From IMG/VR virus record IMGVR_UViG_3300008262_000055: a stretch of DNA of 64,000 nucleotides. The stretch is one strand, 5' to 3'. The stretch is from a virus (Duplodnaviria; Caudoviricetes). The translations under genes were made by a program, and so were the position numbers. Of this stretch, positions 1 to 64,000 are shown piece by piece; positions within the stretch are counted from its first letter, which is position 1, and every line of letters begins with the position of its first letter. Under the pieces are notes generated by a model. The model was not told where the DNA came from and made no database searches. It saw only the letters and a program-made list of their open reading frames with translations.

Positions 1-854
1 GTTTCATCAAAAATCAAGAATTCACAATCAAACTCTCTGCGGAAACGCTCGTCGCCAATTTTAGCACGTTCTATTTTTGCCCACTCTTCATCGCGATCCG
101 GGTGTTCTGCCCAATGAGCAAAATAACTGTAAAAACCGTTAGCTCCTAATTTAGCTTCGTTTCCAAATTCGTCAAACTTCTTGTTAGCCTCGGTCCATAT
201 CAAAGCAAACTGATCTTCGTCTGAGTTTGGAGTTGATGTAATAATACACTTACCACCTGTTGACAATGTTGGTGATAACGCAGTCCAAAACTCTTTGGCT
301 TTCTCTGGTGGTTGTACAAACGCAAACTCGTCACAGTAAATCAAGGATAGCGACTTACCACGACCTGTGTTTTCAGTAGTTGTGGTTGCTTGGATACGAG
401 CACCATTATCGTATTCAATAGTATTCCTGTTATAACTGTAAACGCCAGCACGGATAAAATCAGGTAAATTTTCATAGCCATATCGATAACGATTCATAAT
501 GTCCTGAGCACCCTCATACTTGTGAGCAGCGATCAAAACCTGTGCTTCAGGTACAAACATTGTGTACCATAATAGATAACCAGTAGCACAGGTAGTCTTA
601 CCCATCTGACGGGGTAACATAGCTATACATTGCTTGTTTTCGTGATAGGCTTGTATCAATCTTTCTTGATATTCATACGGCTCAAACGGAATGCTTCCAC
701 GAACAGGATGTTGGATCTTTAAAAAATTTCTACAGAAATACAATGGCCCTGTTATAGGATCCATACATGCTTCTAGATGCTTTACTTCTTCTAAAGTATA
801 CTTGATCTGAGCATGTGCTTTCTTGATCAGATTACCGTCGAGTGATTTTGCCAT
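1..854 (-). CDS. terL: Terminase large subunit, N-terminal ATPase part (runs off the left edge; absent from the ORF track)
   Basis: Manual translation from ATG at 854: MAKSLDGNLIKKAH...AMLPRQMGKTT (Walker A)...GRGKSLSLIYCDEFAF (Walker B)...IITSTPN...RFRREFDCEF; T4 gp17-like. Confidence 0.95.
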   Translation of the reverse strand, partial: MAKSLDGNLIKKAHAQIKYTLEEVKHLEACMDPITGPLYFCRNFLKIQHPVRGSIPFEPYEYQERLIQAYHENKQCIAMLPRQMGKTTCATGYLLWYTMFVPEAQVLIAAHKYEGAQDIMNRYRYGYENLPDFIRAGVYSYNRNTIEYDNGARIQATTTTENTGRGKSLSLIYCDEFAFVQPPEKAKEFWTALSPTLSTGGKCIITSTPNSDEDQFALIWTEANKKFDEFGNEAKLGANGFYSYFAHWAEHPDRDEEWAKIERAKIGDERFRREFDCEFLIFDE

Positions 855-859
855 ACAAC

Positions 860-865
860 TATTTA
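860..865 (-). promoter_or_regulatory. Late promoter TAAATA, 5 nt before terL ATG
   Basis: TTAAATA-GTTGT-ATG; resembles the T4 late consensus TATAAATA. Confidence 0.7.
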
Positions 866-868
866 ATG

Positions 869-896
869 AAAAAAATAGGCTCCGAAGAGCCTATTT
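869..896 (-). terminator. Rho-independent terminator with UUCG tetraloop
   Basis: AATAGGCTC-TTCG-GAGCCTATT-TTTTT, downstream of 912..1457. Confidence 0.85.
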
Positions 897-911
897 GGTT
901 TTTATGATTGT

Positions 912-1457
912 TTATTTAGATTTGATTTCTGCTAACAAAGCTTCTAGTTGTGCTTTGATATCTTCTACAGCCATAGGATTGTCGCCGGGCTGTGTAGCAG
1001 GGAACTGACGTTTCTTGCGATTTAGATCGTCTCCGTTTGGAATAGCAGCACTCATAGGTTTAATCTCTGGATCTGCTCCACCATCTGGTGTGTTAGCAAA
1101 TGATTCTTCTTCCCCACTCATATTATCCATTGGGTCAATATCATTATCGGCCAACGCAGGTGGTTTTGGTAATAGTTTATCTCTCAACGATGCCATTGAT
1201 GGTTCTGTTTTAACCATAGGCAGGGTCGGATCGCTGACATTGCCTCCCATAGGTGATCCCATGGTAGGGTTCACTTTGGTAATCAACTGCATTAATGATT
1301 CAATATTGTCCATGCCTTGAGCATTAAGATTAATACTCATCGACGGTGGAGCAGTTGGTGGTGTTGGCGATGGAGTTGACATAGGCATGCCACACTCCTC
1401 TGATACCTCGCTAGCATTTAGCTCAGCCATCTTTTCTAGTATAGCTTTAAAATCCAT
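912..1457 (-). CDS. Hypothetical Pro/Met-rich low-complexity protein
   Basis: 181-aa ORF with GGAG upstream, in operon; no family motif recognised. Confidence 0.75.
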   Translation of the reverse strand: MDFKAILEKMAELNASEVSEECGMPMSTPSPTPPTAPPSMSINLNAQGMDNIESLMQLITKVNPTMGSPMGGNVSDPTLPMVKTEPSMASLRDKLLPKPPALADNDIDPMDNMSGEEESFANTPDGGADPEIKPMSAAIPNGDDLNRKKRQFPATQPGDNPMAVEDIKAQLEALLAEIKSK

Positions 1458-1466
1458 ATTAACTCC

Positions 1467-1928
1467 CTAGGGCACTTTTAGTGCCTGCTTTATCTTGTTT
1501 AGGTGCTTTGGGCATTTTATATTCGCCCTGATTGTTTTCTTTAGTTCTTTCTTTTCGTTTAACAAGGCTTTACCGCTAGGGCCCTCAGCTGGCTCTGCTT
1601 GTTCGAACGGATCGTTGACATTTCTTACACGAAGATGTGTATTAGAAATACCGGTTGATTCGTGTACATCGATCTGTACTTGTTGTGGTGTTACTGGATA
1701 TGAACACTCACATTCAAACACTGTGACTTCTATATTAGATAGATCTAGAAATTCTAGAGCTGTTTTTTGTATAGGTGTAGTAGCTACTTTTTCAAATTTT
1801 CCGCAACCATACTTGCCCATCTTTGCCTTGGCTTTTTCTTCAAAGCTTTCGGGCAACGGGCCAGCAACCTTGATACGGAAACCGTAGGTTTTTTTGCTTT
1901 CAGATAGATATTCTTTGAATGTTTTCAT
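1467..1928 (-). CDS. Hypothetical protein; true C-terminus probably in the -1 frame ending at 1459
   Basis: MKTFKEYLSESKK start 5 nt after TAAATA; alternative frame 1459..1569 encodes a more natural tail (see findings). Confidence 0.7.
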   Translation of the reverse strand: MKTFKEYLSESKKTYGFRIKVAGPLPESFEEKAKAKMGKYGCGKFEKVATTPIQKTALEFLDLSNIEVTVFECECSYPVTPQQVQIDVHESTGISNTHLRVRNVNDPFEQAEPAEGPSGKALLNEKKELKKTIRANIKCPKHLNKIKQALKVP

Positions 1929-1933
1929 ATCAG

Positions 1934-1939
1934 TATTTA
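1934..1939 (-). promoter_or_regulatory. Late promoter TAAATA, 5 nt before ATG 1928
   Basis: ATAAATA-CTGAT-ATG. Confidence 0.7.
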
Positions 1940-2419
1940 TTCCTTTCCCTGGAGTTTTTTCAACAACTCGTTGCGATCAGTTATTACAAACGCCTGTCCG
2001 CTGAGCATGTTATTAGAATCATCATCTCCAGCATCTTTGTCAATTTTAAGTTTTTTTAACTTAGCATCTATAGCTTTTAATTTCTTATCAATCTTTGCTG
2101 ATTTAGCATCTATAGCATTTCTCAGCATAGTACCTGCTACTTCAAAAATACGTCCGCTGTAGCGTACTTCTACGTTCATGCCTAAATCCATAAGATCGTC
2201 GTAGGCATCTTCAGCTTTTTTAGCCAATGCGTCTAATTCGTTTTCGCCTAGGTTTTCTAAATCTGCTATATCTGGCAAACGTCCTGCTATAGCATCTACT
2301 TCGCGATAACTTCTTTCTAGATCACGAACTTCTTCTTTAGATTCTTCAATCACAGGAACTTTAGCCTCAACAGCTCTAGTATCTTCTAAGTTAAAAAGTT
2401 CTTCGAGTTTTTTCGTCAT
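1937..2419 (-). CDS. Probable terminase small subunit (gp16-like helical protein)
   Basis: AYDDLMDLGMNVEVRYSGRIFEVAGTML and C-terminal TDRNELLKKL resemble the T4 gp16 pattern (R-x-x-EVA); close to terL. TAAGTA variant promoter at 2424-2429. Confidence 0.55.
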   Translation of the reverse strand: MTKKLEELFNLEDTRAVEAKVPVIEESKEEVRDLERSYREVDAIAGRLPDIADLENLGENELDALAKKAEDAYDDLMDLGMNVEVRYSGRIFEVAGTMLRNAIDAKSAKIDKKLKAIDAKLKKLKIDKDAGDDDSNNMLSGQAFVITDRNELLKKLQGKE

Positions 2420-2426
2420 ACTATAC

Positions 2427-2867
2427 TTATCTGCGTTTTGAACCTTTGTGGAAAATATCGTCTTCGTTAACTACTCTAAAACGAATTCCTTGTTGCTTAC
2501 ACCAAGCAGTAGCAGCTTCCCATTTGGCAAGATTTTTTACGTATTGTTCTTGATTGTATCTGCTCTTTCCTACTTTTTCTAAAAAAGTATGATTACTAGG
2601 TTTTACTTCTACTAGTTCGGCGTGTTTTTTTCCGCCTTTGTCATTGTAAACAATAAAAAAATCAGGCACATATATTGTATATTTGCCTGTTAGCGGGTCT
2701 CTATAAGGAATCTGGATACTTTCTGATGCCCAATTTTCCACTCCCGGGTGCTCGTCTAGCATACGCATGAAAACAAATTCCCATGAACTACGTGCCAGCG
2801 GTGTTTTCTTCCCGATATATTTGTCGGGATTTTTCATTTCAAATTTACCTTGAGCAAATTTAACCAT
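2427..2867 (-). CDS. gp4: Head completion nuclease (T4 gp4-like, TnsA-N/PD-(D/E)XK fold)
   Basis: GKFEMKNPDKYIG, RSSWE, WASE, YVPDF, EVKP, KWEAA motifs. Confidence 0.85.
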   Translation of the reverse strand: MVKFAQGKFEMKNPDKYIGKKTPLARSSWEFVFMRMLDEHPGVENWASESIQIPYRDPLTGKYTIYVPDFFIVYNDKGGKKHAELVEVKPSNHTFLEKVGKSRYNQEQYVKNLAKWEAATAWCKQQGIRFRVVNEDDIFHKGSKRR

Positions 2868-3244
2868 TACGCTCTAATGTTTCTAAGTTTGAGTTGATTA
2901 GCAGTAATCACTGTCCTAAAACCCAATCTCGATGTTTGGCTACGATTTTGATTTAATATCTCAGCCACTAATCCTGTAAGTTCTAACTGTTTCAAAGAAT
3001 CCAAAGTTTCTAATAATTGAAAAACAGGAAATCCGTCTTTCTTAGCCTGTTGTAAAAGAACCATGGCTGTAACTGTTGCTGCTTCGAGGCCAAAACCTTT
3101 ATTAGTTAAAAATCCTATAGTAGCATCTACGTCACTGCCGAGATATTCTTCACCTCGCTGTCCAAAATTATTTAAATAGACTCTACTTCTATCAGCACTA
3201 TCAGTAGATTGTGTAGTCGGTAAATTAGTTAAGACACTATTCAT
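2867..3244 (-). CDS. Hypothetical protein
   Basis: 125-aa ORF with stop/start overlaps on both sides. Confidence 0.75.
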   Translation of the reverse strand: MNSVLTNLPTTQSTDSADRSRVYLNNFGQRGEEYLGSDVDATIGFLTNKGFGLEAATVTAMVLLQQAKKDGFPVFQLLETLDSLKQLELTGLVAEILNQNRSQTSRLGFRTVITANQLKLRNIRA

Positions 3245-4374
3245 TCTGCCCTCTTGTTTGTTCCAAAGGATATACCAGGTAATCCACTGGTAACATTATC
3301 TTGCCCTGTGGGTGTTAGTAATATATTTGTTGCTTCTGCGACTAAATTTTCTGGACGAAGAGATGCTAGACTCTTATAAAAATTAATAGCTTTGATAGCA
3401 GCCTGTAACCCGTCTGTTCTAGAAAAAGCACCTTGGACGTTGTTAACTCCGTATATTGTTGAAGCATCTTCAATAATTTGCGACCCTGCGTTAATTAACC
3501 CGCCTGGGCCAAATATAGTAGAAATTTGGCCTCCCCCTATAGTTAAAGGACTAGGAGTTCTATCATAATATAGATCAGCAAAACCTCGAGGTACTCCTCT
3601 GTCAATAATAGAACCGGTTCCATATAAAACTGATTCATAAACAATATTCATCGTAGCTTCAATTGTGCCGTTGTTAGAGCCTTGATCTACGTTTCCGTGA
3701 TTCCAGCTTGTTATATGGGGATTAATCAACGTATAAGCATTGAATTTTTTTCGACTTAAAGTGTATATAGTAATTGAACCAAAGAATGGTCTTGTATAAT
3801 TTATTTTATCAACATCGAGGCCGTATCGAATTTGTCCAGCTTCTATTGCCCCTAAAGTTCTTCCTGTGTTAGTAATGCCTCCGCCTGCTTTGGGAGCTCC
3901 GGTTGTAGTTTGATCTGGAGCATACACTCCGCCTTTTGTCTGTGTCCAAAAATCAGGAGGAAGAAATCTTTCATTAGAATAATGAGAAAGATATTGAGCC
4001 CATAAAGCATTTATTACCCCTAAGTTGTCGTCATGAAAAACAAGATTTAGTGGTTCGTATTTTATTTCTTTGTAAATTACACGTTTCCTGTTATATTGAT
4101 TTTTAACCTCGTGCTCAAAAGTAATTTTAGGTAAATCGGCTTGTTTTACTAACATGTCGATTGCCTGTTGATTATTTTTTAGATATGTAGATGACGCTAC
4201 AGCAGGTTGGTTTATGTTAAACTGAACATGATACAGGAATTTAGTTCTTGGTGCCCGCGACATTCCGTTATCGAGATATAGTCGAGCCGCGTGACGAGCA
4301 TCACCAAGATTTCCCTTGGGGTTTGTGATGCCTTGCCCTACTCCTTGAAGGAATCGTGTGAATTTATCTGCCAT
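3241..4374 (-). CDS. Tail-tube-like baseplate hub / tube initiator (gp19/gp54 fold) with C-terminal extension
   Basis: PRTKFLYHVQF...LVKQADLPK...NQYNRKRV...YEPLNLVFHDD parallels the adjacent tube protein. Confidence 0.65.
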   Translation of the reverse strand: MADKFTRFLQGVGQGITNPKGNLGDARHAARLYLDNGMSRAPRTKFLYHVQFNINQPAVASSTYLKNNQQAIDMLVKQADLPKITFEHEVKNQYNRKRVIYKEIKYEPLNLVFHDDNLGVINALWAQYLSHYSNERFLPPDFWTQTKGGVYAPDQTTTGAPKAGGGITNTGRTLGAIEAGQIRYGLDVDKINYTRPFFGSITIYTLSRKKFNAYTLINPHITSWNHGNVDQGSNNGTIEATMNIVYESVLYGTGSIIDRGVPRGFADLYYDRTPSPLTIGGGQISTIFGPGGLINAGSQIIEDASTIYGVNNVQGAFSRTDGLQAAIKAINFYKSLASLRPENLVAEATNILLTPTGQDNVTSGLPGISFGTNKRAE

Positions 4375-4379
4375 AATAT

Positions 4380-4385
4380 TATTTA
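4380..4385 (-). promoter_or_regulatory. Late promoter TAAATA, 5 nt before ATG 4374
   Basis: CTAAATA-ATATT-ATG. Confidence 0.7.
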
Positions 4386-4390
4386 GTGAT

Positions 4391-4416
4391 AAAAAAAGCC
4401 CGGGGATTCCGGGCTT
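4391..4416 (-). terminator. Rho-independent terminator after the tail tube gene
   Basis: AAGCCCGG-AATCC-CCGGGCTT-TTTTT. Confidence 0.85.
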
Positions 4417-4433
4417 GATTTAATTTTGTGATA

Positions 4434-5066
4434 TTAACTTCCTGTAGCTAGGCTACCAAGAGTTCTAGCACCAATGTTTCTACCAATGCCGTCAATGCCG
4501 CCGCCTTTGTATTGGATCGCGTTATCGTAACGTATTGCTAGTGCAATCATTGCTGGTTCGTTTGATGTATAGTTTAAATCACCGTAATCGATGTTTTGTA
4601 CGAAACAACCGTACAATTCAAATGTTTCTAGCACGTTAGGTGTTTGAGCACCATTTCCGCCATCTAGTAGTTCGATTAGTGTAGTGAACTTATAGTCTTG
4701 AGCAGATGCTGCTCCTGATTGTTCGAAGAAGTCAAATTGTTTCTGAATCTGCTCACCGCACAGGCGTTGGATAGATCCTGTAGCATCATCTCTCACGTTT
4801 AATGTTACTGGTTCCCAATTGTGTCTACCTGCTAGGTATACTCTTGAGTTGTAAATTGGAAGTTCTATTTCTTCAAAGTTTACTTTAGGACGAGTAATAT
4901 CATTTACTTGTTTTGTTAATTCAGTTGCTACTGTTCCATTTGCCCCGAAGCCTTGTAAGACCACCCTAAATCTATACTTTAGCTTGGGCATTAACAAGCC
5001 CTGAGCACTAGACGAAGCGTCTGTTGCCAAAGGTACTGTTAATTTTGATAGTGTTGAAATTGCCAT
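4434..5066 (-). CDS. gp19: Tail tube protein
   Basis: MPKLKYRFRV...RPKVNFEEIELP...YLAGRHNWEPVTLNVRDD; next to sheath; GGAG RBS. Confidence 0.88.
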   Translation of the reverse strand: MAISTLSKLTVPLATDASSSAQGLLMPKLKYRFRVVLQGFGANGTVATELTKQVNDITRPKVNFEEIELPIYNSRVYLAGRHNWEPVTLNVRDDATGSIQRLCGEQIQKQFDFFEQSGAASAQDYKFTTLIELLDGGNGAQTPNVLETFELYGCFVQNIDYGDLNYTSNEPAMIALAIRYDNAIQYKGGGIDGIGRNIGARTLGSLATGS

Positions 5067-5088
5067 ATTCTTATGCTCCGGATAATAT

Positions 5089-5094
5089 TATTTA
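5089..5094 (-). promoter_or_regulatory. Late promoter TAAATA for the tail tube gene (22-nt leader with GGAG)
   Basis: GATAAATA-ATATTATCCGGAGCATAAGAAT-ATG. Confidence 0.7.
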
Positions 5095-5100
5095 TCTCTT

Positions 5101-5128
5101 ATAATTGGGGGACAAAGCCCCCAATTAT
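5101..5128 (-). terminator. 11-bp perfect hairpin immediately after the sheath stop (terminator or RNA-stabilising stem)
   Basis: ATAATTGGGGG-CTTTGT-CCCCCAATTAT; weak U-tract. Confidence 0.6.
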
Positions 5129-8100
5129 TAAGATGCTCTCGATGCTGCTATCTCCCCTGTATTTTTCAATCTCAATGGGATGTAAATAAATTCAATTGCT
5201 TTTACTGGTTCAATTGCGATATCTACATATAGTTCATTTCGATCAATCCTTGCTGGAGTGTTATTTGTTTCATCGCAGACCACAGCATAGTCATAGATAG
5301 CACGTAGACCTACAAGCTCTAGCAACAGACTTTCTACTGCCTGTCTAACTTCGTCTCTTGTAAGTTTATCGTTAGGTTCAAACACAAACGGTTTAGCTAA
5401 TCTGCTTAACTGACTGCGTAGATAAATTACCAAACGTGCTACGTTAATTCTGTCTAATGCTGATGATCCAGTACTTAGGGTTTTTTGTCCATAGTTTACT
5501 AGACCAACACCGTTAAAGAATGTTAAAGGATTAACTCTAATATTAGCTAATGTGTCACGCTGTCCTTCTGTTAATGCTACAGGTTTAAATTGTCCTGTTT
5601 TGCTTTCTAGGTATCCTACTGATGTAGCATTAGTAACACCGCCTCGTCTTATACCTGCTGGAGCAAACCATGGATAAGATACTTGATCATTTAAAGCAAT
5701 AGTTCTTAACATCATGTAGCTTGGTGGTACCATGATTGTGTTACCAGTATTATCACTGGTTAATCCTGCTGGATAAAATACTCCGGCATACGCATCTGAG
5801 CTAACTAAACCTACGTCTCCGTTGTCAGTAGCAGCATTAACGTTTTTGCCCCAGTTGTTTAATGAATTAGTGTCTGGAAGCAATCTAAAAGGAGCATCGC
5901 CTACAACAAATGCTGTTGTTCCGCGATCAATATTTAGAGCAATCATTTCTTGTAGTACTTCAGGATATCCTGGTGTAGCAATAAGATTGAAATTACGAAC
6001 TTCGTCTTCACGTATTTCAGCGTTAGAATTTAATAAACCTTTTAACGCCTCAACAACCACTTGACGCTGTGCTTTACGACCAAAGTCGCTACCAGAATCA
6101 GATACCCAACGTGCTGACTCATAATCTATCATTGACTCGTCACCGTAGCGGACATTGTCTGCCGATGTGTTAACATGGTTTCTAACATACTTTTTAATAT
6201 TGAAACCGCTTCTACGAGTATTGAATAACAAAATACCTCTTGGATATAGGTCAGGATCTGGTGCGTCGTAGTCTACAAAATCACTGCTTAACAATTCTAA
6301 GATTGTAGCAGGATCTTTTGACTCGCCGTTTAAGTCCCATCGAGCATCGCCAAACACAATACCATCTTCTGATGTGCTATCGCTCTTGTCAATCAATACC
6401 CAATTATTTGCTATCTGGTCAGTTAAGCCGTCTTGGTATTTGTAGATTACAGGATAATTTTCTAGATCGCTAGCATCAATCCATAGGTCGCCGGTCACTA
6501 AAGCAGTACCATCACTTTGTAGCAATGGTCGAACAGAGTTAACAATTGGTCCCATTGGGTCTGTGCCGTTAACATACACTGGGGATGCTGTTGTAGCAAT
6601 ACCGCCACTGCCGCTATATTTGTAACCTACCCAGGCAGATCCGTTGTGTATCATAATGTCTACTTGATCTACTAAACTGTTAAACCATCTTTGACCATCT
6701 GCTGGATCGTTTAACGGAGCATCTGAAGATGCTACATACCCTGTAGATGTACCAGACATTGGCATATAGTTGCTGATAACATAATCAAAGTCGCTGCTGA
6801 CGCTCGGAGATCCGTAGAAATTTGGAGTTCCTGTAGCGTCTGTTACATTATATTCAACAAAACCAGCATCAGTAAACAAATCATCGCCATCGATAATTCT
6901 AATCTCACCGCCTAGTTTATGAGTAATTGTAATTTTACCATCTAGTACTGTAGCTTCAACGTTTACAAAACCAGCATTGTTAATAGCCTGTCTTAATGTA
7001 TTAGCATCCGCACCTGTACCTGCTGAGGTAAAAGTTATTGAAATAGCACTTGAAAGACTAGCATTATTAACAAGACTTTCTCTCATACTAAATGTGTAAG
7101 AACCACTAAATGTTCCTGCTCCAATTGTATCAGATGTTACAGATGTCGCACCTTTAATTTTTCTAACAAAAATTTTAAAACTAGCAGTTTGAGGTGTGTT
7201 ATCGTAGCCAGTATCTTCAGTGTAATTGTATTGTACATACACTGTATCTTTATCAATCCCAGCACCGCCACCTGTTTTGTTAACTCCAAAGATAGCACCT
7301 TGTGCGTTAGCCGATAAAGGAGCAGCTACTTCTAACCATGATTTAGAAGAACTATTCCAACGTTTTACTCTCCAACGTGCTCCAAGATTAGGATCAGTTG
7401 TCTTAACCCATATAGATCCGCTTGGTCTAGAAATAGCAGCGTTTGATTTCCATTGAGGAACTTGTGTATGCGGAGACATAGATAATTCTGGACCGTAATA
7501 TGTTCCTGCTGCAACGCCAAATAAACTTAACACAGTTGCTGATCCATCTTGTAATACAAGAGCGTTACTGCCAGTTGAATCGCCAACCATGTCATCTGTA
7601 GCGTCTGTAATGTATAATGTTACAAATCCATTTACGTTAGCTGCTCTAACACCTTGGATTAAAGCATTATTAATCAATGTAACCATGCCGCCTACAGTTG
7701 TATAAGCTGGAACGTTAATCTGTACTCCATTAATAATAAAAGTTGATGAACTTGTTTTTGATGAATGTCCGTCTATTTCGGCTGTAAATGATGGCCAAAA
7801 CTTACGCCATTCTTTTGTACCTAGCAATTCCCAAGATACTGGTTCGCCTACTGTAGTATAATCTTTGCCTTTGTAATAGACTCTGATAACATCAGACGCT
7901 GTAACTACAGCATAGTCGCCAACACGACCAACACCACTAGCTGGTTGGGTTCCGTTTAGACTTTCTGTATCTTCTGCGGTAATGACAACGGGCACTTTGT
8001 TATTAAATTTTTGTCCTGCTAATCCGGCAGGAGCTGAATCCCACTCAAAAATACCCCAGTTGGTACTTTGAGTATCTAACCACCACTGACCGCTTGTTGC

Positions 8101-8487
8101 TTCAGAACCAGGAATTTCTGATTTAGCAGTTAGGTCATCTAAATTTACTGCTGCTCTGACTACATAGGCAGAATTAGCAGATCCCAAGAAACTATAGGCT
8201 GTCTGTAAGCCATATTCGTTTCTTTCGTCCCCGTGTATTGGAGAACCTGATATTGTTCTCCTAAATGTTGGTGTGCCAAAGAAATCAACAAGTTCTCTTT
8301 GACTTGAAACTTTGTATACTTTACCTGCGTTGGTTGCTAGTGTACCTTGTGCGGTACCTGTTCCGCTAGCGTTTGCTTTGTTTTCTGCAGTAGCAATTAC
8401 GATTAATGGAGTCGTGCTGCTTTCAGCTGGAGTATAAAAACTCTCATCGATTACTGTAACTTCTACGCCTGGTGAATTAAGTGCCAT
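5128..8487 (-). CDS. gp18: Contractile tail sheath protein, 1119 aa (start revised to ATG 8487)
   Basis: MALNSPGVEVTVIDES start with AGGAG RBS; C-terminal WFAPAGIRRG, YGQKT, SALDRINVARL, FVFEPND, VVCDETNNTP motifs. Confidence 0.95.
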   Translation of the reverse strand: MALNSPGVEVTVIDESFYTPAESSTTPLIVIATAENKANASGTGTAQGTLATNAGKVYKVSSQRELVDFFGTPTFRRTISGSPIHGDERNEYGLQTAYSFLGSANSAYVVRAAVNLDDLTAKSEIPGSEATSGQWWLDTQSTNWGIFEWDSAPAGLAGQKFNNKVPVVITAEDTESLNGTQPASGVGRVGDYAVVTASDVIRVYYKGKDYTTVGEPVSWELLGTKEWRKFWPSFTAEIDGHSSKTSSSTFIINGVQINVPAYTTVGGMVTLINNALIQGVRAANVNGFVTLYITDATDDMVGDSTGSNALVLQDGSATVLSLFGVAAGTYYGPELSMSPHTQVPQWKSNAAISRPSGSIWVKTTDPNLGARWRVKRWNSSSKSWLEVAAPLSANAQGAIFGVNKTGGGAGIDKDTVYVQYNYTEDTGYDNTPQTASFKIFVRKIKGATSVTSDTIGAGTFSGSYTFSMRESLVNNASLSSAISITFTSAGTGADANTLRQAINNAGFVNVEATVLDGKITITHKLGGEIRIIDGDDLFTDAGFVEYNVTDATGTPNFYGSPSVSSDFDYVISNYMPMSGTSTGYVASSDAPLNDPADGQRWFNSLVDQVDIMIHNGSAWVGYKYSGSGGIATTASPVYVNGTDPMGPIVNSVRPLLQSDGTALVTGDLWIDASDLENYPVIYKYQDGLTDQIANNWVLIDKSDSTSEDGIVFGDARWDLNGESKDPATILELLSSDFVDYDAPDPDLYPRGILLFNTRRSGFNIKKYVRNHVNTSADNVRYGDESMIDYESARWVSDSGSDFGRKAQRQVVVEALKGLLNSNAEIREDEVRNFNLIATPGYPEVLQEMIALNIDRGTTAFVVGDAPFRLLPDTNSLNNWGKNVNAATDNGDVGLVSSDAYAGVFYPAGLTSDNTGNTIMVPPSYMMLRTIALNDQVSYPWFAPAGIRRGGVTNATSVGYLESKTGQFKPVALTEGQRDTLANIRVNPLTFFNGVGLVNYGQKTLSTGSSALDRINVARLVIYLRSQLSRLAKPFVFEPNDKLTRDEVRQAVESLLLELVGLRAIYDYAVVCDETNNTPARIDRNELYVDIAIEPVKAIEFIYIPLRLKNTGEIAASRAS

Positions 8488-8521
8488 TCCGTTGTCTCCT
8501 GATGGTTTGAATCTTGTATAA

Positions 8522-8527
8522 TATTTA
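8522..8527 (-). promoter_or_regulatory. Late promoter TAAATA for the sheath gene
   Basis: AATAAATA, then a 34-nt leader containing AGGAG. Confidence 0.7.
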
Positions 8528-8592
8528 TTCAGTAAACCAAAAAACACAGAGTTTAAACTGTCGGAAAAGGGGTGAAAAAGGTCCAAATTCTT

Positions 8593-8598
8593 TAAATA
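8593..8598 (+). promoter_or_regulatory. Late promoter TAAATA, 5 nt before HNH ATG 8604
   Basis: TTAAATA-GATGT-ATG. Confidence 0.7.
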
Positions 8599-8603
8599 GA
8601 TGT

Positions 8604-8939
8604 ATGAGACCCCTATGTAAATGCGGACAAAGGCCGGCCGCTATAAACTATCGCAAAGAAAAAAGAATCTATTATAGATCTCTTTGCGAAATCTGTTTAA
8701 AACACGGAAAGTATCACGGCATACCTAGATGGTATAGAGCAGGGTATAGGAAAAAAAATGCCTGCGACAAATGCGGTTTTAAATCACCGCACCCTGAAAT
8801 TTTCGCAGTTTATCATGTCGATGAAGATCTTAATAATTGTAAGATTGCTAATCTAAAAACAGTATGTGCTAACTGTCAACGAGTGTTAGCTAAAGAAGGC
8901 ATTAAATGGAAACAAGGTGATCTTGTTGCTGATTTTTAA
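8604..8939 (+). CDS. Zn-binding HNH-like protein (start revised to 8604)
   Basis: CxC, CxxC, CxxCGF, VYHVDEDLNN...NLKTVCANC: HNH betabetaalpha-metal pattern; final His replaced by Gln. Confidence 0.75.
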   Translation: MRPLCKCGQRPAAINYRKEKRIYYRSLCEICLKHGKYHGIPRWYRAGYRKKNACDKCGFKSPHPEIFAVYHVDEDLNNCKIANLKTVCANCQRVLAKEGIKWKQGDLVADF

Positions 8940-9561
8940 TCAATCCTTCAATCTTTTCAAATAGGTCTGATATACCATCGTTGTTATCTAATACAGCATC
9001 AAACTTTGTCCCTACCCAGGCTGTTTCCGAAGCATGTATTTTAAATTGATTTAATCTATCTTTGCTTAAAGCCCAATGTACATGTTTTGGTCCGTGATTG
9101 ACAGCTACAGCATCGTTATACCATTCGGGTTCCGGTCCGCGGACTACTCTTACTACTATTCCGCCAGCCTTTCGAATGCTTTGTATTTCATTAGGAAATC
9201 TACAATCTGAAATTACTACGTTGTCTTTGGAATTTCTAAGTTTATTTTCTAGACTAGCAATCCATATGTCATCATGGAAACTTTTGCGGCAAACTTCTGT
9301 GCCCCAGTATTGTAATACCCATCTAGGAGTTAACGTAGGCATCGATAGACGTTCTGCCCACCATGGATCTACTTGTTCTCGCCATTCTCGGGCTTCTTTA
9401 GTACGGCCTTCAAGCATGGTTCTGTCCCAGCCGAATACTGATGCCACAGCATCTTTTAATGTGTTGGCAAACGATTCGCGTCTAAATTCGTGAAAGTTTA
9501 CAAGATAATCAGCAATGGTGTCTTTGCCTGATCCAATAAAACCGCATACTCCAATAATCAT
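8902..9561 (-). CDS. Deoxynucleoside monophosphate kinase (T4 gp1-like; start revised to 9561)
   Basis: IIGVCGFIGSGKDT P-loop, FANTLKD, TPRWVLQYWGTEVCR, VISDCRFPNE, HASE; GGAGA RBS. Confidence 0.92.
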   Translation of the reverse strand: MIIGVCGFIGSGKDTIADYLVNFHEFRRESFANTLKDAVASVFGWDRTMLEGRTKEAREWREQVDPWWAERLSMPTLTPRWVLQYWGTEVCRKSFHDDIWIASLENKLRNSKDNVVISDCRFPNEIQSIRKAGGIVVRVVRGPEPEWYNDAVAVNHGPKHVHWALSKDRLNQFKIHASETAWVGTKFDAVLDNNDGISDLFEKIEGLIKNQQQDHLVSI

Positions 9562-9583
9562 AGTATCTCCTAACAATACTAAT

Positions 9584-9612
9584 ATTGTAGCAGTTTTTTA
9601 TTTTACGGTCAA
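9584..9612 (-). promoter_or_regulatory. sigma70-type promoter for dNMP kinase
   Basis: TTGACC (9612-9607) - 17 nt - TACAAT (9589-9584), with TG extended -10. Confidence 0.75.
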
Positions 9613-10373
9613 CCGACTACGAAAGTGTATCCAGCATTAGCATGACCAGGAACAAAGTTAACCAATTCCGCTGTTAGTCGTTCAATATCAGCTGTTGCTT
9701 CTTGTTTAAGTGTAGCACCATTTAATGATGTGCCGCCCTGTGGGCCAGCAATTTGAGCAAATTTCTCGCGGGCTTGGCCAAGCATCATTTTACAGTTAGC
9801 TAATGTGTAGTCTTTGATCCATTGACCGGCATAGGTATCAACTAGGATAGCCACGTCTGGGCGTGTGTTGTAGCACCAGAGCATAATTTCTTCGTCAGTT
9901 CTAGGACGTTGATGTATAGTTAGCTTGTGAGATTGAGCGTGCCATGTAAATTGTATAAAACTGCCAAACATCTTGCCCACACGTTCTTGATATCCAGCAA
10001 ACAATTCATATGTTAATAACCCGCCCATATTAGTTGAACTTAACAAATAGGTATTTGTATAGGCTAAGTTGAACGGTTCAAACACTGTTCCACCGCCACC
10101 GCCACCAGATCTAGATCCAATGCTTCGTCGATAAATTTCCCGTACTACTTGGATTTCGTTTGGTAAGGTATAAACGTTTTGATCTTCGGATAGGGTTAAA
10201 AACGCAAAACTTTCTTCTACAGAATTATCCCCTCGTTGCCGAAACACTGCTAAACTACGCTGAATTGCTGTTTCGTAGTGCTGCGGGTCTAGTTCTACGT
10301 CGACCATGCCGTCGCCCAGCATTAAGCGACAATAGTCGAATACTTTTTGTTTTTCTTGATCTAGTTGGCTCAT
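9609..10373 (-). CDS. gp13: Neck / head-tail adaptor protein
   Basis: MLGDGMVDVELDPQHY, WIKDYTLA, LGQAREKF, GPQGGTSLNG motifs of gp13-like proteins. Confidence 0.85.
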   Translation of the reverse strand: MSQLDQEKQKVFDYCRLMLGDGMVDVELDPQHYETAIQRSLAVFRQRGDNSVEESFAFLTLSEDQNVYTLPNEIQVVREIYRRSIGSRSGGGGGGTVFEPFNLAYTNTYLLSSTNMGGLLTYELFAGYQERVGKMFGSFIQFTWHAQSHKLTIHQRPRTDEEIMLWCYNTRPDVAILVDTYAGQWIKDYTLANCKMMLGQAREKFAQIAGPQGGTSLNGATLKQEATADIERLTAELVNFVPGHANAGYTFVVG

Positions 10374-10378
10374 GCTAG

Positions 10379-10399
10379 TATTTATTACAGCGGTAAATA
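10379..10399. promoter_or_regulatory. Back-to-back divergent TAAATA late promoters (minus 10379-10384; plus 10394-10399)
   Basis: CATGCTAG-TATTTA-TTACAGCGG-TAAATA-TATGACTATG between gp13 and gp14. Confidence 0.75.
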
Positions 10400-10406
10400 T
10401 ATGACT

Positions 10407-11621
10407 ATGCCAAGACTCAGTTTATACAAGCCCGAAAAAGGCAATGATTACAAATTTATAGACAAAAATATCTGGGAAATGTTCCAAGTTGGTGGTACAG
10501 ATGTTTTAGTTCACAAATATATAGGACCTGGTGATCCGTTGCCCGGTGCTAGCACACCTACAACACCGGTTTATACTGGTGGTATTCCTGAGTTACAAAT
10601 ACAAGATTTGTTGTTTCTAGAAAACAGAGACAGAAAATACGACCCCGATGTATACATTTTGAGAGGTGTATACAACATAAGCGATCTAGATTTTAATCTA
10701 TCACAGTTTGGTTTATTTTTACAGAACGACACAGTTTTTATCACTTTCCATATTAATGATACTGTAGAAAAAATAGGTAGAAAATTACTAGCTGGGGACG
10801 TTATTGAGCTACCGCATTTGAAAGATTACAATGCCTTGAACGATTTAAAATTTGCTCTAAAAAGATTTTATGTTATAGAAGAAGTTAGTCGAGCTGCAGA
10901 GGGATTTTCTGCCACATGGTATCCACACTTGTATAGAGCAAAATGTACTCCATTAGTAGACAGTCAAGAATTCAAACAGATTCTAGATGGGTTAGCCGAC
11001 GATACTGGAGAGGATACTAATACTACCTTGCGTGATATAATGAGCACCTATGAAACAGAGATGCGTATCACCGAAGCAGTATTAGATCAAGCCGAATCAG
11101 ATGCTCCCAAGAGTGGCTATGATACCACAATGTATTACACCGTACCATTAGATGAGCAAGGAAATGTAAAACTAGTCACCACAGACGACGGTGATATTGA
11201 AGCCAGCAACGAAAGTGCTGCGGTAGATGCCAGTGTCATTATAGCAACACCAACCAAAGATGGATATCAAAGTTATCACGAAGATGGAGCAACTCCCAAC
11301 GGTGCTCCTTTTACCAGCGGTATTACGTTCCCCGGCACCCCAGTAGAAGGGCAGTTCTGTCTTAGAACAGATTATTTCCCTAAGAGATTGTTTAGATTCA
11401 ATGGCAAGCGTTGGGTCAAATACGAAGACAACGTAAGAATGACCATGAGTAATCTTGGAACTTCTGACACCGAATCTGGAGAAAGATTTGAAGGTAGGGA
11501 CACAAGACAAAACCAAAAAGGCACATTTATCAATAACACAAATGAAAGAATGATAGATGGCAAACTGGTTAAAGAAAAACAGAGCTTGAGCAAAGCATTA
11601 AGACCTAAGGCGGATGAATAA
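10407..11621 (+). CDS. gp14: Neck / head-closure protein (start 10401 or 10407)
   Basis: MPRLSLYKPEKGNDY, IQDLLFLENRDRKYD, LSQFGLFL, GRKLLAGDVIELP. Confidence 0.8.
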   Translation: MPRLSLYKPEKGNDYKFIDKNIWEMFQVGGTDVLVHKYIGPGDPLPGASTPTTPVYTGGIPELQIQDLLFLENRDRKYDPDVYILRGVYNISDLDFNLSQFGLFLQNDTVFITFHINDTVEKIGRKLLAGDVIELPHLKDYNALNDLKFALKRFYVIEEVSRAAEGFSATWYPHLYRAKCTPLVDSQEFKQILDGLADDTGEDTNTTLRDIMSTYETEMRITEAVLDQAESDAPKSGYDTTMYYTVPLDEQGNVKLVTTDDGDIEASNESAAVDASVIIATPTKDGYQSYHEDGATPNGAPFTSGITFPGTPVEGQFCLRTDYFPKRLFRFNGKRWVKYEDNVRMTMSNLGTSDTESGERFEGRDTRQNQKGTFINNTNERMIDGKLVKEKQSLSKALRPKADE

Positions 11622-13051
11622 TGGATTTTTTCTATGACGGACAGATAAGAAGATACGTAACTCAGTTTATGCGTATCTTTATTGGGTTTAAGTATCAAGC
11701 GGGCGATGGATCTTTAAAACAAGTTCCAGTAGCCTATGGCGATCTTACTAAACAGGTAGCACAGATTATTAGAGAAAATTCTGAAAACAAAATGCCTAGC
11801 GTTCCTAAGATTGCCTGTTATATTACTGGAATAGAACTAGATAGAAATAGATTAGCTGACGCAAGTTATGTTAGTAAAGTTAGTATCCGTGGTAGATCTT
11901 TTGAATCGTTTGATGACGAAACAGGTCAACCTATATATGATAATACACAAGGTGGCGGGTATACCATTGAAAGATTAATGCCTACACCATTTAAACTAAG
12001 CATGAGAGCAGACATTTGGAGTTCTAACACCGATCAAAAACTACAGTTGTTAGAACAAATATTAGTGTTATTCAATCCTAGCTTAGAAGTACAAACCACA
12101 GACAATTACATTGATTGGACTAGTCTTAGTGTTGTTGAATTAACCGCATCTAATTTTACTTCTCGAGCTATTCCCCAAGGAACCGAAGTTGATATAGATA
12201 TATGTTCATTAGATTTTGAAATGCCTATCTATATAAGTCCGCCAGTTAAAGTTAAAAAACTTGGTGTCGTACAGAATATTATTATGAATATGTTTGACGA
12301 TGATGGACAGTTAAAACCATTAGCCGAGCTAGCATTTAATAGTCCAGTTGATTCTAAAGATATTAAATCAACATCAATTATTACCACTCCTGGAAACTTT
12401 GGTGTATTATTACTTTCATCAAAGACTGTTACAGGTTTTGAAACAGGATCATATTACGTTAGTGCTTTAGATGTTAATGAAGCTGTTGTTGAAAGTGGGT
12501 TAGACATACCTAAAAAGGCTGCTGCTGTGATTGACTGGAATAAAATTATTCCCCAGTATGGAAAATATCGTCCTGGTATAAGTCGAATTAGATTCTTACA
12601 ACCTAGCGGCTATGAGTTGGTGGGTACATTTAGTATCAATGAAGTGGATTCACAATTTTTAGTAGTAGATTTTGATTCTGATTCTGAACCCCAAACTGAC
12701 TTAATCATTAACGCTATTATAAATCCGCAGACATATGACCCCAGAACAAGTTTACTGCTGGGAACAAAATATCTAATATTAGAAGATATTGGATCAGAGG
12801 GCAATGTTGACGGTGCTGACGCATGGAAAAATTCTGATGATTCGGACTTTGTGGCGGTCGCAAATTCTATAATTGAATGGGACGGTGATAGTTGGGCAGT
12901 AATTTTTGATCCTTTGATTGAGCACACTGAACCTTACTACATTAAAAATCTTAAAACTGGTATCCAGTACAAATGGGAAGATGGTCAATGGCTTAAATCA
13001 TTTGAGGGCGAATATACAGCCGGATACTGGAGTTTTGACTTAGAAGGATGA
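11621..13051 (+). CDS. gp15: Tail sheath stabiliser / tail terminator with C-terminal extension
   Basis: FFYDGQIRRY..QF..IF, VPVAYG, MPTPF, QKLQLLEQILVLFNP; C-terminal KYLILE...GADAW...IIEWDGDSW module. Confidence 0.82.
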   Translation: MDFFYDGQIRRYVTQFMRIFIGFKYQAGDGSLKQVPVAYGDLTKQVAQIIRENSENKMPSVPKIACYITGIELDRNRLADASYVSKVSIRGRSFESFDDETGQPIYDNTQGGGYTIERLMPTPFKLSMRADIWSSNTDQKLQLLEQILVLFNPSLEVQTTDNYIDWTSLSVVELTASNFTSRAIPQGTEVDIDICSLDFEMPIYISPPVKVKKLGVVQNIIMNMFDDDGQLKPLAELAFNSPVDSKDIKSTSIITTPGNFGVLLLSSKTVTGFETGSYYVSALDVNEAVVESGLDIPKKAAAVIDWNKIIPQYGKYRPGISRIRFLQPSGYELVGTFSINEVDSQFLVVDFDSDSEPQTDLIINAIINPQTYDPRTSLLLGTKYLILEDIGSEGNVDGADAWKNSDDSDFVAVANSIIEWDGDSWAVIFDPLIEHTEPYYIKNLKTGIQYKWEDGQWLKSFEGEYTAGYWSFDLEG

Positions 13052-13449
13052 TATATAAAGGCATGCAGAAACATGCCGGTATACTTTTCATATCTAAAAA
13101 AACTTCTAGAGTACTAATGATTCTAGAAGATCTCAAATGGACTGTTCCAAGTTTTCCTAGAGATAAATCTGTTGTTGAAGATGCTCAATCTATTATCCAA
13201 GAATATTATGGGCAAGAAGCTAGATTAGTGCCGGTTGAATTATATCTAAGTCAAGATAGCGGTTTTGAATTTTCCACTTATATTTGTTTAGTTGAACAAG
13301 AATTTGTCCCATCAAACAATCAAACTTTTTGTTGGACTATGATCGATGTGCTACCAAAAGGTGTACATACTGGATTAAAAAATACCCTCACAAATAAAAT
13401 TATCAAAACTAAAATTGATACTATATTACTAATGGGGACTTCGTTATGA
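13048..13449 (+). CDS. Degenerate Nudix-fold protein
   Basis: HAGILF...RVLMI...W...FEFSTYICLVEQEFVP...W...LP.GVH resembles a Nudix scaffold, but the GX5EX7REUXEEXGU box is absent; ATGA-coupled to gp15. Confidence 0.5.
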   Translation: MIYKGMQKHAGILFISKKTSRVLMILEDLKWTVPSFPRDKSVVEDAQSIIQEYYGQEARLVPVELYLSQDSGFEFSTYICLVEQEFVPSNNQTFCWTMIDVLPKGVHTGLKNTLTNKIIKTKIDTILLMGTSL

Positions 13450-13712
13450 AATTATCTATTACTAAAAATAAAAATTTTATATCAGACTGTAAACGTTACG
13501 AAACTTTTATAAAAGAAACTAAAAGTTTAGAATTAGAAAAACTGTATAAAAGATTTTTATCTCAAGCTAAAAATATCGATGCTATCTCAGAATCTTTTGA
13601 ATTAATATCTAATGGTACTAGATTGAGTGAGGAACGAGCTCGATTAAAAAACATTAGAATAGAATTAGAAAAGAAAATTATATTGTTGAAAGAAAAGACT
13701 CGACAGACATAA
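13446..13712 (+). CDS. Hypothetical Lys/Glu-rich helical protein
   Basis: 88-aa ORF, ATGA-coupled; overlaps the hldD 3' end convergently. Confidence 0.65.
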   Translation: MKLSITKNKNFISDCKRYETFIKETKSLELEKLYKRFLSQAKNIDAISESFELISNGTRLSEERARLKNIRIELEKKIILLKEKTRQT

Positions 13713-14568
13713 ATTTATAGTCTCCTATTTTTTCAATTAATTTTGTGTTATCAGAGCAGGTATATCTCTGATATTGATTTATTAAATCTGTAGGAAATTC
13801 AATTTCTTCAATCGCAGCTGAATATTTTTTTGATATTAAATCAGCTACTTCACGGAAAGACACAGCAGTTCCTGTTCCTAAATTAAAGATTCCATTAAAA
13901 TTTTTATTTGAAGCTGTTAATTTTATGTTTACTATATCGTCAACACAGATAAAGTCTCTTTGAAAATTTTCACTGTTTTTAAAAATTTGTATCTTTCCCG
14001 TGTCTAAGGCCTGTTGACTAAATTTAGTAATAGGGCTTGCTTGATCTTTCTTGTGAATTTCATTTTTTCCATAGACATTAAAATATCTCCAACCTTGTAT
14101 GTTAGCATTGGGATAATCTAATAACGTAGAATACACATATTGATCAACTAACATCTTACTAGTAGCATACAATGACCTAGGGTTAAGAGGCTGTGATTCT
14201 ACAAATGTGTTGCTATCACCGTAGACTGATGCCGAACTAGCGTATGATAAAACAAAATTATTTCTTACAGCTTGGTCAACAAGCCAATAACTAGGCTGTA
14301 GATTGTATTGATCAATTTTATTTTGATCTCGTTCAGTAGTTGATGATATCGCACCTTCGTGAAATACAACATCAACTTTTAACCAATGATTCCAAATGCC
14401 ATAAAAATCCTGTGGAGATATAATTTCTGAAAATTTTAAATCCCTAAGATTGTTTTCTTTGTCTTTGTTTATATCATCAACAATTAAAATATCACTAATG
14501 GACCGACCATTTAGGCCTTTAACTATATTAGAACCTATTAATCCAGCACCGCCTGTGACTATAATCAT
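13678..14568 (-). CDS. hldD: ADP-L-glycero-D-manno-heptose 6-epimerase (start revised to 14568)
   Basis: IIVTGGAGLIG, HEGAISSTTE, YASSASVYG, YATSK, RYFNVYG..E.HK, RDFICVDD, GIFNLGTG: HldD/RfaD-specific SDR motifs. Confidence 0.9.
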   Translation of the reverse strand: MIIVTGGAGLIGSNIVKGLNGRSISDILIVDDINKDKENNLRDLKFSEIISPQDFYGIWNHWLKVDVVFHEGAISSTTERDQNKIDQYNLQPSYWLVDQAVRNNFVLSYASSASVYGDSNTFVESQPLNPRSLYATSKMLVDQYVYSTLLDYPNANIQGWRYFNVYGKNEIHKKDQASPITKFSQQALDTGKIQIFKNSENFQRDFICVDDIVNIKLTASNKNFNGIFNLGTGTAVSFREVADLISKKYSAAIEEIEFPTDLINQYQRYTCSDNTKLIEKIGDYKFMSVESFLSTI

Positions 14569-15053
14569 ACTAATGTAGTCTCCAACCATTGTTTACATTC
14601 TAACCAACTACAATAAATGTGCGACCTTCCGCCAGCACGGTCCCAGTCCTCGCAGTTAGATTTGCGATCGTCTATTAAGATATCGCCTGGCGAACAACGG
14701 ACCCATTTATCAAAACTATACGGCCCAAGAAATACAGGTATATCTGGAAAATGTTTGTGTGCCCAGAATACTTTATCTTGTGGTGCCCACGGCATATCGT
14801 TGCCTTTAGGGATAGCACTTAAGAAATATAATCCTGCGTTGTTATTATGTCTATAATTTCTACACCACTCAACTAACTCGTATGCTCCTTCTTTCACTGG
14901 CAACTTACTATACATACGCTGATCATTTTTTAATTTTTGCCAAGTCGTGTCTGGTAGTATATCGCCGTCTTTGAATAACGGTTCATTGAGATATTCTCTA
15001 GCGTAGCCAAACCAATCTGCTACTACATCGTCCATGTCTAGATAGATATTCAT
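14565..15053 (-). CDS. HAD-superfamily phosphatase (NT5C / 5'(3')-nucleotidase-like)
   Basis: IYLDMDDVVAD (motif I), FLSA (II), DKVFW (III), ILIDDRKSN (IV). Confidence 0.8.
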   Translation of the reverse strand: MNIYLDMDDVVADWFGYAREYLNEPLFKDGDILPDTTWQKLKNDQRMYSKLPVKEGAYELVEWCRNYRHNNNAGLYFLSAIPKGNDMPWAPQDKVFWAHKHFPDIPVFLGPYSFDKWVRCSPGDILIDDRKSNCEDWDRAGGRSHIYCSWLECKQWLETTLV

Positions 15054-15430
15054 TACTCTGCTTTCTTTTGACTATCACCAGGAGCAAGTCTGTAATTGTC
15101 TTCTACAGAATCAGCGGTACTGACTTCAAATACCATAGCACCGTCTGTCATTGCTTCTAGCTGATGAGGTTGTAACGGAGGATTATGCCACGTGTCTCCT
15201 TCGTTTAATTCTTGCTCATATATCTTGGCATCTTTAGTATCAATCCAACGCAATTTAAATTTGCCTGAATTTACAAACCAAGTTTCATCTTTTTTATTAT
15301 GAAAGTGCATAGAAAATTTATTTCCTGCTTTTTCAAACACTAATATTTTTCCGCAATAGTAATCGTTGGTGGCCCATATAATTTCAAAACCCCAACCCTT
15401 GTTTACTTTTCCAGTTAATCTTTCTGTCAT
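15053..15430 (-). CDS. Cupin, sugar (phosphate) isomerase-like
   Basis: KGWG.E..W, SMHFHNKKDETW (cupin motif 1), NPPLQPHQL (motif 2), FEVST; mannose-6-P isomerase / lyxose isomerase-like. Confidence 0.8.
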   Translation of the reverse strand: MTERLTGKVNKGWGFEIIWATNDYYCGKILVFEKAGNKFSMHFHNKKDETWFVNSGKFKLRWIDTKDAKIYEQELNEGDTWHNPPLQPHQLEAMTDGAMVFEVSTADSVEDNYRLAPGDSQKKAE

Positions 15431-16176
15431 TTTATTTCCTCTAATGTAGGTGCGTAATTTCCCAAATGTTGAACAGTAATACTAGCGGCCTTAACGGCAA
15501 ACTTTATAGCGTCATTGATATTTTTTGTATCACACCATTTGTATGCTAGGGCAGCTAAAAAAGTATCTCCAGCACCGCACACATCACTGACTTCTACAGC
15601 CGGTGCTGGATGATTAATATCATGATGTATAGCTGTTGCTCCTTTATCCCCCAGTGTTACTATTAATCCAGTACACTCGCTTTTAACTTTGCTGTATTCG
15701 GATTCGTTGATCTTTACCCAGGCTCCTTGTAATCGTTCTAAGTCTGTTTTCTTTGTATCTACAAATACAGGAATTTTAGTTTCAATTAGTTCCTCTATTA
15801 GCTTATAACTTACTGTTCCCTTGTTGTAATCGCTAACAACAATAGCATCGTATACAGGAGGAATGGCTGTCTCAAACTCTAAAGGCGTTGATACAACATC
15901 GTCGTCTATTCTTATTATGTGTTGTTTACTACGGAGGTCAATTAATCTAGTTTTTGTACCAGTTTCTCCGTGAAGGTAATTAATTTTACACCCTAGTGCT
16001 TCTAAATTACGTGCCACATTTCCTGCCATTCCTGGTTTAGTTTCTTCGTGACTAAACTTAAACACTGGCACAGGAGCTTCGGGACTAATTCTGTCCACAG
16101 ATCCGTATCTATATACGTCTAGACAGTTATCGCCTATCAGCAATATCTTGAATGATTTTAGTTGTTGAGTGTCCAT
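15427..16176 (-). CDS. hldA: PfkB-family heptose-7-phosphate kinase (HldA / RfaE domain I)
   Basis: IGDNCLDVY.YG...RISPEAPVPV, GMAGNVARNL, VSDYNKG, DVCGAGDTF. Confidence 0.88.
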   Translation of the reverse strand: MDTQQLKSFKILLIGDNCLDVYRYGSVDRISPEAPVPVFKFSHEETKPGMAGNVARNLEALGCKINYLHGETGTKTRLIDLRSKQHIIRIDDDVVSTPLEFETAIPPVYDAIVVSDYNKGTVSYKLIEELIETKIPVFVDTKKTDLERLQGAWVKINESEYSKVKSECTGLIVTLGDKGATAIHHDINHPAPAVEVSDVCGAGDTFLAALAYKWCDTKNINDAIKFAVKAASITVQHLGNYAPTLEEIK

Positions 16177-16522
16177 CTATTCTATCAAAAAATATAATTT
16201 CGTCGCAAACTTCTTGGCCTACAATAGGTTTGCCCATGTAATCGCTGCCCTTAACCATAGTGTCGCAGGCCGCAACAAGATTTATGAGTTCCAAATCAGT
16301 GTCGAATATCACAACTTCGTCAACTGCTTTTAGATTTTTGAGCATGTATGCTCGATATCGTTGATTGTTGATTGGTCGAGAAGACCCTTTTAGGCGGCGG
16401 ACACGATCGTCTGAATCAATGCCAACCATAAGATGATCTCCTAAACTTTTAGCATAGTTTAGAAGATCTATATGTCCCGGATGTAATATATCAAAAGAAC
16501 CGTTAACAAAAATCAGACTCAT
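16127..16522 (-). CDS. hldC: Heptose-1-phosphate nucleotidyltransferase (HldC / RfaE domain II; start revised to ATG 16522)
   Basis: NGSFDILHPGH (HIGH-type), VGIDSD..VRRLKG..RPIN, VDEVVIFD, GHSTT. Confidence 0.82.
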   Translation of the reverse strand: MSLIFVNGSFDILHPGHIDLLNYAKSLGDHLMVGIDSDDRVRRLKGSSRPINNQRYRAYMLKNLKAVDEVVIFDTDLELINLVAACDTMVKGSDYMGKPIVGQEVCDEIIFFDRIDGHSTTKIIQDIADRR

Positions 16523-16556
16523 GCTGTAATTATACAGCAAAGAGTCTCTTTGTCAA
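16523..16556 (-). promoter_or_regulatory. Consensus sigma70 promoter overlapped by two palindromes; probably leaderless transcript
   Basis: TTGACA (16556-16551) - 16 nt - TATAAT (16534-16529) - 6 nt - ATG; palindromes at 16538-16552 and 16523-16538. Confidence 0.8.
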
Positions 16557-16560
16557 CCTT

Positions 16561-19500
16561 TTAGGCTTGTGCTTCGCCCCAACGTAGAATAATGTTAGCG
16601 TTAACTGCTGTCCCAGACACCTTAAAGATGTTGATAGCCAACACGTCTGGACCATTTGGGAATGTACCTCTGCCACCTAGGGTAGTATTGGTTAATTCTT
16701 TCAATTCCGAAAGATCCAAACTGTCCGAACTTCCTGGTAAGCTAATGAATGAAAATACCTGTTCTCCAGGAAGAGCGTATGGAGGTTGTCCAAATTTAAA
16801 TGTTATTGTACTAGCACCTGCTACCACAGCATTAGAAGTCTGTGTAAATGTTACAGAGTAGTAGCCAGTACCACCAAATGTTCGTAGAGTGCTAACTGTG
16901 GCTACGCGAGTACCCGCAGCAAATTTAGCATCAGAAACTTCTGTGCCAGCACCTGCTGAATAAGTTGATACCAAGGTTTCCCAACTGGCCTGTGTGAAGT
17001 ATACAAAGTTGGTTACTGCGGTATTTTGTGCCAACGATAGTGTAATAGTTGCGTTAGCATTTACAGCCGCTGCTGTAGTTCTGGACAAGAACAAAGTATA
17101 ATACGGTATAGTATCAAAGGTCACGGTTGTTCCGCCTGCTAGTGTACCTATACAGTTATTACCAAAAACAACGGAGTAATATCCAACACCACCAAATGTC
17201 TGTAAACCGCTGATACCAGTTATTGTTGTTCCGCCAGTAAACTTGCCAGAGTCGTTAGTTGCTGTTCCTATCACAGGAACATCTACTGGTAGTGCTGTCC
17301 AACTGGCTGCTGTAAAGAACAGGTTATTGGTAGTTGTTCTAGAACCGCCAAACGCAGTGTTGATAGTTTGAGTCGACAATGGTAAATCAGAACTTAACCC
17401 TTGACTCATTGTTACAGTATAATATCTATTAGGTGATGTACCTTGTATACCCGAAACAGCTGATACTGTAGTTCCTCCTGGGAATGCCGATGTTACACTA
17501 AATCCAGTTTGTGTTATGTTGCTGGTCATATTATTCCAGCTAGCTTCTGTAATGTTCAATGTAGTCTGGCCTGCGACATAAGCGGTAGAAATTGTTCCGT
17601 TGTTATTAGCTCCGGTTGCTGTCGAATTGTATTGAACAAAGTTGTTGCCAGCCCCTGTTACAATATACGTTCCGTTATATGCGTTAGGGTTTACACCGGT
17701 TACCGTAATTCTAGAATTAACAGGGAAAGGCACATAACCTTGATTATTAAAAAATAATGTAGCTGTTACACCGTTACCTTGTGGGAAAGTTGTATTAACT
17801 GCCCTAAAAAACGTCTGCATGCTAGAAGTCAACGCACCCAACGTCGTAGCTACTGGACTTGGACTTGTTGCTACTGAAGATACTGTGGTACCTGCTTGGA
17901 ATTTGGTGTCCGAAGCTGCTATAGAGAATCCAGCAGTGGCACCTGACGTATTCCAGCTGGCCTGTGTTGCGTATACAAATGAAGACCCGCTAGCTCTATT
18001 AAATGCTGTCTTGTTAGGTACCGTTACGTTAGCAGTTACAGTATTCAATGCGGTAGCAGTAGCAGTAGGCTGAGCCACACCGCCCGCCCAGTTTACAGAA
18101 CCACCAGGAGCAATTTGAGCAAAGCTAGGTTGACCGCCAGCGGCAACACCTGTTAACCCCGACCAAACAATGTCGCTGGGGTTTGCGGGATAGTTCTGCG
18201 GATTCAACACCCCTTCAACAATGATACCGCCTGTGCCTGTATCTGATGTAACAGCAATTTCTTTCAACAATAATTGGGCTCTGTTTAACAATTCTCTATC
18301 ACCAAGATCGCCTACTACCGCATTCGAAACACTAGGTGCTAGACGAATTAGGAACGCAGTGGCTTTGGTTGTGCTAACACTTAGACCGGTAGACGCATAG
18401 TTAAAAATGTATCCTCGATCCGAGTCAAACAATCCGTCTGTTAGGAAAGCACTACCCCAGTGACTAATTAGTGGAGTTGTGGTGTTATTCATCAAGATAA
18501 CACCTGTTCCGGCACTATGGTTTGCGGCCACACCTGCTGTAAAGTTTCTATTAGCACCTGCTATGAATAAATCTAATTGAGCAGATCTAGTACATCCTGT
18601 TAGTGTATTTAGAGTTTGATCGATTCCTGTATAAGAAATCATTTCATTGTCTATATAAACAATACCAGTTTCTGGGAATCCTGCTATGCTTGCGACTGGT
18701 ACTACTGTACTAGTATTAGTAATATCGCTGACTAAGCTGCTGTTTGAACCGTAGTTTGAAACTTCATATCTAACAGGCAAGTTACCAGTACGCATATATG
18801 CTTCTGTATTGATGTTTGAGTTTCTCATCCTGTGTGCAAAAACATAATTACCGTCTGAACCTCTTAGCATAAAATCAATAAAACCAGCACCATACCACGA
18901 GTACTGGATTCCAATCATCTGCATCTTTGTAATATCTAAATCATAACCGCTGGGTCCAGTTCCATTTAATCGATCTTTGTTAAAGTCTGATTGCTGGACT
19001 CTAACTTCTGAGACTAAACTCATTTTAGCATTTGATACGTTGTTAACACCTCGGAAGTCTGGGTTAACAGTCATTGATGTCTGACTATCAACGTGTGTTA
19101 CTATGTGCGTCATACCCCTAATAGTAACAGCATCACCTGCTTTGATTTGATCTCGGAATCTACTATTAAGTCCTGTAACTCTGTTTGAACCAGAGTTTAC
19201 AGAAATAGTTCCTGCTAATTGTTTAGTAGAAGTACGCTGAACAGCCCAAAGAGTCTGTCCATCATATTCCCAGAAAATTCCATTTTGGTCGTCAAAAACT
19301 CCAGCACGAACAACTGCTCCTTTCCAACGTAAAGTAGAAATTTGACAGTTAAAACTTAGTGTAGGTTTTCTAGTTCCTACTCGTTTTGTAGCAATAATTC
19401 TAAATGTTCGTTCACTGACAATTTCATCAACTGTGTAATCGCCATCATAGCCACCAGTTGTTACACCGCTAAGACGTATAACAGCACCGCGTTGTAGACC

Positions 19501-22500
19501 GTGATCGTTGTCACCTAATGTAACTTCTATAGTAGCCCCTACTTCAACGTCTGTAGCAAGTATAGTCAATACATCATAACTCGGTGCAAATAACGCACCT
19601 GTGGTATACATAACACCTTTACCAGATTGATAACGAATATATTTTTTACTTTGACGTATGGCCTGTACACCATGTTGTGGACCGCCTGTACCTAGCTGTA
19701 CGCCGCCATCAAATGGTCTGTGCGTAAAAAAGCTATCTGGTCTTGGATATATTACACCCGAAATAGGTGCTCCTGTAATTATTCCTGGAGATCTAGCTTG
19801 GAAAGTAATTGTATTTCGGGTTGGAATTTGTGTAGCGGAGAACGAACCGTTGGCTAATGAGTGATTGTTAGATCCATTATCTGAGCTAACTGTAACAATA
19901 AACGATCCGCCTGGCGGAATTCCGTGAGGTTCTTGGAATATGATCTGTAATGTAGCTAATGTACCAAACCCTAAACCTGTACCAGAAGTAATTGTTGCTG
20001 TGGTAAATTCACTAACTGTTACAGAAGAATATAATTGTAAATTAATTCCAGCTACACCTAACCCGGTTACTGTAGCTGCTGTGATAGCACCTGTAGATGG
20101 TGTTACAGAAGTCACTGATACTATGGCGTCATTGGTTGTATTTGCTCCGCCAAGATTGCTACCTAAAATTCTAATTCTATTTCCCGGTAGATATGCTGTG
20201 CCGCCGTCAGATACTATAATGTTAGTGTAACCGCTAGCGGTTCTGGTAATAGTAAATTCGCCATTGATTCCGGAACCAGGAACTATAACTACAGGAACAT
20301 TACTAATAGTAGTTCTATCGTCCCCTGTACCTGCTGTGGATATTTGAGAAATAACTCCAGGAGCATTTTCATTAGCTACTAGCCCGCTAACTAACGATGC
20401 TGCAATAATTTCTCCGCTGCCGCCAATGTTGTCAACTTGTATTTGAAGATCGTTTGAAGGAGTATTGCCGCCAAGTTGTGTACCATATATAGTTATAATT
20501 TCACCGCCTGCATAGCCACTACCAGCAAATGCTACTACCAAACTAGTATAAGCAGCACCAATTCTAGTAATATTAAATTGTGCCGAGCTACCTGACAACG
20601 AGGTAGCATCTTGTAATAATCCAGTAAATGTTGATGTTGTCTGTGTAGCAGTAATAGTTACATCATTGGCGGGGGTAGTGTTGCTGGTAAACACTGTTCC
20701 TAAGATCAAGAATTCGGTGCCTTTAACATATCCTGTGCCACCGGCATTAATTACTGAAGAGAATCCTGTACCTGTTCTAGTTACATCAAAGGTGGCACTT
20801 GATCCTAGTGTACTGTCTGGACTAGTAGCCGTATAAGAACTGTTATTAATACCGCTAATAGTTTCATTACCTGAAGACATCAAGCTAGTTCCAGAAATAA
20901 CATCTGCTGTTAAAATAGAACCGCTGGAAACAGTAGCTACGGTAATTAATAGATCATTAGCAGGACTTGTACCAGATAAATCTGATCCTAAAATTCTTAG
21001 AACATCGCCTACTTGATAATCAGACCCTCCTGTGTTAACTGACACAGATATGTAACCTGCAGAATTACCAACAACATTAAATGTTGCTGCTGAACCAATT
21101 GAAATTTCATTAGTTCCTGTTAATTCGGTATATGTTGTAGTGTTACCAATGATAGCACCGGAAAATGGTCTAGTAAACGTAACATCGGTTCCTGCTAGTG
21201 ATTCAACAAACGTAGAGGAACCTGTTTGATCATTAGCACCAAGCCCTATAACTATGCCCGAAGTGCTGGCAACTGTAAGAGTGGTTAGACCTAACAGCGT
21301 AGGAGCATAATCGCCCAGTACTGTGGGAGTTACTATAACTCCGCCAGAACCAACAACAGCAGTAACTTGAGATCCAAACCCAATGCCAACCGCAGCATTC
21401 ATTGGTGACCCTATGCTAGGAACAGTTCCGCTAGCTACAGCAAATTTTGATGTTGCTGTTGGTGTGTCAAATTGAGTAACAAATGTTCCGGAAGTTCCGT
21501 TTGATAACAAATTGATTGTTGGTAGTCCAATAGAAGCACCTGTGTAAAAACCACCTTTTCTTATCTGGGTATAGGTAGTTTTTAGGCTTGTTCCGGATGT
21601 AGTTCCTACTCTTGATTTAGCAAAATAGGTAAATGTAGTAGGAGTTGGAATTGTTACAATAACAAACGCACCCTCTGCTCTGCTAATACCAGAAATAGCT
21701 GTATCTAGGCCAGCAACAGTTACTGGGGTACCGGTAGATAAATTATGTGGTGCTGCTGTAGTCACAGTGATTGTTGAAGCACCTACACCATTACTTGGAA
21801 AAGAAGCATCAGAGGTTATAGCTGTTACTTCAAAATCAGATCCAGGAATTTCGTAAACTGAAGGATATCCTCTAGCTATACCAATAGCCTGCCACTTTGT
21901 AGGTTGTAGTCCGTATTCAAAGTCAGCGTCAAGCATGGACTGTGGAGCAGCAACTCTATGACGTTCGATAGCATCTGTACCAAAATCATATGGACGAACT
22001 TTCATCTCGACCGATTCAACGAATATCTGTAATTCGTCAGTTTCGTCCATAGTAGATGTGTCTGAGTTTAGACGCAGATGTACAACTCTATCAGTAACTT
22101 GTTTAAATGCTACAAAATCATCATCACCGTCGAACTCTGAAACAATCTCGCCGCCAGCGGTATTTGTAGAAAAATTGTATATGACCACATTTTTACTGGT
22201 ATTTGTGATCAGCAATAAATCTTCAAGTCGAATAGCACCTTGGAATTTAATAAGTCCATACCCAGCACTTTCCTTAGCAGGTAATGAACTTACGCCCTGT
22301 TCAATGATGTTAACTAAATTGTTTGAAAGAGTAAGAATTACTGTGCCTGCTTCTGGATCATAGGCCTTAGAAGAATCTACAATCTGTTCTTCTACTGTCT
22401 GATATGGAACGGTTCTTGGAGAAACTGCTGGTAAACTAGTAGGACCATCTTCTAAGAAATTAATAAAGACATTGGTAAGTTCTGTAATCCTTGCGTAAGC

Positions 22501-23475
22501 ACCTGACTCCGCCGACGGTGCTGTTAATATCTGTGGATAAACTATTTGATAATCTGGTGCGTTGACTCTTGGAAAAATATAATCAACAATTACTTCTTGT
22601 AAAAATCTGTAACTGGCTATTTCTGGAATGCGAGATCCGTCGACTTGGAATACCCCATCGATATAATACTTTTGAGCAATACGTCTTGATTCTTCATTGC
22701 CGTTATTTTCTAAATCGTATATTAACGCATCTATCACATAACCAGAATCCCTAACACATTTTGCCGAATCGTAGGTATATCCTTTAAAAACTACTACTTC
22801 ATTGATTACTGAAGTTTTTCCTGTGGTAATAGCATTGAACGCAGTTTGTAACGGTGCTGTGGCAAAAGTAATGCTAGGTGTTGTTCTAACTATACCTGAT
22901 AATATAGTATTAGCTTGTGTTTGTGTTGTTGCTGCTACAACAGTAGCAGTGATTTGTACTAGGTCTTGGCATATTACCGCATCGGCCGAGTTAGCAGCAG
23001 GGAAGGTACGATTCTGTGTTAGAGTGTTGCCTTCTGTTTTTGTAACAAATTCGTTTAATACTATTTGTCCAATGACTTGTTTTAGATGTACATAGGCTGC
23101 GACTGTTTGTAGTCGATGAGTAGGATCAATACCTGTTGTAGCGTTGGCAAATCCGTAGAAGAAAAATCTAGCTTGATCGTAAGTAGCACTGTTACCGCCA
23201 TATAGAATATCGTAACAGATAGCGTCAATGGCATATTTGACATCTCTAGCACATTTTACAGGATCATGATCAGCGTTAGGATATTGTTCTGCAACCCAAG
23301 CATTAACTTCTGCTGCTAAGAAATTCTTATTAGACACTATCTGATTCTTAGCTGCAATTCTACTAACTGTAGCATTGCTAGGTTCGGCAAGTACTAGTTC
23401 GTTGGCATTTTCTCTGCCGTTTTCAATAATATCTACAACTTCGTTAAAGAAAGCATTATTTCTAGCTCTATAGAA
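16561..23475 (-). CDS. Giant Ser/Thr/Gly-rich virion fibre protein, C-terminal part (frame open to 23475; probably continuous with 23433..24560)
   Basis: More than 2,250 aa; KCxRD repeats, DADFEYGLQPTKWQ, four GxxYxxG..L.I.G..LGG..PAND repeats; the GTG at 23337 has no RBS. Confidence 0.8.
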   Translation of the reverse strand, partial: FYRARNNAFFNEVVDIIENGRENANELVLAEPSNATVSRIAAKNQIVSNKNFLAAEVNAWVAEQYPNADHDPVKCARDVKYAIDAICYDILYGGNSATYDQARFFFYGFANATTGIDPTHRLQTVAAYVHLKQVIGQIVLNEFVTKTEGNTLTQNRTFPAANSADAVICQDLVQITATVVAATTQTQANTILSGIVRTTPSITFATAPLQTAFNAITTGKTSVINEVVVFKGYTYDSAKCVRDSGYVIDALIYDLENNGNEESRRIAQKYYIDGVFQVDGSRIPEIASYRFLQEVIVDYIFPRVNAPDYQIVYPQILTAPSAESGAYARITELTNVFINFLEDGPTSLPAVSPRTVPYQTVEEQIVDSSKAYDPEAGTVILTLSNNLVNIIEQGVSSLPAKESAGYGLIKFQGAIRLEDLLLITNTSKNVVIYNFSTNTAGGEIVSEFDGDDDFVAFKQVTDRVVHLRLNSDTSTMDETDELQIFVESVEMKVRPYDFGTDAIERHRVAAPQSMLDADFEYGLQPTKWQAIGIARGYPSVYEIPGSDFEVTAITSDASFPSNGVGASTITVTTAAPHNLSTGTPVTVAGLDTAISGISRAEGAFVIVTIPTPTTFTYFAKSRVGTTSGTSLKTTYTQIRKGGFYTGASIGLPTINLLSNGTSGTFVTQFDTPTATSKFAVASGTVPSIGSPMNAAVGIGFGSQVTAVVGSGGVIVTPTVLGDYAPTLLGLTTLTVASTSGIVIGLGANDQTGSSTFVESLAGTDVTFTRPFSGAIIGNTTTYTELTGTNEISIGSAATFNVVGNSAGYISVSVNTGGSDYQVGDVLRILGSDLSGTSPANDLLITVATVSSGSILTADVISGTSLMSSGNETISGINNSSYTATSPDSTLGSSATFDVTRTGTGFSSVINAGGTGYVKGTEFLILGTVFTSNTTPANDVTITATQTTSTFTGLLQDATSLSGSSAQFNITRIGAAYTSLVVAFAGSGYAGGEIITIYGTQLGGNTPSNDLQIQVDNIGGSGEIIAASLVSGLVANENAPGVISQISTAGTGDDRTTISNVPVVIVPGSGINGEFTITRTASGYTNIIVSDGGTAYLPGNRIRILGSNLGGANTTNDAIVSVTSVTPSTGAITAATVTGLGVAGINLQLYSSVTVSEFTTATITSGTGLGFGTLATLQIIFQEPHGIPPGGSFIVTVSSDNGSNNHSLANGSFSATQIPTRNTITFQARSPGIITGAPISGVIYPRPDSFFTHRPFDGGVQLGTGGPQHGVQAIRQSKKYIRYQSGKGVMYTTGALFAPSYDVLTILATDVEVGATIEVTLGDNDHGLQRGAVIRLSGVTTGGYDGDYTVDEIVSERTFRIIATKRVGTRKPTLSFNCQISTLRWKGAVVRAGVFDDQNGIFWEYDGQTLWAVQRTSTKQLAGTISVNSGSNRVTGLNSRFRDQIKAGDAVTIRGMTHIVTHVDSQTSMTVNPDFRGVNNVSNAKMSLVSEVRVQQSDFNKDRLNGTGPSGYDLDITKMQMIGIQYSWYGAGFIDFMLRGSDGNYVFAHRMRNSNINTEAYMRTGNLPVRYEVSNYGSNSSLVSDITNTSTVVPVASIAGFPETGIVYIDNEMISYTGIDQTLNTLTGCTRSAQLDLFIAGANRNFTAGVAANHSAGTGVILMNNTTTPLISHWGSAFLTDGLFDSDRGYIFNYASTGLSVSTTKATAFLIRLAPSVSNAVVGDLGDRELLNRAQLLLKEIAVTSDTGTGGIIVEGVLNPQNYPANPSDIVWSGLTGVAAGGQPSFAQIAPGGSVNWAGGVAQPTATATALNTVTANVTVPNKTAFNRASGSSFVYATQASWNTSGATAGFSIAASDTKFQAGTTVSSVATSPSPVATTLGALTSSMQTFFRAVNTTFPQGNGVTATLFFNNQGYVPFPVNSRITVTGVNPNAYNGTYIVTGAGNNFVQYNSTATGANNNGTISTAYVAGQTTLNITEASWNNMTSNITQTGFSVTSAFPGGTTVSAVSGIQGTSPNRYYTVTMSQGLSSDLPLSTQTINTAFGGSRTTTNNLFFTAASWTALPVDVPVIGTATNDSGKFTGGTTITGISGLQTFGGVGYYSVVFGNNCIGTLAGGTTVTFDTIPYYTLFLSRTTAAAVNANATITLSLAQNTAVTNFVYFTQASWETLVSTYSAGAGTEVSDAKFAAGTRVATVSTLRTFGGTGYYSVTFTQTSNAVVAGASTITFKFGQPPYALPGEQVFSFISLPGSSDSLDLSELKELTNTTLGGRGTFPNGPDVLAINIFKVSGTAVNANIILRWGEAQA

Positions 23476-24560
23476 TTAAATTCTGCTAGACCTAAGAATA
23501 AAGCATTGTAATTTGTACCCAATGCTATGTCAAATTTTACTCCGTCAATAAGATATCCAATATCTCTTTCGCATTTAGTAGCGTCAAGGACTTCGTTAGC
23601 AATCCATCCAACGATTTCATTTTGTAGGTATGGTTTGTTTAGTGTTAGTAATCTTACTGCCTCAGGATACAGTGTTGTTCCTGCCTGATTCTGCATTACA
23701 TTGTTGATAATTAAATTTCTAATAAATTCATGACCTTCAACTTCTGCTTGGCCACTGCCGTCAACTTGTAATACACCGTTATCGTAATATTTTTGTATGG
23801 TAAAACGTGTCTGTTCATTACCACCGTATCTTAGATCGTGTAGATAAGCATCTAATACGTATCCTAGATCTCGCTGACATTTTTCAGAATTAAAAGTATA
23901 ATTTTCGTAAGTTGCTGCTTTATAAGCAATAGCAGGCATTGAAGATAGCCCGCTGGCAATAACTGTAGTAGTAACAGCAGACAATGTATCAATACGTGCC
24001 GCTGCGGTTGTTTCTGCCGACGGAGCAACTGTGTACATTGCGGCAACTAGTTGAAGGGGAGTGTAGGCCGCACGTGGAAATATATAATCTGTGATTAAAT
24101 CTCTTATAAATTCGTGAGTTTTAACTTCAGCTTGTCTGTCTCCGTCAACTTGCGGTTCAGTATTAATCCAATATTTTCCAACAACTGATCTAGTATCTTC
24201 GTTGCCGCCGTATCGAATATCGTGAATATACGCTGCTAAGACATAACCAATATCTCGTTTACATTTAGCTACGTCATAGGTATATCCTACAAATCCTGTG
24301 AAATTTCCTGCTACCTGTGTTGCTATCCAGGCAGTGGCTTCTTCTTTGATAAAATTAACGTTGTTTTCTAATAGGCGTACAGCATTAGGATATAAATTAA
24401 CGTCAGTGTCAATGTCTATCCTATAATTGAGATAAGCTGTTAACTCTGCTTTGATAAATGGCACGTTGTCATAAAAACTTTGCCATTCGTCTGGATACAA
24501 ATTGCCAAGAAAACTAATCCCCGGTCTAAATGTATAATTGTCTATTTTTTTCTTTGCCAT
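23433..24560 (-). CDS. Giant virion fibre protein, N-terminal part (three KCxRD repeats), frameshifted from 16561..23475
   Basis: MAKKKIDNYTFRPG start with AGGA RBS; repeat family continues in the downstream frame. Confidence 0.75.
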   Translation of the reverse strand: MAKKKIDNYTFRPGISFLGNLYPDEWQSFYDNVPFIKAELTAYLNYRIDIDTDVNLYPNAVRLLENNVNFIKEEATAWIATQVAGNFTGFVGYTYDVAKCKRDIGYVLAAYIHDIRYGGNEDTRSVVGKYWINTEPQVDGDRQAEVKTHEFIRDLITDYIFPRAAYTPLQLVAAMYTVAPSAETTAAARIDTLSAVTTTVIASGLSSMPAIAYKAATYENYTFNSEKCQRDLGYVLDAYLHDLRYGGNEQTRFTIQKYYDNGVLQVDGSGQAEVEGHEFIRNLIINNVMQNQAGTTLYPEAVRLLTLNKPYLQNEIVGWIANEVLDATKCERDIGYLIDGVKFDIALGTNYNALFLGLAEFNSIELEIMLSLTKL

Positions 24561-24569
24561 CTTCTATCC

Positions 24570-25145
24570 TTAGGCTCCAAATGCCACTGCAAAAGCAACG
24601 ACAGAGTTGTCTACGTAATCTTTTCGAACAGCGTGTTCGCCTGATGTGGGAGCAGCGTTTATCGAAACATTTTCTATATATGTTACAGTACCTGTAATTG
24701 TAGCAGCATCGAATGATATATTAGCACCGTCTGCGACAAATTCTCCGTTGACACCATTATGTTCTACAACATTTAATTGGTAAGTGTCTATTTTTCCAGG
24801 TGTAGTTTGGCCAAGATCAACGTTGTCTATAGTTCCTGTTGCCAAACTATTAATGACCACTCGACCGTTGATTATTGATAAACGGTTTACGTTGTTCTTT
24901 TTTAAGAATACATCACCGTTAACCGTTAAATTTTGTAAAACTCCAAGAGTTTCTAAACTACTATCTCTAATACTTTCAGTTAGTCGATCGGTATCGATAA
25001 CTGTTGATCCGCTAATACTTATAGTAGTAGCATTAAGATTTGCTGTTGTTACAGACAATGCCGTTAGGTCGCCTTCCTTGTCTACAAGGAATCCTGGGCT
25101 TCTGTAACCAAATTCTGTTCTAAATTGTATTGTCTGTACTGTCAT
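24570..25145 (-). CDS. Short fibre-like virion protein with hydrophobic C-terminus
   Basis: SSLETLGVLQNLTV, HAVRKDYVD, ends VVAFAVAFGA; TAAATA at 25156-25161. Confidence 0.7.
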   Translation of the reverse strand: MTVQTIQFRTEFGYRSPGFLVDKEGDLTALSVTTANLNATTISISGSTVIDTDRLTESIRDSSLETLGVLQNLTVNGDVFLKKNNVNRLSIINGRVVINSLATGTIDNVDLGQTTPGKIDTYQLNVVEHNGVNGEFVADGANISFDAATITGTVTYIENVSINAAPTSGEHAVRKDYVDNSVVAFAVAFGA

Positions 25146-25167
25146 TTTTACCTAGTATTTATTGGTG

Positions 25168-26736
25168 TTATAATCTACCAACTACAACTTCAATGACTCC
25201 AGAGACGCCATCAAAGTCTTCTAATGCTTTACCTATCACAGTGCCAATGCTAGGGTCTAGAGACGGTCTAGCATACCCATCGCCACCGCTGATCAACATA
25301 TCACCTTTTCTAATGTTGCCCCTAACTTTACAAGGAACACGCCCCTGTAGTGCTATTGCTACTACATTGTCGCCTTTTAAATCAGTGTTCATTAAGTAAG
25401 CAGGGTTTGTAGAAACAACTCCGGCTATTCTGCGAGTTGAATCTTGGGCTAGAGTTACTTCTTTGTCTCCGCCAAATTCTAAAACAGTTCCAGGCTCGTA
25501 GGCACAATCGGCTAGATATCTTTCAGCCAAGTCCGCCCATCTAGCTGTAGTTGCTGTGACATTTAATGTGCTGGTTGCTACTTCTAACGTTACGCCGGAG
25601 CTGGCATATAAACTTTGTCCAGTAATTGGATCTGTTCCTTCAGCAATAACCATAGGATATATGCCGTCAAGAACTTCTGAAACAATAATTTCAGTAGCGG
25701 TTCCGCCAGTTCCGCCACCTCCTCCAGAACTTCCTGTATTGGTTATTGTTATCCTATCGCTGGTAGCATTAGTAGTAATAGCTATTCCTGAGCCTGCCAC
25801 AAAAGTCAGTGTGTCTGATGCCGAATCTGCTCTAATAGTTGACTGTCCTGCTACGCTAACAACACCAAACGCATTAGCTGATGTTCCACCACCTGTTCCA
25901 CCGCCAGAGCTTGATAGAGTAATACTTCTATTTGAAGCATTAGTGGAAATGGTCATTCCTGAGCCAGCAATTAATGTTAAATTATCATTTAATATTATAC
26001 TATCAACATCAGCCTCGCCCGATACAGAAATAGTTCCAAACGATTTAAGTTCATTACCGCCCACGGTTGTGCCGTCGGGTAGCTCAATAGCCCCGTTTCC
26101 ATTATTAGATATTACAGCACCGCCAAGGTCTATACCATTACTAAGATATAGGTCTCTAAATCGCTTTAGAGCAATACCAACATCAAATGTTCCGCTAGAG
26201 GTTGGTGTAAGAGTTCTGTCAATAGCAGAAAGATTGGCATTACTACTACCACCGCTGCCGCCATCTGGAATGTCACCGCCACCTCCACCACCGCCTAAGT
26301 CTTCTTCGTCAACCAAATATGTTAAAGGGACAGGTCTTTCAAGATCAGTTAAGGTAGCAAAATATTGAGCAAAGTAGATAGCACGTACACCTTCGTAGCC
26401 TTCAATAATTGGTGATAATTTTAAACTTAGATAGCTGTCATTAACTGTGGCAGAAATTGTAATTAACGGATCATCTATGGAGGCACGACCGTAGACTGTG
26501 TAAGTAGCTTGATCAGGTCTAGCTACTACAAGAATAGACATTGTTTCTTTTTTCTGGGAATCGTATTCTACAGAAATTATATAATTTGCGGCAGCAAAAT
26601 CGCCCACATACCAACGATCAATTTCGGTGTCTTGAAAGATTTGACGCCAGGGTCCTCTATTATAGAAGTTTACTCCGTTTTTTAGAAACAGAGTATTTTT
26701 TACACCAGTGCCAAAGTATTTGGTAAAATCAGTCAT
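25168..26736 (-). CDS. Tail fibre/appendage with C-terminal intramolecular-chaperone autocleavage domain (Peptidase_G2-like)
   Basis: WADLAERY...YEPGTVL...AGVVSTNPAYLMN...ALQGRVPCKV.G...KGD.L...GTVIGKALE; two internal F..(I/V)SV.G...D.LT..AGSG repeats; TAAATA at 26758-26763. Confidence 0.75.
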   Translation of the reverse strand: MTDFTKYFGTGVKNTLFLKNGVNFYNRGPWRQIFQDTEIDRWYVGDFAAANYIISVEYDSQKKETMSILVVARPDQATYTVYGRASIDDPLITISATVNDSYLSLKLSPIIEGYEGVRAIYFAQYFATLTDLERPVPLTYLVDEEDLGGGGGGGDIPDGGSGGSSNANLSAIDRTLTPTSSGTFDVGIALKRFRDLYLSNGIDLGGAVISNNGNGAIELPDGTTVGGNELKSFGTISVSGEADVDSIILNDNLTLIAGSGMTISTNASNRSITLSSSGGGTGGGTSANAFGVVSVAGQSTIRADSASDTLTFVAGSGIAITTNATSDRITITNTGSSGGGGGTGGTATEIIVSEVLDGIYPMVIAEGTDPITGQSLYASSGVTLEVATSTLNVTATTARWADLAERYLADCAYEPGTVLEFGGDKEVTLAQDSTRRIAGVVSTNPAYLMNTDLKGDNVVAIALQGRVPCKVRGNIRKGDMLISGGDGYARPSLDPSIGTVIGKALEDFDGVSGVIEVVVGRL

Positions 26737-26782
26737 AGTTACGCTCGTTGTATGTTATATTTAACTGATTTTTAGAGAAACT

Positions 26783-26807
26783 AAAAACCCCCTAAAAAGG
26801 GGGTTTT
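26783..26807 (-). terminator. Rho-independent terminator after the carbamoyltransferase gene
   Basis: AAAACCCCCT-TTTT-AGGGGGTTTT-T. Confidence 0.8.
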
Positions 26808-26808
26808 G

Positions 26809-28617
26809 TTAGCTATTAGCAATCTTGATCAGCTTACCGTATTCGGGTAAAAATAGATATTCTATATCACTTTTAACCAATGTTTCAATAGCATCGTCTA
26901 GAGTTTCAACTAGCGGATCGCCACCTAGGTTAAAGCTGGTATTAAAAATAATAGGAATTCCTGTTTGATCGTAAAATTCTTTGATAAGATCGTAATAGTG
27001 AGGATTTTGTTCACGCTTTACGCTCTGTATTCTACAAGTTCCGTCAACGTGTATGATACTAGGAATCTTTTCAGCTATACCTGGCTTACAATTTACAGCG
27101 TACATCATGTGTGGTGTTTCGTCCATGCCACGTAAATCAAACCACTCATGTACATGCTCGTGTATAATACTGCCAGCGAACGGGCGGAAATATTCTCTAC
27201 GCTTTACAGTGTTAACAAAATCTTTGCCATCTGGAAATGTAGGATCAAATAGCACACTGCGATTACCCAATGCTCTAGGACCGTTTTCTGAACGTCCTTG
27301 GAATATTGTAACAATATTCTTTTCCCGCAACAATTTTACTACATCTTTATTAGTAGCATCTACAACTTCTCCGCCAGCATAAGATACTTTATCCAGTATC
27401 TCTCTTTCTGCGTAGGTATACTGCGGTCCTAGATATAGTGTGTCTAATTTATGCTTTTCACGACTATCTGCCATAGCATGCCAAAACATTAATCCAGCAC
27501 CCATGGCTGTTCCGGCATCATTACTGATAGGTTCAACATAGATATTAATACCTTCATCTTTTAACTGTTCAAGATAATGATAATTTGCCACACAATTTAG
27601 GCCATATCCACCGCTGATAACAACATTCTTCTTGCCACTGATTTCTACAGCTTTACGGATTAATCTAACTACTTGTTCTTGTGTTTGTGTTTGACACGCA
27701 TAGGCAAGATCTCTACGACTTTGGAGTTTAGTAGTATCTTCACCTTCTTGCGGCAACTCGTCAAGATAGTCAAATAAAGCACTATTAACTACTGAAGAAG
27801 AAGGATAGGCAGGCACGATTAGATTTCGATTAGACAACGGAACCTTCGAAGTAAAATCAAACAACTTAGGAATCTTATCGTTGGGTTTACCGTAGGGAAA
27901 TAATCCCATGGTTTTTCCTGCTTCGATAGATGAGAACCCACAATATTCGGTGACAGCCTCGTAGGTTTTAACTATACCTGCTCTATCCGAAAGCCATGCT
28001 TCATGGAACTCACCTGCTTCTCCAAATTGATCTGAAGGGCATTTGTCCATGTATGTGCCAGCAACAGCTTCGCGAGCACCATAATTTTTATAAAGAGTCT
28101 TAAACTGTGAAGGGTATCCGCAGTCAATAATTGACTCTACTTCCCACACCCATAAAGGTTCGTTGCCGTACATTAATTGAATAAATGTACCAGCACCGTC
28201 AACAATCAGTGCTACCGCATCATCAAAACCACTGCGATAAAACGCACAGGCAGCGTGAAGCTTGTGATGCATAAAACTTAAATCGACAACCTGAGGATGA
28301 TTGTGATTGTCTTCTTTGCGACTAATCAATCCTAGCTTACGTGCTAGACCAGTGTAAATATCATCGCCACTGAAATCAATTCTAGCAGCAGTATCTGTTA
28401 ATTTCTGTGTATGTGCTACAACTAGATAATCTAACTTATCGGTGTATTCTAAAATTTTAACCATTGAAGCTAGCGGGCCGCCATCGTATTTTTGACGGGT
28501 TAATCTTTCTTCTTCAATAGAAAAAACAATTTCTCCGTCTTTGAATAAACATACACCAGCATTGTGGCCACGTGCTATGGCTGCGATCCAACCGGAATTA
28601 AGTTTAGGTTCTGTCAT
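26809..28617 (-). CDS. O-carbamoyltransferase (NodU/CmcH/TobZ family)
   Basis: GHNAGVCLFKDGE...EEERLTR, HHKLHA, DGAG, GKTMGL.PYG, GGYGLNCVAN, GPRALGNRS, VKRREYFRPFA, HVDGTCRIQ, NTSFN. Confidence 0.93.
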   Translation of the reverse strand: MTEPKLNSGWIAAIARGHNAGVCLFKDGEIVFSIEEERLTRQKYDGGPLASMVKILEYTDKLDYLVVAHTQKLTDTAARIDFSGDDIYTGLARKLGLISRKEDNHNHPQVVDLSFMHHKLHAACAFYRSGFDDAVALIVDGAGTFIQLMYGNEPLWVWEVESIIDCGYPSQFKTLYKNYGAREAVAGTYMDKCPSDQFGEAGEFHEAWLSDRAGIVKTYEAVTEYCGFSSIEAGKTMGLFPYGKPNDKIPKLFDFTSKVPLSNRNLIVPAYPSSSVVNSALFDYLDELPQEGEDTTKLQSRRDLAYACQTQTQEQVVRLIRKAVEISGKKNVVISGGYGLNCVANYHYLEQLKDEGINIYVEPISNDAGTAMGAGLMFWHAMADSREKHKLDTLYLGPQYTYAEREILDKVSYAGGEVVDATNKDVVKLLREKNIVTIFQGRSENGPRALGNRSVLFDPTFPDGKDFVNTVKRREYFRPFAGSIIHEHVHEWFDLRGMDETPHMMYAVNCKPGIAEKIPSIIHVDGTCRIQSVKREQNPHYYDLIKEFYDQTGIPIIFNTSFNLGGDPLVETLDDAIETLVKSDIEYLFLPEYGKLIKIANS

Positions 28618-29555
28618 TTTTTGTGTTTTCCTTGTACGGCTTCTATAATATAATTTTGTATTTCTGGAGTCATAGTCATTATAGGTTCGTGTTTTCTATC
28701 AATGCGTTCATCCATGGTAATTCTAATAGGACTATATTCACGGGTTTCTTCTCCCATATCTAAAATTGTAAATGTTTTACAATCTGGGTAAGAAACATTA
28801 ATAGGATATGTTGACCCAAATAGCACAGTTGAAGGTTTGTCTACACAATAGGCCAAATGCTGTCCTAAGCTGTCACAGCCTAAGAAATGATCTGCGTATT
28901 TGATAATTGCTGCCCATTGACGCATAGAAACATTTTCTGGCATGGCGATTTCATCTTTGAATTTTTCATCAGTAAAATCAATTTTAAACTCACTCATTAA
29001 AATTACACCAAATTCTTTTTCCTGTAATCTTTTAATTAGAGCTTTTGTATCTTTAAATTCTATGCTTCGACTAGTTGAGTCAACTAACGAATCGTCAACT
29101 ACTTGTATTCCGCGACCAAAAGGTTGGAATACTACAATTTTACTTTTCTTTAATTGTTTTTTAACATCGCCAATCAGCTTGCGACCTGTTAATAGCTCGT
29201 CTTTGCTGAGAATCAATGTAGGCTTAGGCAATGCTCTAATACCTTTTTTATTAATTTCAATATCGAACGCCTGTGCTATAGAACATTTTTGATTATAGTA
29301 TTCCCATATCCTGTAGGGTTCTGGGCTAACAATATCTCGATCTTTGATCTTTTCTAAGAAAAGATGTTTATGCCATACATCATACGTTCTAGCATCGAGG
29401 GTGGGGTGACCTTTAAAAACATCTGTGCCGCCCTCGCAGATGATGATGAAATCCTTGTCTCCGGATTCCTGTTCGTATTTTTCAAATGCGGGTATTGAGC
29501 ATAACATACGGCCCGCACCACCGTTTAAAAAAAATGCTTTAGAGCGTTGTTCCAT
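28614..29555 (-). CDS. Glycosyltransferase family 9 (ADP-heptose heptosyltransferase-like)
   Basis: N-terminal GGAGRMLCSIPA; C-terminal AIIKYADHFLGCDSLGQHLAYCVDKPSTVLFGST matches the GT9 'D.G..H.A.A...P...LFG.T' pattern; ATGA-coupled to the carbamoyltransferase. Confidence 0.78.
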   Translation of the reverse strand: MEQRSKAFFLNGGAGRMLCSIPAFEKYEQESGDKDFIIICEGGTDVFKGHPTLDARTYDVWHKHLFLEKIKDRDIVSPEPYRIWEYYNQKCSIAQAFDIEINKKGIRALPKPTLILSKDELLTGRKLIGDVKKQLKKSKIVVFQPFGRGIQVVDDSLVDSTSRSIEFKDTKALIKRLQEKEFGVILMSEFKIDFTDEKFKDEIAMPENVSMRQWAAIIKYADHFLGCDSLGQHLAYCVDKPSTVLFGSTYPINVSYPDCKTFTILDMGEETREYSPIRITMDERIDRKHEPIMTMTPEIQNYIIEAVQGKHKK

Positions 29556-29557
29556 TT

Positions 29558-29636
29558 AAACTCCAAGAAAATAGGTTCTGTCTTACTATGTATCACTACA
29601 ATAATAACACAGAACCTAGTCTTGGTTCAAGAGTTT
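29558..29636 (-). promoter_or_regulatory. Long RBS-sequestering hairpin containing a sigma70-type promoter
   Basis: Arms AAACTC/GAGTTT, CAAGA/TCTTG, TAGGTTCTGT/ACAGAACCTA, TTATTA/TAGTAA, TGTA/TACA, GTGA loop; TTGAAC (29630-29625) - 18 nt - TATTAT (29606-29601) with TG extension. Confidence 0.7.
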
Positions 29637-29638
29637 TT

Positions 29639-30286
29639 TTAAATTAAAGTTGGTAAGTTACTTGGGAATGGAATTTTCCAATGATCAACACCGGCGTAAA
29701 GTCTTTCCAAATCACGAAGCCATGCTATGTGAGCAGCAAAGGCTGTTCGGTCTTCATCTGTATAATCATTTATTTGTAGACTTTGTTCAATAGCTGTAGC
29801 TATATTTCTATAGTTTTCAATAAGACTTTGTTTAGTAACAGCGTGTAATCTATATTCTGGTCCTACAAATTGATTATTGATATATTTTAACGATTGGCCA
29901 TAAAAACATTGTCCAATTGATCCAGTATTATCATCGTAATGATATGTGTAGTTCCATTCGTTGCCGTCAGCATCGACTAAATCTGTCGAATAATCAGCAA
30001 CATCGCCAGTTTCATATGTATTCAACAAATAAGCGGCAGGAAACGGATGTTCGTTAGCGTCAATCAAATAAAATGTTGTTGCTGGATCATCATCTACAAG
30101 ATTATCAAAATCAATCTCTGCCAAAGACTCTCCTCTTCTAGCAATATATTTGATTTCGCCTGTAGCATCAATGACACAGATAGCGAAGTAACGAGGTCCA
30201 GTATAGACCGCATTCTGTACCTTGTTTAGAGCCGTGGTGTTTTTGTATGGCTCATCTGGTAATAAAAATGTAAAATTTTTTCTCAT
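29639..30286 (-). CDS. Probable tail-fibre assembly chaperone
   Basis: C-terminal DRTAFAAHIAWLRDL...WKIPFP resembles the phage tail-assembly chaperone 'YRqaLRDlP...WP' pattern; directly downstream of the Cys-rich genes; TAAATA at 30303-30308. Confidence 0.5.
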   Translation of the reverse strand: MRKNFTFLLPDEPYKNTTALNKVQNAVYTGPRYFAICVIDATGEIKYIARRGESLAEIDFDNLVDDDPATTFYLIDANEHPFPAAYLLNTYETGDVADYSTDLVDADGNEWNYTYHYDDNTGSIGQCFYGQSLKYINNQFVGPEYRLHAVTKQSLIENYRNIATAIEQSLQINDYTDEDRTAFAAHIAWLRDLERLYAGVDHWKIPFPSNLPTLI

Positions 30287-30305
30287 AATCTTCCTCTAAC
30301 ACTAT

Positions 30306-31274
30306 TTATGTAAAGAATCTAATTCTAACAGCACCCCATCCGCCGCGACCAGCATGGTCACGAACCCCTGGACATGGGCTTGTTGGGTATCCACCTGTTG
30401 CTGGTGGTGCGTAGTGAATACAGCCCTGCATTTCATAACATCCGCATTTTCTATCTGATCTCCAGCAATAGTTCATAGGAATGCCGCCGGTGGGCGATCT
30501 ACGCAATGCTGAAAACGCATTTACTTCCTGCATTAACGGTTGACCTGACCAGTTTGAATGTCTGTTGTCATCTTCAGCACCAAACGCTGCTACGTTATAA
30601 GGTCCGCAACTATAAAATCCTGCCGGAGATGCTGTGTGATATTGAAAACAGCAAGGACACTGTGGTAAGCAACCAAAGAATACTGAACAACTGAAATGAC
30701 CACAACAGTTTGTGTCACCGCCGTAAGCACAAGCAATCCAAATACCGTTAAAATAATTACAGATAACACCGCAGTTATCGTTAAATGGTCCTGTAAAACA
30801 GTGTGATTGGTTAACAAAGCAACAGAACAATGATGTTCCTGTAGAGCACATACCGCGGCCACCTGCTCCGCCCTGGGCACAGATACAACCGTTTTGAGCA
30901 GCAGCACACTGAGTCCAACATACTCCAGTAGGATCTGAACAACCACGGAAACACAATGCGGAACTGTTACCACAACTGTTACCAATAGTACCTCTTACAA
31001 AATCGGTTGAACTAACACAAATTGTTTTTTTAGAATAAGCACCTGCGTTACCTGGAGTACCTCCACCGCAGCAGCACATCTGTGCTCCGGATCCGCCAGC
31101 ACCCCATACTTCAATTACTGCTCTACCAGTTGATGGAGGATTCCAACAAAACCCGTTACAAAAGTTTGTATACATGGTACCTGGTGTGAACACATAGATT
31201 CTGCCTGTTTCTAGGTTTTCCTCTACGCGACCAGTTGTTCTTGATCTTATTAAATTTTGAAACGATGTAGGCAT
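30306..31274 (-). CDS. Cys/Gly-rich fibre-tip-like protein, paralogue 1 (about 33 Cys)
   Basis: IEVWGAGGSGA.MCCCGGG.PGN.GAYSKK...GRGGWGAVRIRF glycine-rich domain. Confidence 0.75.
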   Translation of the reverse strand: MPTSFQNLIRSRTTGRVEENLETGRIYVFTPGTMYTNFCNGFCWNPPSTGRAVIEVWGAGGSGAQMCCCGGGTPGNAGAYSKKTICVSSTDFVRGTIGNSCGNSSALCFRGCSDPTGVCWTQCAAAQNGCICAQGGAGGRGMCSTGTSLFCCFVNQSHCFTGPFNDNCGVICNYFNGIWIACAYGGDTNCCGHFSCSVFFGCLPQCPCCFQYHTASPAGFYSCGPYNVAAFGAEDDNRHSNWSGQPLMQEVNAFSALRRSPTGGIPMNYCWRSDRKCGCYEMQGCIHYAPPATGGYPTSPCPGVRDHAGRGGWGAVRIRFFT

Positions 31275-31285
31275 TATTTTATCTC

Positions 31286-32281
31286 TTATAAATCTCTTAC
31301 TGTACCATCTTGTACGAATCGGATACGAATAGCACCATGGCCGCCACGATATGCGTGATCACGCACATCGCCGCATGGAAATGGTGGTAATCCTGGAAAC
31401 CCTGGCGGAACAAATGGTATACATCCGTTACCGTCATAACATCCGCAAGTTCTACCGCCAGTCCAACATGAGTGAGCACCGTCAACACCGCGACCTGGTT
31501 GGCGTCCTGCTACGTTTAACCCATATAAGAAACCATTTAGTGCCATTCCGCTCCAGCTAGAGTGGCCGCTATCGCCCTCATTAGTGTAGGTAATTTCCGC
31601 ACCGCAATCGCTGTAATATCCCGGTGGCGTTGCTACGTGGAAAAATGTAGAACATGGACAGCTTGGTGTACATCCAAAGAAAGTAGCACGGCTAAAACCG
31701 CCTCTTGCGTTAACATCGCCACCAAACGCATCAGCACAACATGATGCTGTACCTGTTCCGTAGTTACAGATAATTCCACAGTTGGCATTAAATGGACCAG
31801 TTCCGCAGAATCCGCCAGCTTGGAAACAGCACCACATTGATGTTCCTGTAGAACAGAAAGTAGTACCTCCGCGGCCACCTTGAGCACACATACATCCGTT
31901 AGTTGTTGTAGAACGCCAGCATACACCTGTGGGTTCTGAGCAACCTCGGAAACATAAATCGTTTGAATTGCCGCAGCTAAATCCAATAGTTCCTGTAATT
32001 AAGCAGCCAGAAGCTACACAGATAGTTTTCTTAGAGTAAGCTCCAGGATTACCTGGAATACCGCCACCGCAGCAGCACATCTTAGCACCACTACCGCCAG
32101 CACCCCAAATTTCAACTGTAGCAAGTCCGCTAGCAGGAGCAATCCAACAAACTTCGCCGCACATCTTTGTTCGGACATTACCATGAGTGTATGCCCAAAT
32201 TCGACCTTGTTCGAGATTTTCTTCTTCGAATGCGATAAACGGTAATTTTGCCTGAACAAGACCTTTAAATGATGTTGGCAT
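31286..32281 (-). CDS. Cys/Gly-rich fibre-tip-like protein, paralogue 2 (about 30 Cys)
   Basis: Same motifs and same MPTSF start. Confidence 0.75.
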   Translation of the reverse strand: MPTSFKGLVQAKLPFIAFEEENLEQGRIWAYTHGNVRTKMCGEVCWIAPASGLATVEIWGAGGSGAKMCCCGGGIPGNPGAYSKKTICVASGCLITGTIGFSCGNSNDLCFRGCSEPTGVCWRSTTTNGCMCAQGGRGGTTFCSTGTSMWCCFQAGGFCGTGPFNANCGIICNYGTGTASCCADAFGGDVNARGGFSRATFFGCTPSCPCSTFFHVATPPGYYSDCGAEITYTNEGDSGHSSWSGMALNGFLYGLNVAGRQPGRGVDGAHSCWTGGRTCGCYDGNGCIPFVPPGFPGLPPFPCGDVRDHAYRGGHGAIRIRFVQDGTVRDL

Positions 32282-32282
32282 C

Positions 32283-33251
32283 TTATTGTCCCTCTATAAA
32301 TCTAATACGGATAGCACCGTGGCCGCCGCGACGACCGTGGTCGCGAACTTCAGGACATGGATTAGGAGGAGTTCCAGGATAACCTGGACCTACACCTGTG
32401 TAGCATCCTTCGTTGTCATAACAGCCGCAGCCGCCGCCAAATCCCCAACAGTACGACCAGGGGATGCCGTGTGTTGGTTGTCTTGACTGTGCGTTTAATG
32501 CTGATTGATGTTGATGGGCACCTTGGCCCGACCAGTTTGAGAATTCGTTGCTGTTTTCTGTACCAAATACTACAACTCCGCCGCATTTAGAAACATATCC
32601 CGGTGGTGTTGCTACGTGGTAGGTAAAAGAACAGATGCATGGGCCTTGACAGCCTAAAAATGCTGTACAGCTAAATCCGCCGCAACGGTTAACGTCGCCG
32701 CCGTAACCACAGGCAATCCAAATTCCACCAAAGTAATTACAGATCGTTCCGCAGTTATCGTTGTATGGGCCTCGAGAACAATATCCGTTAGCAGCAAAAC
32801 AGCAATATAATGATGTTCCTGTAGTACAGAAACTTCTACCGCCTGCTCCACCCTGGGCACATAAGCAGCCCGACGCCCCGCAGTTTCCTGTCCATGTTAC
32901 ACCAGTTGCGTCTGAGCAACCTCGGAAACAGATAGCATCTGCGTTACCGCAGCTAAATCCCACTGCTCCGCAGACATAACAGCCCGATTCTACTCGGATA
33001 GCTTTCTTTGAATAAGCACCTGCGTTGCCAGGAAGTCCTCCTCCGCAGCAGCACATACGAGCACCACTACCGCCAGCACCCCAAATTTCTATAACTGCTG
33101 TACCTCTAGCAGGGGCTTTCCAACAAATTTGATAGTTGGTATAGTTGTTGCCCGGTGTATATAGCCAGATTCTGCCACGCTCGAGATGTTCCTCGGTAGC
33201 GTAGATACCATCGCCTTTGATCTGAACTAAATTCCTAAATGATGTTGGCAT
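32283..33251 (-). CDS. Cys/Gly-rich fibre-tip-like protein, paralogue 3 (about 30 Cys)
   Basis: Same motifs and same MPTSF start. Confidence 0.75.
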   Translation of the reverse strand: MPTSFRNLVQIKGDGIYATEEHLERGRIWLYTPGNNYTNYQICWKAPARGTAVIEIWGAGGSGARMCCCGGGLPGNAGAYSKKAIRVESGCYVCGAVGFSCGNADAICFRGCSDATGVTWTGNCGASGCLCAQGGAGGRSFCTTGTSLYCCFAANGYCSRGPYNDNCGTICNYFGGIWIACGYGGDVNRCGGFSCTAFLGCQGPCICSFTYHVATPPGYVSKCGGVVVFGTENSNEFSNWSGQGAHQHQSALNAQSRQPTHGIPWSYCWGFGGGCGCYDNEGCYTGVGPGYPGTPPNPCPEVRDHGRRGGHGAIRIRFIEGQ

Positions 33252-33272
33252 GTTTCTTCCTGTTTTTATTCA

Positions 33273-33605
33273 TCAAGCAGATGATACTACCCATCCGTAT
33301 GTTGAGCCTGTATAAACCAAAGTAATGATCGATCCATTAACGTCGATGGTTAAATCGTCGTTGATGTTTTGAATTTTAGCACCATTTCTACCAACTGTAA
33401 TGTTGTTAGTTGCTGCTACACCGCCAATATCGATAATCTGTATCGTATCGTTGAGTAGTAACGTAGAAACGTTTGGTAGTGTGATTGTAAAAGCACCACC
33501 CGCACTAGACGCTAAAATGCGATCATTGACTGAAGCGTTAAAGGCTGCAGAAACTTCACGAATAACGTTATTCGCTGTGCCTGTTGTTGTAATATATCTT
33601 CCCAT
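33273..33605 (-). CDS. Small tail-fibre connector domain (T4 gp34/gp36-type module)
   Basis: SSAGGAFTITLP...DTIQIID..G....NNITV.RNG..I...DDL.ID......LVY.....GW; TAAATA at 33626-33631. Confidence 0.65.
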   Translation of the reverse strand: MGRYITTTGTANNVIREVSAAFNASVNDRILASSAGGAFTITLPNVSTLLLNDTIQIIDIGGVAATNNITVGRNGAKIQNINDDLTIDVNGSIITLVYTGSTYGWVVSSA

Positions 33606-33628
33606 GTAAATCCCCTGTCAATGTATAT

Positions 33629-33949
33629 TTATGCTGTTGGTGTTTCTATGCCGAACGCTACTGCACTAACGTTAGCACCGCTGGAATAGACTACTAAAAG
33701 CCTTCCTGCGTCCATAACAATACCTGTGCGTTCTAGAACACCCTTGCCCAAAACTTCTGTGTCAAATTCAATCCATTCTGCTGCTACGGGCGTTGCAGCA
33801 GCGGATACAGCTACTCTTACAGCAACCGCTTGGTTGCCTCTGTTACAGATTGACAAGGTAACCACCGAAAATGTGTCCGACGGAACTGTGTATACTGTTG
33901 TATTTGTAGCTGCTGCTATATCGTTAGCACCTAATCTACCTGTTGCCAT
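33629..33949 (-). CDS. Small beta-sandwich virion protein, family member A
   Basis: TTVYTVP...VTLSICN...VRVAV...LERTGIVM; similar to 45913 and 60063. Confidence 0.7.
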   Translation of the reverse strand: MATGRLGANDIAAATNTTVYTVPSDTFSVVTLSICNRGNQAVAVRVAVSAAATPVAAEWIEFDTEVLGKGVLERTGIVMDAGRLLVVYSSGANVSAVAFGIETPTA

Positions 33950-33961
33950 TTAAAATCTCCA

Positions 33962-36900
33962 TTAACTATGTAAAAATAAGTTCATAGCCACCGGTACTCC
34001 ATTAATACCACCAATGAAATTCATCGGAGCAAGCACGTTAATGCGGCCGCCTGTGGTGGTTGTAATGTAGTCATTAGCTACAAATATCTGACCTGCTGTG
34101 AGAGTATTTACGTTCAGGGTACTGGAACCTGAACCAATTTGTGAAGCAATATAAGCCTTAACTGCTCTCTGAGTAGGTATAACTGAATCTGAATCCTGTG
34201 TAAAGAACGGATCTGTACTGAATTCAGTGATTGTAGCACCCCCTGTGCCCAATTCTACCGAGCCCAAGCTGAGCTCTTGTAGTCCTGCAATGTTAAACGC
34301 ATCTGCGTTTAGTGTAGCAGTACCTGTACTTTGTTCGACTGTGAATAATCCACCAACTCGGAAGTTACCGTCCTGGTCTGTTGATGTGTAGAACACACGA
34401 CCACCATTGCTTTCCACAGTTTCATTGGTTGGAATTGGATCAATCAGTGGCAATCCTGGATAATTTGTACTGGTGAAATTACCAGTACCAATATCTAAGA
34501 AGTCATGGCCTGTTAGTCGAACCTGTGAATAACGTATCCTAATTTCAAAAGGATCTTCGTGTGGCACAGCTTCGGGTATTTCAATAGGTGGGCTTACCTG
34601 TAATCTAGCTGTATAAGGCCCGGTTCCTAGTAGTTGTGTAACAGTGACTAATTTATAGAACTGTCCAGGTAAACTGTTAAATTCAACGTTTGATCCTGGT
34701 ACCGGTATAGAATATAATCCCTTAACGTCAACATAGCTGCCATTTTGGAATATATCAGCATAACCATCTCCAACTACCGAACCTGTAGCCACTTCCCAAT
34801 CAGCACCCCTAGTGATAAATGTAGGATTCGCTAGTACACCGTTGCCTACTCGCACTGTATGTGGTGCTTCGTAGGTATTATTAGGATCTGTGACAGTTAA
34901 CGCAGGCGGAGTTACTGAACTATAACCGCTACCTGGTTCTATTACTCTAAATTCCACAATCTTAGTATCAGCAACTCTAGCACGTACATAAGCTCTTGTT
35001 CCGGTTACCAATGCTGCCGGACCTGCTACTGTTGACTGCGGAATAATCCATAATGGAGATCCGTTTGGATTGCCAAATATTGGTCTTCCTGTAGTAGTAT
35101 AAGCAGCAGTACCCTGTGTCCAAGTACGGCCATCCTGTGATTTCCAATGTGCTGTAGAAGAAGCAGATCCTGTTGCTACAAAGGTACCTTGCCCGTATCC
35201 TACTTTACCAACAGTGATAGTGTTTAATACTCCGGTCCAACTAGTTCCATCGTTGCTAACAGCAATATTAGATCCTGTAGAACTCACAGCCACAAACACA
35301 TTATTTCCATACGCAATACTGCTCCAGTCGGCGAGCCCTGTAAGAGCAGCCGAAGTCCATGTAATACCGTCTAAACTATATGCCGAGGTTACTGATCCAG
35401 GAGCACCTGCCGTAGAAACAGCAAAGAATCTGCCTTTACCGTAGGTAATGCTTGGCCAATTTGTACGTGTAGGTAAATTATTAGCACCGTTAGCCCAAGT
35501 TGTACCATTAGTAGATACTAGTGGAGTGGCAGAATCCGCTCTAACAGCAACAAAACGACCTCCACCAAACGCTACAGATGTTACATCACTAATTTGCGGT
35601 ATAGTTGCTGAGTTCCAAGTTACTCCGCCGTCTGTACTATAAGCTGCTCCTGTGGCAGCATTTCCTAATGCTACAACGTAGGAAACTCCGCCAATATCCC
35701 CACTGGCTATCGCTGTCCATATGTTGATTGATGGTAGAGTAGATGTTTGCCAAGTTGTACCATTGGTTGAATAATATGCTGTGTTAGTTGATACTCCGCC
35801 ATTCGCCAGTAGTATTACAAAATTACCACCCCTGCCTTTGCCTTCATAGGAAAATGTTAATATTTCTCCGACTACTAACCCTGGAGTTGAATCTACGGTT
35901 TCGATACGTATTCTAAGATCATTGGCAGGTGTTGTTCCTCCTAATGAGGTGCCTAAGATGGTCAACAAATTATTATTAACATAATTTTGTCCGGCTTGAT
36001 TTAAAGTAACAGTATATGTTTCACCATTTCTAGTTATATTAAATGTAGCACCGGTTCCAGCACCGCCTGAAGCAGACACATTGGTAAATGTTTGTCTTAC
36101 ATTGGCATAAACAGCATCTGATTGACCAACTACTGAGCCTCCTGAGACGCTAGGAGAACTTTCGGTAGGTGCTGCTACTGTTACTCTTGGTTCAATGATG
36201 TATAATGATGAGGGATCTGGTGCTACAATAGCTGTACCTGGCACAACATGATCCCATCCACTAGTGCCAGTTGACTCTCTATAAACTCCTGCTAGTTTAG
36301 AACCAGCATTGTAGGTGTTGATATAACCATATTGACCTACACCAGTTCCGGATTGGATATAAATTCTCATACCAATATAAGCTGAACTGGTTTGATCGTC
36401 AGTGGCTGCTAGGGTAATTGAACTAGTTGTTCCACTTTGAGCAACGTTTTCTGAACTTAGATAATCAAGGCCGCCAAATTGTCCTGAACTGTCGTCATTG
36501 TCTAACAATCTAACTTCAAAAATACCGCCATCTCTAGTCTCATTACCAACAGTAGTAAATGATGTTCCTGGTCCGTTAAATGTAAACGTGCCTGAGGTAT
36601 AATCAATACCAGCATTTTGATATTCAACACGTAGTACCTGTTGACCGTTGGTTAATACTTTTGTGATCAGTGCTTCTTCGTATCGGTTATTAACTATACC
36701 TGTGATTGCTGTTTCTGTAGCATCAACCCCTTCTGCTACACAACCGTATGTTCCGTATGAGCTGTTACCGTTAGTAGCACGTATCTTACCACCGTCTTCT
36801 GCTAGATACCCAATATGTCCGTAATATCCAAACACAGATACAAGTTCTGTTCTACCTAGATTGGTACACCATACACCAATACCGTCTGAAATTACTTGTG

Positions 36901-39900
36901 TAAAATCGTTACTGACGATAGATTTATTACCGCCGTTGTGTAGATCTCCATCGATCTTACATCCCACACAGGCTGTACCAAATGTTGTTACGTTTTGTAC
37001 ATAACAAGATCTTGTGGTAATCCATACTCGTTGGTCATTAGGGCCCCAGCCTGGATCAAGACTTACGTAAGCACCGGCTGTTGGTCTATAAGTTCCATAT
37101 GCGTTAGGTCCAACTAATGTTCCTGTTAATCCCTGTACAGTCATATTTCTAACACCTGTACTGTTTCTAACCAAGAACATGTTTTCTGTTATAGAACCAG
37201 TCACGCCATTAACATACCATTCTGCTGATGTTAAAGTTCTATAATTACCAGTGTAGACTAAATCAAACTTGATAGCATCGATGTATTCGCCAACATCTCT
37301 AGCACAGGCAGCAAGACTGTAAGTGTAAGATGGGTAAGTTAACGCAATGTACGCATGAACTTCAGCAATAATAAATTGTCTATTCAATTCTAGTTGACGC
37401 ACCGCCGCATACACATTATAACTTGATGCTGCAGCATTTGAGCCAGCCATTGTAGGAGCACTACCTACTGCGTTTAGATAAAAATCAACATGATCATAGG
37501 CATTTTGAACTAGTGTTTCAACTAGCGTGCCTTCTGTAGCAGTTGCGAAAGGCTTAGTTTGACTCTGTGTTTCAGTATTTGGATTTGTACCAGTTGTTGT
37601 TTTTGTTACAGTTGTACCTTCTACAATATCAGCAATAATAGCTTTAATTCGTGTAAGAGCATCTAAACTCTTAGGAACATCAGTAGCATCAATCTGACTA
37701 GCAGCAGGTCTAATGTTAGTAGAACGTAGTTCGTCGCCTACTACCGCAGTGTCTACAGGAACAATAATAGGTAGCGTTTCATAGAATACACCAGTCTTAA
37801 CTAGTATAGTTCTTTGAGGTTTGACTTCTGCTCCCACACTTCCTAATGTACCGCTAGAAATTGCTGTAGTAATTAGTGTTTTTAGATTAGCGATTTCTGT
37901 AAATGAAGAATCTTCAGCTACATAATCAGTGTCAATAATCTGTAAAATTCTATCATTAACAGGAACACTGTTAGTAACTTGATAATTTGTTCCAGGTGCT
38001 GTGTTGAGTAATACACAGGTGTTAACTAAAGTATTGACAGCATAGTTTATGGCTGCTACTGTTTCTTCTTTTTGTCCTAGGCCGTAGAAAGTTGAAGCAT
38101 TTGTAACATATTCAACCGCAGCCTGTCTAGATCTTACGTTTCCGCCGTGACGGATATCCCATAACAATGCGTCAATGATTAAACCTACATCACGCTCGCA
38201 CTTGGTTGTATCATAAGAAAAACTAGATACAAACGGTGAAATGTTGTTTGTGATTTGATAGTTAATCCACTGTACAGTTTCCCTCTGTACAAACTGTCTA
38301 TTAATTTCTAATATAAAAGCAGCTTCAGGATTTCGTGTCCCTTTTTCAATTTGATCAGCTGCGTATCTTACAGTTCTCCATGGTTTATCTAGTGTGATAC
38401 CGTATGTCGGTGCCACTTCATCAGTTCCGTCAAGACTTACATAATACAACTGATCAACTTCGCCCCAATATTTCCACTCGGGTGCTGCGGCACTATTGAC
38501 AACTAGAACTTGTCCATCTGAACCAATAGGTAATCTAGTTGGTCCAGCACCGCCGTAATAAACAAGATCGCCCTGTGTAGTTAATACCGACGATTCTTGA
38601 CCGTTGGCTAATAGATTCCAGTATGTTCCTGAAATGTCTACGTCTGGTCTGTTTGTTGCTGTAGCAGATGTGTGTGCTAATACACAGATATAACTGTTAG
38701 GTCCATAACGAACAGCATCACCTAGTACGTAACCATAACCGTTAGCCCATGTTCCTAACCAACGAATGCCCGGATTTAATTGTTCCCAATAGGTTAGATT
38801 AGGTGGTTTCTGATTGTTATTATCTTCTATAGCAACATAGGTGTAACCGCTGAGTCTTACTACGTCTCCAACTTTATAGTTGGTAGAACCTGACCAGTCC
38901 TGTTGAAATTTAAATGCTGTGGTAAACAGATCCCAATTCTGAGCACCTGTGACTGCCTCTGTTGGTTTGATATTACTATGGTTAGTGACTGCTACATACG
39001 CATATCCACCATAGGTAACAATGTCACCAGGCTGATAAACACTTGACGAATTCCAACTGTTTTCAAATTGTAATCCTTCTAGGAATTGTGCCCAGTAACC
39101 CGAATCTTCATCTTGTTCAAATGTTCTTGATACACTAGAAGTATGTTTTTGTAAACAGATGTAGACACCGTTACCAGTCTTAACAAGATCGTTTACTTTA
39201 TAATTTTGATCTACAGGATCCCACGCACCTAAGTATTCAACACCTTGGTTGAAATAATCCCACTTGCTTTGATCTGCTTCAAGACCCAGTGTAAAGGTTG
39301 CTGCGGCAGGGTGTCCTTCATTACATACATACGTAGTTCCGCCAAAAGAAACTACATCATTAATTTTATATCGAGTTGACGGAGCCCAAGGACCTTTCCA
39401 GTCAAACGCTTCTGAGAACTGATCCCATTTATTAATATCTGCCTTTTGACCTGCGGTTAGTCTATCTAAACCTTCAAGTCCCATTGCGGCAGTTGGAGCA
39501 GATATGTGGCCTAGATTACAGAGATATGTGTTGCCGCCGTACTTGACAATATCGTTAAGTCTATATCTGGTGTCAGTGGTCCAGTCACCTCGCCATTCAA
39601 ATCCCTCAGCAAACTGATCCCATTTAGACTGTGTACTATCGCCCAAGTCAAGGTCTACTTCAAGGCCATCGCTGGCGTTAGCAGCAGATGTATGACCTAC
39701 CAAACAGATGTATAGCTGTCCGCCGTATTTGACTATGTCGTTGACAAAGTATTCTGTGTCGACCGTCCAGTCACCTCTCCATGCTTGTCCATCGCTGGCT
39801 TGATTCCAACGTGCTGGGAAGTTATCCGCATCTACATAGAAATTTGAATCAGCTGTATGCCCAATTACGCAGATGTAAACTTTACCGTTTACTCGAACTA

Positions 39901-39982
39901 CGTCATCTTTAAGGTAAGAGGTACCCGCAGCCCATTCGCCTTTCCATATAAATCTAATTCTACCTAATTTAAACTCTGCCAT
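33962..39982 (-). CDS. Giant tail fibre/spike, 2006 aa
   Basis: Eight N-terminal CBM5/12-like W.G.W...Y...D.V..GG..Y.C...H repeats, beta-helix-like core, two CxRD repeats, Asp-box (YS.DG.TW) repeats; TAAATA at 40007-40012. Confidence 0.85.
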   Translation of the reverse strand: MAEFKLGRIRFIWKGEWAAGTSYLKDDVVRVNGKVYICVIGHTADSNFYVDADNFPARWNQASDGQAWRGDWTVDTEYFVNDIVKYGGQLYICLVGHTSAANASDGLEVDLDLGDSTQSKWDQFAEGFEWRGDWTTDTRYRLNDIVKYGGNTYLCNLGHISAPTAAMGLEGLDRLTAGQKADINKWDQFSEAFDWKGPWAPSTRYKINDVVSFGGTTYVCNEGHPAAATFTLGLEADQSKWDYFNQGVEYLGAWDPVDQNYKVNDLVKTGNGVYICLQKHTSSVSRTFEQDEDSGYWAQFLEGLQFENSWNSSSVYQPGDIVTYGGYAYVAVTNHSNIKPTEAVTGAQNWDLFTTAFKFQQDWSGSTNYKVGDVVRLSGYTYVAIEDNNNQKPPNLTYWEQLNPGIRWLGTWANGYGYVLGDAVRYGPNSYICVLAHTSATATNRPDVDISGTYWNLLANGQESSVLTTQGDLVYYGGAGPTRLPIGSDGQVLVVNSAAAPEWKYWGEVDQLYYVSLDGTDEVAPTYGITLDKPWRTVRYAADQIEKGTRNPEAAFILEINRQFVQRETVQWINYQITNNISPFVSSFSYDTTKCERDVGLIIDALLWDIRHGGNVRSRQAAVEYVTNASTFYGLGQKEETVAAINYAVNTLVNTCVLLNTAPGTNYQVTNSVPVNDRILQIIDTDYVAEDSSFTEIANLKTLITTAISSGTLGSVGAEVKPQRTILVKTGVFYETLPIIVPVDTAVVGDELRSTNIRPAASQIDATDVPKSLDALTRIKAIIADIVEGTTVTKTTTGTNPNTETQSQTKPFATATEGTLVETLVQNAYDHVDFYLNAVGSAPTMAGSNAAASSYNVYAAVRQLELNRQFIIAEVHAYIALTYPSYTYSLAACARDVGEYIDAIKFDLVYTGNYRTLTSAEWYVNGVTGSITENMFLVRNSTGVRNMTVQGLTGTLVGPNAYGTYRPTAGAYVSLDPGWGPNDQRVWITTRSCYVQNVTTFGTACVGCKIDGDLHNGGNKSIVSNDFTQVISDGIGVWCTNLGRTELVSVFGYYGHIGYLAEDGGKIRATNGNSSYGTYGCVAEGVDATETAITGIVNNRYEEALITKVLTNGQQVLRVEYQNAGIDYTSGTFTFNGPGTSFTTVGNETRDGGIFEVRLLDNDDSSGQFGGLDYLSSENVAQSGTTSSITLAATDDQTSSAYIGMRIYIQSGTGVGQYGYINTYNAGSKLAGVYRESTGTSGWDHVVPGTAIVAPDPSSLYIIEPRVTVAAPTESSPSVSGGSVVGQSDAVYANVRQTFTNVSASGGAGTGATFNITRNGETYTVTLNQAGQNYVNNNLLTILGTSLGGTTPANDLRIRIETVDSTPGLVVGEILTFSYEGKGRGGNFVILLANGGVSTNTAYYSTNGTTWQTSTLPSINIWTAIASGDIGGVSYVVALGNAATGAAYSTDGGVTWNSATIPQISDVTSVAFGGGRFVAVRADSATPLVSTNGTTWANGANNLPTRTNWPSITYGKGRFFAVSTAGAPGSVTSAYSLDGITWTSAALTGLADWSSIAYGNNVFVAVSSTGSNIAVSNDGTSWTGVLNTITVGKVGYGQGTFVATGSASSTAHWKSQDGRTWTQGTAAYTTTGRPIFGNPNGSPLWIIPQSTVAGPAALVTGTRAYVRARVADTKIVEFRVIEPGSGYSSVTPPALTVTDPNNTYEAPHTVRVGNGVLANPTFITRGADWEVATGSVVGDGYADIFQNGSYVDVKGLYSIPVPGSNVEFNSLPGQFYKLVTVTQLLGTGPYTARLQVSPPIEIPEAVPHEDPFEIRIRYSQVRLTGHDFLDIGTGNFTSTNYPGLPLIDPIPTNETVESNGGRVFYTSTDQDGNFRVGGLFTVEQSTGTATLNADAFNIAGLQELSLGSVELGTGGATITEFSTDPFFTQDSDSVIPTQRAVKAYIASQIGSGSSTLNVNTLTAGQIFVANDYITTTTGGRINVLAPMNFIGGINGVPVAMNLFLHS

Positions 39983-40024
39983 CGATTACTCCGATCTTCG
40001 ATACCATATTTATCTAATATGTTT

Positions 40025-43000
40025 TTAACCTAAATCCCTACCAACTTCTTGCCCGTCTAAGTTGCTGTTAAAAGCGTCTGAAAACATGCTCATAGCCAGC
40101 ATCATACCCGAAGCCCCTTTTCTCATATTCATATTTCTTGGTAGATTTACGTAGGTATTTGTAGTACTACCAATATTATTTGGTCCACCTATTCTAACAG
40201 TACCAGCAATTAATGTACCTGTAGCTGCTTCTGAACCTCCACCAGAAATACGTCTTTCAATATAGGCTTTAATAGCCCTTTGTGTAGGAACAACATTATT
40301 TGAATCAGCAGCAAATGTAACATCTGTTGAAAATTCACGTATAACTACGCCCGTACCACCTACACGAATCCCGCCTAATCTTAGTTCTGACAGTCCGCCT
40401 AAGTCAAAATAGTCAGCACTAATTGTAACTACACCAGTGGCTTGCTCAACAGCAAACAGCTCTCCAACTCGGAAGTTACCGTCCTGGTCTGTTGATGTGT
40501 AGAACACACGACCACCGCCCCTGTAATAAACTTCATTTTCGGGTGCTAGATTTATAAGATTAGTAGTGGGATAATTTGTTTGGGTAAAATTACCTGTTCC
40601 TATCTCTAAGAAATCGTGACCTGTTAGTCGAACCTGACTGTATTTTTCACGTATTTCTACTGGTGAATCATGTACAGGTGTTGTAGTTCTGTTGAAATCT
40701 GGACCTACCCTAATTGCTAATCTGTAGTTACCAAATGAACCACTTAATACCTGTACTGTTAATACTCTATAGACTCTGTTATCTGTACCATCAGATGCTA
40801 CCGCAGCATCATTGTCAGCTAACACTAGATATTTGTTTAATCCTGCTACCGCGGCACTTGGATTAGTTAATGGATATTCTCTTTCTAACCACGATAATCC
40901 CAATCTAGAAGAATAAGCTGTTGAACCGGTTCCAGAAAATAGAACAAACTTTCTATTAGCAAATATTATATGAGCCCAGTCGTCAGTAGATGGAGCTGCT
41001 GCGGCATCCCAAGTATTGCCATCGTCTTCTGACAACGCTATTTGATTACTGTTTCTAGCAATTAATATTATATGATTATTACCGTAGGCAAGATCTGACC
41101 ATTCTGCTGTGCCGGTTATAGTTCTTAGCAACCAGGTTTGACCGTCTACGGAAATAGCTACCTTATCATTGTTTGTAGAAATTGCTATAAAATTGTTAGC
41201 ACCGTGTTTAACTTTGATCCATTGAGCACTAACTGGTAACGATGCTGTTTGCCATGTTACTCCGTCATCGTCGGAATACAACGTACTGGTTGAACCGTTG
41301 GAAATAACTACCCATTTTCCATTTAGATAATCAACTGATGACCAATTAGCATTAGGTACTGTTATTGTAGTCCAGCTAATTCCGTTGGTGCTTCTTGCGA
41401 ATACTGTGCCATAAGCTACTGCTATGTACACACCGTTACCAAATTTTATGTCACGCCAGTCTCTTTGTTGAGAAATTGTAGTGCTAGTCCACCCTTCTCC
41501 GTTAGCTGAATATACTATTTGAGCTAATCCTTCGCTTTGGTAAGTAATTCCTACAAATTTATCAGTACCAGCAGTAACTCCGGCCCATGGTCCCGACACC
41601 GGCAGTACTGATGGTAGCCAATTAATGGTATTAATTTCAAAGTTAGCACCAGTTCTAACTATTCTTGGCATGCCATCAACAATTATATTGCCACCTAATT
41701 CGTAAACATCAGCGTATCCGTCGCCGGATACTGTTACTCTGGTTGTTGATGTCTTGTATCCAACACCTCGGTTAAGGAATGTAGGGTTAGCTAATACTCC
41801 ATTTCCTATCCTAAATTCGTATTCAGGATTTGATGTTGATACAGGATCGCTAAGAGTAAACACCGGTTGAGCATTATAACCGCTACCGGGTTCCCATATT
41901 TTTATTGACTGTATTCTTCCGCCTGTTATAACAGGTCTGCCTCTAAATGTTGCCCCATATTGAAATGTGTCAACAGTCCCAGAATCTTCGGATAGTAGTA
42001 CCCATCTTCCTCTATCAGCAGTGTCTGGGACAAATGCTAGGGCATGTCTATTAAGACTGCCGCTGTCTAATTGTTTTAATTCCCAAGAAAATCCTCCGCT
42101 ATCAGATACTGCCGCATACTGTGTAGAGGAAGAACTGATCGCAACAAATAATCCTTGATCGTAGCTGATTCTACGCCATGCTGTGTCAAACGGCAACACT
42201 GATAGATACCAAGTAAGCCCATCAAAGCTGTAAGCTACCGCATTGCTATTTGAGGATATTGCTACAAAGCGATTGTTTCCATAGCACATATCAGTCCACT
42301 GCGGTTGTGTTGAATCGCCAAACGCAGGGATATCTGAACCTGCCGTCCATGTTACTCCCGAATCGGTGCTAACTGCTGTTTTACCATTAGTTGAAATTAT
42401 AACAAATTTGTTTTTACCATGAGCTACAGCTCTCCACGGTGCTGATGTTGGTGTCGAGCTTAATGTCCATGAAGATGTATTTACTATTACCGATGTTGTT
42501 AAGGTTGGTGCGGTAGCTACAAACGTTCCGTTACCGCCTGCAATATTAGTACAATTAGAAAATCCAAGAGCAGTACCCACATCGGCTACACTAAAGGTAA
42601 ATGATCCAGAGATCCATGTTGCTACCATAGTAGAAGTTTGACTAGTTACTGCTGCTATACGAGATCCGTCCCAGGCCACTGAGGTATAAAGTTGAGCATT
42701 GTTAGCAGAACTAGCTACAGATAGATTAGTTTCGTCATTGCCTATATAGATAGCTCCTACACTACCGTCTGCTGGTCTTCCTGCGGCAACAAACCTATCT
42801 ATCTCTTTGATTCTTTTTGTAACTATATCGTAAGAACCAATTGTTCCATATTGACCTGTACCGGTTCCGCTGGTGATAATTATTCTAGCACCAATATAAT
42901 CAGCTGAGAATCTTTCGTCGTTTGAGGCAATAGTAATACCGGTAGTATCGCCGCCTTGAGCATTGTTACCGGTAGACTGGAATCCGCCACCGCCTAAAAA

Positions 43001-45532
43001 TCCCCCTTCTTCAGGATCTAGTAATCTCCACTCGAATATTCCACCATCTCTAAACTCGTCTACAATCACAGACGCCCCAGCACCCGATCCTAAGAAACTC
43101 ATTGTTGCTGAAGTGTAATGTTCGCCCGCATTGCTGAACTCTAAATTTAAAATTTCGTCGTTGGCTTCTCCGGAGAATGCTGAGACTACTATTGCTTCGC
43201 CTGTTCGGTTATTAACAGAACCTTCTGCTGGGGTTTCTGTTTCGTCTACACCTTCTGCTACACAGCCGTATGTTCCGTATGAGCTGTTACCATTGGTAGC
43301 ACGTATTTTGCCCCCGTTTTCCGCTAGGTATCCCATGTGTCCATAGTACGAGAACACAGAAACTAATTCAGATAAACCGTTATTGGTAACCCATGCTCCA
43401 ATACCGTCTGATAAGATCTGCGTAAAATCGTTAGCAACGATAGATTTGTTACCGCCTCCATGTAATGCTCCATCTACTTTTAATCCGGTACATCCGTTGC
43501 CAAATGTAGTTACGTTTTGAACATAGCAGGATTTTGTGGTAATCCATACAGAGCTGTCAGCGGTTCCAGATCCTGGATCCAAACTAACATAAGCACCAGC
43601 AGTTGGTCTTCTGGTACCATACTGATTGATACTGCTGAGAGTTCCGTTGAGACCTCGTAACGTCATATTTCTAATGCCCGATCCATTGTTTACGTAGAAC
43701 ATGTCTGACAATCTATAGTCTAAAGGATCAGGATATGGATCACCATCAACATCGTATGAAATATTATTAGGATCGTATAGCGGTTCTATGATTGTGCTTC
43801 TAAGTTCTTCTCCAACAATAGCAACATCTCTAGGAACTTTAATTGGTAAAATTTCTGAATAGACGCCCGATTTGACAAAAATTGTAGCTGGGCCCACGGC
43901 AAAATTACAGGCATATCTCACAGTTCTAAAAGCACTGTTTAAACTAGTACCATTGTCTGGAAGGTCAGCACCTTCTCTGCTAACATAATAAACTTTTTGT
44001 ATCTGACCAAATGTTTCCCAAGAAGGAGCATTGTCAACTACTTTTAGAGTTTGTCCTGCAACTCCTATAGGCAGTCTTGACTGACCTATAGTACTGCCGT
44101 CTTCGGTTTCGTCATATACTTTAATGTCGCCTTGATATCTTAAACTGTTAGTAGGCTCACCTCTAATCAATAAAGCCCATAGATTACTATCATAGTCGTT
44201 GTCAGGACGCTGATTAATATTTGAGGCTAAATGTTTTACTAGACATCTGTAAGTGTTATCCTCAAATACAACAATATCACCAATGGCATAAGTTTCATCA
44301 ATTTCCCATTCTTTTCTATATTTTTCTCCAGGAATTACTAATTCCCAAGCAATTGCGTCGATATTAGGATCTGTTATGTTGTCATCAATAGCAGCATAGA
44401 ATTGTCCGTTACGTCTAACCACTTCGCCTACAAAATAAGCTGTATTATTAATCCATTCTCCCGCTACTCTAAAACCAATGTTTAACAGTTTCCAGAATGC
44501 TATAGAGCTGTCATCGTTTTGTGCTGCTGAAGTAGCAGGATTTTGCCCAGTGTTATTATTAAGGGCTTCGTATGAATATCCGCCATATCTAACAACGTCG
44601 CCGCGTTGATATACAGTATTAGAATCCCAATCATTTTCAAATTCAAAACCGGGAATATATACCTGCCACTTGGTTAAATCAAATTCGTCAGTGCTGGTAT
44701 GATAATCCACACAGATCCATACATTTCCGCCAAACTTAACCACATCGTTGAGTTTATATCTAACGCCAGGGGTCACTGGGTCTACTATAGCAGGCACCCA
44801 ATTGCCTTTGTATTCTATGTTTTTATAAACAATTTCCCAGTCTGCTTGATTAGATTCTAGTCCGTCTGCTGCTGTTAACGCAGATGTGTGACCGTCTATA
44901 CATCTATAAACTATACCGCCGTATTTGACAATGTCATTTTTTCTATAGCGTCGATTAGTAGTCCACGCCTGTCTCCACTGTTGTGCTGGATTAACTATTT
45001 CCCAATTGGCAAAATTGCCTTCAAGACCTGTGGTTATATCGCTGGAAATATTTCTAGCTGTACATCTATATACAATGCCGTTATATTTTACAACGTCTCT
45101 TACAGAATAAGTAGTTGACGGTTGCCAATCTCCTTTCCAATCATCTGATCTAGCATAAGATACCCAATGACTTTGATCGCCTTCTAGTCCAATAGCTGCT
45201 GTGTTAGATGTGTGTGAGCTAATACAGACATAAGAAATACTTTTATATTTGACAATATCGCCCACGTTATAGGTTGTAAATGGTGTCCAATCTCCACGCC
45301 ATTCGTATCCGTCAAACATTAATTCCCAACGCGGTTCGTTGGAGGCAGGAATAGTTTCTTGATTTATAAAATTTAAATCAACATAAAAACTTTGAGTAGA
45401 TGATGTATGTCTTTTGATACAAACGTAACTCTTACCACCAAATCTAACAACATCGTCAACGATGTAATTTAAACTTGGTTGCCAGTCACCTTTCCAGGTA
45501 AACTTTAATCTACTGATCTTATATTCTGCCAT
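40025..45532 (-). CDS. Giant tail fibre/spike, 1835 aa (paralogue of 33962..39982)
   Basis: Eight CBM-like repeats, shared core (GGNKSIV.NDFTQ..SDGIG.W; STDQDGNFRVG), two Asp-box propeller regions. Confidence 0.85.
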   Translation of the reverse strand: MAEYKISRLKFTWKGDWQPSLNYIVDDVVRFGGKSYVCIKRHTSSTQSFYVDLNFINQETIPASNEPRWELMFDGYEWRGDWTPFTTYNVGDIVKYKSISYVCISSHTSNTAAIGLEGDQSHWVSYARSDDWKGDWQPSTTYSVRDVVKYNGIVYRCTARNISSDITTGLEGNFANWEIVNPAQQWRQAWTTNRRYRKNDIVKYGGIVYRCIDGHTSALTAADGLESNQADWEIVYKNIEYKGNWVPAIVDPVTPGVRYKLNDVVKFGGNVWICVDYHTSTDEFDLTKWQVYIPGFEFENDWDSNTVYQRGDVVRYGGYSYEALNNNTGQNPATSAAQNDDSSIAFWKLLNIGFRVAGEWINNTAYFVGEVVRRNGQFYAAIDDNITDPNIDAIAWELVIPGEKYRKEWEIDETYAIGDIVVFEDNTYRCLVKHLASNINQRPDNDYDSNLWALLIRGEPTNSLRYQGDIKVYDETEDGSTIGQSRLPIGVAGQTLKVVDNAPSWETFGQIQKVYYVSREGADLPDNGTSLNSAFRTVRYACNFAVGPATIFVKSGVYSEILPIKVPRDVAIVGEELRSTIIEPLYDPNNISYDVDGDPYPDPLDYRLSDMFYVNNGSGIRNMTLRGLNGTLSSINQYGTRRPTAGAYVSLDPGSGTADSSVWITTKSCYVQNVTTFGNGCTGLKVDGALHGGGNKSIVANDFTQILSDGIGAWVTNNGLSELVSVFSYYGHMGYLAENGGKIRATNGNSSYGTYGCVAEGVDETETPAEGSVNNRTGEAIVVSAFSGEANDEILNLEFSNAGEHYTSATMSFLGSGAGASVIVDEFRDGGIFEWRLLDPEEGGFLGGGGFQSTGNNAQGGDTTGITIASNDERFSADYIGARIIITSGTGTGQYGTIGSYDIVTKRIKEIDRFVAAGRPADGSVGAIYIGNDETNLSVASSANNAQLYTSVAWDGSRIAAVTSQTSTMVATWISGSFTFSVADVGTALGFSNCTNIAGGNGTFVATAPTLTTSVIVNTSSWTLSSTPTSAPWRAVAHGKNKFVIISTNGKTAVSTDSGVTWTAGSDIPAFGDSTQPQWTDMCYGNNRFVAISSNSNAVAYSFDGLTWYLSVLPFDTAWRRISYDQGLFVAISSSSTQYAAVSDSGGFSWELKQLDSGSLNRHALAFVPDTADRGRWVLLSEDSGTVDTFQYGATFRGRPVITGGRIQSIKIWEPGSGYNAQPVFTLSDPVSTSNPEYEFRIGNGVLANPTFLNRGVGYKTSTTRVTVSGDGYADVYELGGNIIVDGMPRIVRTGANFEINTINWLPSVLPVSGPWAGVTAGTDKFVGITYQSEGLAQIVYSANGEGWTSTTISQQRDWRDIKFGNGVYIAVAYGTVFARSTNGISWTTITVPNANWSSVDYLNGKWVVISNGSTSTLYSDDDGVTWQTASLPVSAQWIKVKHGANNFIAISTNNDKVAISVDGQTWLLRTITGTAEWSDLAYGNNHIILIARNSNQIALSEDDGNTWDAAAAPSTDDWAHIIFANRKFVLFSGTGSTAYSSRLGLSWLEREYPLTNPSAAVAGLNKYLVLADNDAAVASDGTDNRVYRVLTVQVLSGSFGNYRLAIRVGPDFNRTTTPVHDSPVEIREKYSQVRLTGHDFLEIGTGNFTQTNYPTTNLINLAPENEVYYRGGGRVFYTSTDQDGNFRVGELFAVEQATGVVTISADYFDLGGLSELRLGGIRVGGTGVVIREFSTDVTFAADSNNVVPTQRAIKAYIERRISGGGSEAATGTLIAGTVRIGGPNNIGSTTNTYVNLPRNMNMRKGASGMMLAMSMFSDAFNSNLDGQEVGRDLG

Positions 45533-45542
45533 AATTTATCTC

Positions 45543-45902
45543 TTAAATTCCTGTAGGATACTGGTACTCTTCACTGATCCTTACTACTAGTTGTCCGTCA
45601 TCGTCGATATAATAAAACAAATTTCTGTTGTCCCATCGATATTGTTGATAGGTAAGATTTCTATATACTATGTCGTGGTTTACATCAATGCCTTCAAAGA
45701 AATCTGTACCTACTTCAAAGTCATTATAGTTGTCTTCTGGTATACCGGGATGATTAATTTCAATAACATCGTCGGCATCTAACTGGTCTAGTCTTCCTAG
45801 ATATAACTCTCCATCTGCGGTTCTTCGTAGACCATAGAAAAATCTAGGAACACCTACCCCTAAAATTCCTTCTACGTTAAAATCACCTATATAATATGTC
45901 AT
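45543..45902 (-). CDS. Hypothetical virion-module protein (start revised to 45902)
   Basis: AAGGA RBS before MTYYIG; in operon. Confidence 0.7.
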   Translation of the reverse strand: MTYYIGDFNVEGILGVGVPRFFYGLRRTADGELYLGRLDQLDADDVIEINHPGIPEDNYNDFEVGTDFFEGIDVNHDIVYRNLTYQQYRWDNRNLFYYIDDDGQLVVRISEEYQYPTGI

Positions 45903-45912
45903 CTCTATTTCC

Positions 45913-46242
45913 TTATACGATCTCAACGTAGCTTACAATTACATCTGCGGCATTTTCTCTGTCTGCGGACGCTGCTAAAAGATTATTTTCAGCCATTACT
46001 AGTTTTTCACCGCCATTAATCACTCGTAAACTTTGATTAGCTGGTATAGTAACGTCTTTGATAAAATATCCTGTAGTTGATGTGTTGTCGGTTAGAGTGA
46101 TGCTGACTTTAATAACAGCACTGGTTAAGTTAGTTACACTTAGACCAATTACTGTAACTCGACTAGCCGCAGTGGTTTCTACCATATGCGTAGATAAGGT
46201 ACTTAAATCTTTAATTACTTTGTTTCTAAAAAACGTTGCCAT
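45913..46242 (-). CDS. Small beta-sandwich virion protein, family member B
   Basis: MATFFRNK...VTVIGLSVTN...IKDVTIPANQSL...KLVM...ADVIVSYVEI. Confidence 0.7.
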   Translation of the reverse strand: MATFFRNKVIKDLSTLSTHMVETTAASRVTVIGLSVTNLTSAVIKVSITLTDNTSTTGYFIKDVTIPANQSLRVINGGEKLVMAENNLLAASADRENAADVIVSYVEIV

Positions 46243-46250
46243 TCAATTGA

Positions 46251-49200
46251 TCATCCAAAAATTAATGCTGTAGTAATAGCTAAACCTTCTGCTTCTGAAT
46301 AAGTTATTCCTGTACCGCTACTGCCTGCTGCCGAAACCCATGTTACTCCGTCATATACTTCTACACGCTGGTCTGTGGTGTTATAACGCATCATTCCAGT
46401 TTCAAATAACACTCCCCGTTCTATGTCCGATCCCCTAGGAAGGACAAACCCGTTAGTACCGTTAATTTTAAAATATCCGGTACCTGTTTGATTAAACGAA
46501 GTTATAGCATCATTCTGTGTGTTTGTAATAGTGTTATTTCTAATAGCAAAAACACCAATGACTGTGCTACCAGTACCATTAGGAGCTAATATTAAGTTCC
46601 CGTCTGTATTGGTAGTAGAAATCGTATTACCTGTGATATTTATATTACCTATATCTACGTTACTTGTAGAAAATTGGGTAGCATTTAAGGTAGCACGATT
46701 AAGCCCGTTGATATAAAAGCTGATTACATTATCGTTAGCACCGGGTGTAGTTTCGGGGGTGATATATGTGTTTTCATCTAAATCATATACACCGTCTAAT
46801 CTACGCCAATTTGTGCCATCAAAACCTTCGTAATAATTGTCGTCGGTATTATATCTGATATAACCCGCTTGTCCGGTAGGCCGTTGTGCCTCAGTTCCTC
46901 TAGGCAATCTCACTGCCTGTGTACCTTGGAAATCTACTATACCGGTACCATTTGGTGCTATTATTAAATTAGTATCGGTTAGTGTAGATATCTGATTTTG
47001 ATTTACTATAACTGATTCTAATTCTATACCGCCGGTGCCGTTAGCTCGTAATTCTAAGTTGGTATTTGACGTATTTGTAGTAATCAAATTACCGCTGATT
47101 GTAATTGAACCTAAATTAATTATTGGTGCTGTTACCGAGCCTGATGCTACGATATCAGTAGTAGTAATATCTCCTGATACTGTTAGATTCTGTGCGATTT
47201 CAACGTTGTTAAACGGCACAATAATAATTCCGCCACCTGTAGCTTGGAATGTAAGGTCGCTACCAGGAGTAGTAGTTCTAATCACATTTCCTTCTACACG
47301 TATATTACTAAACTGAGCTGTTCCAGTAATATTCATGTTTCCGGTTAAATTATAAGCTCCGGTTTGATTTACTGTACCGGTATGATTAGCTACACCATTG
47401 TGAGTCAATGTGCCGGTAATTTGTGTATTGTTTAATTGTACATCTGTTGTAACTACCAACCCGCCATTAACAATTAGGTCGGTGTTGTCTATAACCACAC
47501 TGCCTGTACCGTTGGCACGTAATTCTAGATCTGAATTAGAAAGCGTAGTGGTAATTCTGTTACCGCGTACTACTATGTCACCTGTATCTATTTCATTAGA
47601 CTGTAAAGATCCAAATGTACCAACAACATTATTGGCATATAATGTACCGTTAACAAAAAGATCGTTTTCTATTAATACATCATTTTCTGGAACATAGATT
47701 ATACCCGAGCCCGGAGCATCTAATACTAGATTAAATCCGTTGGCAGATGAAATCTGATTACCGTTAATACGTATATCGGCTATTTCTGTTAGCCCGCTAA
47801 CATCTAAATTGCCGTTGAGTGTATAGTCGCCGGTTTGTGTAGTGTTTCCAGTATGATTGGTATTACCTATTTGTGTTAGTGTACCTGTTACATCTGTGTT
47901 TTGTAAATCTGTAATTCCAGAAACAGTTATATCATTTTGTATTAACACGTCAGCATCAGGAACAACCACATTGCCTGTACCATTAGCACGTAATTCTAAA
48001 TCCGAGTTTGACAGTGTAGTAGTTATAAAATTGTTCTGTATGCGAACATCGCTGGTCTGTACTATTTCTGTTTGTAAAATGGTTAGAGATAAGTTTTCAA
48101 CAGTCAACGTACCATTAACTGTTAGATCTTGACCAACAGTAACATCGTTAGATGGAACAGAAATTATTCCTGAACCGCTAGCAAATAATTCTAAATTGCT
48201 GTTTGAATCTGTTGTGTATAGTTGATTACCATCAATACGGATATCTTCAAATTGAGCATAGCTGGTAACTGTGAGATTTCCTGTTAGTGTGTAATCTCCA
48301 GTGTGTGTAGTTGTGCCCGTTTGATTTAAATCACCTGTGTGATTTATAACACCTGTAACATCTGTGGTGCCTAATAGCGTAGTAACTCCGGTCACTGTTA
48401 GGTCTTGATTTACATAAAGATCGCTGGTTACAGATACAATACCTGTGCCGTTGGCTCTTAGTTCTAGATCACTATTTGAATCAGTGGTTGATATTACATT
48501 ATTTTCTATTAAAATATTACCGTTGGTATACCTATCGGCAGTTATATCTGTAGCAACATTTAATGTATTAGAAGAAATATCTCCAACTACAACCAAGTCC
48601 CCAGTAACTTCAAGGTCAGTACCATCTACAATTACTTTACCAGTACCTGCTGCTCTAAGTTCTAGATCACTGTTTGATATGGTAGTTGTTATGAAATTGT
48701 CATCTATCAAAACATTTTCAAACTGAGCAGCATTTCCTACTGAAATATTTCCTGTTACGGATAAATCTCCAGTTTGTGTATAGTTGCCAACTTGTATAAT
48801 GTTGCCGTTTACAGTTAAAGTACCTGTGATATTTGTAACGGTTAAATTAGTATTTCCTATAACTTCTAGGTCTTCGTCAATTTGTACGTCACTCGCTGAT
48901 ACGTATATCTTTCCGGTGCCGTTTGACCTAAGCTCTAAATCTGAATTTGATAATGTTGTTGTAATCGTGTTGCTGTTGATTACAATATTTTCATTTCTAA
49001 TTGTAGTTGAAGTAACTGTGCCAGTATTGTTTATATTCACACCAGTAATTTGACCGTCGACTGTTAGATCTTGATCAATCTGTACATCGTTTGATGGAAC
49101 ATAAATCTTTCCTGTGCCTGCTGCTTCAAGTTGGAGGTCTTGATTGCTATTTTTTGTACGGATATTATTCTGTACAATTTCAATATTTTCAAGATCTAGT

Positions 49201-52200
49201 GAAGCTGCGAAGAATGAGCCACTAACACTTAGATCACCATTCTGTATCACATCGCCTGTGATGGTGCTATTACCAGTTAGATTTAAAGCACCTACGATAT
49301 TAGTTGTTTGAAGATTTGTAGTACCAAGTACTGTAAACGTATCATTAACTTGTAAATTGTTGCTAGGTATAAGGACTTTACCAGTGCCTGCTGCGGATAA
49401 TTCTAAATCACTATTTGAATCTAATGTTGAAATCTTATTATCTACAATTTCAATGTTATCAGCAGTTAGTCTGTTAACAAAAATCTGTCTCCAACGCTCA
49501 ACAGTTGTTCCTAGGTCGTATGTATCGTTTAATTTAGGAATAATGTCGCTGTCAATCCTAGCTTCTATGTTGACAGAATCTGTGGTTTGATCGCCTATGG
49601 TAATATTGCCGCCAATCGTTACATTACCTGTTACGTCAAGATCGCCTGCGATATTAACATTGTTTAAGAAATTAACTTCACCTGTAAATGAATTGATATT
49701 CATTACTTGAGTCAGTGTTTCTACAGTATTATTTGATATACGGAAATCGCCAGTTTCAATTTTAGTAGCGTCGATATATGTTTGATTTACGCCGTCATTG
49801 AATAGCAAACTGCCTGTTACTGCTACGTTAGAGTTACTAAAAATAACTTCGCCAGTATCTTGATTAATATAAAACTGATCGCCTACACGGAAATCGCCTT
49901 TGTGATCAACCGATGTATAATAAATCTTAGCACGATTAGTTTCAACTACTTCGTTGGCTTGTATAACTGTGGTAGGGTCATTATTAGAGTCTCCTCCGTT
50001 GCCAATGTAGGCTAAGTTTTGTCCAATGAGATACGCAATAACGCCGTCGCCGTCGCCATATGCTCCATAGTTGCCGTATACGCAGGCAGAGCCAATACTT
50101 CTTAATTCAGCACCAAAGTCCGAATAGTCAGCAAAATCTATAGCAGAAGCAGTTCCGCTTGTAGTTGTATTTCTGATGTCTTGTGTAGTGTTACCGTCAT
50201 CTAAAATGATAGTTGAATTATTTGTACCATTAAAATGTAATAACAATACTGTTGAAGTATCGCTGGTAAAGGCTGCTGTAGGTACAGTTACTGAAGTAGT
50301 ATATTTGGCTACACCTTTGACTACACGCAGTTCGTCAACATAACCAGTTGATGGAGAACTGCCAGTCCAGCTTGCTCCAACTCTCAATGGTCTTTCTGGA
50401 TAATTGTTAGCATCTGTATAGGTAGTAGGTGTTACGGTTCCGTTAACAGCAAGTTTAGTTACTCCGCCGACTCTAAACAGTGCGATATGATTAAATGTAC
50501 CTGCGGTACAGGCCGCACTTGATGTAATTCTATAGGCATTACTAACAAACAATCTAATGTTGCCAGCAGCGTTCATTTCAAGGTATACCGCTGTGTCGTT
50601 ACTAGCTGTTCTACAGTCTAATAATACCTGCTGTATTCCTAGGGCAGTTGGTCTCCAGAAAAATTCAATAGTAAAATCACCAGTACCGTAACCAAAATCT
50701 GGTTGACTAGAATATGTGATAAAATCCCCAGTGCCGTCTAATACTAAACTTGCTGTGCCAAATTTTTTCTGTGCTGTGCTTAGTTTAGCGTCACCGCCTA
50801 ATGATACTGTTTTGCCTATGCGATCTTCTGGAGTCTCCCATCCTAGACTCTTACCGTCAATATTATAAAAATCCCCGTCTATACTTTCAATAATACCACT
50901 AGCAAGTACTGTGGTTCCGTCTGTGTCATAATAACTTATAGTATCGCCTACTTGCCAAGTTCCTGTAGTATTTGAAATTTTTATTCGAGTCTTTCCATCG
51001 CCAGCAAACCCATCGTTGCTGCTGAATAAACTTATACCTTTGTTGGCATAATAAGTGAATGAATTTAACCATTCTACTCTAGCACCGTTGGTAGCCGATA
51101 GAGCATCTACGCCAGGAGTGATAAATGTTACAGAATGGAATAACATTGATGCTTCTCTAGATGTAGCAGTAGCATACGCACCGTCTACATAAGCACCTTT
51201 ACCTGCGTCTGCTGATCCAAATCCCAAAGGATCGCCTACGCCAACTATAGTACCTTTGGTTAATACTGAAATGTTTCTTACATACGGTGATCTAGTTGTT
51301 ACTTCAAAATCTGTAGCAAAACGGAAAGCATAACCGTTGTCTGGAAATACCCTGTTGCCACCATTACAGCTAAATGTTAAGTTGGAAAGGAAAACTCTAT
51401 CTCCAAGGCTAGCAGTTCCGCCGGTGTGTGTTAGTACCAGGACGCCTGTAGTATGAGTATAAGTTGCTCCTGTAATGTTTCCGCTGCTGCTGTCAATAAA
51501 TTCAATAGTTCCGCCGCTAACATAAGCATGAGCGAACGGTGAAGTTCCTACGTCTACTGTAGTTGTTCCGGGTGCTGCTGAAGTAACTGTAAAATAATTT
51601 CCGCCGCTATAAAAATCTGCTACAGTTAAATCTTCTACGGTTGTTTCTCCGTTCATTAAGAAACAGTCATTGTATTCTGTAGCAGTAGTTGGTACAATTC
51701 TTACGGAGCGTATACCTGTGCCTTTTACCGTAACTCCTACAGGAACTTCTAACGGAAATGCCTCTTCGTAAACTCCGGGATAAAGATATATGGTTGTTCC
51801 GGCAGGGGCTATGCTCAAGGCATATTTTAAAGTTCTTAAAGAATCGTTTGGATGTTCGCCTTCATGTGTATCGTTGCCGTTAACTGCTGACACATAAAGC
51901 ATATTTCCGGGAAGTGCTGAAATATTAACACCGTCAATAATTAAATTCTGAGAAGTAATTATATCAGCGTATAAATTTCTAGTCCAAACATCGTACCAGC
52001 GTTTGCCGCCTGTAATCGGGTTTGATCCTATATTGTATGCTTCGTTAGCATCAGGAATTATGTTACTGTTAATTTCTGCGTTGAAAGTAATAGTATCAGT
52101 AGTAGCATCTCCTAATACAATATTACCGTCTGCGGTAATTGCTCCATCAACTTGTAGATCTCCAGCAACCTGTACTCCAGACTTGATGTCTATTATACCA

Positions 52201-52586
52201 GTACCACTTGGGCGTATTTCTAAATTAGCATTAGATTCATTAGTAGCTATGATATTATTAAAAATATCTATTGAATCTATGGAAAACTTACTGGTTCTTA
52301 GAGCAGAACCTTCTGGCAGATTAAAAGTTAAATCGCCGTCGTATGTTATCGTGTTTGGTGAAAATAAGAAGTCTCCAATTTGTGCCGTAGAGCCTGTGAC
52401 TTCTAAATTTGTTGTGCGGGTCGTGCCGTTTACTTGAAGTTCGTGACTAGGAGTAGCAGTCTTTATGCCGATTCGCCTATTGTTAACATCAAGATAAAGT
52501 AGGTCGGTCTCAAAGGCCAGATCCACACCTTGGCGTAGAAGGTTAGCCTTTAAGAGCGGACCGCTAATTCGACCAAGCTGGCTCAT
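46251..52586 (-). CDS. Giant fibre, 2111 aa, with LamG/ConA-like lectin domain
   Basis: About 14 N.I.T..SNSDLEL.A.GTG shaft repeats; FGTASLVLDGTGD...DFTIEF...HIAL...GYVDELRV...LLLHF LamG module. Confidence 0.85.
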   Translation of the reverse strand: MSQLGRISGPLLKANLLRQGVDLAFETDLLYLDVNNRRIGIKTATPSHELQVNGTTRTTNLEVTGSTAQIGDFLFSPNTITYDGDLTFNLPEGSALRTSKFSIDSIDIFNNIIATNESNANLEIRPSGTGIIDIKSGVQVAGDLQVDGAITADGNIVLGDATTDTITFNAEINSNIIPDANEAYNIGSNPITGGKRWYDVWTRNLYADIITSQNLIIDGVNISALPGNMLYVSAVNGNDTHEGEHPNDSLRTLKYALSIAPAGTTIYLYPGVYEEAFPLEVPVGVTVKGTGIRSVRIVPTTATEYNDCFLMNGETTVEDLTVADFYSGGNYFTVTSAAPGTTTVDVGTSPFAHAYVSGGTIEFIDSSSGNITGATYTHTTGVLVLTHTGGTASLGDRVFLSNLTFSCNGGNRVFPDNGYAFRFATDFEVTTRSPYVRNISVLTKGTIVGVGDPLGFGSADAGKGAYVDGAYATATSREASMLFHSVTFITPGVDALSATNGARVEWLNSFTYYANKGISLFSSNDGFAGDGKTRIKISNTTGTWQVGDTISYYDTDGTTVLASGIIESIDGDFYNIDGKSLGWETPEDRIGKTVSLGGDAKLSTAQKKFGTASLVLDGTGDFITYSSQPDFGYGTGDFTIEFFWRPTALGIQQVLLDCRTASNDTAVYLEMNAAGNIRLFVSNAYRITSSAACTAGTFNHIALFRVGGVTKLAVNGTVTPTTYTDANNYPERPLRVGASWTGSSPSTGYVDELRVVKGVAKYTTSVTVPTAAFTSDTSTVLLLHFNGTNNSTIILDDGNTTQDIRNTTTSGTASAIDFADYSDFGAELRSIGSACVYGNYGAYGDGDGVIAYLIGQNLAYIGNGGDSNNDPTTVIQANEVVETNRAKIYYTSVDHKGDFRVGDQFYINQDTGEVIFSNSNVAVTGSLLFNDGVNQTYIDATKIETGDFRISNNTVETLTQVMNINSFTGEVNFLNNVNIAGDLDVTGNVTIGGNITIGDQTTDSVNIEARIDSDIIPKLNDTYDLGTTVERWRQIFVNRLTADNIEIVDNKISTLDSNSDLELSAAGTGKVLIPSNNLQVNDTFTVLGTTNLQTTNIVGALNLTGNSTITGDVIQNGDLSVSGSFFAASLDLENIEIVQNNIRTKNSNQDLQLEAAGTGKIYVPSNDVQIDQDLTVDGQITGVNINNTGTVTSTTIRNENIVINSNTITTTLSNSDLELRSNGTGKIYVSASDVQIDEDLEVIGNTNLTVTNITGTLTVNGNIIQVGNYTQTGDLSVTGNISVGNAAQFENVLIDDNFITTTISNSDLELRAAGTGKVIVDGTDLEVTGDLVVVGDISSNTLNVATDITADRYTNGNILIENNVISTTDSNSDLELRANGTGIVSVTSDLYVNQDLTVTGVTTLLGTTDVTGVINHTGDLNQTGTTTHTGDYTLTGNLTVTSYAQFEDIRIDGNQLYTTDSNSNLELFASGSGIISVPSNDVTVGQDLTVNGTLTVENLSLTILQTEIVQTSDVRIQNNFITTTLSNSDLELRANGTGNVVVPDADVLIQNDITVSGITDLQNTDVTGTLTQIGNTNHTGNTTQTGDYTLNGNLDVSGLTEIADIRINGNQISSANGFNLVLDAPGSGIIYVPENDVLIENDLFVNGTLYANNVVGTFGSLQSNEIDTGDIVVRGNRITTTLSNSDLELRANGTGSVVIDNTDLIVNGGLVVTTDVQLNNTQITGTLTHNGVANHTGTVNQTGAYNLTGNMNITGTAQFSNIRVEGNVIRTTTPGSDLTFQATGGGIIIVPFNNVEIAQNLTVSGDITTTDIVASGSVTAPIINLGSITISGNLITTNTSNTNLELRANGTGGIELESVIVNQNQISTLTDTNLIIAPNGTGIVDFQGTQAVRLPRGTEAQRPTGQAGYIRYNTDDNYYEGFDGTNWRRLDGVYDLDENTYITPETTPGANDNVISFYINGLNRATLNATQFSTSNVDIGNINITGNTISTTNTDGNLILAPNGTGSTVIGVFAIRNNTITNTQNDAITSFNQTGTGYFKINGTNGFVLPRGSDIERGVLFETGMMRYNTTDQRVEVYDGVTWVSAAGSSGTGITYSEAEGLAITTALIFG

Positions 52587-52692
52587 TCGCTCTCCTTTTC
52601 ACCCCGTGTTTCACGGTTAACCACCTTACATTGCGGGTTTACCACAGTTTAACCATACAAGGATTGGTCGTCCTTGTAATCAATAGTATTTA
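52587..52692 (-). ncRNA. Candidate structured 5' leader RNA (about 95 nt) behind a TAAATA promoter at 52687-52692
   Basis: Stems UACAAGGA/UCCUUGUA, GGUUAA/UUAACC, UGUGG/CCGCA, CCGUG-AAA-CACGG, then AAGGAG RBS. Confidence 0.55.
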
Positions 52693-52705
52693 TCGTTTGG
52701 GTAGA

Positions 52706-55700
52706 TTAACCAAGTAGGATGGCGTAGATCTCATTTAGCTCTTGTATTTCTGCTAAAGTAGCGTTTGTTGATGTACCTGCTAGAGTAGAGGTATTGAATC
52801 GAATATCACCAACTTCGGGCATTGCTGGTCGACTATCAGAATCGCCGGTGGGTATTACTAGTGCTGTGGTTGTGTTAAATTTAATGTATCCAGATCCGGT
52901 ATTTTGTAAAACCATATTTTCTGTAGGATCTGTATTAGTTAATGTAGTACCGGTAAACAGAATATCACCCATAACAACATTTAGGGTATCTGGTATGAAT
53001 TTTGAAATAGTGGTTGAGGTATGTAGATATAGATCAGTCGACGATGCTCTTTGATAAATGCCTTCAGTGTATGATAAAGAACTAGGATAGTCAATGACAA
53101 AAGTCATTGTTGTAACATCCCAGGCTGTGCCTAGAGTATAGTTTCTTATAAATGTGTTTGATCCGTTGCTTATAATGGCCCAAAATGCTGTTCCGTCATC
53201 GTTAAACGCTTGTCCTTTAGCATAATATCCTGTAGGAAGTGAGAAAGTATATGTGGTTGGCCCAGTCATGCCAACTATTGTCCAAGCTGTCGCACAGGTG
53301 TATACCTGAAATGATACTTGACTTACCGCAGTGTTCCGATTTATTTCATAAAATTTTGTTCCGTCAGCATTGAACCAAGGTTGAGATAACGCAATTATTC
53401 CGATATTTACTTTATTGATATGGCTAGCCGTTGTTATATCCCAAGGGGTTGATAAACTATATTCAAAAACAAAAACATTAAGATTAAGAAATCCACCACC
53501 ATTGCCCATAACCCAAAATTTTGTGCCATCGTATTTAAAATAGGGCCCTGTATTGTTTAACGTTCCCATACCGCCAACGGTTATAGCATTTAGATCTTGA
53601 ATTGAAAAGGTTGTATGATCTCCAATTGACGAAATATCCCATGGTGTTGATAAGGGATAAGAAACCACATTGCGATTGTTATAAGAAAATGCCACAGTTC
53701 CGTCAGGTTTAAAAAATATTCCTCTTAGAGTTCTTGCGGTAGCCGGAGCACTTAACATTTGTCCGGACGAGTCTATACTGTAGACTATATCCCCATTAAT
53801 GCCGCCCGGTGTTAAATTTATGTCACTGTTGCTGATGCTAGAAATAGTGTTACCACTGAATAGCAACGACCCTGTTAATAGTGCTGTAAGATTAACTGTA
53901 GAACTGTTAATACTCATCCTAGAAACATTGTTTACTCTAAAATCTAAAACATCAGTATCTAATGCTCTTACAGAAGTAGCACGATTTCTAGAAAAAATAC
54001 CCCCGTAAGTTATAGCACCGTTGTTAGTCCAACCTTCAAATCTAGATACAGAGGTATTAAATCTTAATTCTCCTGTTAGACCGGTTAATTTATTGAGACT
54101 GGTCCCTGTAGGTAATTTAACAGCATCGGTCTTATCAAAGTCTACTATTCTGCCAGTAAACGGAACCACATTCAAATTAGCATTAGTATCTACCGTAGAT
54201 ATGATATTGTTTAAGATACTGGTTTTTTCTAATATAACTCTACCAGTGCCTGACCCTAATAGATGTAAATTACTGTTTGATAGTGTGGTCTCTATAAAAT
54301 TATCTTTGATACGGATGTCGTCGTTAAACAATGTATCTGTGAGTATAGTTGTACCCGTAATGTTCCTAGAAAATATATCGCCAGCAACTGACAAATTCTG
54401 ACTCAGTAAAGCAGAATCATTTAGCAAGATTTTAGCAGAGCCTTGGGCTCTAAGATCAATATTGCTGTTTGAGGTAGTAGTGGCAATTCTAAAATCAATA
54501 AAGTTATAATCTTCAAATAGAGCTTGACCGTTGGTTGTTAAATTACCGGTTAGATTATATTCCCCTGCTAGATTATATGCTCCAGTATGTTGTTTTGTTC
54601 CGGTTAATCCAAATATGCCATCAATAGCCGTAGCTGTAAAAGTAGAATTGCCAGTTAAGTTTAATTGTCCTGTAGCAATTTCTAGTGTAGGTTGTACAGT
54701 CACTCTTCCGGTACCGTGTGCAGCTAACTCTAGATCTGTGTTTGAAGTAATTGTTTCTATGTAATTGTTTTGGATTCTGATCTGATCAGTTTCATAGATA
54801 TCGCTGGCTACGTCATTAGGGAATGTTATGTTCTGTACAGCTATGTAAGCGTCATTTACAGTGAGATCATTTTCTATAACTACATTAGCATTCGGTATTA
54901 CAATATTGCCGATCCCGCCCGATGCTATTAATTCTAAATCTGAATTTGAACTAGTAGTAGCAACCGTATTTCCAGATATAATTACATCGCCGTTGGTAAA
55001 CTGATCTGCTATCAAATCCCCTGTAATACTCACATCGCCAGTCTGGATAATGTTTCCAGTTTGGTTTAACTGTCCTACTAATACTAGATCTGTTATCTGA
55101 GTATTCAGTAATGTCGATGTTCCAGAAATGGTAAGGTTATTGTCAATTTCAAAATTGTCAGTGATATTAACTTGACCAGTACCGTTAGCACGTAATTCAA
55201 GATCAGCGTTAGATACTGTGGTTGTAATAAAATTTTCTTGTACAAGAATATCATCGACAAAAATTGATAATCCTGTCGCCTGCGTTCTAACAGTTAGATC
55301 ATCAGAAATTAACTCGCCTTGTATTTCTAAATTGTTTTCAATTATTAGGTCGTCATTGAATACGACAAGTCTAGCTGGTTGTGCCAATAATTCAATATTT
55401 GTGTTAGATGATAATCTATTTCCTTCTATTCTTAGATTTTGATATTGGCCGGTTCCTGATACTGATAAAAATCCCTGTATTGTAGTAGCACCCGTAATAT
55501 CAGCATTGCCTATTCTTACTAGATCGTTAGTGTGTGTTACCGTAGCTGATATGTTTAAATCTAATAAGTTGCTAGATCCCAAAACTGAAAGATATGTATC
55601 AGCAATTAAATCAGTGTCTACTATGTTTAATAATCCAACAGGGTCTAATACTAAATTAGTGTTTAAATTATTAGATTCTATCGCATTACCTGTGACGGTA

Positions 55701-58700
55701 ACACCGTTTAAAATCATAGCAGACGATGTTACTTGATATGCTATAGATGCTAGATTAGTTGAAATTGTATTTTGTACTGATACATTATTGTCTACAAGAA
55801 CATTTTCCTGTAACAAAACTTTTCCCAAACCTGCTGCTTGTAATAATAAATCATTATTAGCTAGTGTGGTTGATATTACGTTGCCTTGAATAGAGATATC
55901 TTCAAATTCTATGTAATTAACATTTAAATTATTAGATATAGCAAGATTGCCAGTAATTGCAGCGTTGCCGGATAATATGATCTCGCTAGTGCTGTTTATA
56001 GAATCAACTGTAATTGATTTTAAATTTGTTGTTCCGTTTACGGTTAAATCTTGATCTATTAGTAGACTATCAGTTTTTACTTTTCCTGTGCCGTCGGCAT
56101 TTACTATTAAATCTTGTGCGGGTGTTTCTATTACGTTTCCGTATATTTTAACTCCCGCATCAAAAATATCTGATGTTATCTGAGAGAGTTGTACGTTAGA
56201 CGAATTAATATTGTTGTATATTAAATTTTGATCTATTTGTACATCGTTAATAGGCACATAGATATTTCCAGTGCCGTTAGCACGTAATTCAAGATCTGAA
56301 TTTGATTGTGCTGTAGATATTACATTACTATCAACAGATATGTCGCCAAAACTTAAACTAGGAACTGATAATGCGAGGTTGTTAGATAACTGATAATCGC
56401 CACTCACTGTTGTATTGCCTGTGAGTATTTGATTTCCAGTTTGTGTAAATGCTCCTAAGATATTTGTATCTTTGAGATTTAAAATATTAACAGCATCAAA
56501 CCCTGTCTCTACTTGTAATGCGTCAAAGATAACTTTTCCTGTGCCTGCGGCATATAATTCTAAATCACTGTTACTAGATTTAGTATAAATTTTATTGTCG
56601 TCAAATACAATCTCACCAAAATCGGCTTTACCTAACCAGATAGAATTCCAAGTTAGTACTGACGAGCCTAATGAAGAAACATTAGGATATTTAGGAATAA
56701 TATCACTATCAACCTCGCTGGCAAATGTTACAGTATCTATAGCACCAGCATTACCAATGTTGATAGTACCATCTATGCTAAGATTTCCTGTTAGATCTAG
56801 GTTACCTGCGATATTACTAGTTTGTAGTGTTTGCGGAGCTACCGCAGATTTAATGTTTAAGTCGCCTGTAGCAGTTGATAATAAATTACCCTGAAATATA
56901 ACGTCACCGGTTTCAATTTTTTCAGCATTTAAAATTGTTATATCAGTGCCATCTGAGAAAATAATTTCATTAATACCGCTGACACTTTGTCCAATACCAT
57001 TAAATGTTACAAGTCCGGTTTCTTGGTCTACAAAAAATGCTTCGCCTACACGGAAATTGCCATTATGGTCATCACTTTGCCAGTATATTCTAGCATTGTT
57101 TAGGGTAACAGTTTCATTGACTTGTATAACTGTAGTAGGATCATTTGTGACATTAGTACCTGTGCCAATGTAGGCAAAGTTATGATTAATCAGATACATC
57201 AATACACTGTCGCCGTCGCCCTCGGCACCAACGTTGCCATACACATTAGCAGAGCCAATACTCCTTAATTCTGCTCCATAGATTGTAGTAGATCCGTCTG
57301 AGCTTAATCTTCCTAGACTACCGTTAGTAGCATACAGACCTTTACTGGCAAAATATGTAAATGAATTTAACCACTCGACTCTAACACCGTTAGTCATGTA
57401 TAGTCCAACAGAGTTAGGAACTATAAATGTCACAGAATGGAATAACATGCTGGCTGTTATTGACTGCGGCACTACAGCACTACCATCAACTAAAGCACCT
57501 CTACCAGCGGGTGCTGCGGCAGATCCTGTAGGAGATGAAAATATCGGAATACCAACACCGCCAACTAGTGATGTAGTTACATAAATTCTCCACTGATTAG
57601 TATTAATTGGGTCTTCAATTATATAATCAACAATGTATATTGTGCCTGCTACATTAATAGTCCACCCTGCTTCTACAGTAGTTTCAAAGTTAGCCGGTAA
57701 ATTAGTTTTGAAATATGCTACCCATTTTTCACCAACTGAACTTCCTGAGGTATCCCAAATATCGTTTGTAATGATCTGTGTTGTTCCAACATCTGGATAG
57801 AAGCTAATAGGTTTAAGCTGACCGGCTGGATTAAAAGTTGTATCAACGGTCATTCTCCACTCTGTTGGAGATAAAGGTTCGGTGGCAATTGATATAACTG
57901 TGTAGAATAGAGGAGGATTAGGATACCTATCAATAACTGCGGTTTGACCTACTAGCGAATCTACAAGAGCTTGGCTGTAAAATGTTTTAGATAAAGTTAC
58001 ACTATCACTAGTCAATGACACGCCAGTGGGTGCTGGGCCAACTGTGATATTAGTAGGTGTTAATGTTCCGGTAACTTCTTGTGTTATAACAGTTATGTTT
58101 TGTACATATGGCGATCTTTCAGAAGCATCATATCCATCAGCAAATCTAAAACCGTACCCTTCGTTGGTTGTTTCGTTATAAAAGAAATCTCTTACTGTGA
58201 GATTTGAAACAGTTGATCCAGCATTAAGTAAAAAACAATCTTTAAACTCACTGCTAGAGTCTGGTTCAACAATTACAGTTCTAATGTCTGTACCGTTGAC
58301 TGTAACACCGGCTGGCACTTCTAACGGAAATGTTTCTTGATATACTCCTGGATAGATAGTAACCGTGTCACCGTTGGTGGCAAAACTTAAAGCATGTTTG
58401 ATAGTTCTAAATCCGCCGAGCTGATGAGTACCGTCATTCCATATACCACTGTCTTCACCTAATGTACTAACGTAATATGAATTTCCCGGTCTAAGAGCTA
58501 CGTTAGGATTAATATTAGCTACAGAAGTAATATCTTCAGTGATTAAGAATTCGCCGTTGATTAACTCAGTGTGTAATTCATTCCATTTTGTATCTGAAGA
58601 ACCAATGCTATAAACTTCATTCAACGTAGGTATTAGGTCGCCTATTATTTCTGCGGTAAATGCTAAGGTGTCAAGGGTATTATTATCACCGAATGTAATA

Positions 58701-59176
58701 TTGCTCTTTAATGTTAACCCGTCATTTCCTTCTATGTTTCCCGCAATCGTAGCATTTCCGTCAAGTAATACTATACCTGTACCGTGAGGCGATAGCTCTA
58801 TATTTTCATTGCTAATAACGCCTTGAATATAGTTGTCATTGAAAATTAAACTGGGAGTTTCTAAAATGTCAGCAAACAAAGTGCCTGTGGCATTTATAGT
58901 TACATTGCCGGTATAGCTGGTTATAGTTCCAGTATCTCCGTCAAGGTAGAGATTAGTTAACTGTGCATCATTATCAACTATTAACCCTACAGTGGATATA
59001 GTTCCGTCAACTGTAAGTTCTCTAGGCATAGCATTGGTATTGATACCAAGCCTGCGTGAATTTACATCGAGATAGAGATTGTTATCTCCAAACTGATTTT
59101 CAAAGACAAGGTCCACTCCCAACCGTTCAAGGTTGGCCTTAAGCATTGGACCGGAAATTCTACCTAGATCTGCCAA
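52706..59176 (-). CDS. Giant fibre, 2156 aa (paralogue of 46251..52586), TTG start
   Basis: LGRISGP.LKANL.R.GVDL.FE start, about 16 shaft repeats, Y.L.T.WD propeller insert; AAGGGG RBS; TAAATA at 59195-59200. Confidence 0.85.
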   Translation of the reverse strand: MADLGRISGPMLKANLERLGVDLVFENQFGDNNLYLDVNSRRLGINTNAMPRELTVDGTISTVGLIVDNDAQLTNLYLDGDTGTITSYTGNVTINATGTLFADILETPSLIFNDNYIQGVISNENIELSPHGTGIVLLDGNATIAGNIEGNDGLTLKSNITFGDNNTLDTLAFTAEIIGDLIPTLNEVYSIGSSDTKWNELHTELINGEFLITEDITSVANINPNVALRPGNSYYVSTLGEDSGIWNDGTHQLGGFRTIKHALSFATNGDTVTIYPGVYQETFPLEVPAGVTVNGTDIRTVIVEPDSSSEFKDCFLLNAGSTVSNLTVRDFFYNETTNEGYGFRFADGYDASERSPYVQNITVITQEVTGTLTPTNITVGPAPTGVSLTSDSVTLSKTFYSQALVDSLVGQTAVIDRYPNPPLFYTVISIATEPLSPTEWRMTVDTTFNPAGQLKPISFYPDVGTTQIITNDIWDTSGSSVGEKWVAYFKTNLPANFETTVEAGWTINVAGTIYIVDYIIEDPINTNQWRIYVTTSLVGGVGIPIFSSPTGSAAAPAGRGALVDGSAVVPQSITASMLFHSVTFIVPNSVGLYMTNGVRVEWLNSFTYFASKGLYATNGSLGRLSSDGSTTIYGAELRSIGSANVYGNVGAEGDGDSVLMYLINHNFAYIGTGTNVTNDPTTVIQVNETVTLNNARIYWQSDDHNGNFRVGEAFFVDQETGLVTFNGIGQSVSGINEIIFSDGTDITILNAEKIETGDVIFQGNLLSTATGDLNIKSAVAPQTLQTSNIAGNLDLTGNLSIDGTINIGNAGAIDTVTFASEVDSDIIPKYPNVSSLGSSVLTWNSIWLGKADFGEIVFDDNKIYTKSSNSDLELYAAGTGKVIFDALQVETGFDAVNILNLKDTNILGAFTQTGNQILTGNTTVSGDYQLSNNLALSVPSLSFGDISVDSNVISTAQSNSDLELRANGTGNIYVPINDVQIDQNLIYNNINSSNVQLSQITSDIFDAGVKIYGNVIETPAQDLIVNADGTGKVKTDSLLIDQDLTVNGTTNLKSITVDSINSTSEIILSGNAAITGNLAISNNLNVNYIEFEDISIQGNVISTTLANNDLLLQAAGLGKVLLQENVLVDNNVSVQNTISTNLASIAYQVTSSAMILNGVTVTGNAIESNNLNTNLVLDPVGLLNIVDTDLIADTYLSVLGSSNLLDLNISATVTHTNDLVRIGNADITGATTIQGFLSVSGTGQYQNLRIEGNRLSSNTNIELLAQPARLVVFNDDLIIENNLEIQGELISDDLTVRTQATGLSIFVDDILVQENFITTTVSNADLELRANGTGQVNITDNFEIDNNLTISGTSTLLNTQITDLVLVGQLNQTGNIIQTGDVSITGDLIADQFTNGDVIISGNTVATTSSNSDLELIASGGIGNIVIPNANVVIENDLTVNDAYIAVQNITFPNDVASDIYETDQIRIQNNYIETITSNTDLELAAHGTGRVTVQPTLEIATGQLNLTGNSTFTATAIDGIFGLTGTKQHTGAYNLAGEYNLTGNLTTNGQALFEDYNFIDFRIATTTSNSNIDLRAQGSAKILLNDSALLSQNLSVAGDIFSRNITGTTILTDTLFNDDIRIKDNFIETTLSNSNLHLLGSGTGRVILEKTSILNNIISTVDTNANLNVVPFTGRIVDFDKTDAVKLPTGTSLNKLTGLTGELRFNTSVSRFEGWTNNGAITYGGIFSRNRATSVRALDTDVLDFRVNNVSRMSINSSTVNLTALLTGSLLFSGNTISSISNSDINLTPGGINGDIVYSIDSSGQMLSAPATARTLRGIFFKPDGTVAFSYNNRNVVSYPLSTPWDISSIGDHTTFSIQDLNAITVGGMGTLNNTGPYFKYDGTKFWVMGNGGGFLNLNVFVFEYSLSTPWDITTASHINKVNIGIIALSQPWFNADGTKFYEINRNTAVSQVSFQVYTCATAWTIVGMTGPTTYTFSLPTGYYAKGQAFNDDGTAFWAIISNGSNTFIRNYTLGTAWDVTTMTFVIDYPSSLSYTEGIYQRASSTDLYLHTSTTISKFIPDTLNVVMGDILFTGTTLTNTDPTENMVLQNTGSGYIKFNTTTALVIPTGDSDSRPAMPEVGDIRFNTSTLAGTSTNATLAEIQELNEIYAILLG

Positions 59177-59217
59177 AATACGCCCCTTATTTGATATTTA
59201 TCGGAGCGATTGAGTGA

Positions 59218-60066
59218 TTATTGATCGTACCCGAAATAAACAATAACTGGTTTTGTGTCAGGTACTGCTGAAAGAAATTTAATATGCCAACCTGGTTTAG
59301 CAATCTTTACATTGTATGTACTAGGCCCAGTTTCGCCCGTAACTGTAACGGTTGGAGTGCTAGCACCTGTGTAACCAGTTCCCGGATTTGTAATATTAAT
59401 TTCTGTAATAGCACCAGTGCCGTCTGTAGTTCCTAACCCTGTTGCTGTTACACCCGTTACATCCGGAGCACTAAAAACTACAGGAATAGTTGTACTGCTT
59501 GGAGTTAAGCCTGTGCCGCCCGTAACTACTTCTACACCAACAACAATTCCGTCTGATTCTATTAAATCGAAGTTTGTACCCGAAACCTGAAATACGTTTT
59601 CTACAATGACTATCATGTTGTCAACGTAATCTAAAGGGTCGTGTCCTTGTTCTAACCCTGGAACATAGTCTAAAGGATCTCCGCTAATAGGAAACCATTT
59701 GCTGATATCTTCATTAGGTTGTAAAACTGCATCCCAGTTGCCTACTCCAAGTTCTTCTTTACGCACCCGGGCTGGTCCTGACATTCTTAATGGATACCAC
59801 TGTCCTTCGTAATACATTTCAAATCCTACTGGTCTAGTAGGATCCCAATAAACAGCAGTATCAGCGATCTCGTGGCCGCTGTTGGCATCTGTGTTATAGC
59901 GTATCATACCTTCTGTGGGGTAGTACGGTCTAAATATCTGTTCTCCAGTGGGCATTTTGATACTGCTTTTAGATTCAATATTAACTTGGTTGGTAGGATA
60001 TTGAATGATAAAAGTTTTATCATTTGGAGTATACTTAGAAAGATTTTGACTTTTAAGATATTTCAT
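59218..60066 (-). CDS. Virion/baseplate-associated fibre-type protein
   Basis: SIKMPTG...RP...GMIRYNT...E.Y..G.W module shared with the giant-fibre C-termini; C-terminal G...T...ITNPGTGY repeat. Confidence 0.7.
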   Translation of the reverse strand: MKYLKSQNLSKYTPNDKTFIIQYPTNQVNIESKSSIKMPTGEQIFRPYYPTEGMIRYNTDANSGHEIADTAVYWDPTRPVGFEMYYEGQWYPLRMSGPARVRKEELGVGNWDAVLQPNEDISKWFPISGDPLDYVPGLEQGHDPLDYVDNMIVIVENVFQVSGTNFDLIESDGIVVGVEVVTGGTGLTPSSTTIPVVFSAPDVTGVTATGLGTTDGTGAITEINITNPGTGYTGASTPTVTVTGETGPSTYNVKIAKPGWHIKFLSAVPDTKPVIVYFGYDQ

Positions 60067-60434
60067 ACAGGTAGTACACTCACCGTAGCAACAACTTTGC
60101 TGTTTTCAGAAGCACGGGCACGTATACTGTCGCCGGCACCTAACACAACTCTTTCAGTATCAAAGAATACTGTTTCCCCTGCTGGGATTCTTAAAGATTT
60201 AATAATAGCATTTACCAACGGATCGGCAGCAGCTCCGGACTTTACAAGATACACATCAATATTAGTATCTCCTCCTGCGGCACCGGTACTTAATGCTAGG
60301 GTCGAGTCGTCTGGATCAGCAACGTTACAGAATATCATAGTTGTTACAGCACTTTGAGAATTTAAATCTCCTGGGGTGCCCGGTGCTGTAAAAATTGTTT
60401 CAATGTCAACTGTTAATAATTTATTTTCTATCAT
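60063..60434 (-). CDS. Small beta-sandwich virion protein, family member C
   Basis: IFTAP...AVTTMIFCN...IDVYLV...IIKSLRIPAGET...RVVLGAGDSI. Confidence 0.7.
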   Translation of the reverse strand: MIENKLLTVDIETIFTAPGTPGDLNSQSAVTTMIFCNVADPDDSTLALSTGAAGGDTNIDVYLVKSGAAADPLVNAIIKSLRIPAGETVFFDTERVVLGAGDSIRARASENSKVVATVSVLPV

Positions 60435-60443
60435 GTTTGATCC

Positions 60444-61982
60444 TTAAAAAAGCATACTCATTACAAGAGCTTTTTGTTTACTTATTAGTTCATTTTTAAC
60501 AGGGTATGTTAAAAGATTAGCAGGAGTGTTTTCTGCCGCTGGGTTATTAGTTACCCATTGATCCCAACTTAGACTTTGTTTTAGATTATTAAAATATAGT
60601 CCAGTGCCACCGGGCGTTGGTCTTACTAATACATCGTCGTTGGGATTTCCGTATACTACTGTTGATCCTGCTACATAATTTAAAGCTACTGTAGGTGTAG
60701 CCTGTGCTTCAAACTGAATACCTCTGTTAATTTCAACTTTACCACTGCCTAATGTTGTAAGTTTAATATTAGTGTCAGTAATTATGTTAGCAATTTCATT
60801 ATCTTCAATTTCAAAATCTTGTATCTTAACTCTATTTTCGTAGAACGTTGAAGATAAAACACCGTCTACCACAACACGAACTTGACTTTCTGTCAGTGAT
60901 GGGTTAGCACCAGCACTAAATGTAATTAACGGAACATAATCGTACTCACCAGGATCATTGACTGTAATAGATGATATGGCTCTGTAACTGGGCGAAAACA
61001 CATCTAAGTCTACTGCGGCTATTGCTGAAGCAGTAAGTACGCCTGCTCCTAGGTCAGTTCCTGGTTGAAAATTAACTGTAACTGTTTCGTAATCGTTACC
61101 AGAATTAGTAATTTCAACTTCTTCTACACCCCATACTACATCAAACTTAGCTCCAAACCCTAAACCGTTGGTACTAGTTGATATGTTATAGATAGATGGC
61201 GGGATTCCAGCAAACAGTCCGCCATCTATAACGGTAAACGTTAATATTCCGCCGCTAACATCAACAGAATCAACACGGATTTTTCCGTCTCTACGAGTCG
61301 ATCCGCCTACTAATAATAATTCATCATTAACTGAGTAATTAGCACCCGGTACTGTTATTTGTGCTAATTGAATAGACATTATAGAGATAGCACTAGCACC
61401 ACCGTCAATGTCTTGAACTATTACATAAGTATCATCTCTTTTAATTTCGTTGTCTGGCTGTCTATTTAAAATAGCTACATCAACGTATTTCTTATTAGGT
61501 ACATCATCGTCTTGCGTAACTTGATTTTCGTAGTTAGTTGTTCCAGCAACAGAAATTACGCCTAATCCAGAACCAATAACAGTAAGATCGCCATTGTCTA
61601 TAAAAGGATTAGTTAAAATTCTTCTTACTTTTAAATTACTATCAGTGTACGATGATAGGCCTCCAGCAACAGTTACAATTTCCCAAGTACCTGCCGCCTC
61701 ATCATACCAAAATGTTGGAAACGGGTTTCTAGTAGAATCGTCGCTGAAACCTCGATCAATTTGTATACCGGCATAACCTTCAGTAACACCATCACCCGTT
61801 TCACCTTTGTTTAAGGTGATGATGTTATCTTCAATATCTAAATTTGTCACATTTACAGTTACATAGTCGCCTTCAACTCGTAAATTTCCAGTGACTAAGA
61901 CTTCATTGGTGTCAAGAGTTATCCTGCCATCAATCTGCGTTTTTATTTTATAATCGCAATTAGTCTGTAAAACCTGTGCCAT
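60444..61982 (-). CDS. Fibre/baseplate-wedge-like virion protein, 512 aa
   Basis: GNLRVEGD..TVN.TNL.IEDNII.LN.GE...AGI.IDRG module, G.GY..repeats; ends KALVMSMLF. Confidence 0.7.
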   Translation of the reverse strand: MAQVLQTNCDYKIKTQIDGRITLDTNEVLVTGNLRVEGDYVTVNVTNLDIEDNIITLNKGETGDGVTEGYAGIQIDRGFSDDSTRNPFPTFWYDEAAGTWEIVTVAGGLSSYTDSNLKVRRILTNPFIDNGDLTVIGSGLGVISVAGTTNYENQVTQDDDVPNKKYVDVAILNRQPDNEIKRDDTYVIVQDIDGGASAISIMSIQLAQITVPGANYSVNDELLLVGGSTRRDGKIRVDSVDVSGGILTFTVIDGGLFAGIPPSIYNISTSTNGLGFGAKFDVVWGVEEVEITNSGNDYETVTVNFQPGTDLGAGVLTASAIAAVDLDVFSPSYRAISSITVNDPGEYDYVPLITFSAGANPSLTESQVRVVVDGVLSSTFYENRVKIQDFEIEDNEIANIITDTNIKLTTLGSGKVEINRGIQFEAQATPTVALNYVAGSTVVYGNPNDDVLVRPTPGGTGLYFNNLKQSLSWDQWVTNNPAAENTPANLLTYPVKNELISKQKALVMSMLF

Positions 61983-61995
61983 GACGTATCCTAGA

Positions 61996-62403
61996 TTAGA
62001 TAGCGGTTAGTTGGATATAATCGCTAGTAGAATCGTTAACTAAAATCCAAGTATAACGATTATTACTAAAATCAGTAGCTACACGTTTTGTGATCTTAGC
62101 AATTGGAGTTGGAGCAGCAGCGTTACCGCCAATGTATCCGTTTAATCTCATCTCGCCATTACTGTCAGGAATAGCAGACTGTAGTACGCATGGTCCTAAA
62201 ATAGTGCCAGCTTGATTTTTTAGAACAAAAGTTTTAGCACCGCGTTGTTTGTAAATGTATGCGTAATTTGTTGAAGCATTGTACGTAGCATCAGTGTAAG
62301 CTGTGCCGCCTGCGTAGGCTTCAACTCTTACACCTGTGTTAGTAGTTGCTGGGGTACCGATGGCGTCTGTGCCAAGTACATCTTTTCTTAATGGACGTCC
62401 CAT
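61996..62403 (-). CDS. Hypothetical virion protein (MGRPL start)
   Basis: 135-aa ORF with AAGGAG RBS and a structured leader. Confidence 0.75.
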   Translation of the reverse strand: MGRPLRKDVLGTDAIGTPATTNTGVRVEAYAGGTAYTDATYNASTNYAYIYKQRGAKTFVLKNQAGTILGPCVLQSAIPDSNGEMRLNGYIGGNAAAPTPIAKITKRVATDFSNNRYTWILVNDSTSDYIQLTAI

Positions 62404-62490
62404 TTGTTTCTCCTTAATTTGACGTTCTAGGTCTACGCTGCGGGTTACAGCATAAGTTACTCTGCGAGTACGCTCTAGATACTTTATTTA
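62404..62490 (-). ncRNA. Candidate structured 5' leader RNA behind a TAAATA promoter at 62485-62490
   Basis: Three-way junction: UCUAG/CUAGA closing UACUC-GCA-GAGUA and UGCUG-UAACCCG-CAGCG; shares GUAA(A)CCCGCA..GUA with the 52587 leader. Confidence 0.5.
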
Positions 62491-62757
62491 TCCGCGGCTG
62501 AGTAAGGACATGAGTTCCATTTTTTCAGCTATAGCAATAATTCTATTAATTTCATCTAGTTCTTTCTGTGCTATTTCTAGATATTTTTTGCTTTTTGTTT
62601 GTCTATAATGAACACCAGCAATTGAAAAATTTTGTATATGCCGCTCTATTATATTTTCAATTTGATTAACATCATGATTAAACATAGAAAACTTTTTTCG
62701 CCAAATCTCTATTTGACGTCTAAGTTCTGGAAAATCTTGATCTGACTCAACCTTCAT
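62488..62757 (-). CDS. Hypothetical helical protein (start revised to ATG 62757)
   Basis: TAAATA (62763-62768) lies 5 nt before ATGAAGGTT. Confidence 0.7.
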   Translation of the reverse strand: MKVESDQDFPELRRQIEIWRKKFSMFNHDVNQIENIIERHIQNFSIAGVHYRQTKSKKYLEIAQKELDEINRIIAIAEKMELMSLLSRG

Positions 62758-62776
62758 GACGATATTTAAGTCAAAC

Positions 62777-62800
62777 AAAAAGGCTCCGAAGAGCCTTTTT
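62777..62800 (-). terminator. Rho-independent terminator after the major capsid gene (UUCG loop)
   Basis: AAAAAGGCTC-TTCG-GAGCCTTTTT; same GGCTC-TTCG-GAGCC core as 869-896. Confidence 0.85.
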
Positions 62801-62826
62801 GAAACATATAAAATGTTTTTACTAGA

Positions 62827-64000
62827 TTAGCTAAATTTAACGCTAGCGTAGTTGGTAGAAATATCAACTTTACCTAGGTAATCAGCTGCGTTACCTAGAG
62901 AAGAAGCTGCATTTGTTAACTCAACATAACCATAACGTGTCATGAAGCTTACGACTGGTTCAAATGTTGCTGGATCAAGTACAACACCGCTTGACATCAA
63001 TGGGATGTATGGGCAGTAGAATGCTGGAGCATCAGATTCGCTAGAACCTTTGTATCCGATCAACACATCTGTGTTGTCAGTTGCGTATGCGTCAACATAC
63101 ACTTTCATAGCACTGTTCAATGTACCAACAAACTTGGTGTTTGTAGGTGCTTCGAATGTACCTTCTGTTGTTCTTGCGAACGCAGAAGTTGTAGCACTTT
63201 GAAGAATTGTTAGTGCAAATGGGCTAACAACTGCGTAGTTACCAGCACCACGACGTGTACGCTGAGCGATCAAGTTAGCAACACGGTTGATTTGAACAGC
63301 TAAAGCAGCGTGTTCGTCACCAACGAATGTAGCAGTACCTGAAACGGCAGCTTGGTTATAAGTCTCAACTGCTGTACCAGCTAAGGTACGTAGTGAGCCA
63401 AGAACCTCTTGGTCAATTTCAGCTGTAATTTCTTGAGCTAAAGCAGCCATAATTTCTGCTTCGATGTCAATGCCTTGTTGGGCTTGTGCATCTTGAGCAG
63501 CTTCAAACGTCCAGCGAGCAGACAATTTACGTGTCTTAGCTTCAACTGTTTGTTTCAAGATTTGGATGCTCATCTTACGACCAGCCACACCTTCTAGGCT
63601 AGCAGTAGAAGCAGCTTTACCAGCAGGATCAGTACCAGTACCGGAGTAGCTAGTAGCGATCTTGAATGGGCTTAGAGCCTCTTCACCAGCTGATACGTTA
63701 TCGTTAGCATCGCTGTAACGAACACGTAGAGTGTGAATTTGACCAACTGGACCAGTCATTGGTTGTACACCAACGAGTTCATTAGCGATGACTGTAGGCA
63801 TCACACGTCTGATCACTGGAAGGATCACACGATTTAGGGTTGCAACGTTACCGGCAGAAGTAGCACCAGCAGTGGCACTCTCCGACAAATACTTGCGGGT
63901 ATTTTCAAGAGTAGTGGCCATTACTGAACGACGAGTTCCTTGTAGGCCTTCTAGAAGTGCCTCTTTGGTTTCCTGCCAGCGTGACTCGAGTAGTTCTGAC
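62827..64000 (-). CDS. gp23: Major capsid protein (start just beyond the right edge)
   Basis: Frame open to 64000 (SELLESRWQETKEALLEGL...); VGVQPMTGPVGQI, VEAKTRKL.ARWTFEAAQDA, EITAEIDQE, FYCPYIPL, F.P...FMTRYG. Confidence 0.97.
   Translation of the reverse strand, partial: SELLESRWQETKEALLEGLQGTRRSVMATTLENTRKYLSESATAGATSAGNVATLNRVILPVIRRVMPTVIANELVGVQPMTGPVGQIHTLRVRYSDANDNVSAGEEALSPFKIATSYSGTGTDPAGKAASTASLEGVAGRKMSIQILKQTVEAKTRKLSARWTFEAAQDAQAQQGIDIEAEIMAALAQEITAEIDQEVLGSLRTLAGTAVETYNQAAVSGTATFVGDEHAALAVQINRVANLIAQRTRRGAGNYAVVSPFALTILQSATTSAFARTTEGTFEAPTNTKFVGTLNSAMKVYVDAYATDNTDVLIGYKGSSESDAPAFYCPYIPLMSSGVVLDPATFEPVVSFMTRYGYVELTNAASSLGNAADYLGKVDISTNYASVKFS

What the first reader, a model, noticed from the sequence alone, without database searches (positions are those of the whole stretch)
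13678..16522. Five-gene, five-step ADP-heptose operon in which a cupin and an NT5C-like HAD may replace GmhA and GmhB
Seen: hldC-like, hldA-like, cupin, HAD phosphatase and hldD are chained by overlapping stops/starts (50-nt overlap, ATGA, TAATG, ATGA) under one promoter; no SIS-fold gmhA or DRDG-type gmhB is in the window. Established: ADP-L,D-heptose needs isomerase, kinase, phosphatase, adenylyltransferase and epimerase; cupins catalyse aldose-ketose isomerisation; GmhB is a HAD enzyme. Inference: the two unassigned genes fill exactly the two missing steps, giving a self-contained viral pathway by non-orthologous displacement. Nucleotide-sugar clusters are known in large cyanomyoviruses, but this substitution is not one I recognise as described.
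Basis: partly seen in the sequence, partly recalled or inferred. Interest (0 to 1): 0.85.

Follow-up and report, generated by a model that had tools for sequence, protein, structure and literature searches.

The report
Phage heptose operon with cupin isomerase
A large T4-like phage carries a tightly packed five-gene operon for the sugar nucleotide ADP-heptose. The usual first enzyme (GmhA) is replaced by a small phage-specific metal-binding cupin, and the usual phosphatase (GmhB) by an unrelated HAD phosphatase. Hundreds of related phage contigs show the same substitution, but no enzyme assay has yet tested it.

Summary
Five minus-strand genes are chained by a 50-nt overlap, ATGA, TAATG and ATGA behind a perfect sigma70-type promoter. 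They are an HldC-like nucleotidyltransferase, an HldA-like PfkB kinase, a 125-aa metal cupin, an NT5C-like HAD and an HldD orthologue.

- **Mutual exclusion.** None of 160 viral loci chosen by the cupin has a SIS GmhA. None of 80 viral loci chosen by SIS GmhA has the cupin. Both sets are full of heptose kinases.
- **Whole genomes.** No SIS domain was found in 14 whole or partial phage records, six of them at least 97% complete.
- **Cupin fold.** It resembles the type II phosphomannose isomerase domain, and its four metal ligands are invariant in 151 heptose-context homologues.
- **Phosphatase slot.** Three HAD families fill it in different phages: GmhB-like, a small HAD-IIIA and NT5C-like. A near-identical phage has the small HAD swapped in exactly at the window's HAD gene borders.

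The small HAD is the family that databases call "phosphoheptose isomerase" (phrog_1238), which is a misannotation. A GT9 heptosyltransferase and carbamoyltransferase pair 10 kb away is the likely consumer.

This scan's first readers noted the same idea on other genomes; I found no paper describing it.

The parts
16529..16556 (-). Sigma70-type promoter TTGACA-N16-TATAAT. The ATG at 16522 lies 6 nt after the -10 hexamer, so the mRNA is probably leaderless or nearly so.
   Evidence: 12/12 consensus match; sequence read. The hexamers are invariant and the spacer varies in L050, L031, L033, L034 and L036.
16127..16522 (-). HldC-like nucleotidyltransferase (RfaE domain II type); inferred heptose-1-phosphate adenylyltransferase.
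   Evidence: PF01467 53.8 bits. TIGR02199 124 bits, below the 181.5 cut-off. phrog_7878. HPGH and STT motifs are visible in the translation.
15427..16176 (-). Short (249 aa) HldA-like PfkB kinase; inferred heptose-7-phosphate 1-kinase.
   Evidence: PF00294 70 bits. TIGR02198 rfaE_dom_I 162.5 bits in 3 stretches, below the 345 cut-off. phrog_8133 E 1e-88. GAGD motif present.
15053..15430 (-). 125-aa metal cupin of a phage-specific family; inferred sedoheptulose-7-phosphate isomerase (the GmhA step).
   Evidence: Cupin_2, with weak Lyx_isomer and PMI hits. AF2 model pLDDT 95. The top 17 Swiss-Prot fold matches are type II PMI domains. hhalign to E. coli CpsB PMI domain gives 83% probability. Ligands H42/H44/E49/H89 are invariant in 151 homologues. 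Mutually exclusive with SIS GmhA.
14565..15053 (-). 162-aa NT5C-like HAD phosphatase; inferred heptose-1,7-bisphosphate 7-phosphatase (the GmhB step).
   Evidence: PF06941 26.4 bits, cut-off 24.8. DMDD and IDD motifs present. The slot is filled by a small HAD or a GmhB-like HAD in relatives. Exact cassette swap against L033. An NT5C::cupin fusion exists, P0136. NT5C-like HADs follow SIS GmhA in L209 and L249.
13678..14568 (-). HldD orthologue, ADP-glycero-manno-heptose 6-epimerase.
   Evidence: TIGR02197 271.7 bits, cut-off 274.6. The four best PDB matches are all HldD; E. coli 1EQ2 gives E 1e-55 over the full length, with the YxxxK motif aligned.
28614..29555 (-). GT9 heptosyltransferase-like GT-B enzyme, the likely consumer of the ADP-heptose. 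It lies outside the reported coordinates.
   Evidence: PF01075 22.9 bits, cut-off 22. AF2 model pLDDT 85. Top PDB fold matches are 3tov GT9, WaaC, WaaF and TibC, followed by a clear drop. Contiguous with the heptose genes in P-SSM2, S-CAM1 and Sf-FS3.
26809..28617 (-). NodU/Nol-like carbamoyltransferase, coupled to the GT9 gene.
   Evidence: Carbam_trans_N and Carbam_trans_C; phrog_1601. It accompanies the GT9 gene in 79 of 80 viral loci, downstream on the same strand in 73.

Best explanation
The operon is a self-contained pathway from sedoheptulose-7-phosphate to ADP-L-glycero-beta-D-manno-heptose. It is transcribed by host RNA polymerase from a consensus sigma70 promoter.

Proposed steps:
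1. The cupin isomerises sedoheptulose-7-P to D-glycero-D-manno-heptose-7-P. It is a phage-specific relative of the type II phosphomannose isomerase cupin domain, with a 3-His/1-Glu metal site. This is the seven-carbon version of fructose-6-P to mannose-6-P and replaces the SIS-fold GmhA. This step is inferred.
2. The short PfkB kinase phosphorylates O-1. Family-level homology is shown; the substrate is inferred.
3. The NT5C-like HAD removes the 7-phosphate, replacing the HAD-IIIA enzyme GmhB. This step is inferred.
4. The HldC-like enzyme adds AMP. Homology is shown; the nucleotide is inferred.
5. The HldD orthologue epimerises C-6. Orthology is well supported.

The product most likely feeds the GT9 heptosyltransferase and carbamoyltransferase pair 10 kb away. 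In marine cyanomyoviruses that pair is contiguous with the heptose genes. The acceptor is unknown: virion fibre proteins, host surface glycan or DNA.
For: **Pathway identity**
- HldD is the best PDB match, E 1e-55.
- The kinase and NT match rfaE domains I and II.
- The GT9 fold is confirmed.

**Cupin as the isomerase**
- Of 160 IMG/VR loci chosen by the cupin, 131 have a heptose kinase, 137 the NT and none a SIS GmhA.
- Of 80 IMG/VR loci chosen by SIS GmhA, 76 have a heptose kinase and none a cupin; the best tblastn E is 1.7.
- Among 50,697 phage records, the 35 with the cupin and the 13 with a GmhA match do not overlap.
- Caulobacter phage Cr30 has epimerase, GT, kinase and SIS GmhA, and no cupin.
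- No SIS_2, SIS or gmhA profile match occurs in P-SSM2, S-CAM1, Sf-FS3 or 11 IMG/VR records. Six of those records are at least 97% complete, including two 364-kb genomes of the window's clade.
- In Synechococcus phage Bellamy the same cupin sits between a GHMP kinase and an NTP_transferase. It therefore accompanies both the ADP-beta-type and the GDP-alpha-type kinase and transferase sets, as expected for the shared upstream step.
- Two genomes at least 97% complete have the cupin and kinase but no HldD-grade SDR.
- The AF2 model has pLDDT 95. Its top 17 reviewed-protein matches are the PMI domains of ManC, AlgA and XanB, with TM 0.76-0.79 and rmsd about 2 A.
- hhalign to the E. coli CpsB PMI domain gives 83% probability and E 9e-6, with the metal ligands aligned.
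- H42, H44, E49 and H89, plus K11, K28, K47 and R114, are invariant in 151 heptose-context homologues.
- Natural fusions exist: NT5C::cupin, HAD::cupin and NT::cupin.
- 79 of 101 picocyanobacterial species genomes sampled have no gmhA-like match, and none reaches the cut-off.

**HAD as the phosphatase**
- The slot next to the cupin holds a GmhB-like HAD in 21 loci, a small HAD-IIIA in 25 and an NT5C-like HAD in 3.
- The window and L033 align collinearly at 88% identity. The alignment breaks exactly at the borders of the HAD gene, where L033 has the small HAD.
- The NT5C-like HAD is absent from P-SSM2, S-CAM1 and Sf-FS3, which carry the small HAD.
- NT5C-like HADs directly follow SIS GmhA in L209 and L249.
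Against: - No biochemical or genetic test exists for any member of this cupin family.
- The mutual exclusion is partly confounded by lineage. Most cupin clusters use a PfkB kinase and most viral SIS-GmhA clusters use a GHMP kinase. Bellamy is the exception.
- Structure does not discriminate among cupins. With VIA-align the CapF cupin domain, a nucleotide-sugar C3-epimerase, scores highest at Z 15.7. Thermococcus PMIs score 14.4 and lyxose isomerases 13.5.
- The window cupin is below Pfam's PMI cut-off: 16.7 against 23.6 bits.
- Kinase and NT scores are below the NCBIfam equivalog cut-offs.
- A branch of the cupin family lacks two metal ligands, although in the two cases seen it lies outside heptose clusters.
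- About 40 loci have no HAD near the cluster.
- The NT5C family is otherwise known for dNMP phosphatases.
- The window's own genome could not be searched whole, and its host is unknown.
Confidence: 0.62

Rival explanations
1. The cupin acts downstream, on the nucleotide-heptose. It would be a CapF- or RmlC-style epimerase or another tailoring enzyme working beside the SDR. The isomerisation of sedoheptulose-7-P would be left to a host GmhA or a promiscuous host isomerase.
For: - The CapF cupin domain is the top VIA-align match: Z 15.7, rmsd 1.8 over 110 residues.
- There is a weak WbuC-family hit: TIGR04366, 22 bits against a cut-off of 42.
- In 57 loci the cupin directly follows the epimerase, which resembles CapF's SDR-cupin fusion.
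- 22 of 101 picocyanobacterial genomes sampled do have a gmhA-like gene.
Against: - If the cupin had an independent tailoring role it should sometimes accompany SIS GmhA clusters. It does so in none of 80.
- It occurs with two different nucleotidyltransferase and kinase types, so the nucleotide and anomer would differ.
- It occurs in genomes at least 97% complete that lack an HldD-grade SDR.
- By sequence profile, lyxose/mannose isomerases (E 2e-5) are far closer than CapF (E 0.12).
- Most sampled host-family genomes lack gmhA.
Confidence: 0.2
2. The cupin is an ordinary phosphomannose isomerase (fructose-6-P to mannose-6-P). It would supply a mannose-based nucleotide sugar or simply boost host GDP-mannose.
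For: - The closest folds are type II PMI domains.
- JGI names many homologues 'mannose-6-phosphate isomerase-like'.
- Bellamy's cluster also holds a GDP-mannose-4,6-dehydratase-like gene and an RmlD-like gene.
Against: - The window operon contains a near-equivalog HldD. It acts on C-6 of a heptose and has no substrate in mannose.
- A GT9 heptosyltransferase is present.
- The kinase-plus-phosphatase route is the hallmark of heptose pathways, whereas mannose pathways use a mutase (established knowledge).
- 21 loci carry a canonical GmhB-like phosphatase next to the cupin.
Confidence: 0.07
3. The NT5C-like HAD is a nucleotide-pool enzyme, a 5'(3')-deoxyribonucleotidase as PHROG annotates it. It would sit in the operon by accident, with the 7-phosphate removed by a host phosphatase.
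For: - Pfam NT5C and phrog_2643 '5'-3' deoxyribonucleotidase' both match.
- About 40 related clusters have no HAD at all.
- E. coli gmhB mutants are only partly defective (general knowledge, not checked here).
- The NT5C::cupin fusion P0136 lies beside replication genes.
Against: - The gene is translationally coupled on both sides.
- A HAD of another family replaces it precisely between the same gene borders in a sister phage.
- It is absent from genomes that carry the small HAD.
- It is fused to the cupin in P0136.
- It is found directly after SIS GmhA in independent viral heptose clusters.
Confidence: 0.12
4. The cupin is an oxygenase (the databases' 'cysteine dioxygenase' label) or a non-catalytic partner.
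For: - phrog_7851 is annotated 'cysteine dioxygenase'.
- The top sequence matches in PDB are oxalate decarboxylases and quercetinases.
- 2OG oxygenase genes are interleaved with the cluster in Sf-FS3.
Against: - Those matches cover only the generic metal-cupin motifs.
- No thiol substrate or oxygenase-specific motif was identified.
- The label explains neither the strict linkage to heptose kinase and NT genes nor the exclusion with GmhA.
- Strict conservation of the metal site and of several Lys and Arg residues argues for catalysis on an anionic substrate.
Confidence: 0.04

Closest known systems
Bacterial ADP-L-glycero-beta-D-manno-heptose pathway (GmhA, HldE or HldA+HldC, GmhB, HldD) of LPS core biosynthesis
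   Same: - The same five chemical steps.
- The kinase, nucleotidyltransferase and epimerase are homologous.
- HldA and HldC are split, as in some bacteria.
- A GT9 consumer is present.
   Different: - The first enzyme is a cupin, not a SIS-fold GmhA.
- The phosphatase is NT5C-like, not the HAD-IIIA GmhB.
- The kinase is about 65 residues shorter than rfaE domain I.
- The operon is encoded by a virus, next to fibre and tail genes.
Type II phosphomannose isomerase cupin domain (C-terminus of ManC/CpsB, AlgA, XanB; Pfam PF01050) and minimal archaeal cupin PMIs (Thermococcus, PDB 7ZVY and 7ZVM)
   Same: - The fold matches: TM 0.76-0.79, rmsd about 2 A.
- The N-terminal WG motif is shared.
- The metal ligands sit at the same positions.
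- The proposed reaction is the same ketose-phosphate to manno-aldose-phosphate chemistry.
   Different: - Identity is only 20-25%.
- The protein scores below the Pfam cut-off.
- The first ligand is His instead of Gln.
- It is a stand-alone 125-aa protein.
- The genomic context is heptose genes, not mannose genes.
- The proposed substrate has seven carbons.
'LPS gene cluster' of large marine cyanomyoviruses (P-SSM2, S-SM2, S-SSM7; Sullivan et al. 2010, PMC3037559; T4-GCs 304, 305, 307, 308)
   Same: - The NT, kinase, cupin and epimerase are homologous, at 37-44% identity to P-SSM2.
- The same GT9 and carbamoyltransferase partners are present.
   Different: - The window has an NT5C-like HAD after the cupin. 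The cyanophages have a small HAD before it.
- The window's epimerase is co-directional.
- In the window the GT9 and carbamoyltransferase pair is separated from the operon by fibre genes.
- The published work assigned no role to the cupin, and the databases call the small HAD 'phosphoheptose isomerase'.
Phage nucleotide-sugar routes of the isomerase, 1-kinase, HAD phosphatase and nucleotidyltransferase type that feed DNA glycosylation (arabinosyl-hydroxycytosine in RB69 and DLP3, PMC13326640; heptosyl-5hmC, bioRxiv 10.1101/2023.12.21.572611)
   Same: - The same logic: a phage-encoded kinase, HAD phosphatase and nucleotidyltransferase make an activated sugar for a GT-B transferase.
- Heptose has been seen on phage DNA.
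   Different: - Those systems use SIS-type isomerases or rely on E. coli metabolites.
- Their GTs resemble T4 beta-GT rather than GT9.
- No cytosine-hydroxymethylation genes were seen next to this operon.
CapF/WbjC C-terminal cupin domain (UDP-sugar C3-epimerase fused to an SDR reductase)
   Same: - It is the best VIA-align structural match, Z 15.7.
- It is a metal cupin.
- It works beside an SDR, and the cupin often neighbours the SDR gene in related phages.
   Different: - Sequence-profile similarity is much weaker than to sugar isomerases: E 0.12 against 2e-5.
- The phage cupin is not fused to the SDR.
- The phage cupin also occurs without any HldD-like SDR.

Membership tests
GmhA (SIS-fold sedoheptulose-7-phosphate isomerase; TIGR00441, PF13580) | SIS/SIS_2 domain with the GNGGS and HFA motifs | tested here: not met
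   The cupin matches only cupin families. No SIS domain was found in the other window ORFs scanned or in 14 related phage records. The cupin would work like GmhA but is not a member.
Type II phosphomannose isomerase cupin domain (PF01050 / TIGR01479 C-terminus) | Score over the Pfam gathering cut-off | tested here: not met
   The window cupin scores 16.7 bits against a cut-off of 23.6. The relative P0136 reaches 31 bits.
Type II phosphomannose isomerase cupin domain (PF01050 / TIGR01479 C-terminus) | Same fold with the metal ligands (Gln/His, His, Glu, His) and the N-terminal WG strand in register | tested here: met
   The top 17 Swiss-Prot fold matches are ManC, AlgA and XanB residues about 357-472, TM 0.76-0.79. 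hhalign gives 83% probability and aligns H42/H44/E49/H89 with Q/H/E/H of CpsB.
Type II phosphomannose isomerase cupin domain (PF01050 / TIGR01479 C-terminus) | Aldose-ketose isomerase activity on a sugar phosphate | not testable with these tools
   This needs an enzyme assay or complementation.
GmhB (HAD-IIIA D,D-heptose-1,7-bisphosphate phosphatase; TIGR00213) | Profile match with a DRDGT-type motif I | tested here: not met
   The window HAD has no NCBIfam match, and its motif I is DMDDV. No GmhB_yaeD match was found in five related genomes. Canonical GmhB-like genes occupy the same slot in 21 other phage loci.
NT5C 5'(3')-deoxyribonucleotidase-like HAD (PF06941) | Score over the Pfam cut-off, and the catalytic DxD and DD motifs | tested here: met
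   26.4 bits against a cut-off of 24.8. The D6-M-D8 and I-D-D motifs are present. The substrate (dNMP or heptose bisphosphate) is not testable here.
HldD / AGME ADP-glycero-manno-heptose 6-epimerase (TIGR02197) | Equivalog score, the SDR GxxGxxG and YxxxK motifs, and best reciprocal similarity to solved HldD | tested here: inconclusive
   271.7 bits against a cut-off of 274.6, just below. The four best PDB matches are all HldD, E 1e-55 over the full length, and both GGAGLIGS and YATSK are present. I treat it as an orthologue.
HldA / HldE domain I heptose-7-phosphate kinase (TIGR02198) | Equivalog-domain score and the PfkB GAGD motif | tested here: inconclusive
   162.5 bits against a cut-off of 345, matched in three stretches of a 249-aa protein (profile length 315). 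The GAGD motif is present. It is the best-scoring family by a wide margin.
HldC / HldE domain II heptose-1-phosphate adenylyltransferase (TIGR02199) | Equivalog-domain score and the HxGH and ISTT motifs | tested here: inconclusive
   124.3 bits against a cut-off of 181.5. HPGH and STT are present. Nucleotide specificity is not testable here.
GT9 heptosyltransferase (PF01075) | Pfam score over the cut-off and a GT-B fold closest to solved GT9 enzymes | tested here: met
   22.9 bits against a cut-off of 22. The top PDB fold matches are 3tov, WaaC, WaaF and TibC at E 2e-11 to 7e-6; the next folds have TM about 0.3. The acceptor is unknown.

The most novel reading that the evidence does not exclude
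A phage-specific cupin family is a second, unrelated enzyme fold for sedoheptulose-7-phosphate isomerase. With interchangeable HAD phosphatases it would make aquatic myoviruses autonomous producers of ADP-heptose, even in hosts that have no heptose pathway, as most picocyanobacteria sampled do not. The phages would use the ADP-heptose, through a conserved GT9 and carbamoyltransferase pair, to put carbamoyl-heptose on their own Ser/Thr-rich fibres or on another viral or host target.
Probability: 0.5. Interest if true: 0.78.

Novelty: new variant of a known kind. Interest (0 to 1): 0.64.

Why it matters
- **A new enzyme fold for a known step.** If the cupin is the isomerase, the first committed step of heptose biosynthesis has an analogous enzyme of a different fold. 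That step is a textbook LPS reaction and an antibiotic-adjuvant target. The analogue would be widespread in aquatic phages, with hundreds of contigs found.
- **Phage metabolism.** These phages would divert sedoheptulose-7-P, a pentose-phosphate and Calvin-cycle intermediate that cyanophages are already known to manipulate, into a sugar that most of the picocyanobacterial genomes sampled lack the isomerase gene to make.
- **A database error.** The family used in marine viromics as the 'gmhA / phosphoheptose isomerase' auxiliary metabolic gene (phrog_1238) is a HAD phosphatase. A genuine phage SIS GmhA, that of Caulobacter phage Cr30, matches a PHROG labelled 'unknown function'.
- **Testability.** The exact in-place swap of HAD genes between sister phages is an unusually clean natural example of non-orthologous gene displacement. 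The whole hypothesis can be tested with two E. coli complementations and one coupled assay.

Tried and rejected
- **DNA search.** A DNA-level search of the phage collection found only a 176-bp match. Relatives had to be found by protein.
- **Own genome.** The window's whole genome is not held.
- **Cellular genomes.** Scans of cellular genomes with the cupin alignments failed twice because no stretch was conserved enough. The single genome-contig scan was then spent on psbA to reach host genomes. The cupin family's presence in cellular genomes was therefore not tested directly. The ESM Atlas lists its clusters as 86-100% viral.
- **Short contigs.** Context look-ups for the distant cupins P0147 and P0170 returned contigs too short to be informative.
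- **Capsid guess.** My guess at the capsid gene for placing the phage was wrong. psbA is absent from the clade's complete genomes, so the host stays unknown.
- **PDB sequence searches.** These gave nothing useful for the GT9-like protein or the HAD.
- **Structural ranking.** Ranking with VIA-align does not separate isomerases from other cupins. All score Z 13-16, with CapF on top.
- **'Cysteine dioxygenase' label.** I considered and rejected the phrog_7851 label as uninformative.
- **'Phosphoheptose isomerase' in cyanophage records.** I considered and rejected the idea that this annotated gene is a truncated GmhA. It has all four HAD motifs and matches HAD-IIIA profiles.
- **Literature.** Searches for cupin with GmhA, sedoheptulose or heptose found no description of this substitution. 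Subscription journals are not covered.

Full report
**What is there.** Five minus-strand ORFs occupy window 16522-13678.

| Gene | Length | Main family evidence |
|---|---|---|
| Nucleotidyltransferase (NT) | 131 aa | PF01467; TIGR02199 rfaE_dom_II, 124 bits |
| PfkB kinase | 249 aa | TIGR02198 rfaE_dom_I, 162 bits; phrog_8133, E 1e-88 |
| Cupin | 125 aa | Cupin_2; weak Lyx_isomer, PMI and WbuC hits; phrog_7851, mislabelled 'cysteine dioxygenase' |
| HAD | 162 aa | PF06941 NT5C, 26.4 bits against a cut-off of 24.8 |
| SDR epimerase | 296 aa | TIGR02197 heptose_epim, 271.7 bits against a cut-off of 274.6 |

The epimerase's four best PDB matches are all HldD. E. coli 1EQ2 gives E 1e-55 over the full length, with YxxxK aligned.

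A 12/12 sigma70 consensus, TTGACA-N16-TATAAT, ends 6 nt before the ATG of the first gene. Its hexamers are invariant in five relatives while the spacer varies.

**What the genome is.** The window is mostly T4-like tail, baseplate and giant fibre genes. Nearly identical operons lie on IMG/VR contigs of 270 kb, 364 kb and 364 kb. The last two are 100% complete by CheckV, and none has psbA. The phage is therefore a jumbo T4-like myovirus of aquatic metagenomes with an unknown host. More distant versions of the module, at 37-51% identity, occur in marine cyanomyoviruses: P-SSM2, P-SSM5, S-CAM1, S-CAM3, S-SM2, S-SSM7, S-T4 and Sf-FS3.

**Are GmhA and GmhB missing?** A Pfam scan of the other 33 window ORFs of 88-602 aa matched ten families, none of them SIS or HAD. 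The giant genes were left out of that scan, and I did not search the window itself with a GmhB query or profile. Profile searches of whole records gave the following:
- No gmhA/TIGR00441 in P-SSM2, S-CAM1 or Sf-FS3.
- No SIS_2 or SIS in 11 IMG/VR records. Six are at least 97% complete, and two are the complete 364-kb genomes of the window's clade.
- No GmhB_yaeD in five records.

The positive controls responded in each search. The window's own genome is not held. The scan's earlier notes on its other windows mention no SIS gene, which is weak evidence only.

**A database error that hid the pattern.** In cyanophage records a gene of about 110 aa between the kinase and the cupin is annotated 'phosphoheptose isomerase'. 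It is not a SIS protein.
- It matches HAD-IIIA-type phosphatase profiles: TIGR01689, BT0820-type, TIGR01662 and HAD_PNKP.
- It shows all four HAD motifs: DxDGT, TAR, KP and DDK.
- It belongs to phrog_1238, labelled 'phosphoheptose isomerase'. The genuine SIS GmhA of Caulobacter phage Cr30 falls in phrog_14703, labelled 'unknown function'.
- Viromics papers use this label as a gmhA auxiliary metabolic gene (PMC9238414; bioRxiv 10.1101/2024.05.16.594516; PMC7378029).

So the cyanophage module also consists of NT, kinase, HAD, cupin and epimerase, with no GmhA.

**The phosphatase slot.** I analysed 160 IMG/VR loci chosen by the cupin, using tblastn. The HAD gene found with the cupin is of three kinds:
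- A canonical GmhB-like gene, 35-38% identical to E. coli GmhB with a DRDG motif, in 21 loci.
- The small HAD in 25 loci.
- The NT5C-like HAD in 3 loci.
- No HAD near the cluster in about 40 loci.

The decisive case is contig IMGVR_UViG_3300021963_000157 (L033).
- It aligns with the window collinearly at 88% identity from 23415 to 15066.
- The alignment breaks exactly over the HAD gene.
- It resumes at 14568, the epimerase start, and runs to 9001 at 88.7%.
- In the gap the window has the 489-bp NT5C-like gene and L033 has the 306-bp small HAD. The cupin there is 97.5% identical to the window's and the GT9 gene 99%.

Further points:
- The NT5C-like HAD is absent from P-SSM2, S-CAM1 and Sf-FS3, which have the small HAD.
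- It directly follows SIS GmhA in two independent viral clusters, L209 and L249.
- It is fused to the cupin in P0136.

I take this as strong evidence that the HAD serves the GmhB step. The substrate itself is untested.

**The isomerase slot.** The cupin is the constant partner of the heptose genes.
- All 11 loci found with the kinase carry it.
- Of the 160 cupin loci, 131 have a kinase, 137 an NT and 109 an epimerase within 8 kb. None has a SIS GmhA; the best tblastn E is 0.4.
- Conversely, of 80 IMG/VR loci chosen by SIS GmhA, 76 have a heptose kinase, 37 an NT and 33 an epimerase. None has a cupin; the best E is 1.7.
- In the isolate collection the 35 cupin records and the 13 GmhA records do not overlap.
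- Cr30 shows the alternative arrangement: epimerase, GT, kinase and SIS GmhA.

A caveat applies. Most SIS clusters use a GHMP kinase and most cupin clusters a PfkB kinase, so lineage contributes to the exclusion. Synechococcus phage Bellamy breaks this pattern. Its cupin lies between a GHMP kinase and an NTP_transferase, alongside the small HAD, a GMD-like gene and an RmlD-like gene. The cupin thus accompanies both pathway versions, as expected for the shared first step and not for an enzyme acting on a particular nucleotide sugar. Two genomes at least 97% complete have the cupin and kinase but no HldD-grade SDR, which weakens an SDR-dependent role.

Host supply is unlikely for the cyanophages. 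Of 101 picocyanobacterial species genomes sampled, 79 have no gmhA-like match at E 1e-5, and none reaches the equivalog cut-off.

**What the cupin looks like.**
- The AF2 model is confident, with pLDDT 95.
- Against reviewed proteins, the top 17 matches are the C-terminal type II phosphomannose isomerase domains of ManC/CpsB, AlgA, XanB and RfbM, with TM 0.76-0.79 and rmsd 1.7-2.7 A over 112-123 residues.
- A profile of 59 family members aligns to that domain of E. coli CpsB with 83% probability (E 9e-6). H42, H44, E49 and H89 fall on the PMI ligand positions, and the N-terminal WG motif is in register.
- In PDB, D-lyxose/D-mannose isomerases are the closest sugar enzymes by profile (E 2e-5). 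They also have the highest identity, 26-27%. Small Thermococcus PMIs match structurally at Z 14.4.
- The CapF cupin, a UDP-sugar C3-epimerase domain, scores slightly higher in VIA-align at Z 15.7. All cupins fall within Z 13-16, so the fold alone does not decide.
- In 151 heptose-context homologues the four ligands are invariant. So are K11, W13, G14, E16, Y25, K28, K47, E102, D111 and R114. Several invariant basic residues fit an anionic sugar-phosphate substrate; this is inference.
- A family branch lacking H42 and E49 exists. The two members examined lie outside heptose clusters.
- The family is almost wholly viral in the ESM Atlas and very abundant, with 1388 close homologues.

The proposed reaction is chemically the seven-carbon homologue of fructose-6-P to mannose-6-P. 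That rests on established chemistry and was not tested here.

**Where the product goes.**
- A 313-aa protein at 29555-28614 passes the Pfam GT9 cut-off marginally.
- Its model, pLDDT 85, matches GT9 enzymes first: 3tov, WaaC, WaaF and the protein heptosyltransferase TibC. A sharp drop follows.
- It is coupled to a NodU-like carbamoyltransferase in 79 of 80 viral loci.
- The pair is contiguous with the heptose genes in P-SSM2, S-CAM1 and Sf-FS3.
- In the window, fibre-like genes lie between the pair and the operon. The giant proteins are 17-22% Ser+Thr.
- The acceptor is unknown. Candidates are virion proteins, the host envelope or DNA; heptosylated phage DNA has been reported (bioRxiv 10.1101/2023.12.21.572611).

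**Known or new.**
- Sullivan et al. 2010 listed the NT, kinase, cupin and epimerase gene clusters as co-occurring 'LPS genes' of unknown functionality (PMC3037559).
- Later genome notes repeat the 'phosphoheptose isomerase' label.
- Full-text searches found no paper proposing a cupin in place of GmhA. Subscription journals are not covered.
- First readers of this scan made the same suggestion on several other genomes. These are unchecked AI notes, not independent evidence.

**Verdict.**

| Claim | Confidence |
|---|---|
| The operon makes ADP-heptose | about 0.9 |
| The HAD is the 7-phosphatase | about 0.75-0.8 |
| The cupin is the sedoheptulose-7-P isomerase | about 0.6-0.65 |

The main rival, at about 0.2, is a downstream tailoring or epimerase role with the isomerase supplied by the host. 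This is a new variant of a known pathway, non-orthologous displacement at two steps. It is widespread in aquatic phages and directly testable by complementation and one coupled assay.

Noticed in passing
L001:5737-6081, L030:4434-4742, L033:8366-8671 (no copy in the window): phrog_1238, labelled 'phosphoheptose isomerase' and used as a gmhA auxiliary metabolic gene in viromics papers, is a small HAD phosphatase with motifs DxDGT, TAR, KP and DDK. The real SIS GmhA of Caulobacter phage Cr30 falls in phrog_14703, labelled 'unknown function'.
   Followed up: yes
window 15065-14569 versus L033:8366-8670: There is an exact cassette swap of two unrelated HAD genes between phages that are 88% identical on both sides. 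Within the same operon the kinase is only 60% identical, while the NT is 92% and the cupin 97.5%, so the operon is a recombination mosaic.
   Followed up: yes
window 16523-16552 (-) and L070 upstream of its NT gene: The -10 region lies inside an inverted repeat, GCTGTA-TAAT-TACAGC. The divergent relative L070 has a different sequence there that is again palindromic, ACTATA...TATAGT. This could be an operator or a 5' hairpin on a leaderless mRNA.
   Followed up: partly
L030 (Synechococcus phage Bellamy, record 167422-177693): A variant cluster holds a class II aldolase, small HAD, GHMP kinase, cupin, NTP_transferase, RmlD-like gene, GMD-like gene, GT4 and carbamoyltransferase. It looks like a GDP-(6-deoxy)heptose-type pathway that also uses the cupin.
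   Followed up: partly
P0136 (L022:2217-3116), P0193, P0210 (L024:647-1420), P0144: Natural fusion proteins exist: NT5C-HAD::cupin, HAD::cupin, nucleotidyltransferase::cupin and cupin::Asp/Arg-hydroxylase-like. The NT5C::cupin fusion sits beside regA and clamp-loader genes of a T4-like phage, away from any visible heptose genes.
   Followed up: partly
P0124 (L271, L272), P0187 (L273, L274): A branch of the cupin family has lost two metal ligands (H42 and E49). It lies in other contexts: after a 1114-aa multi-glycosyltransferase/methyltransferase protein, or after a NUDIX gene.
   Followed up: partly
window 16561-23337, 33962-39982, 40025-45532, 46251-52586, 52706-59176 (all minus strand): Five giant proteins of 1835-2258 aa contain 17-22% Ser+Thr and about 10% Gly. 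The 375-aa ORF at 23433-24560 shares repeats with two of them. They are possible acceptors for the GT9 enzyme.
   Followed up: no
window, one of the 33 ORFs scanned (not located): A TnsA-like endonuclease N-terminal domain (PF08722, E 4e-22) and a deoxynucleotide monophosphate kinase (PF21448) are encoded among the structural genes.
   Followed up: no
L003 (Sf-FS3, record 97904-107185): Four prolyl-4-hydroxylase-type 2OG oxygenase genes and a second, shorter carbamoyltransferase are interleaved with the heptose genes. P-SSM2 has one such oxygenase next to its epimerase.
   Followed up: no
L007:7103-7657: In a 164-kb phage that is 98% complete, a 184-aa gene sits between the cupin and the epimerase where other phages have a HAD. 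By eye it looks like a methyltransferase; no family search was run on it. A distant NT5C-like HAD lies about 80 kb away (L021).
   Followed up: partly
L042:8389-9057: The GmhB-like gene after the cupin carries an internal 17-residue duplication with a stop codon. This is probably an assembly artefact, because the same gene is intact in L044.
   Followed up: no

Follow-up and report, generated by a model that had tools for sequence, protein, structure and literature searches.

What do a glycosyltransferase-like gene and an adjoining carbamoyltransferase gene do in the fibre cassette of a phage that also carries an ADP-heptose operon? We addressed this question for the virus record IMGVR_UViG_3300008262_000055, of which a stretch of 64,000 nucleotides was analysed (the window). 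The window comes from a jumbo myovirus of fresh water, with a gp15 that has its nearest counterparts in PA5oct, Phosso and Atu_ph07. A marine or Kyanoviridae cyanophage identity was considered as well and ruled out by these gp15 relatives, by occurrence in lake metagenomes and by psbA and hli, which are absent from the complete relatives in this lineage. The features under study are as follows.

26784..26807, minus strand: intrinsic terminator closing the GT-CT unit, AAAACCCCC-TTTTT-AGGGGGTTTT, then a T-rich tail
26809..28617, minus strand: TobZ/NodU/CmcH-type O-carbamoyltransferase (CT), 602 aa; phrog_1601; T4-GC 303
28614..29555, minus strand: GT9-fold glycosyltransferase-like protein (GT), 313 aa; phrog_8954; cyanophage T4-GC 302 family
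29639..30286, minus strand: p215, acidic, 215 aa, directly 5' of GT
30306..33251, minus strand: three paralogous Cys-rich (9-10% Cys), Gly-rich proteins, 322-331 aa; phrog_4205
25168..26736, minus strand: p522, fibre-like; contains poly-Gly linkers and repeat segments rich in S/T, and its C-terminal part resembles tail fibre phrogs
13678..16522, minus strand: ADP-heptose operon of five genes, HldC-like (ATG 16522), HldA-like, cupin, NT5C-like HAD and HldD
16529..16556, minus strand: sigma70 promoter of the heptose operon, TTGACA-16-TATAAT, 6 nt 5' of the ATG

Organization of the locus

The GT and CT genes probably form one glycan-tailoring unit. Both minus-strand reading frames were found, the GT stop and CT start overlapping as ATGA at 28617-28614, and a 10-bp G+C-rich hairpin with a T-run lies immediately 3' of the CT stop (26807-26784); the coupling and the terminator given in a preliminary description of this DNA are thus both borne out. 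Terminator-like sites number 14 in the region, compared with 7.7 expected.

The conserved cassette order is Cys/Gly-rich paralogues, p215, GT, CT, p522. Across 80 related IMG/VR viral loci, CT adjoins GT in every one, down to 57% GT identity, while p215 is present in 78, p522 lies 3' of CT in 73, and the Cys/Gly-rich paralogues lie 5' of GT in 73, in one to three copies (three in 61 loci). The phrog matches of the neighbouring genes are to tail fibre and virion structural proteins. The pair had been described as lying amid Ser/Thr-rich fibre genes, which holds for the giant neighbour proteins (17-22.5% Ser+Thr, compared with 10-14% in the enzymes) but not for the immediate upstream neighbours, which are Cys/Gly-rich instead. 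These paralogues are candidate adhesin-like proteins and candidate acceptors. The p215 protein is possibly a tail-fibre assembly chaperone; its Atlas feature similarity to Caudo_TAP/Phage_tail_APC clusters, 0.84-0.89, serves as a lead only. Some relatives carry a 287-aa insert whose Atlas look-alikes are DUF6071/GDSL in a minority of clusters, likewise a lead only. A position beside receptor-binding genes is also typical of genes that alter the host receptor.

The heptose operon lies 10.3 kb from the CT stop, in line with the approximately 10 kb claimed earlier, and structural genes fill the interval. Its promoter matches the sigma70 consensus at 12/12 positions, in agreement with the sigma70-driven operon that had been proposed. 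HldC, HldA and HldD are clear best NCBIfam matches with scores under the equivalog cut-offs (TIGR02199, 124 bits; TIGR02198, 162 bits; TIGR02197, 272 bits). An SIS-type GmhA was found neither in the window nor in relatives, and the cupin and the NT5C-like HAD may occupy the places of the missing pathway steps (GmhA, GmhB). An earlier remark on the sensing of ADP-heptose by ALPK1 has no bearing on an aquatic phage.

The carbamoyltransferase

By its profile matches and motifs, CT is an intact full-length TobZ/NodU-type O-carbamoyltransferase with a Kae1-like N-terminal and a YrdC-like C-terminal domain. The Pfam domains Carbam_trans_C (PF16861) and Carbam_trans_N (PF02543) score 193.6 and 97.3 bits, and searches against the PDB match 7xb6 at 1e-58 and TobZ at 2.6e-46, the latter over residues 219-590 plus an N-terminal stretch. 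A literature search found no publication for PDB 7XB6. In the comparison with TobZ, residues H117, H121, D140 and D367 fall on the metal-site motifs H-x3-H, DG and D-x-G, and CT also carries the YrdC-like, carbamoyl-AMP motifs GPRALGNRS, FRPFA, HVDGT-R-Q and NTSFN; in reading these motifs we take the TobZ residues to have the roles usually assigned to them. The two-domain architecture, metal ligands and carbamoyl-AMP motifs are common to CT and to TobZ, NovN, GdmN and NodU. Against the NodU equivalog NF041651, CT scores 137.7 bits (cut-off 1000), and its residues 1-200, the substrate-binding N-terminal part, align poorly to TobZ/NodU-type enzymes.

The GT9-fold protein

The sequence of GT is divergent. 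Glyco_transf_9 scores 22.9 bits against a Pfam cut-off of 22 and covers the donor domain only; 37 of 77 diverse GT family members match GT9 at E<=0.01. A single-sequence PDB search gave no useful match (E 0.81), and a profile search returned GT9 chains at E 0.013-0.6. The AF2 model of GT, with a pLDDT of 96, is closest to GT9 entries by Foldseek (E 1e-9). Aligned with VIA-align over residues 3-313, it gives Z 23.0 with 3tov, 20.8 with WaaF, 19.6 with TibC and 19.1 with WaaC, compared with 11.5 or less for other GT-B families. As modelled, the fold is therefore unambiguously GT-B of GT9 type in both domains, and GT is a candidate transferase.

GT was also compared to GT9 enzymes using hhalign. 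Only the donor (C-terminal) domain aligns; for the N-terminal acceptor domain, no alignment to LPS heptosyltransferases resulted. The donor-site residues are D228-S-L-G-Q-H233 and R163: D228-S229...H233 sits on D261-T262...H266 of WaaC, and the R163-S region sits on the K-R-W stretch of WaaF. In WaaC, D261/H266 together with K192 bind the heptose hydroxyls (bioRxiv 10.1101/2021.06.16.448588). In the alignment, GT keeps the heptose-contacting Asp/His of WaaC. Among the 77 family members D228 and H233 are invariant, R163 is found in 76, and S229 and Q144-P-x-G are also invariant or nearly so, which argues for a working nucleotide-sugar site. These retained contacts, together with co-occurrence with hldA, hldC and hldD, suggest ADP-heptose as the donor.

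The catalytic position is different. In WaaC and TibC a catalytic Asp deprotonates the acceptor hydroxyl, and Asp13 of WaaC is said to be strictly conserved in GT9. Where GT9 enzymes have S-M-G-D13, GT has N11-G-G-A-G-R16, and in ungapped register S-M-G-D13...P19-A20 of WaaC matches G-A-G-R16...P22-A23 of GT. The corresponding column holds Arg in 72, Lys in 3 and another residue in 2 of the 77 members, the equivalence of Asp13 and Arg16 being based on motif spacing and register together with predicted secondary structure. Given an Arg at this position, Ser/Thr O-heptosylation by the textbook mechanism is not expected, and GT represents a divergent, apparently phage-specific clade rather than a canonical LPS heptosyltransferase. 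Likewise, it scores 23.9 bits against the NCBIfam equivalogs for WaaC, WaaF and WaaQ (cut-offs 170-467). The family appears to be phage-specific, only phage-type contexts having been seen at the loci examined. Thus, the description of this gene as a GT9 heptosyltransferase stands for the fold and the heptose-contact residues but not for the catalytic Asp13, which is replaced by Arg, or for the acceptor domain, which cannot be aligned.

The leader of the pair

The leader between p215 and GT contains the following elements.

29561..29630, minus strand: leader of the GT-CT pair, with promoter-like motifs, hairpin, T-run and SD
29630-29625, minus strand: -35-like TTGAAC
29618-29609 and 29581-29572, minus strand: arms of the leader hairpin
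29606-29601, minus strand: -10-like TATTAT, within the hairpin loop
29593-29587, minus strand: late-promoter-like ATACATA, within the hairpin loop
29571-29565, minus strand: T-run
29564-29561, minus strand: SD GGAG

The sigma70-type promoter that had been assigned to the pair is present as TTGAAC-18-TATTAT (29630-29601), but it matches the consensus at only 9/12 positions, and the region holds no excess of sites of this kind (24 observed, 29.3 expected). This sigma70-like promoter is present in the window clade, whereas the late-type ATA-rich loop motif (ATATATA or ATAAATA) is conserved more widely among relatives. About 30 distinct relatives show covariation in the stem, for which they have more than 10 different sequences, and the loop motif is retained. 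In the window's phage, 7 of 12 matches to ATAAATA lie within 45 nt of a start, compared with 0.3 expected; TATAAATA occurs only once in the window as an exact match, and the shorter ATAAATA is the informative motif. By similarity to late-promoter motifs, late expression of GT and CT seems likely.

In the T4 genes e, soc and 49 a late promoter lies within a hairpin, and on longer transcripts this hairpin covers the ribosome-binding site. The window resembles them, at the level of sequence, in two respects: a hairpin before the GT start takes up part of the SD region in its pairing, and the loop of this hairpin holds a promoter-like motif. Unlike the T4 hairpins, that of the window also resembles an intrinsic terminator of the upstream gene. 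It would insulate the unit from that gene; transcription probably begins within the loop, and only such transcripts would avoid termination and have an accessible ribosome-binding site.

In two freshwater studies, contigs assembled from RNA libraries match parts of CT and GT with 98-99% identity; DNA carry-over is possible, and these contigs carry no information on starts, strand or level.

Co-occurrence with heptose genes

The preliminary description had proposed to follow GT, CT and the heptose genes across phages, and in relatives of the window's phage they do co-occur. In addition to the invariable pairing of CT with GT in the 80 loci, an HldA-like heptose kinase is found in 19/19 records of isolate genomes that encode this GT, from 7 phage species, where it mostly lies no more than a few kb from GT; it is also found in 12/18 long contigs, including 2 of the 3 rated complete. 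The kinase was not found in the 160-kb relative G006, which is rated complete and has GT, CT and the cupin; in a 364-kb relative it lies about 250 kb from the pair. GT, CT, HldC, HldA and the cupin are contiguous, in that order, in S-CAM1 and in locus L048. There is thus good support for a single heptose-plus-carbamoyl module made up of the pair and the ADP-heptose genes.

More distant members of the GT family depart from this arrangement. Five such lineages lack CT, and three of them put GT beside tail or fibre genes. In Vibrio phage K479 GT adjoins a tail-tip fibre protein gene; in Aeromonas HJ05 its neighbour is the sheath module, and in L006 it stands by tail-collar fibre genes. It lies next to an endolysin-like gene and a weak tube-like gene in L010/L011 and within 8 kb of a weak tail-tube-initiator match in L012. 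The distant members in Vibrio and Aeromonas phages have no kinase match in the collection. Vibrio and Aeromonas hosts are expected to make ADP-heptose themselves.

The pair is already catalogued in cyanomyoviruses, as T4-GC 302 (hypothetical) and T4-GC 303 (Nol-like carbamoyltransferase), together with the 'LPS genes' T4-GC 304-308 (Sullivan et al. 2010, PMC3037559). These clusters are homologous to the window's genes and share the GT-CT adjacency, the link to heptose genes and the place beside fibre-like genes. They differ in that the GT partner is an unannotated hypothetical in the literature, and in that the heptose operon of the window is split off by about 10 kb. GT is 43-54% and CT 49-63% identical to the proteins of S-CAM1, S-SSM7 and P-SSM2.

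Proposed activity and target

We tentatively favour a reading in which the pair decorates a fibre or adhesin protein of the virion, encoded in its own cassette, with carbamoyl-heptose, the heptose coming from the phage ADP-heptose operon. This early operon would provide ADP-heptose, and GT would move the heptose onto an acceptor other than the LPS inner core. CT would make carbamoyl-AMP from carbamoyl phosphate and ATP and then O-carbamoylate the heptose. The product would be a carbamoyl-heptose of the kind known on Pseudomonas core HepII. The most likely acceptors would be p522 or the Cys/Gly-rich paralogues, which would be modified while still in the cytoplasm, ahead of assembly. In this scheme we infer that heptose is the donor sugar, which of the two reactions comes first, that expression is late, and what the acceptor is; for the target, our leading guess is a virion fibre protein, on the grounds of gene context. 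The bacterial heptosyltransferases TibC and AAH (BAHT) likewise have the GT9 fold, use ADP-heptose and modify surface adhesins in the cytoplasm. GT differs from them in lacking the N-terminal iron-finger extension of about 90 residues (it starts at beta-1, and the alignment covers TibC residues 90-391) and in lacking the catalytic Asp. To our knowledge, no carbamoylation of BAHT products has been described.

Remodelling of the host envelope seems to us somewhat unlikely. Carbamoyl-heptose would then be placed on a lipid-linked or outer-membrane glycan of the infected cell, perhaps the receptor of the neighbouring adhesins, and would block superinfection or the sticking of progeny to debris. 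GT9 enzymes normally act on lipid-anchored glycans, the Arg at the catalytic-base position could bind an acceptor phosphate or carboxylate, and receptor-masking genes often adjoin receptor-binding genes, as in T5 llp/oad and P22 gtr. The early-type consensus of the heptose operon promoter and the sigma70-like promoter of the pair in the window clade also speak for this reading. Against it stand the unalignable acceptor domain, the apparent phage specificity of the family with its phage-type contexts, and the late type of the more widely conserved promoter element. The Pseudomonas precedent is on the LPS core, where WaaF (GT9) and the putative carbamoyltransferase WapO (PA5005) lead to 7-O-carbamoyl-L,D-heptose at HepII (PMC8005017). 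Both that system and the window combine a transferase of GT9 fold, ADP-heptose and a carbamoyltransferase of the NodU family, and the Pseudomonas core demonstrates that carbamoyl-heptose occurs naturally; however, the Pseudomonas acceptor is Hep-Kdo2-lipid A and the transferase has the catalytic Asp, whereas GT has Arg and an acceptor domain unrelated in sequence. Phage genes of this sort are called 'LPS genes' in the literature (PMC3037559), but cyanobacterial LPS is without heptose and Kdo (PMC4515613), so the canonical acceptor is missing for cyanophage members and LPS-core remodelling fits them poorly. The window's lineage lacks psbA and hli, so this argument may not apply to the window's phage.

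Given the loss of the catalytic Asp, GT might instead be a nucleotide-sugar-binding scaffold and not a transferase, or might use another donor, with CT acting on another substrate such as a small molecule or protein thiol. GT9-fold proteins without transferase activity do exist, among them BimC (annotated inactive) and PNSB1, a GT9-fold NDH subunit that VIA-align also returns at Z 18.8. In S-SSM7, genes for a second CT, a methyltransferase, 2OG oxygenases and a halogenase are scattered through the cluster, which resembles natural-product tailoring, and S-RIM44 has CT without this GT. We nonetheless judge this reading unlikely: D228, S229, H233, R163 and Q144-P-x-G are kept across the 77 diverse members, and GT is tightly linked both to the heptose pathway and to an O-carbamoyltransferase of sugars.

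Quite improbable, in our estimate, is that this GT9 offshoot with its Asp-to-Arg change attacks through a nucleophile that needs no deprotonation (thiolate, carboxylate or phosphate). The cysteines of the paralogues with 9-10% Cys could be such nucleophiles, giving an S- or unusually linked heptose that would then be O-carbamoylated.

In a further reading, DNA hypermodification, the substrate of GT and CT would be a hydroxymethylated base of the phage DNA; the glucosyltransferases of T4 belong to the GT-B enzymes. Carbamoylation of 5hmC in DNA by a phage enzyme of the NodU family has been described (cited in bioRxiv 10.1101/2024.12.05.627091), but this reading is scarcely probable because no thymidylate-synthase-like hydroxymethylase (PF00303) is present in S-SSM7, in S-CAM1 or in the complete relatives G002, G004 and G006; moreover, GT is near neutral (pI 6.7), and the pair lies in the fibre cassette, not among replication genes.

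Implications

For two decades the heptose genes of aquatic phages have gone under the label of 'LPS genes' or of possible stuffer DNA, without an assigned transferase. What is new here is that the hypothetical gene beside the carbamoyltransferase encodes a GT9-fold protein with its heptose site kept and its catalytic position altered, in a conserved fibre cassette. This assignment gives the heptose pathway a concrete, testable end point. If the target is the host surface, the pair would represent a receptor-masking system in lytic aquatic phages. An S- or unusually linked carbamoyl-heptose, if true, would be a post-translational modification of a new kind for virions, carried by their receptor-binding proteins. 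If virion adhesins bear carbamoyl-heptose, as in the reading that we favour, this would be a new phage route to tune adsorption, stability or recognition, and a very abundant family (approximately 2,900 proteins in public metagenomes) would join the few known virion glycosylation systems.

Coupling of the gene pair

We analyzed a GT9-fold protein (GT) and a TobZ/NodU-type O-carbamoyltransferase (CT), which the preliminary description had presented as two coupled genes with a promoter and a terminator of their own. The features of the pair are as follows.

29555..28614, minus strand: GT open reading frame, 313 aa
28617..26809, minus strand: CT open reading frame, 602 aa
26807-26784, minus strand: G+C-rich, terminator-like hairpin of 10 bp with a T-run, directly 3' of the CT stop codon

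The GT stop codon and the CT start codon share the sequence ATGA. Since the open reading frames, this overlap, the hairpin and T-run, a GGAG Shine-Dalgarno site upstream of GT and a promoter-like element were all found, the description was correct at the level of observation. The element, TTGAAC-18-TATTAT, exists, but the claim that it is a dedicated sigma70-type promoter is weakened by its match at 9/12 positions and by the lack of enrichment of such matches in the region.

GT has a GT9 fold and donor site

The sequence evidence that places GT in a family is thin: it scores 22.9 bits against Glyco_transf_9 (Pfam; cut-off 22) and approximately 24 bits with NCBIfam heptosyltransferase models, whose cut-offs are 170 or more. 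We searched 1.8 billion representatives for the GT family, obtained 408 clusters, and aligned 77 full-length members, 37 of which match GT9 and essentially no other family. An AF2 model of GT built from the family alignment (pLDDT 96) has as its top Foldseek matches (E ~1e-9) the GT9 entries 3tov, TibC, WaaF and WaaC, together with PNSB1, an NDH subunit with a GT9 fold; Swiss-Prot models give the same result. When GT was aligned exhaustively to the structures of 48,161 chains, the Z-scores were 23.0, 20.8, 19.6, 19.1 and 18.8 for 3tov, WaaF, TibC, WaaC and PNSB1, respectively, and fell to 11.5 for other GT-B families.

Against E. coli WaaC and WaaF profiles, the donor domain of GT alone could be aligned, and its acceptor domain gave no alignment. 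GT D228-S-x-G-x-H233 aligns to WaaC D261-T-G-L-S-H266. In HepI, K192, D261 and H266 bond the heptose hydroxyls, and the base, Asp13, is strictly conserved (bioRxiv 10.1101/2021.06.16.448588). D228 and H233 do not vary across the phage family, and 76/77 members have R163. The ungapped register of WaaC S-M-G-D13-V-L-H-T-L-P-A with GT G-A-G-R16-M-L-C-S-I-P-A places an Arg on the catalytic Asp. This Arg belongs to a family motif, [DN]-G-G-x-G-R, whose last position is occupied by R in 72 of the 77 members and by K in 3, and which extends to distant relatives in Vibrio phage K479, Aeromonas phage HJ05 and a GT8 fusion protein. With fold and donor site kept and the catalytic Asp replaced, GT as modeled is GT9 by fold and donor site, yet lacks one of the features that define the family. 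The earlier assignment as a GT9 heptosyltransferase therefore stands for the fold and the donor-site residues, but not for the catalytic Asp or the acceptor domain.

CT is an intact carbamoyltransferase

CT scores 193.6 bits against Carbam_trans_C and 97.3 bits against Carbam_trans_N (Pfam), and its nearest solved structures are 7xb6 (1e-58), TobZ, GdmN and the novobiocin enzyme (PDB search). The alignment with TobZ spans both domains and retains the YrdC-like motifs as well as H-x3-H, DG and D-x-G (H117, H121, D140 and D367), which we take from TobZ residue roles to be metal-site residues. Judged from its sequence, CT is intact and belongs to the NodU/CmcH/TobZ family of O-carbamoyltransferases, as had been proposed. 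It is not a NodU orthologue (137.7 bits against an NCBIfam cut-off of 1000).

The ADP-heptose operon and its linkage to the pair

The donor operon and its promoter, both of which had been described as such, were confirmed.

13678-16522, minus strand: HldC-like, HldA-like (heptose kinase), cupin, NT5C-like HAD and HldD genes (Pfam, NCBIfam)
16556-16529, minus strand: sigma70 promoter TTGACA-16-TATAAT, matching 12/12 positions

With only 6 nt between the end of the -10 hexamer and the ATG at 16522, the mRNA would be leaderless or almost so. The mechanically called start of the operon, a TTG at 16540, falls within the promoter (site 16520-16556, minus strand). No SIS-type GmhA was found in the window, the complete relatives or S-SSM7. 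In S-SSM7, S-CAM1 and several metagenomic loci the cupin recurs as a conserved part of the module, and it may be the isomerase of the pathway. Isolate annotations of these genes look unreliable: 'phosphoheptose isomerase' ORFs of 107-111 aa (L003 12916-13239 and 13223-13576; L001 5977-6312 and 5598-5999) have neither Pfam support nor a SIS domain, and records disagree on the conserved cupin, naming it 'cysteine dioxygenase' or 'nucleotidyltransferase'.

GT was found in S-CAM1, S-CAM3, Sf-FS3, S-SSM7, S-SSM6a, P-SSM2 and P-SSM5 (19 genome records), as well as in viral contigs from single cells. CT adjoins it in every isolate that could be judged, and the kinase is present in all 19 records, usually within a few kb; the order in S-CAM1 is GT, CT, HldC, HldA, small ORF, cupin, HldD. 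The kinase also occurs without this GT (S-SM2, P-TIM68, S-T4, Sf-CH5/8). Among the best 80 of 458 IMG/VR stretches with GT relatives (57-99% identity), CT follows GT in 80/80, an acidic 215-aa protein (p215) precedes GT in 78/80, and a fibre-like protein (p522) follows CT in 73/80. The expected co-occurrence holds for CT in these loci, and for the kinase in the isolates. Of 18 long contigs, 12 carry the kinase; two of these are 364 kb long and rated complete, and in one of the two it lies ~250 kb from the pair. L047, an IMG/VR contig that is rated complete at 160,850 bp, has GT, CT and cupin and, right after them, a neck protein, gp15 and terminase, but no heptose kinase anywhere. This exception ties the cupin more tightly to the pair than the kinase.

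Some lineages carry a gene of ~287 aa between GT and CT (L060 11071-11934, L063, L069, L073, L081, L085, L092, L093, L096, L100). Its Atlas look-alikes include, as a minority share, DUF6071/GDSL-lipase clusters, so it may encode a third tailoring enzyme.

Leader and neighborhood of the pair

29561-29630, minus strand: leader hairpin between p215 and GT (arms 29618-29609 and 29581-29572), then T-run, Shine-Dalgarno site and ATG
59201, 40013, 30309, 25162, 10385, 5095 and 1940, minus strand: start-proximal ATAAATA
30306-33251, minus strand: three tandem Cys/Gly-rich paralogues of 322-331 aa (9-10% Cys, 15-19% Gly; Gly_rich_2-like, Atlas)

The leader stem differs yet still pairs in ~30 distinct relatives, with more than 10 different stem sequences (loci L021-L100), and its outer part pairs with part of the Shine-Dalgarno region. 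The part of the loop that adjoins the 3' arm holds an ATA-rich motif in every one of these relatives: GATATATAAT, GATACATAGTA or one like them (ATACATA for GT here, ATATATA in relatives, ATAAATA in S-CAM1). Apart from the window clade, just a few others (L030, L035, L036, L043) preserve the sigma70-like -35/-10 pair. In the window, 7/12 minus-strand ATAAATA matches lie 10-45 nt before gene starts, mostly of structural genes, against 0.3 expected; the exact form TATAAATA is found a single time, where 8.8 are expected. Placed so close to starts, ATAAATA behaves as a T4-type late promoter core, and is likely that of this phage. The likeliest role of the leader hairpin is to terminate the preceding gene while its loop holds a promoter, and GT-CT expression would be late.

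Cys/Gly-rich paralogues lie upstream of the pair in 73/80 loci (best 80 of 458), in 1-3 copies, with three in 61. Two giant proteins within 33962-45532 (minus strand; 2006 and 1835 aa) have six CBM_5_12 carbohydrate-binding modules each, and another (46251-52586) has a Laminin_G_3 domain. The distant family members (K479, HJ05, L006, L010/L011, L012) have neither CT nor heptose genes. The family gene adjoins a tail-tip fibre protein in K479, lies in the sheath module in HJ05, and in L006, a metagenomic phage, forms a GT8 + GT9-like fusion (5270-6946) directly after three tail-collar fibre genes, which suggests that the glycan of that lineage has at least two sugars. In L010/L011 it adjoins an endolysin-like gene and a weak tube-like gene, and in L012 a weak tail-tube-initiator match lies within 8 kb.

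Function and target of the module

The module is well supported as a heptose donor pathway, a GT9-fold transferase and a sugar O-carbamoyltransferase. The 7-O-carbamoyl-HepII of Pseudomonas cores is a natural chemical precedent for this combination (PMC8005017). As the target, we tentatively rank a virion fibre or adhesin protein first, because the fibre cassette is conserved, three of the five distant members have tail or fibre neighbors, the leader motif is of late type, and cyanobacterial LPS is without heptose and Kdo (PMC4515613). The same LPS composition argues, for the cyanophage members, against remodeling of the host envelope, a serious rival that we nevertheless consider rather unlikely. 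In its favor, receptor-masking genes, too, often adjoin receptor-binding genes, and a lipid-linked acceptor that is anionic might be bound by the Arg. That GT is non-catalytic or uses another donor is improbable given its invariant donor site, but would fit the missing catalytic Asp. Modification of DNA, already thought less likely, is very improbable because no TS-like hydroxymethylase was found in relatives, GT is near neutral and the gene neighborhood is wrong.

The pair's DNA is ~66% identical to that of cyanophages. The gp15 homologue (11621-13051, plus strand) is closest, at ~33% identity, to those of the jumbo phages PA5oct, Sinorhizobium phage Phosso and Agrobacterium phage Atu_ph07 rather than to any from cyanophages; psbA and hli were not found in the complete relatives of ~364 kb, and window DNA is matched in lake and freshwater metagenome runs. 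The pair itself is already catalogued, as phrog_8954/phrog_1601 (PHROGs) and as cyanophage T4-GC 302/303 beside 'LPS genes' (PMC3037559), and JGI pipelines label many GT-family members 'ADP-heptose:LPS heptosyltransferase'. What is new is the combination of a GT9 fold, a retained heptose site, an altered base position and strict coupling to CT with a conserved adhesin/chaperone/fibre cassette and spread into a freshwater jumbo-phage lineage.

Follow-up and report, generated by a model that had tools for sequence, protein, structure and literature searches.

A conserved long hairpin ahead of a GT9-like gene in freshwater T4-like cyanophages: a candidate merged terminator, sigma70-type promoter and ribosome-site mask

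In phage T4 the genes e (lysozyme), soc, 49 and I-TevI are preceded by hairpins that sequester the ribosome-binding site and contain an internal promoter, and for e a 100-fold effect has been reported (PMC3014915). Promoter and stem-loop are also combined in the promoter-early stem-loops (PeSLs), which are sigma70 promoter/terminator cassettes found in RB49/phi1, T4/PST and KVP40/nt-1; in these the stem-loop, which was shown to terminate transcription, overlaps the -35 and -10 boxes or sits between them (PMC2839356, PMC4122927). Cyanophages are outside the coverage of these two papers. The T4-like cyanophages are without MotA and AsiA, their early and middle control having been inferred from motifs, and their late promoters follow the consensus NATAAATA (PMC2984593).

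Here we analyse a hairpin in a 64,000-nucleotide stretch of viral DNA (hereafter the window) from a T4-like cyanomyovirus whose closest relatives in culture are the Synechococcus phages S-CAM1, Sf-FS3 and S-SSM7 (~54% amino-acid identity for the GT9-like gene). The sequencing runs that have words in common with the window were freshwater or lake metatranscriptomes only. One freshwater metatranscriptome contained 5% of the sampled words; placed on the window, it gave short contigs from diverged relatives only (85-95% alike), none of which covered 29414-30221. The hairpin is located in the 83-nt spacer that separates a 215-aa gene from a GT9-like glycosyltransferase gene, and the features of the locus, listed from upstream to downstream on the coding strand, are the following.

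30303-30309, minus strand: ATAAATA resembling a late promoter; it lies 16 nt before the ATG of the 215-aa gene and overlaps the stop codon of the gene ahead of that one
29639-30286, minus strand: 215-aa gene directly upstream of the hairpin, with a conserved ...HWKIPFP C-terminus, syntenic in relatives
29558-29636, minus strand: long interrupted RNA hairpin with helices P0-P4, 31 pairs (26 without P0) and a GUGA loop, from RNAfold and relatives
29625-29630, minus strand: hexamer TTGAAC resembling a -35 box, within the bulge/5' flank of helix P1
29601-29609, minus strand: extended -10-like element TG-T-TATTAT (TATTAT at 29601-29606) in the 5' arm, N18 from TTGAAC
29585-29590, minus strand: second, degenerate -10-like box CATAGT, counterpart of a TATAAT/TATAGT box at the apex or in the 3' arm in other clades
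29565-29571, minus strand: U-run UUUUCUU, directly 3' of the 10-bp stem P2 and partly paired in P1
29561-29564, minus strand: Shine-Dalgarno (SD) sequence GGAG, separated by 5 nt from the GT9-like gene's ATG at 29555, GG paired in P1 and AG in P0
28614-29555, minus strand: GT9-like glycosyltransferase gene, 313 aa, weak match to PF01075; phrog_8954, 3e-137
26809-28617, minus strand: carbamoyltransferase gene, its start overlapping the GT9 stop (ATGA)
26784-26807, minus strand: canonical GC-rich intrinsic terminator at the end of the two-gene GT9-like/carbamoyltransferase unit

With the T4 hairpins of e, soc, 49 and I-TevI the locus shares, at the level of sequence, an SD held in a helix on RNA started upstream and a promoter in the DNA of the 5' strand and loop, so placed that its own RNA would lack the inhibitory arm. 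The analogy with T4 e, soc and 49 (PMC3014915) that the earlier note had drawn is therefore apt, the SD lying in the hairpin base and the promoter inside. However, whereas the internal promoter of the T4 class is a late (gp55) promoter, TATAAATA, the one predicted here is of the sigma70 type (TTGAAC-N18-TATTAT), and the presumed read-through RNA is late-type, so that the timing would be reversed. In addition, the hairpin is much longer than those of T4, is followed by a terminator-like U-run and has a weaker computed mask. Similarly to PeSLs, it combines an AT-rich lead-in and a sigma70-like promoter with a promoter-overlapping stem-loop that can be read as a terminator or attenuator of upstream transcription, all between the upstream stop codon and the SD/ATG, and a PeSL-like layout is also present at the homologous site in P-SSM2. 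Unlike PeSLs, which are short, often built of G-run/C-run stems, present in many places per genome and linked to indels, this element measures ~30 bp, is AT-rich, occurs as a single copy in 64 kb between syntenically stable flanks, and has a stem that spans the -10 box and the +1 and reaches the SD. Repetition of the PeSL kind was not found in the 64-kb window, where the other intergenic regions hold short GC-rich terminators and ATAAATA, nor was an association with indels, the 215-aa gene and the GT9/carbamoyltransferase pair being syntenic in nearly all loci. Finally, the element resembles canonical intrinsic terminators in having a stable stem-loop directly before a U-rich tract and an A-rich tract upstream, at a gene end, but its stem is three times longer and AT-rich in the upper half, its U-run is interrupted, and it holds a promoter in the stem and the SD of the next gene in its base. 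As judged by these comparisons, it appears to be a variant on known kinds, in which terminator, promoter and ribosome-site mask would be merged around a host-type internal promoter in an arrangement conserved across the freshwater cyanomyovirus lineage.

Fold and conservation of the hairpin

The hairpin comprises five helices, P0 (AAACU/AGUUU), P1 (CCAAGA/UCUUGG), P2 (UAGGUUCUGU/ACAGAACCUA, 10 perfect pairs), P3 (7 pairs including one U-G) and P4 (3 pairs), which is closed by the GUGA loop at 29596-29593. On the coding strand it folds with -32.3 kcal/mol (RNAfold; z = -5.05), a stability that was reached in none of 200 shuffles, and the opposite strand folds with -24.2 kcal/mol (z = -3.7). These values bear out three claims of the earlier note, namely a long interrupted stem with a GUGA loop and a U-G wobble, a preference of that stem for the coding strand, and a GGAG SD contained in the hairpin, where it lies in the base. 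The outermost helix P0 is part of the minimum free energy structure when the intergenic region is folded alone. The hairpin is among the strongest short-range inverted repeats of the window and is, per base, its most stable intergenic fold; no second copy of the element was found in the 64 kb. A search of Rfam gave no family at the gathering score, only chance-level matches to miRNA precursors (24 bits versus a gathering score of 53).

Viral contigs were scanned for homologues of the GT9-like gene, which yielded 80 loci with 57-99% identity, and in nearly all of them the conserved C-terminal codons of the 215-aa gene were present upstream. A long hairpin was found at the equivalent position in ~32 distinct upstream regions with ~25 different stem sequences, and the stems of relatives are unrelated in sequence, as illustrated by UAGGUUCUGU, AGUCUAACGUUAC, AAAGGCCUUGU, AAAGACUGGGUC and AACCGGACUUAAC. 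When the diverse loci were aligned with MAFFT and analysed with RNAalifold only 6 pairs were recovered, because this alignment is not structure-aware, and the result was superseded by a covariance model that was built on the window clade and recovered the hairpin in diverged clades. Since the covariance-model alignment also contained antisense hits, pairs were counted by script on the sense rows only. In these rows 90% of the cells hold canonical pairs, compared with 70% in shuffles (sd 0.9, max 73%), and with slid partners in the same alignment the fraction was 29-44%. The stem thus came through the check that the earlier note had proposed, RNAfold combined with covariation in relatives. The sense rows contain 67 extra pair types, a single column having for example U-A 15 times, C-G 16 times and G-C once, counts which come from mutually related sequences in an alignment fitted to the structure model.

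Moreover, G-U or U-G occupies 70 cells of the sense rows, as against 20 cells with A-C or C-A, and folding energy favours the sense over the antisense strand at 35 of 38 hairpin loci, with a mean difference of -5.3 kcal/mol, the hairpin-free loci having the opposite strand bias in fold stability. The excess of G-U over A-C together with the stability advantage of the sense strand indicates that selection acts on the sense RNA, and points to an RNA structure on the coding strand as the selected object. Tetraloops of the GNRA type are found in 10 of 32 hairpin loci, in two clades. An apical 7-bp helix, UAUAUCC/GGAUAUA, occurs in L019, L021, L024, L031, L035 and L044, and this helix is capped by GNRA loops (GAGA, GUGA, GUAA or GAAA) in 6 of the 8 loci of the L019 clade, and in the window clade the loop is GUGA. 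A second pairing target was considered for the 3' arm, of which 11 nt (GACAGAACCTA, 29572-29582, minus strand) recur at the start of the carbamoyltransferase gene (28605-28615, minus strand, ATGACAGAACCTA). The repeat is found in the window, in L001 and, over 10 nt, in L004, and is absent from L002, L006 and L009, all of which have the same hairpin; it was dismissed as due to chance or of recent origin.

The putative promoter, terminator and ribosome-site mask

The reading that we favour, with a probability of roughly 0.55, is that the hairpin is a composite terminator/promoter and translational mask, which would insulate the GT9-like/carbamoyltransferase unit from upstream transcription while allowing the unit to escape through the internal sigma70-type promoter. 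RNA started upstream, probably from the ATAAATA at 30303 and further up, would carry both arms and would form the hairpin, which together with the immediately following U-run would terminate part of these transcripts. In the RNA that reads through, the hairpin base would lock up the SD together with the U-run and the ribosome standby region, resulting in poor translation. The internal promoter TTGAAC-N18-TG-T-TATTAT, on the other hand, would start RNA in the GUGA loop that carries the 3' arm only, and since such RNA is without the 5' arm it would form no hairpin, would not be terminated by it and would have an open SD. The transcription unit of two genes would then end at the canonical terminator at 26784-26807. 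In this scheme the activity of the promoter and its start position, the termination of RNA, the degree to which translation would be lowered and the assignment to timing classes are all inferred from sequence.

The earlier note had placed a sigma70-type promoter in the 5' arm with the +1 in the loop, and the predicted boxes are indeed present, the predicted +1 at ~29593-29595 falls inside the GUGA loop, and the geometry recurs in every related clade. Within the window the promoter matches the consensus at 9 of 12 positions, and promoter-like sites number 19 in 10 kb compared with 25.8 expected, so that the match alone is not above chance and the support for a promoter comes from conservation in relatives. 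Two arrangements were distinguished. In type A, which comprises the window clade, L023, L010, L015 and L016, TTGA(A/C)(C/T)-N17/18-TATTAT lies in the 5' arm with the +1 in the apical loop, and the boxes are constant while the spacer, which is the stem, changes in sequence. In type B, represented by the L019 clade (8 loci), L029, L030 and L017, TTGnnn in the 5' arm is followed after N17 by TATAAT at the apex or in the 3' arm, and the +1 falls in the 3' arm. The TAAT of the -10 box is conserved in the L019 clade even though it lies in an unpaired bulge, which argues that the box is kept as sequence and not as a pairing partner. Likewise, the hairpin-free relatives L039, L050, L051 and L056 retain the box, in the form TTCACA-N18-TATAAT.

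In the second -10-like box TA.ATA is invariant in alignment A1, and in the window this 3' box has apparently decayed to CATAGT, as would be expected if the type A promoter is the one in use there. The best-scoring promoter starts upstream of the 5' arm in none of the clades; as read from these motifs, the rule that the RNA of the predicted promoter would itself lack the 5' arm is conserved although the position of the promoter has moved. The apex box can be parsed as TGnTAYATA, with TAnATA as the hexamer of an extended -10, but the hexamer two bases downstream was preferred, because TATAAT, TATAGT, TATACT and CATAGT share an A at position 2 and a T at position 6 and differ at position 5, as do sigma70 -10 boxes. 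The motif GATAYATART was considered for a promoter signature of the whole genome, but the window contains it just once. A hairpin promoter in single-stranded DNA of the Frpo type was ruled out, the -35 hexamer lying outside the hairpin duplex.

A feature absent from the earlier note's account of the hairpin is the U-run. The P2-P4 core (-22.8 kcal/mol) is directly followed by UUUUCUUG, with 6 U in 8, and relatives with a cleanly delimited core have 5-7 U in 8. All hairpin loci have a T-rich run 3' of the stem, which in L030 and L040 consists of seven U and in L011, L020 and L061 of eight. In those loci where the A-run pairs with the U-run, automatic delimiting of the core was inconsistent, and the run was read directly from the sequence. 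The hairpin was not flagged by a simple terminator scan of the window, because its stem is interrupted. Short GC-rich terminators occupy the equivalent site in S-CAM1, P-SSM2 and L026-L028. In S-CAM1 (L081, ~1420-1470) TGGTATAAT is followed by the terminator GGGGCGGGG...CCGCCCC with U6 and then by CATAAATA, and in L026-L028 the terminator AAAGCCCUC-UUCG-GAGGGCUUUUU precedes a separate TATAAT box. In P-SSM2 (L083, ~1377-1412) the terminator is AAAACCCTTGACT...GGTTGAGGGTTTT; its 5' arm includes TTGACT, and TATAAT lies 17 nt further on, just past the U-run, with a TATAAATA and a TGATATAAT further downstream. The conserved U-run and the canonical terminators at the equivalent site make termination of upstream transcripts at least as likely as pure translational silencing, and the hairpin site is, on this evidence, a conserved boundary between transcription units at which the predicted terminator and promoter are merged in the window lineage.

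At gene ends the phage has short hairpins, rich in GC and trailed by U-runs, such as AAGCCCGG-AATCC-CCGGGCTTTTTTT (4375-4433, 5067-5127, 26737-26808 and 62758-62826, minus strand), from which intrinsic termination seems to be common in this phage. The hairpin is unlike these terminators and its U-run is interrupted (UUUUCUU), so that termination by it may be weak. Read on the antisense strand, the complete hairpin with P0 runs into UUUUUUU, which is complementary to an A7 run (29634-29640) that holds the upstream stop codon; the terminator-like layout on this strand concerns 29612-29628 (plus strand) and the A7 run. As a bidirectional terminator the element could also stop antisense transcription.

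The conserved U-run and the plain terminators in relatives, combined with a window promoter match that does not by itself exceed chance, would also agree with an intrinsic terminator or 3'-end stabiliser that serves the 215-aa gene only, the promoter boxes being by-products of an AT-rich stem and the GT9-like gene being expressed by read-through or from elsewhere. We consider this unlikely, since it leaves unexplained why the -35 and -10 boxes remain constant at N17-18 while spacer and stem change, why the unpaired TAAT is conserved in the L019 clade and why hairpin-free relatives keep the same -10 box. Furthermore, no other promoter motif was found between 30303 and the GT9 start, and a stem of ~30 bp exceeds what termination needs, the other terminators of the phage being GC-rich and 8-10 bp long.

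The third component of the composite reading, the mask, follows the earlier note's claim that the hairpin hides the ribosome-binding site, and this claim was upheld in part. The SD is paired, and in the window opening of GGAG was computed to cost 5.7-6.2 kcal/mol in the long RNA versus 2.3-2.5 kcal/mol in RNA from either predicted +1, while opening of the region from -18 to +10 was computed to cost 10.2-10.7 kcal/mol versus 5.5-6.1 kcal/mol in the short RNA. The occlusion is, however, only moderate, the extra cost in the window amounting to 3.5 kcal/mol for the SD and 4.5 kcal/mol for -18 to +10. The long form is costlier to open in 30 of 31 related loci, by 6.2 kcal/mol on average, and the GG of the SD has a C-C partner in 30 of 32 distinct sequences. 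Clear anti-SD flanks are present in several clades, such as AAAUUCUAAA/UUUGGAGUUU in L011 and UUUCUCUAU/AUGGAGAAA in L049. When the flanks were shuffled, SD pairing was significant in 7 of 32 loci, representing 6 of ~15 clades. The window clade was not among them; for the window we therefore claim occlusion by the hairpin base only, and no anti-SD that evolved for that purpose. In the short RNA of the window clade the SD can also pair with a downstream GCUCU. From a thermodynamic initiation model we estimate that the mask would be worth roughly 7-8-fold. It would accordingly seem real but moderate, a back-up for RNA that escapes termination and not a switch of 100-fold as in T4 e.

The earlier note had gone further and seen in the hairpin a pure mask of the T4 e/soc type without termination, late read-through RNA remaining untranslated and host-promoter RNA being translated. 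The SD and standby region in the hairpin base, the computed extra opening cost here and in the relatives, the conserved internal promoter, the late motif upstream and the T4 precedent (PMC3014915) all agree with such a mechanism. Nevertheless we regard it as improbable, as the conserved U-run right behind a stable stem is what marks intrinsic terminators, plain terminators occupy the equivalent site in relatives, and the masking effect is moderate, with no significance in the flank-shuffling of the window clade.

A further possibility is that the stem is a site for RNase III, or for another double-strand-specific nuclease, at which the upstream and the GT9 messages would be split and the downstream part inactivated or activated. 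The processing sites known from T7 and lambda are long stems with internal mismatches. With 26-31 pairs the stem is above the ~20 bp or so expected at the least of an RNase III site and is longer than two helical turns, it has internal mismatches, and its length is conserved in all clades. Yet this explanation has a slim chance in our view, because it accounts neither for the conserved U-run nor for the embedded promoter, because the length of the hairpin is explained well enough by the need to span the promoter, and because a cut in the stem would free the SD and not silence it. An element acting at the DNA level, whether an operator palindrome, a cruciform or a PeSL-type recombination linker for gene shuffling, could be suspected from the overlap of the inverted repeat with the promoter, from the proposal that PeSLs are recombination sites (PMC2839356) and from a second sigma70 promoter in the window (16521-16556) that is also covered by palindromes, but it is very unlikely given that the G-U over A-C excess and the stability of the sense strand point to RNA, that the arms are free to vary in sequence, unlike those of an operator, that the element is single-copy in the window, and that both flanking genes are syntenic in nearly all loci, which gives no sign of shuffling here.

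Timing and the heptose genes

The composite reading separates the GT9-like/carbamoyltransferase pair from transcription that would begin upstream, and the class of that transcription was judged from the distribution of the late motif. ATAAATA, which matches the late-promoter consensus of cyanophages (PMC2984593), occurs 12 times in the window, always on the coding (minus) strand, compared with 29 copies expected on both strands. Such strand-exclusive and under-represented occurrence is the pattern of a late promoter that is used and otherwise avoided. The sites include 5089, 25156, 30303, 33626, 40007, 52687, 59195 and 62485, and several of them lie in intergenic spacers, just past short GC-rich terminators. 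There is no ATAAATA in 29556-29638 and none between the copy at 30303 and 25162, so the GT9 pair is without a late motif of its own. With a late motif upstream and none for the pair itself, late RNA would meet the hairpin and the pair would be driven by the host-type promoter. A timing that is reversed relative to T4, with late read-through blocked and a host-type promoter inside the hairpin, as the earlier note had proposed, is consequently plausible from the arrangement of these motifs.

In distant relatives late-like motifs stand before the GT9 homologue, TATAAATA in L036, CATAAATA in S-CAM1 and TATAAGTA in many, which indicates that the timing class of the gene is not fixed among cyanophages. 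In the hairpin-free loci L054, L058, L062, L064, L066-L069, L076, L077 and L079, CTATAAGTA(A/G)T is found ~15-40 nt upstream of the GT9 homologue. This motif may be a variant late promoter, and the timing of the gene may differ between lineages.

Elsewhere in the window, at 16521-16562 (minus strand), a promoter of perfect consensus, TTGACA-N17-TATAAT, stands 6 nt ahead of the ATG that opens the first heptose-pathway gene; no SD precedes this ATG, and the start looks leaderless. The palindromes CAAAGAG-A-CTCTTTG and GCTGTA-TAAT-TACAGC extend over the spacer and the -10 box of this promoter. From a leaderless start at 16.5 kb translation would come only from the gene's own promoter, similar to the layout at the GT9 hairpin. 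It is conceivable, although we put it forward only tentatively and hold it to be rather doubtful, that the hairpin constitutes a temporal gate opposite to that of T4 e and soc. The enzymes of heptose decoration (GT9-like and carbamoyltransferase) would then depend only on the unmodified host RNA polymerase, would be blind to heavy late transcription of the tail-fibre cassette around them and would be co-ordinated with the ADP-heptose operon at 16.5 kb as an 'own-promoter-only' regulon conserved in the freshwater cyanomyovirus lineage.

The regulation of genes in T4-like cyanophages is poorly understood, and the element offers a compact, conserved test case with many natural compensatory variants, for which precise 5' and 3' RNA ends are predicted, the former at ~29593-29595 or ~29578 and the latter at 29565-29571 on RNA begun at ~30296. 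It illustrates how an auxiliary gene pair driven by the host polymerase could be kept separate from late structural transcription. If the composite reading is true, cassettes of the PeSL type, in which promoter and terminator are combined, would extend to cyanophages. If, in addition, the reversal of timing is true, a promoter placed inside an inhibitory hairpin would be a general, bidirectional tool for timing and not a speciality of late genes.

Follow-up and report, generated by a model that had tools for sequence, protein, structure and literature searches.

In Escherichia coli, the alpha operon (S4), rpsO (S15) and rpmI (L20) carry pseudoknotted operators that include the Shine-Dalgarno (SD) sequence, the start codon or early codons. 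Ribosomal proteins bind rRNA, and mimicry of this target explains their binding to the leaders. In phage T4, the ssDNA-binding protein gp32 acts on a compact H-type pseudoknot upstream of the ribosome binding site (RBS) in the leader of gene 32, where an unstructured A+U tract with UUAA repeats covers the RBS. A T4 review of 2010, which also treats the S15 operator, considered this leader as possibly the only viral pseudoknot in translational autoregulation (PMC3014915). The T4 genes e, soc, 49 and I-TevI have their SD or AUG in hairpins that form on long early transcripts only and vanish on the late transcript (PMC3014915). In the tisB +42 mRNA, a 5′-proximal pseudoknot lies ahead of a sequestered RBS, and initiation depends on processing of the mRNA and on a single-stranded standby site, at which an antisense RNA acts (PMC7708055). 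Riboswitches are documented but rare in phages (PMC9004378). Translational feedback on tail or baseplate proteins has hardly been described in tailed phages. Here we describe a leader that, according to comparative data, represents a real, conserved RNA family without a catalogued match, which can be regarded as a variant of the pseudoknotted translational leaders and which probably controls the amount of a virion part that is made.

The leader was found in a stretch of 64,000 nucleotides (IMG/VR record IMGVR_UViG_3300008262_000055; hereafter the window). Judging from its gp23-type capsid protein and the TAAATA boxes upstream of most of its structural genes, the window derives from a T4-like jumbo phage. 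The nearest cultured relatives by capsid protein are the PA5oct/GAP32/Phosso group and Vibrio 2.275.O (69-75% identity). The leader lies on the minus strand between two paralogous giant genes, both of which match baseplate-wedge/fibre PHROGs. The downstream gene (46251-52586, minus strand) encodes a fibre/baseplate-wedge-like virion protein of 2111 aa, which matched PHROGs 13163, 1469 and 19601 (“baseplate wedge subunit”; E-values 2e-178 to 1e-125) and contains a LamG domain (Pfam Laminin_G_3). The upstream paralogue (2156 aa; 52706-59176, minus strand) starts with the same N-terminal peptide, has an 18-nt leader without the RNA and was used as an internal control. Elsewhere, the window has three genes for Cys/Gly-rich proteins of 322-331 aa, which are paralogous and stand in tandem with a 215-aa gene (29639-32281 and 32283-33251), as well as sugar-modification genes (13678-16540 and 26809-29555); by these names, which were given by eye, such genes would be typical of a host-recognition region.

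The T4-type late promoter box TAAATA of the leader is located at 52687-52692. In T4, late transcription starts roughly one helical turn downstream of the box (PMC2988020), and we infer a start near 52681. The initial annotation had counted about 95 nt from the box to the ATG; the distance from the box to the AUG (52586) on the minus strand is 100 nt, and about 95 nt is the length from the inferred start. Its statement that other late leaders span 5-34 nt does not hold, as a second leader of about 81 nt exists at 62484-62404. The whole leader was no more stable than shuffled sequences (z = -0.13 to -0.69). All stems listed in the initial annotation can be formed on paper, but the 5′ hairpin alone was more stable than shuffled sequences. 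The case for a structured leader rests on covariation rather than on energy.

A protein-based search yielded a first set of 34 distinct core-bearing leaders, and subsequent pattern and protein searches brought the collection to 227 leaders recovered by one descriptor, plus about a dozen that the descriptor missed, in four lineages. Because a DNA pattern predetermines some of the bases in the loci that it recovers, invariance was judged on the protein-fetched sets. The RNA is conserved in more than 225 distinct leaders, nearly all of which belong to the same fibre/baseplate gene of uncultured T4-like aquatic jumbo phages. Nearly all copies have TAAATA upstream and a gene starting with M-x-x-G-R-I-S-G downstream: the box preceded 167 of 167 gene-linked cores in the descriptor scan, and 119 viral pattern matches, except for two chance matches, had the same gene downstream where the contig reaches it. 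Five large contigs each carry two paralogues and one core, which stands before the second paralogue. Orthologues of the 2111-aa protein range from 350 to more than 3900 aa and have N- and C-terminal modules common to all, indicating that the RNA tracks the N-terminal module and not the variable middle. This module and its paralogue are the neighbours shared by both the freshwater and marine lineages, and the other neighbours differ. The N-terminal module is absent from Phosso, Vibrio 2.275.O and PA5oct, in which a loose core pattern was no more frequent than the control level, and blastn and tblastn searches against cultured phages found neither the leader nor the full module. The motif and its gene also occurred on contigs of bacterial metagenome-assembled genomes assigned to Neomarinimicrobiota (L200 and L203, with identical leaders) and Dehalococcoidia (L202), which are probably mis-binned phage contigs. 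Literature searches found no description of this leader RNA. It may correspond to an unnamed entry in a catalogue of 8495 IMG/VR motifs (Fremin 2023), the main text of which names no tail or baseplate leader (PMC10690425).

The central element of the leader is a 31-nt H-type pseudoknot (52618-52648, minus strand). Stem S1 pairs UGU with GCA (52646-52644 with 52634-52632), and stem S2 pairs AACC with GGUU (52639-52636 with 52622-52619). Loop 1 is GGU, a bulged base is at 52635, and loop 3, with UGUAA at 52630-52626, contains a YGNNA element and takes optional inserted stems. On a 193-row tree built from protein residues outside the motif, compensatory events numbered 16 and 15 at two S2 pairs and five of five at the first S1 pair; of 2145 column pairs, these three ranked highest among those paired in at least 85%. 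By pair counts, 93.8% and 100% of cells were paired, a level reached by none of 500 shuffles, compared with 15-66% for slid controls. The core is near-invariant within lineages. Across all four lineages, its shape and only about seven of its bases are retained, with changes in both stems and in loop 1: the loop varies among GGU, UGU and UU, and S1 became AGU/ACU or UGU/ACA in the fourth lineage. A distance of exactly 5 nt separates the core from the TAAATA box in 67 marine leaders. The core is conserved both there, at the 5′ end, and 28-60 nt inside the leader, suggesting that it is more than an end protector. A candidate 3-bp helix between the linker and bases after P4 was paired in 64-70 of 72 members of one lineage, with one-sided changes only and three wobbles in the window.

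The initial annotation had asked for covariation in relatives, which proved strong, and had proposed a cis-regulatory RNA, such as an operator or switch. The regulatory proposal agrees with the covariation, the nearly constant downstream gene and the coverage of the SD and start, but the fold drawn for it has mostly been replaced. Its hairpin UGUGG-UAAAC-CCGCA is present in the window; covariation supports only its outer three pairs, 63 of 193 rows lack the G-N pair, and the unpaired base between S2 and S1 may be A, C or G, which breaks the 5-bp hairpin in about one third of relatives. The closing helix GGUUAA/UUAACC is not conserved, since its two G-C pairs hold in 33 and 21 of 72 members of one lineage and in 3 of 47 of the other. 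The same applies to a GGU/ACC extension. An AUG-UAA minigene in loop 3 was also rejected because its AUG varies to ACG, AGG and CUG.

Searches with Rfam 15 covariance models at gathering and E-value thresholds (E up to 10) gave no relevant match in the window, and there was none at the leader in 25 related loci, in line with the earlier failure to match it to a riboswitch or ribozyme; the pistol, twister, hatchet, hammerhead and HDV-like models were likewise silent in the window and related loci. The c-di-GMP-I (GEMM) riboswitch has a three-way junction in which GGYAAAC pairs with a distant GC. In the present RNA, the partner of GCR is the upstream YGU and that of AACC is GGUU, and GEMM gave no Rfam match. 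The T-box receives the tRNA end in an invariant UGGN bulge and has a specifier loop in its Stem I; it too had no Rfam match, and the UGGU of the core is UGU or UU in marine lineages. Apparent resemblances to pistol, hatchet, SAM-II, the cobalamin B12 box and RNase P were discarded after comparison by eye with the covariation.

Upstream of the core lies P1 (52656-52678, minus strand), the 8-bp hairpin of the initial annotation (52678-52671 with 52663-52656; z = -2.44), with the loop CGACCAA at 52670-52664. In 96 distinct relatives P1 had a mean z of -3.0 (mononucleotide shuffles) and the loop motif was unpaired in 87. All six pair types occurred at most stem positions, so that the sequence is free and the stem is kept. 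P1 is missing in some lineages, and the core there begins 5 or 9 nt after the box. Downstream of the core, P4 (52604-52616, minus strand) has a CCG/CGG stem, with one compensatory variant (L108), and a 7-nt loop, UGAAACA. It had been drawn as CCGUG-AAA-CACGG, which can form in the window; only CCG/CGG is kept among relatives, and the loop varies like a T-loop. Nine loop variants in the window's lineage all read UGNRA+2, and FMN and cobalamin T-loops have the consensus YGNRA+2 (10.1101/2022.12.26.521914). By sequence alone, P4 is thus of the T-loop type (a 7-nt loop with YGNRA followed by two free bases). In other lineages P4 is replaced by other hairpins.

The element extends about 35 nt into the ORF. 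The SD AAGGAG (52597-52592), a spacer and the AUG (52586-52584) occupy 52584-52597, of which 52594-52588 forms the 5′ strand of helix P5. The opposite strand is coding sequence at +25 to +35 (GGUCCGCUCUU, 52552-52562), and the P5 loop holds UUGGUCG at +11 to +17 (codons 4-6; 52570-52576), which is complementary to the P1 loop. In minimum free energy folds of the window and three relatives (L009, L020 and L025), codons 9-12 were paired with the SD or start in all cases. The energy of this duplex was -9.5 to -10.9 kcal/mol in genes with the leader, compared with -5.7 kcal/mol in leaderless paralogues. Codon choice also differed. In 118 leader-bearing genes, Gly was GGU in 114 (background 44%) and Arg was CGN in 114 (background 41%); the rare Pro codon CCG was used in 98 of 107 (background 11.5%) and the rare Leu codon CUC in 91 of 112 (background 2.6%). 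The leaderless paralogues encode a similar peptide with free codons. We attribute the constraint to the two pairings, namely P5 and the kissing helix between the P1 loop and codons 4-6.

The kissing helix is a 7-bp complement in the window (-8.8 kcal/mol). Its loop, GACCA, had been noticed before and tentatively assigned to an adjoining UGGUU, a partner present in 13 of 119 relatives; the conserved partner is in the coding region. This prediction was tested by searching two collections for cores followed by a non-GGU Gly codon, which together with four found earlier gave 38 distinct leaders. None of the 38 kept GACC. GGA-CG genes had the loop GUCCA (14 leaders) and GGA-AGA genes had GUC or GUU loops (13 leaders), so that 27 of 38 were compensated; the remaining 11 had lost the loop. 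The compensated leaders fell into three clades with support of 0.81-1.0; the parent nodes are weak (0.31-0.56), and two of the three may therefore not be independent. In two further leaders (L414 and L419), the otherwise invariant Arg is Gln (CAA) and GGUC is kept, as loop pairing predicts. Pairing of the P1 loop with the UGGU of the core is sequence-possible but weaker (-4.6 vs -7.7 kcal/mol), and UGGU is unchanged when the loop changes; it was rejected as the main partner, although it may form as an alternative state. Comparison thus supports the fold as well as the two pairings that cover the initiation region.

By analogy, the leader may work like the T4 gene 32 and ribosomal-protein operators, from which its structured RBS, its fibre gene and the lack of a sequence match set it apart. 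Like the gene 32 leader, it is a compact H-type pseudoknot upstream of the RBS in the mRNA of a T4-like phage, and translational control is likely here as well. However, the RBS is paired with the ORF rather than lying in an unstructured tract, the coding region forms a kissing helix with a 5′ loop, and the product is a late fibre/baseplate protein rather than a ssDNA-binding protein. Like the ribosomal-protein leaders, it opens an operon that encodes components of a large assembly, but the best Rfam L20 hit (26.5 bits vs a cut-off of 58.7) was off the core. We know of no comparable RNA target for a fibre. As in T4 e, soc, 49 and I-TevI, the SD/AUG of a T4-like late gene is in a helix; unlike in those genes, every strand here is downstream of the late promoter, which implies a block on the late message itself.

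The reading we tentatively prefer is a translational operator, the closed fold of which is stabilised by a protein, probably surplus virion protein. By comparison, the leader folds into P1, the compact pseudoknot and the T-loop hairpin, the first dozen codons fold back on the SD and start (P5), and the P1 loop kisses the loop of P5 at +11 to +17, a site within the footprint of the ribosome. This closed form would block 30S binding but be only marginally stable by itself; a protein that recognises the core of the pseudoknot would stabilise it and so switch translation off. The best candidate would be surplus, unassembled product of the gene family, acting through its N-terminal module, which the leaderless paralogue also has; the module is a candidate because it is common to lineages whose other neighbours differ. 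Synthesis would thereby follow assembly, as with ribosomal-protein leaders, and translational coupling may carry the control to the closely spaced genes behind. Shape plus few fixed bases is a pattern typical of protein sites. The few fixed bases of the core, its occurrence at any distance from the 5′ end and its association with one structural gene are best fitted by a protein-bound operator. The action of T4 gp32 on its leader pseudoknot (PMC3014915) and autoregulation by the P22 scaffold (10.1101/2022.12.13.520362) are precedents. Other candidate proteins were sought in five incomplete contigs: CsrA was not found, nor was RegA in a search run without a positive control, and a CAGGA loop is present in one lineage only. 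Against the operator are the product, in which profile, structure and atlas searches gave no clear match to an RNA-binding fold, the modest start block and an ORF-less copy on L279. The AlphaFold model of a 350-aa orthologue was poor (pLDDT 61; below 50 at the N-terminus), and Foldseek found no match to it at E 0.001.

The block was estimated from secondary structure with the kissing helix left out. The energy needed to open the start was 8.2 kcal/mol in the window's lineage, compared with 6.8 after synonymous recoding, and 11.8 compared with 7.6 in the marine lineage; leaderless genes showed no difference, and the 8.0 kcal/mol of the window's own gene was no higher than the 8.2 of its leaderless paralogue. 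A modest block by secondary structure fits a state that needs stabilisation. In a less probable explanation, no ligand is involved: the closed start would simply set a low, constant output of a minor virion protein, and the pseudoknot would serve as an S1/30S standby site and 5′-end protector. The pseudoknot does lie at the inferred first transcript base in 67 marine leaders, the 5′ pseudoknot of tisB is needed for S1/30S binding ahead of its sequestered RBS (PMC7708055), a layout similar to the present one as far as our inferred 5′ end allows, and tertiary contacts of an ordinary pseudoknot could account for the fixed bases of loop 3. However, S1 lacks sequence specificity, which contrasts with a core that hardly varies within lineages. 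A long single-stranded stretch for standby binding is not evident, and neither the processing nor the antisense-targeted site of tisB was seen here. A weak SD would suffice for a constant low rate, whereas the SD here is strong, and the leaderless paralogue manages without the leader.

The operator reading is also challenged by the T-loop-like elements, which suggest a riboswitch-like tertiary fold. A host metabolite, ion or signalling nucleotide would then bind the pseudoknot/T-loop fold and lock the kissing helix over the start, an explanation that we regard as improbable. The architecture resembles that of cobalamin or preQ1 switches (a compact pseudoknot, T-loops and a kissing helix at the RBS), and the P4 loop and the loop-loop helix at the initiation region are shared with cobalamin/FMN modules; the present RNA is much smaller, its kissing partner is coding, P4 is replaced in other lineages and Rfam gave no match. 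An expression platform able to hide the SD and start is present by comparison, the freshwater lineages could also form a local GG/CC hairpin as an alternative, and one of two paralogues has the leader and the other does not. These phages also carry a known riboswitch: a glnA glutamine riboswitch (RF01739, 50 bits) precedes a short ORF at 2603-2648 of L069, about 250 nt upstream of the promoter of a marine leader. On the other hand, few bases are invariant over all lineages and loop 1 varies, the RNA was never found before a metabolic gene among the relatives, and the three true matches on GTDB contigs precede the same phage gene. We regard as doubtful a phage-specific riboswitch class in which the pseudoknot/T-loop core would sense a host small molecule and decide, through the loop-codon kissing helix, whether the second of the two fibre paralogues is made together with the genes that follow; if true, both the class and its role would be new, and virion composition would depend on host state.

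One copy lacks the gene. On the minus strand of L279 (about 2481-2535), a late promoter, a 5′ hairpin and a full long-form core precede a terminator-like hairpin with a U-run, and a fibre ORF is absent. This copy is flanked, by names given by eye, by an ALA-synthase-like gene and an HNH-like ORF upstream and a methyltransferase-like gene downstream. It is possibly a free-standing RNA and is the only sign that the core acts as an RNA itself, as a self-cleaving or processing element, a decoy or a virion-associated RNA, with ORF pairing being secondary. We consider this quite unlikely: no second promoter-core-terminator copy was found among more than 225 leaders, Rfam ribozymes did not match, and the synonymous constraint and loop-codon covariation tie the core to translation of the fibre gene. 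The more than 225 variants, the well-supported fold, the codon covariation and the leaderless paralogue make the balance of virion parts in large phages directly testable.

A second conserved late leader, in the same operon, suggests that these phages have several such elements. It lies at 62484-62404 (minus strand), before a 135-aa gene (62403) that follows the capsid gene, has no Rfam match and is unrelated to the main motif. In 45 distinct relatives, it has a covarying stem (CUG/CAG, CGG/CCG, CAG/CUG and GGG/CCC), a C-rich loop and, around UAGAA, another stem. The second codon reads GGA in 44 of 45, suggesting that the loop may pair with AUG-GG. On L255 and L318, a third type of leader, with a GGAGGUCC loop in a hairpin, replaces this motif upstream of the post-capsid gene. 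On L062 and L063 (about 2944-2994), the gene family of the main motif is preceded by a different, GC-rich leader of 51 nt without the core.
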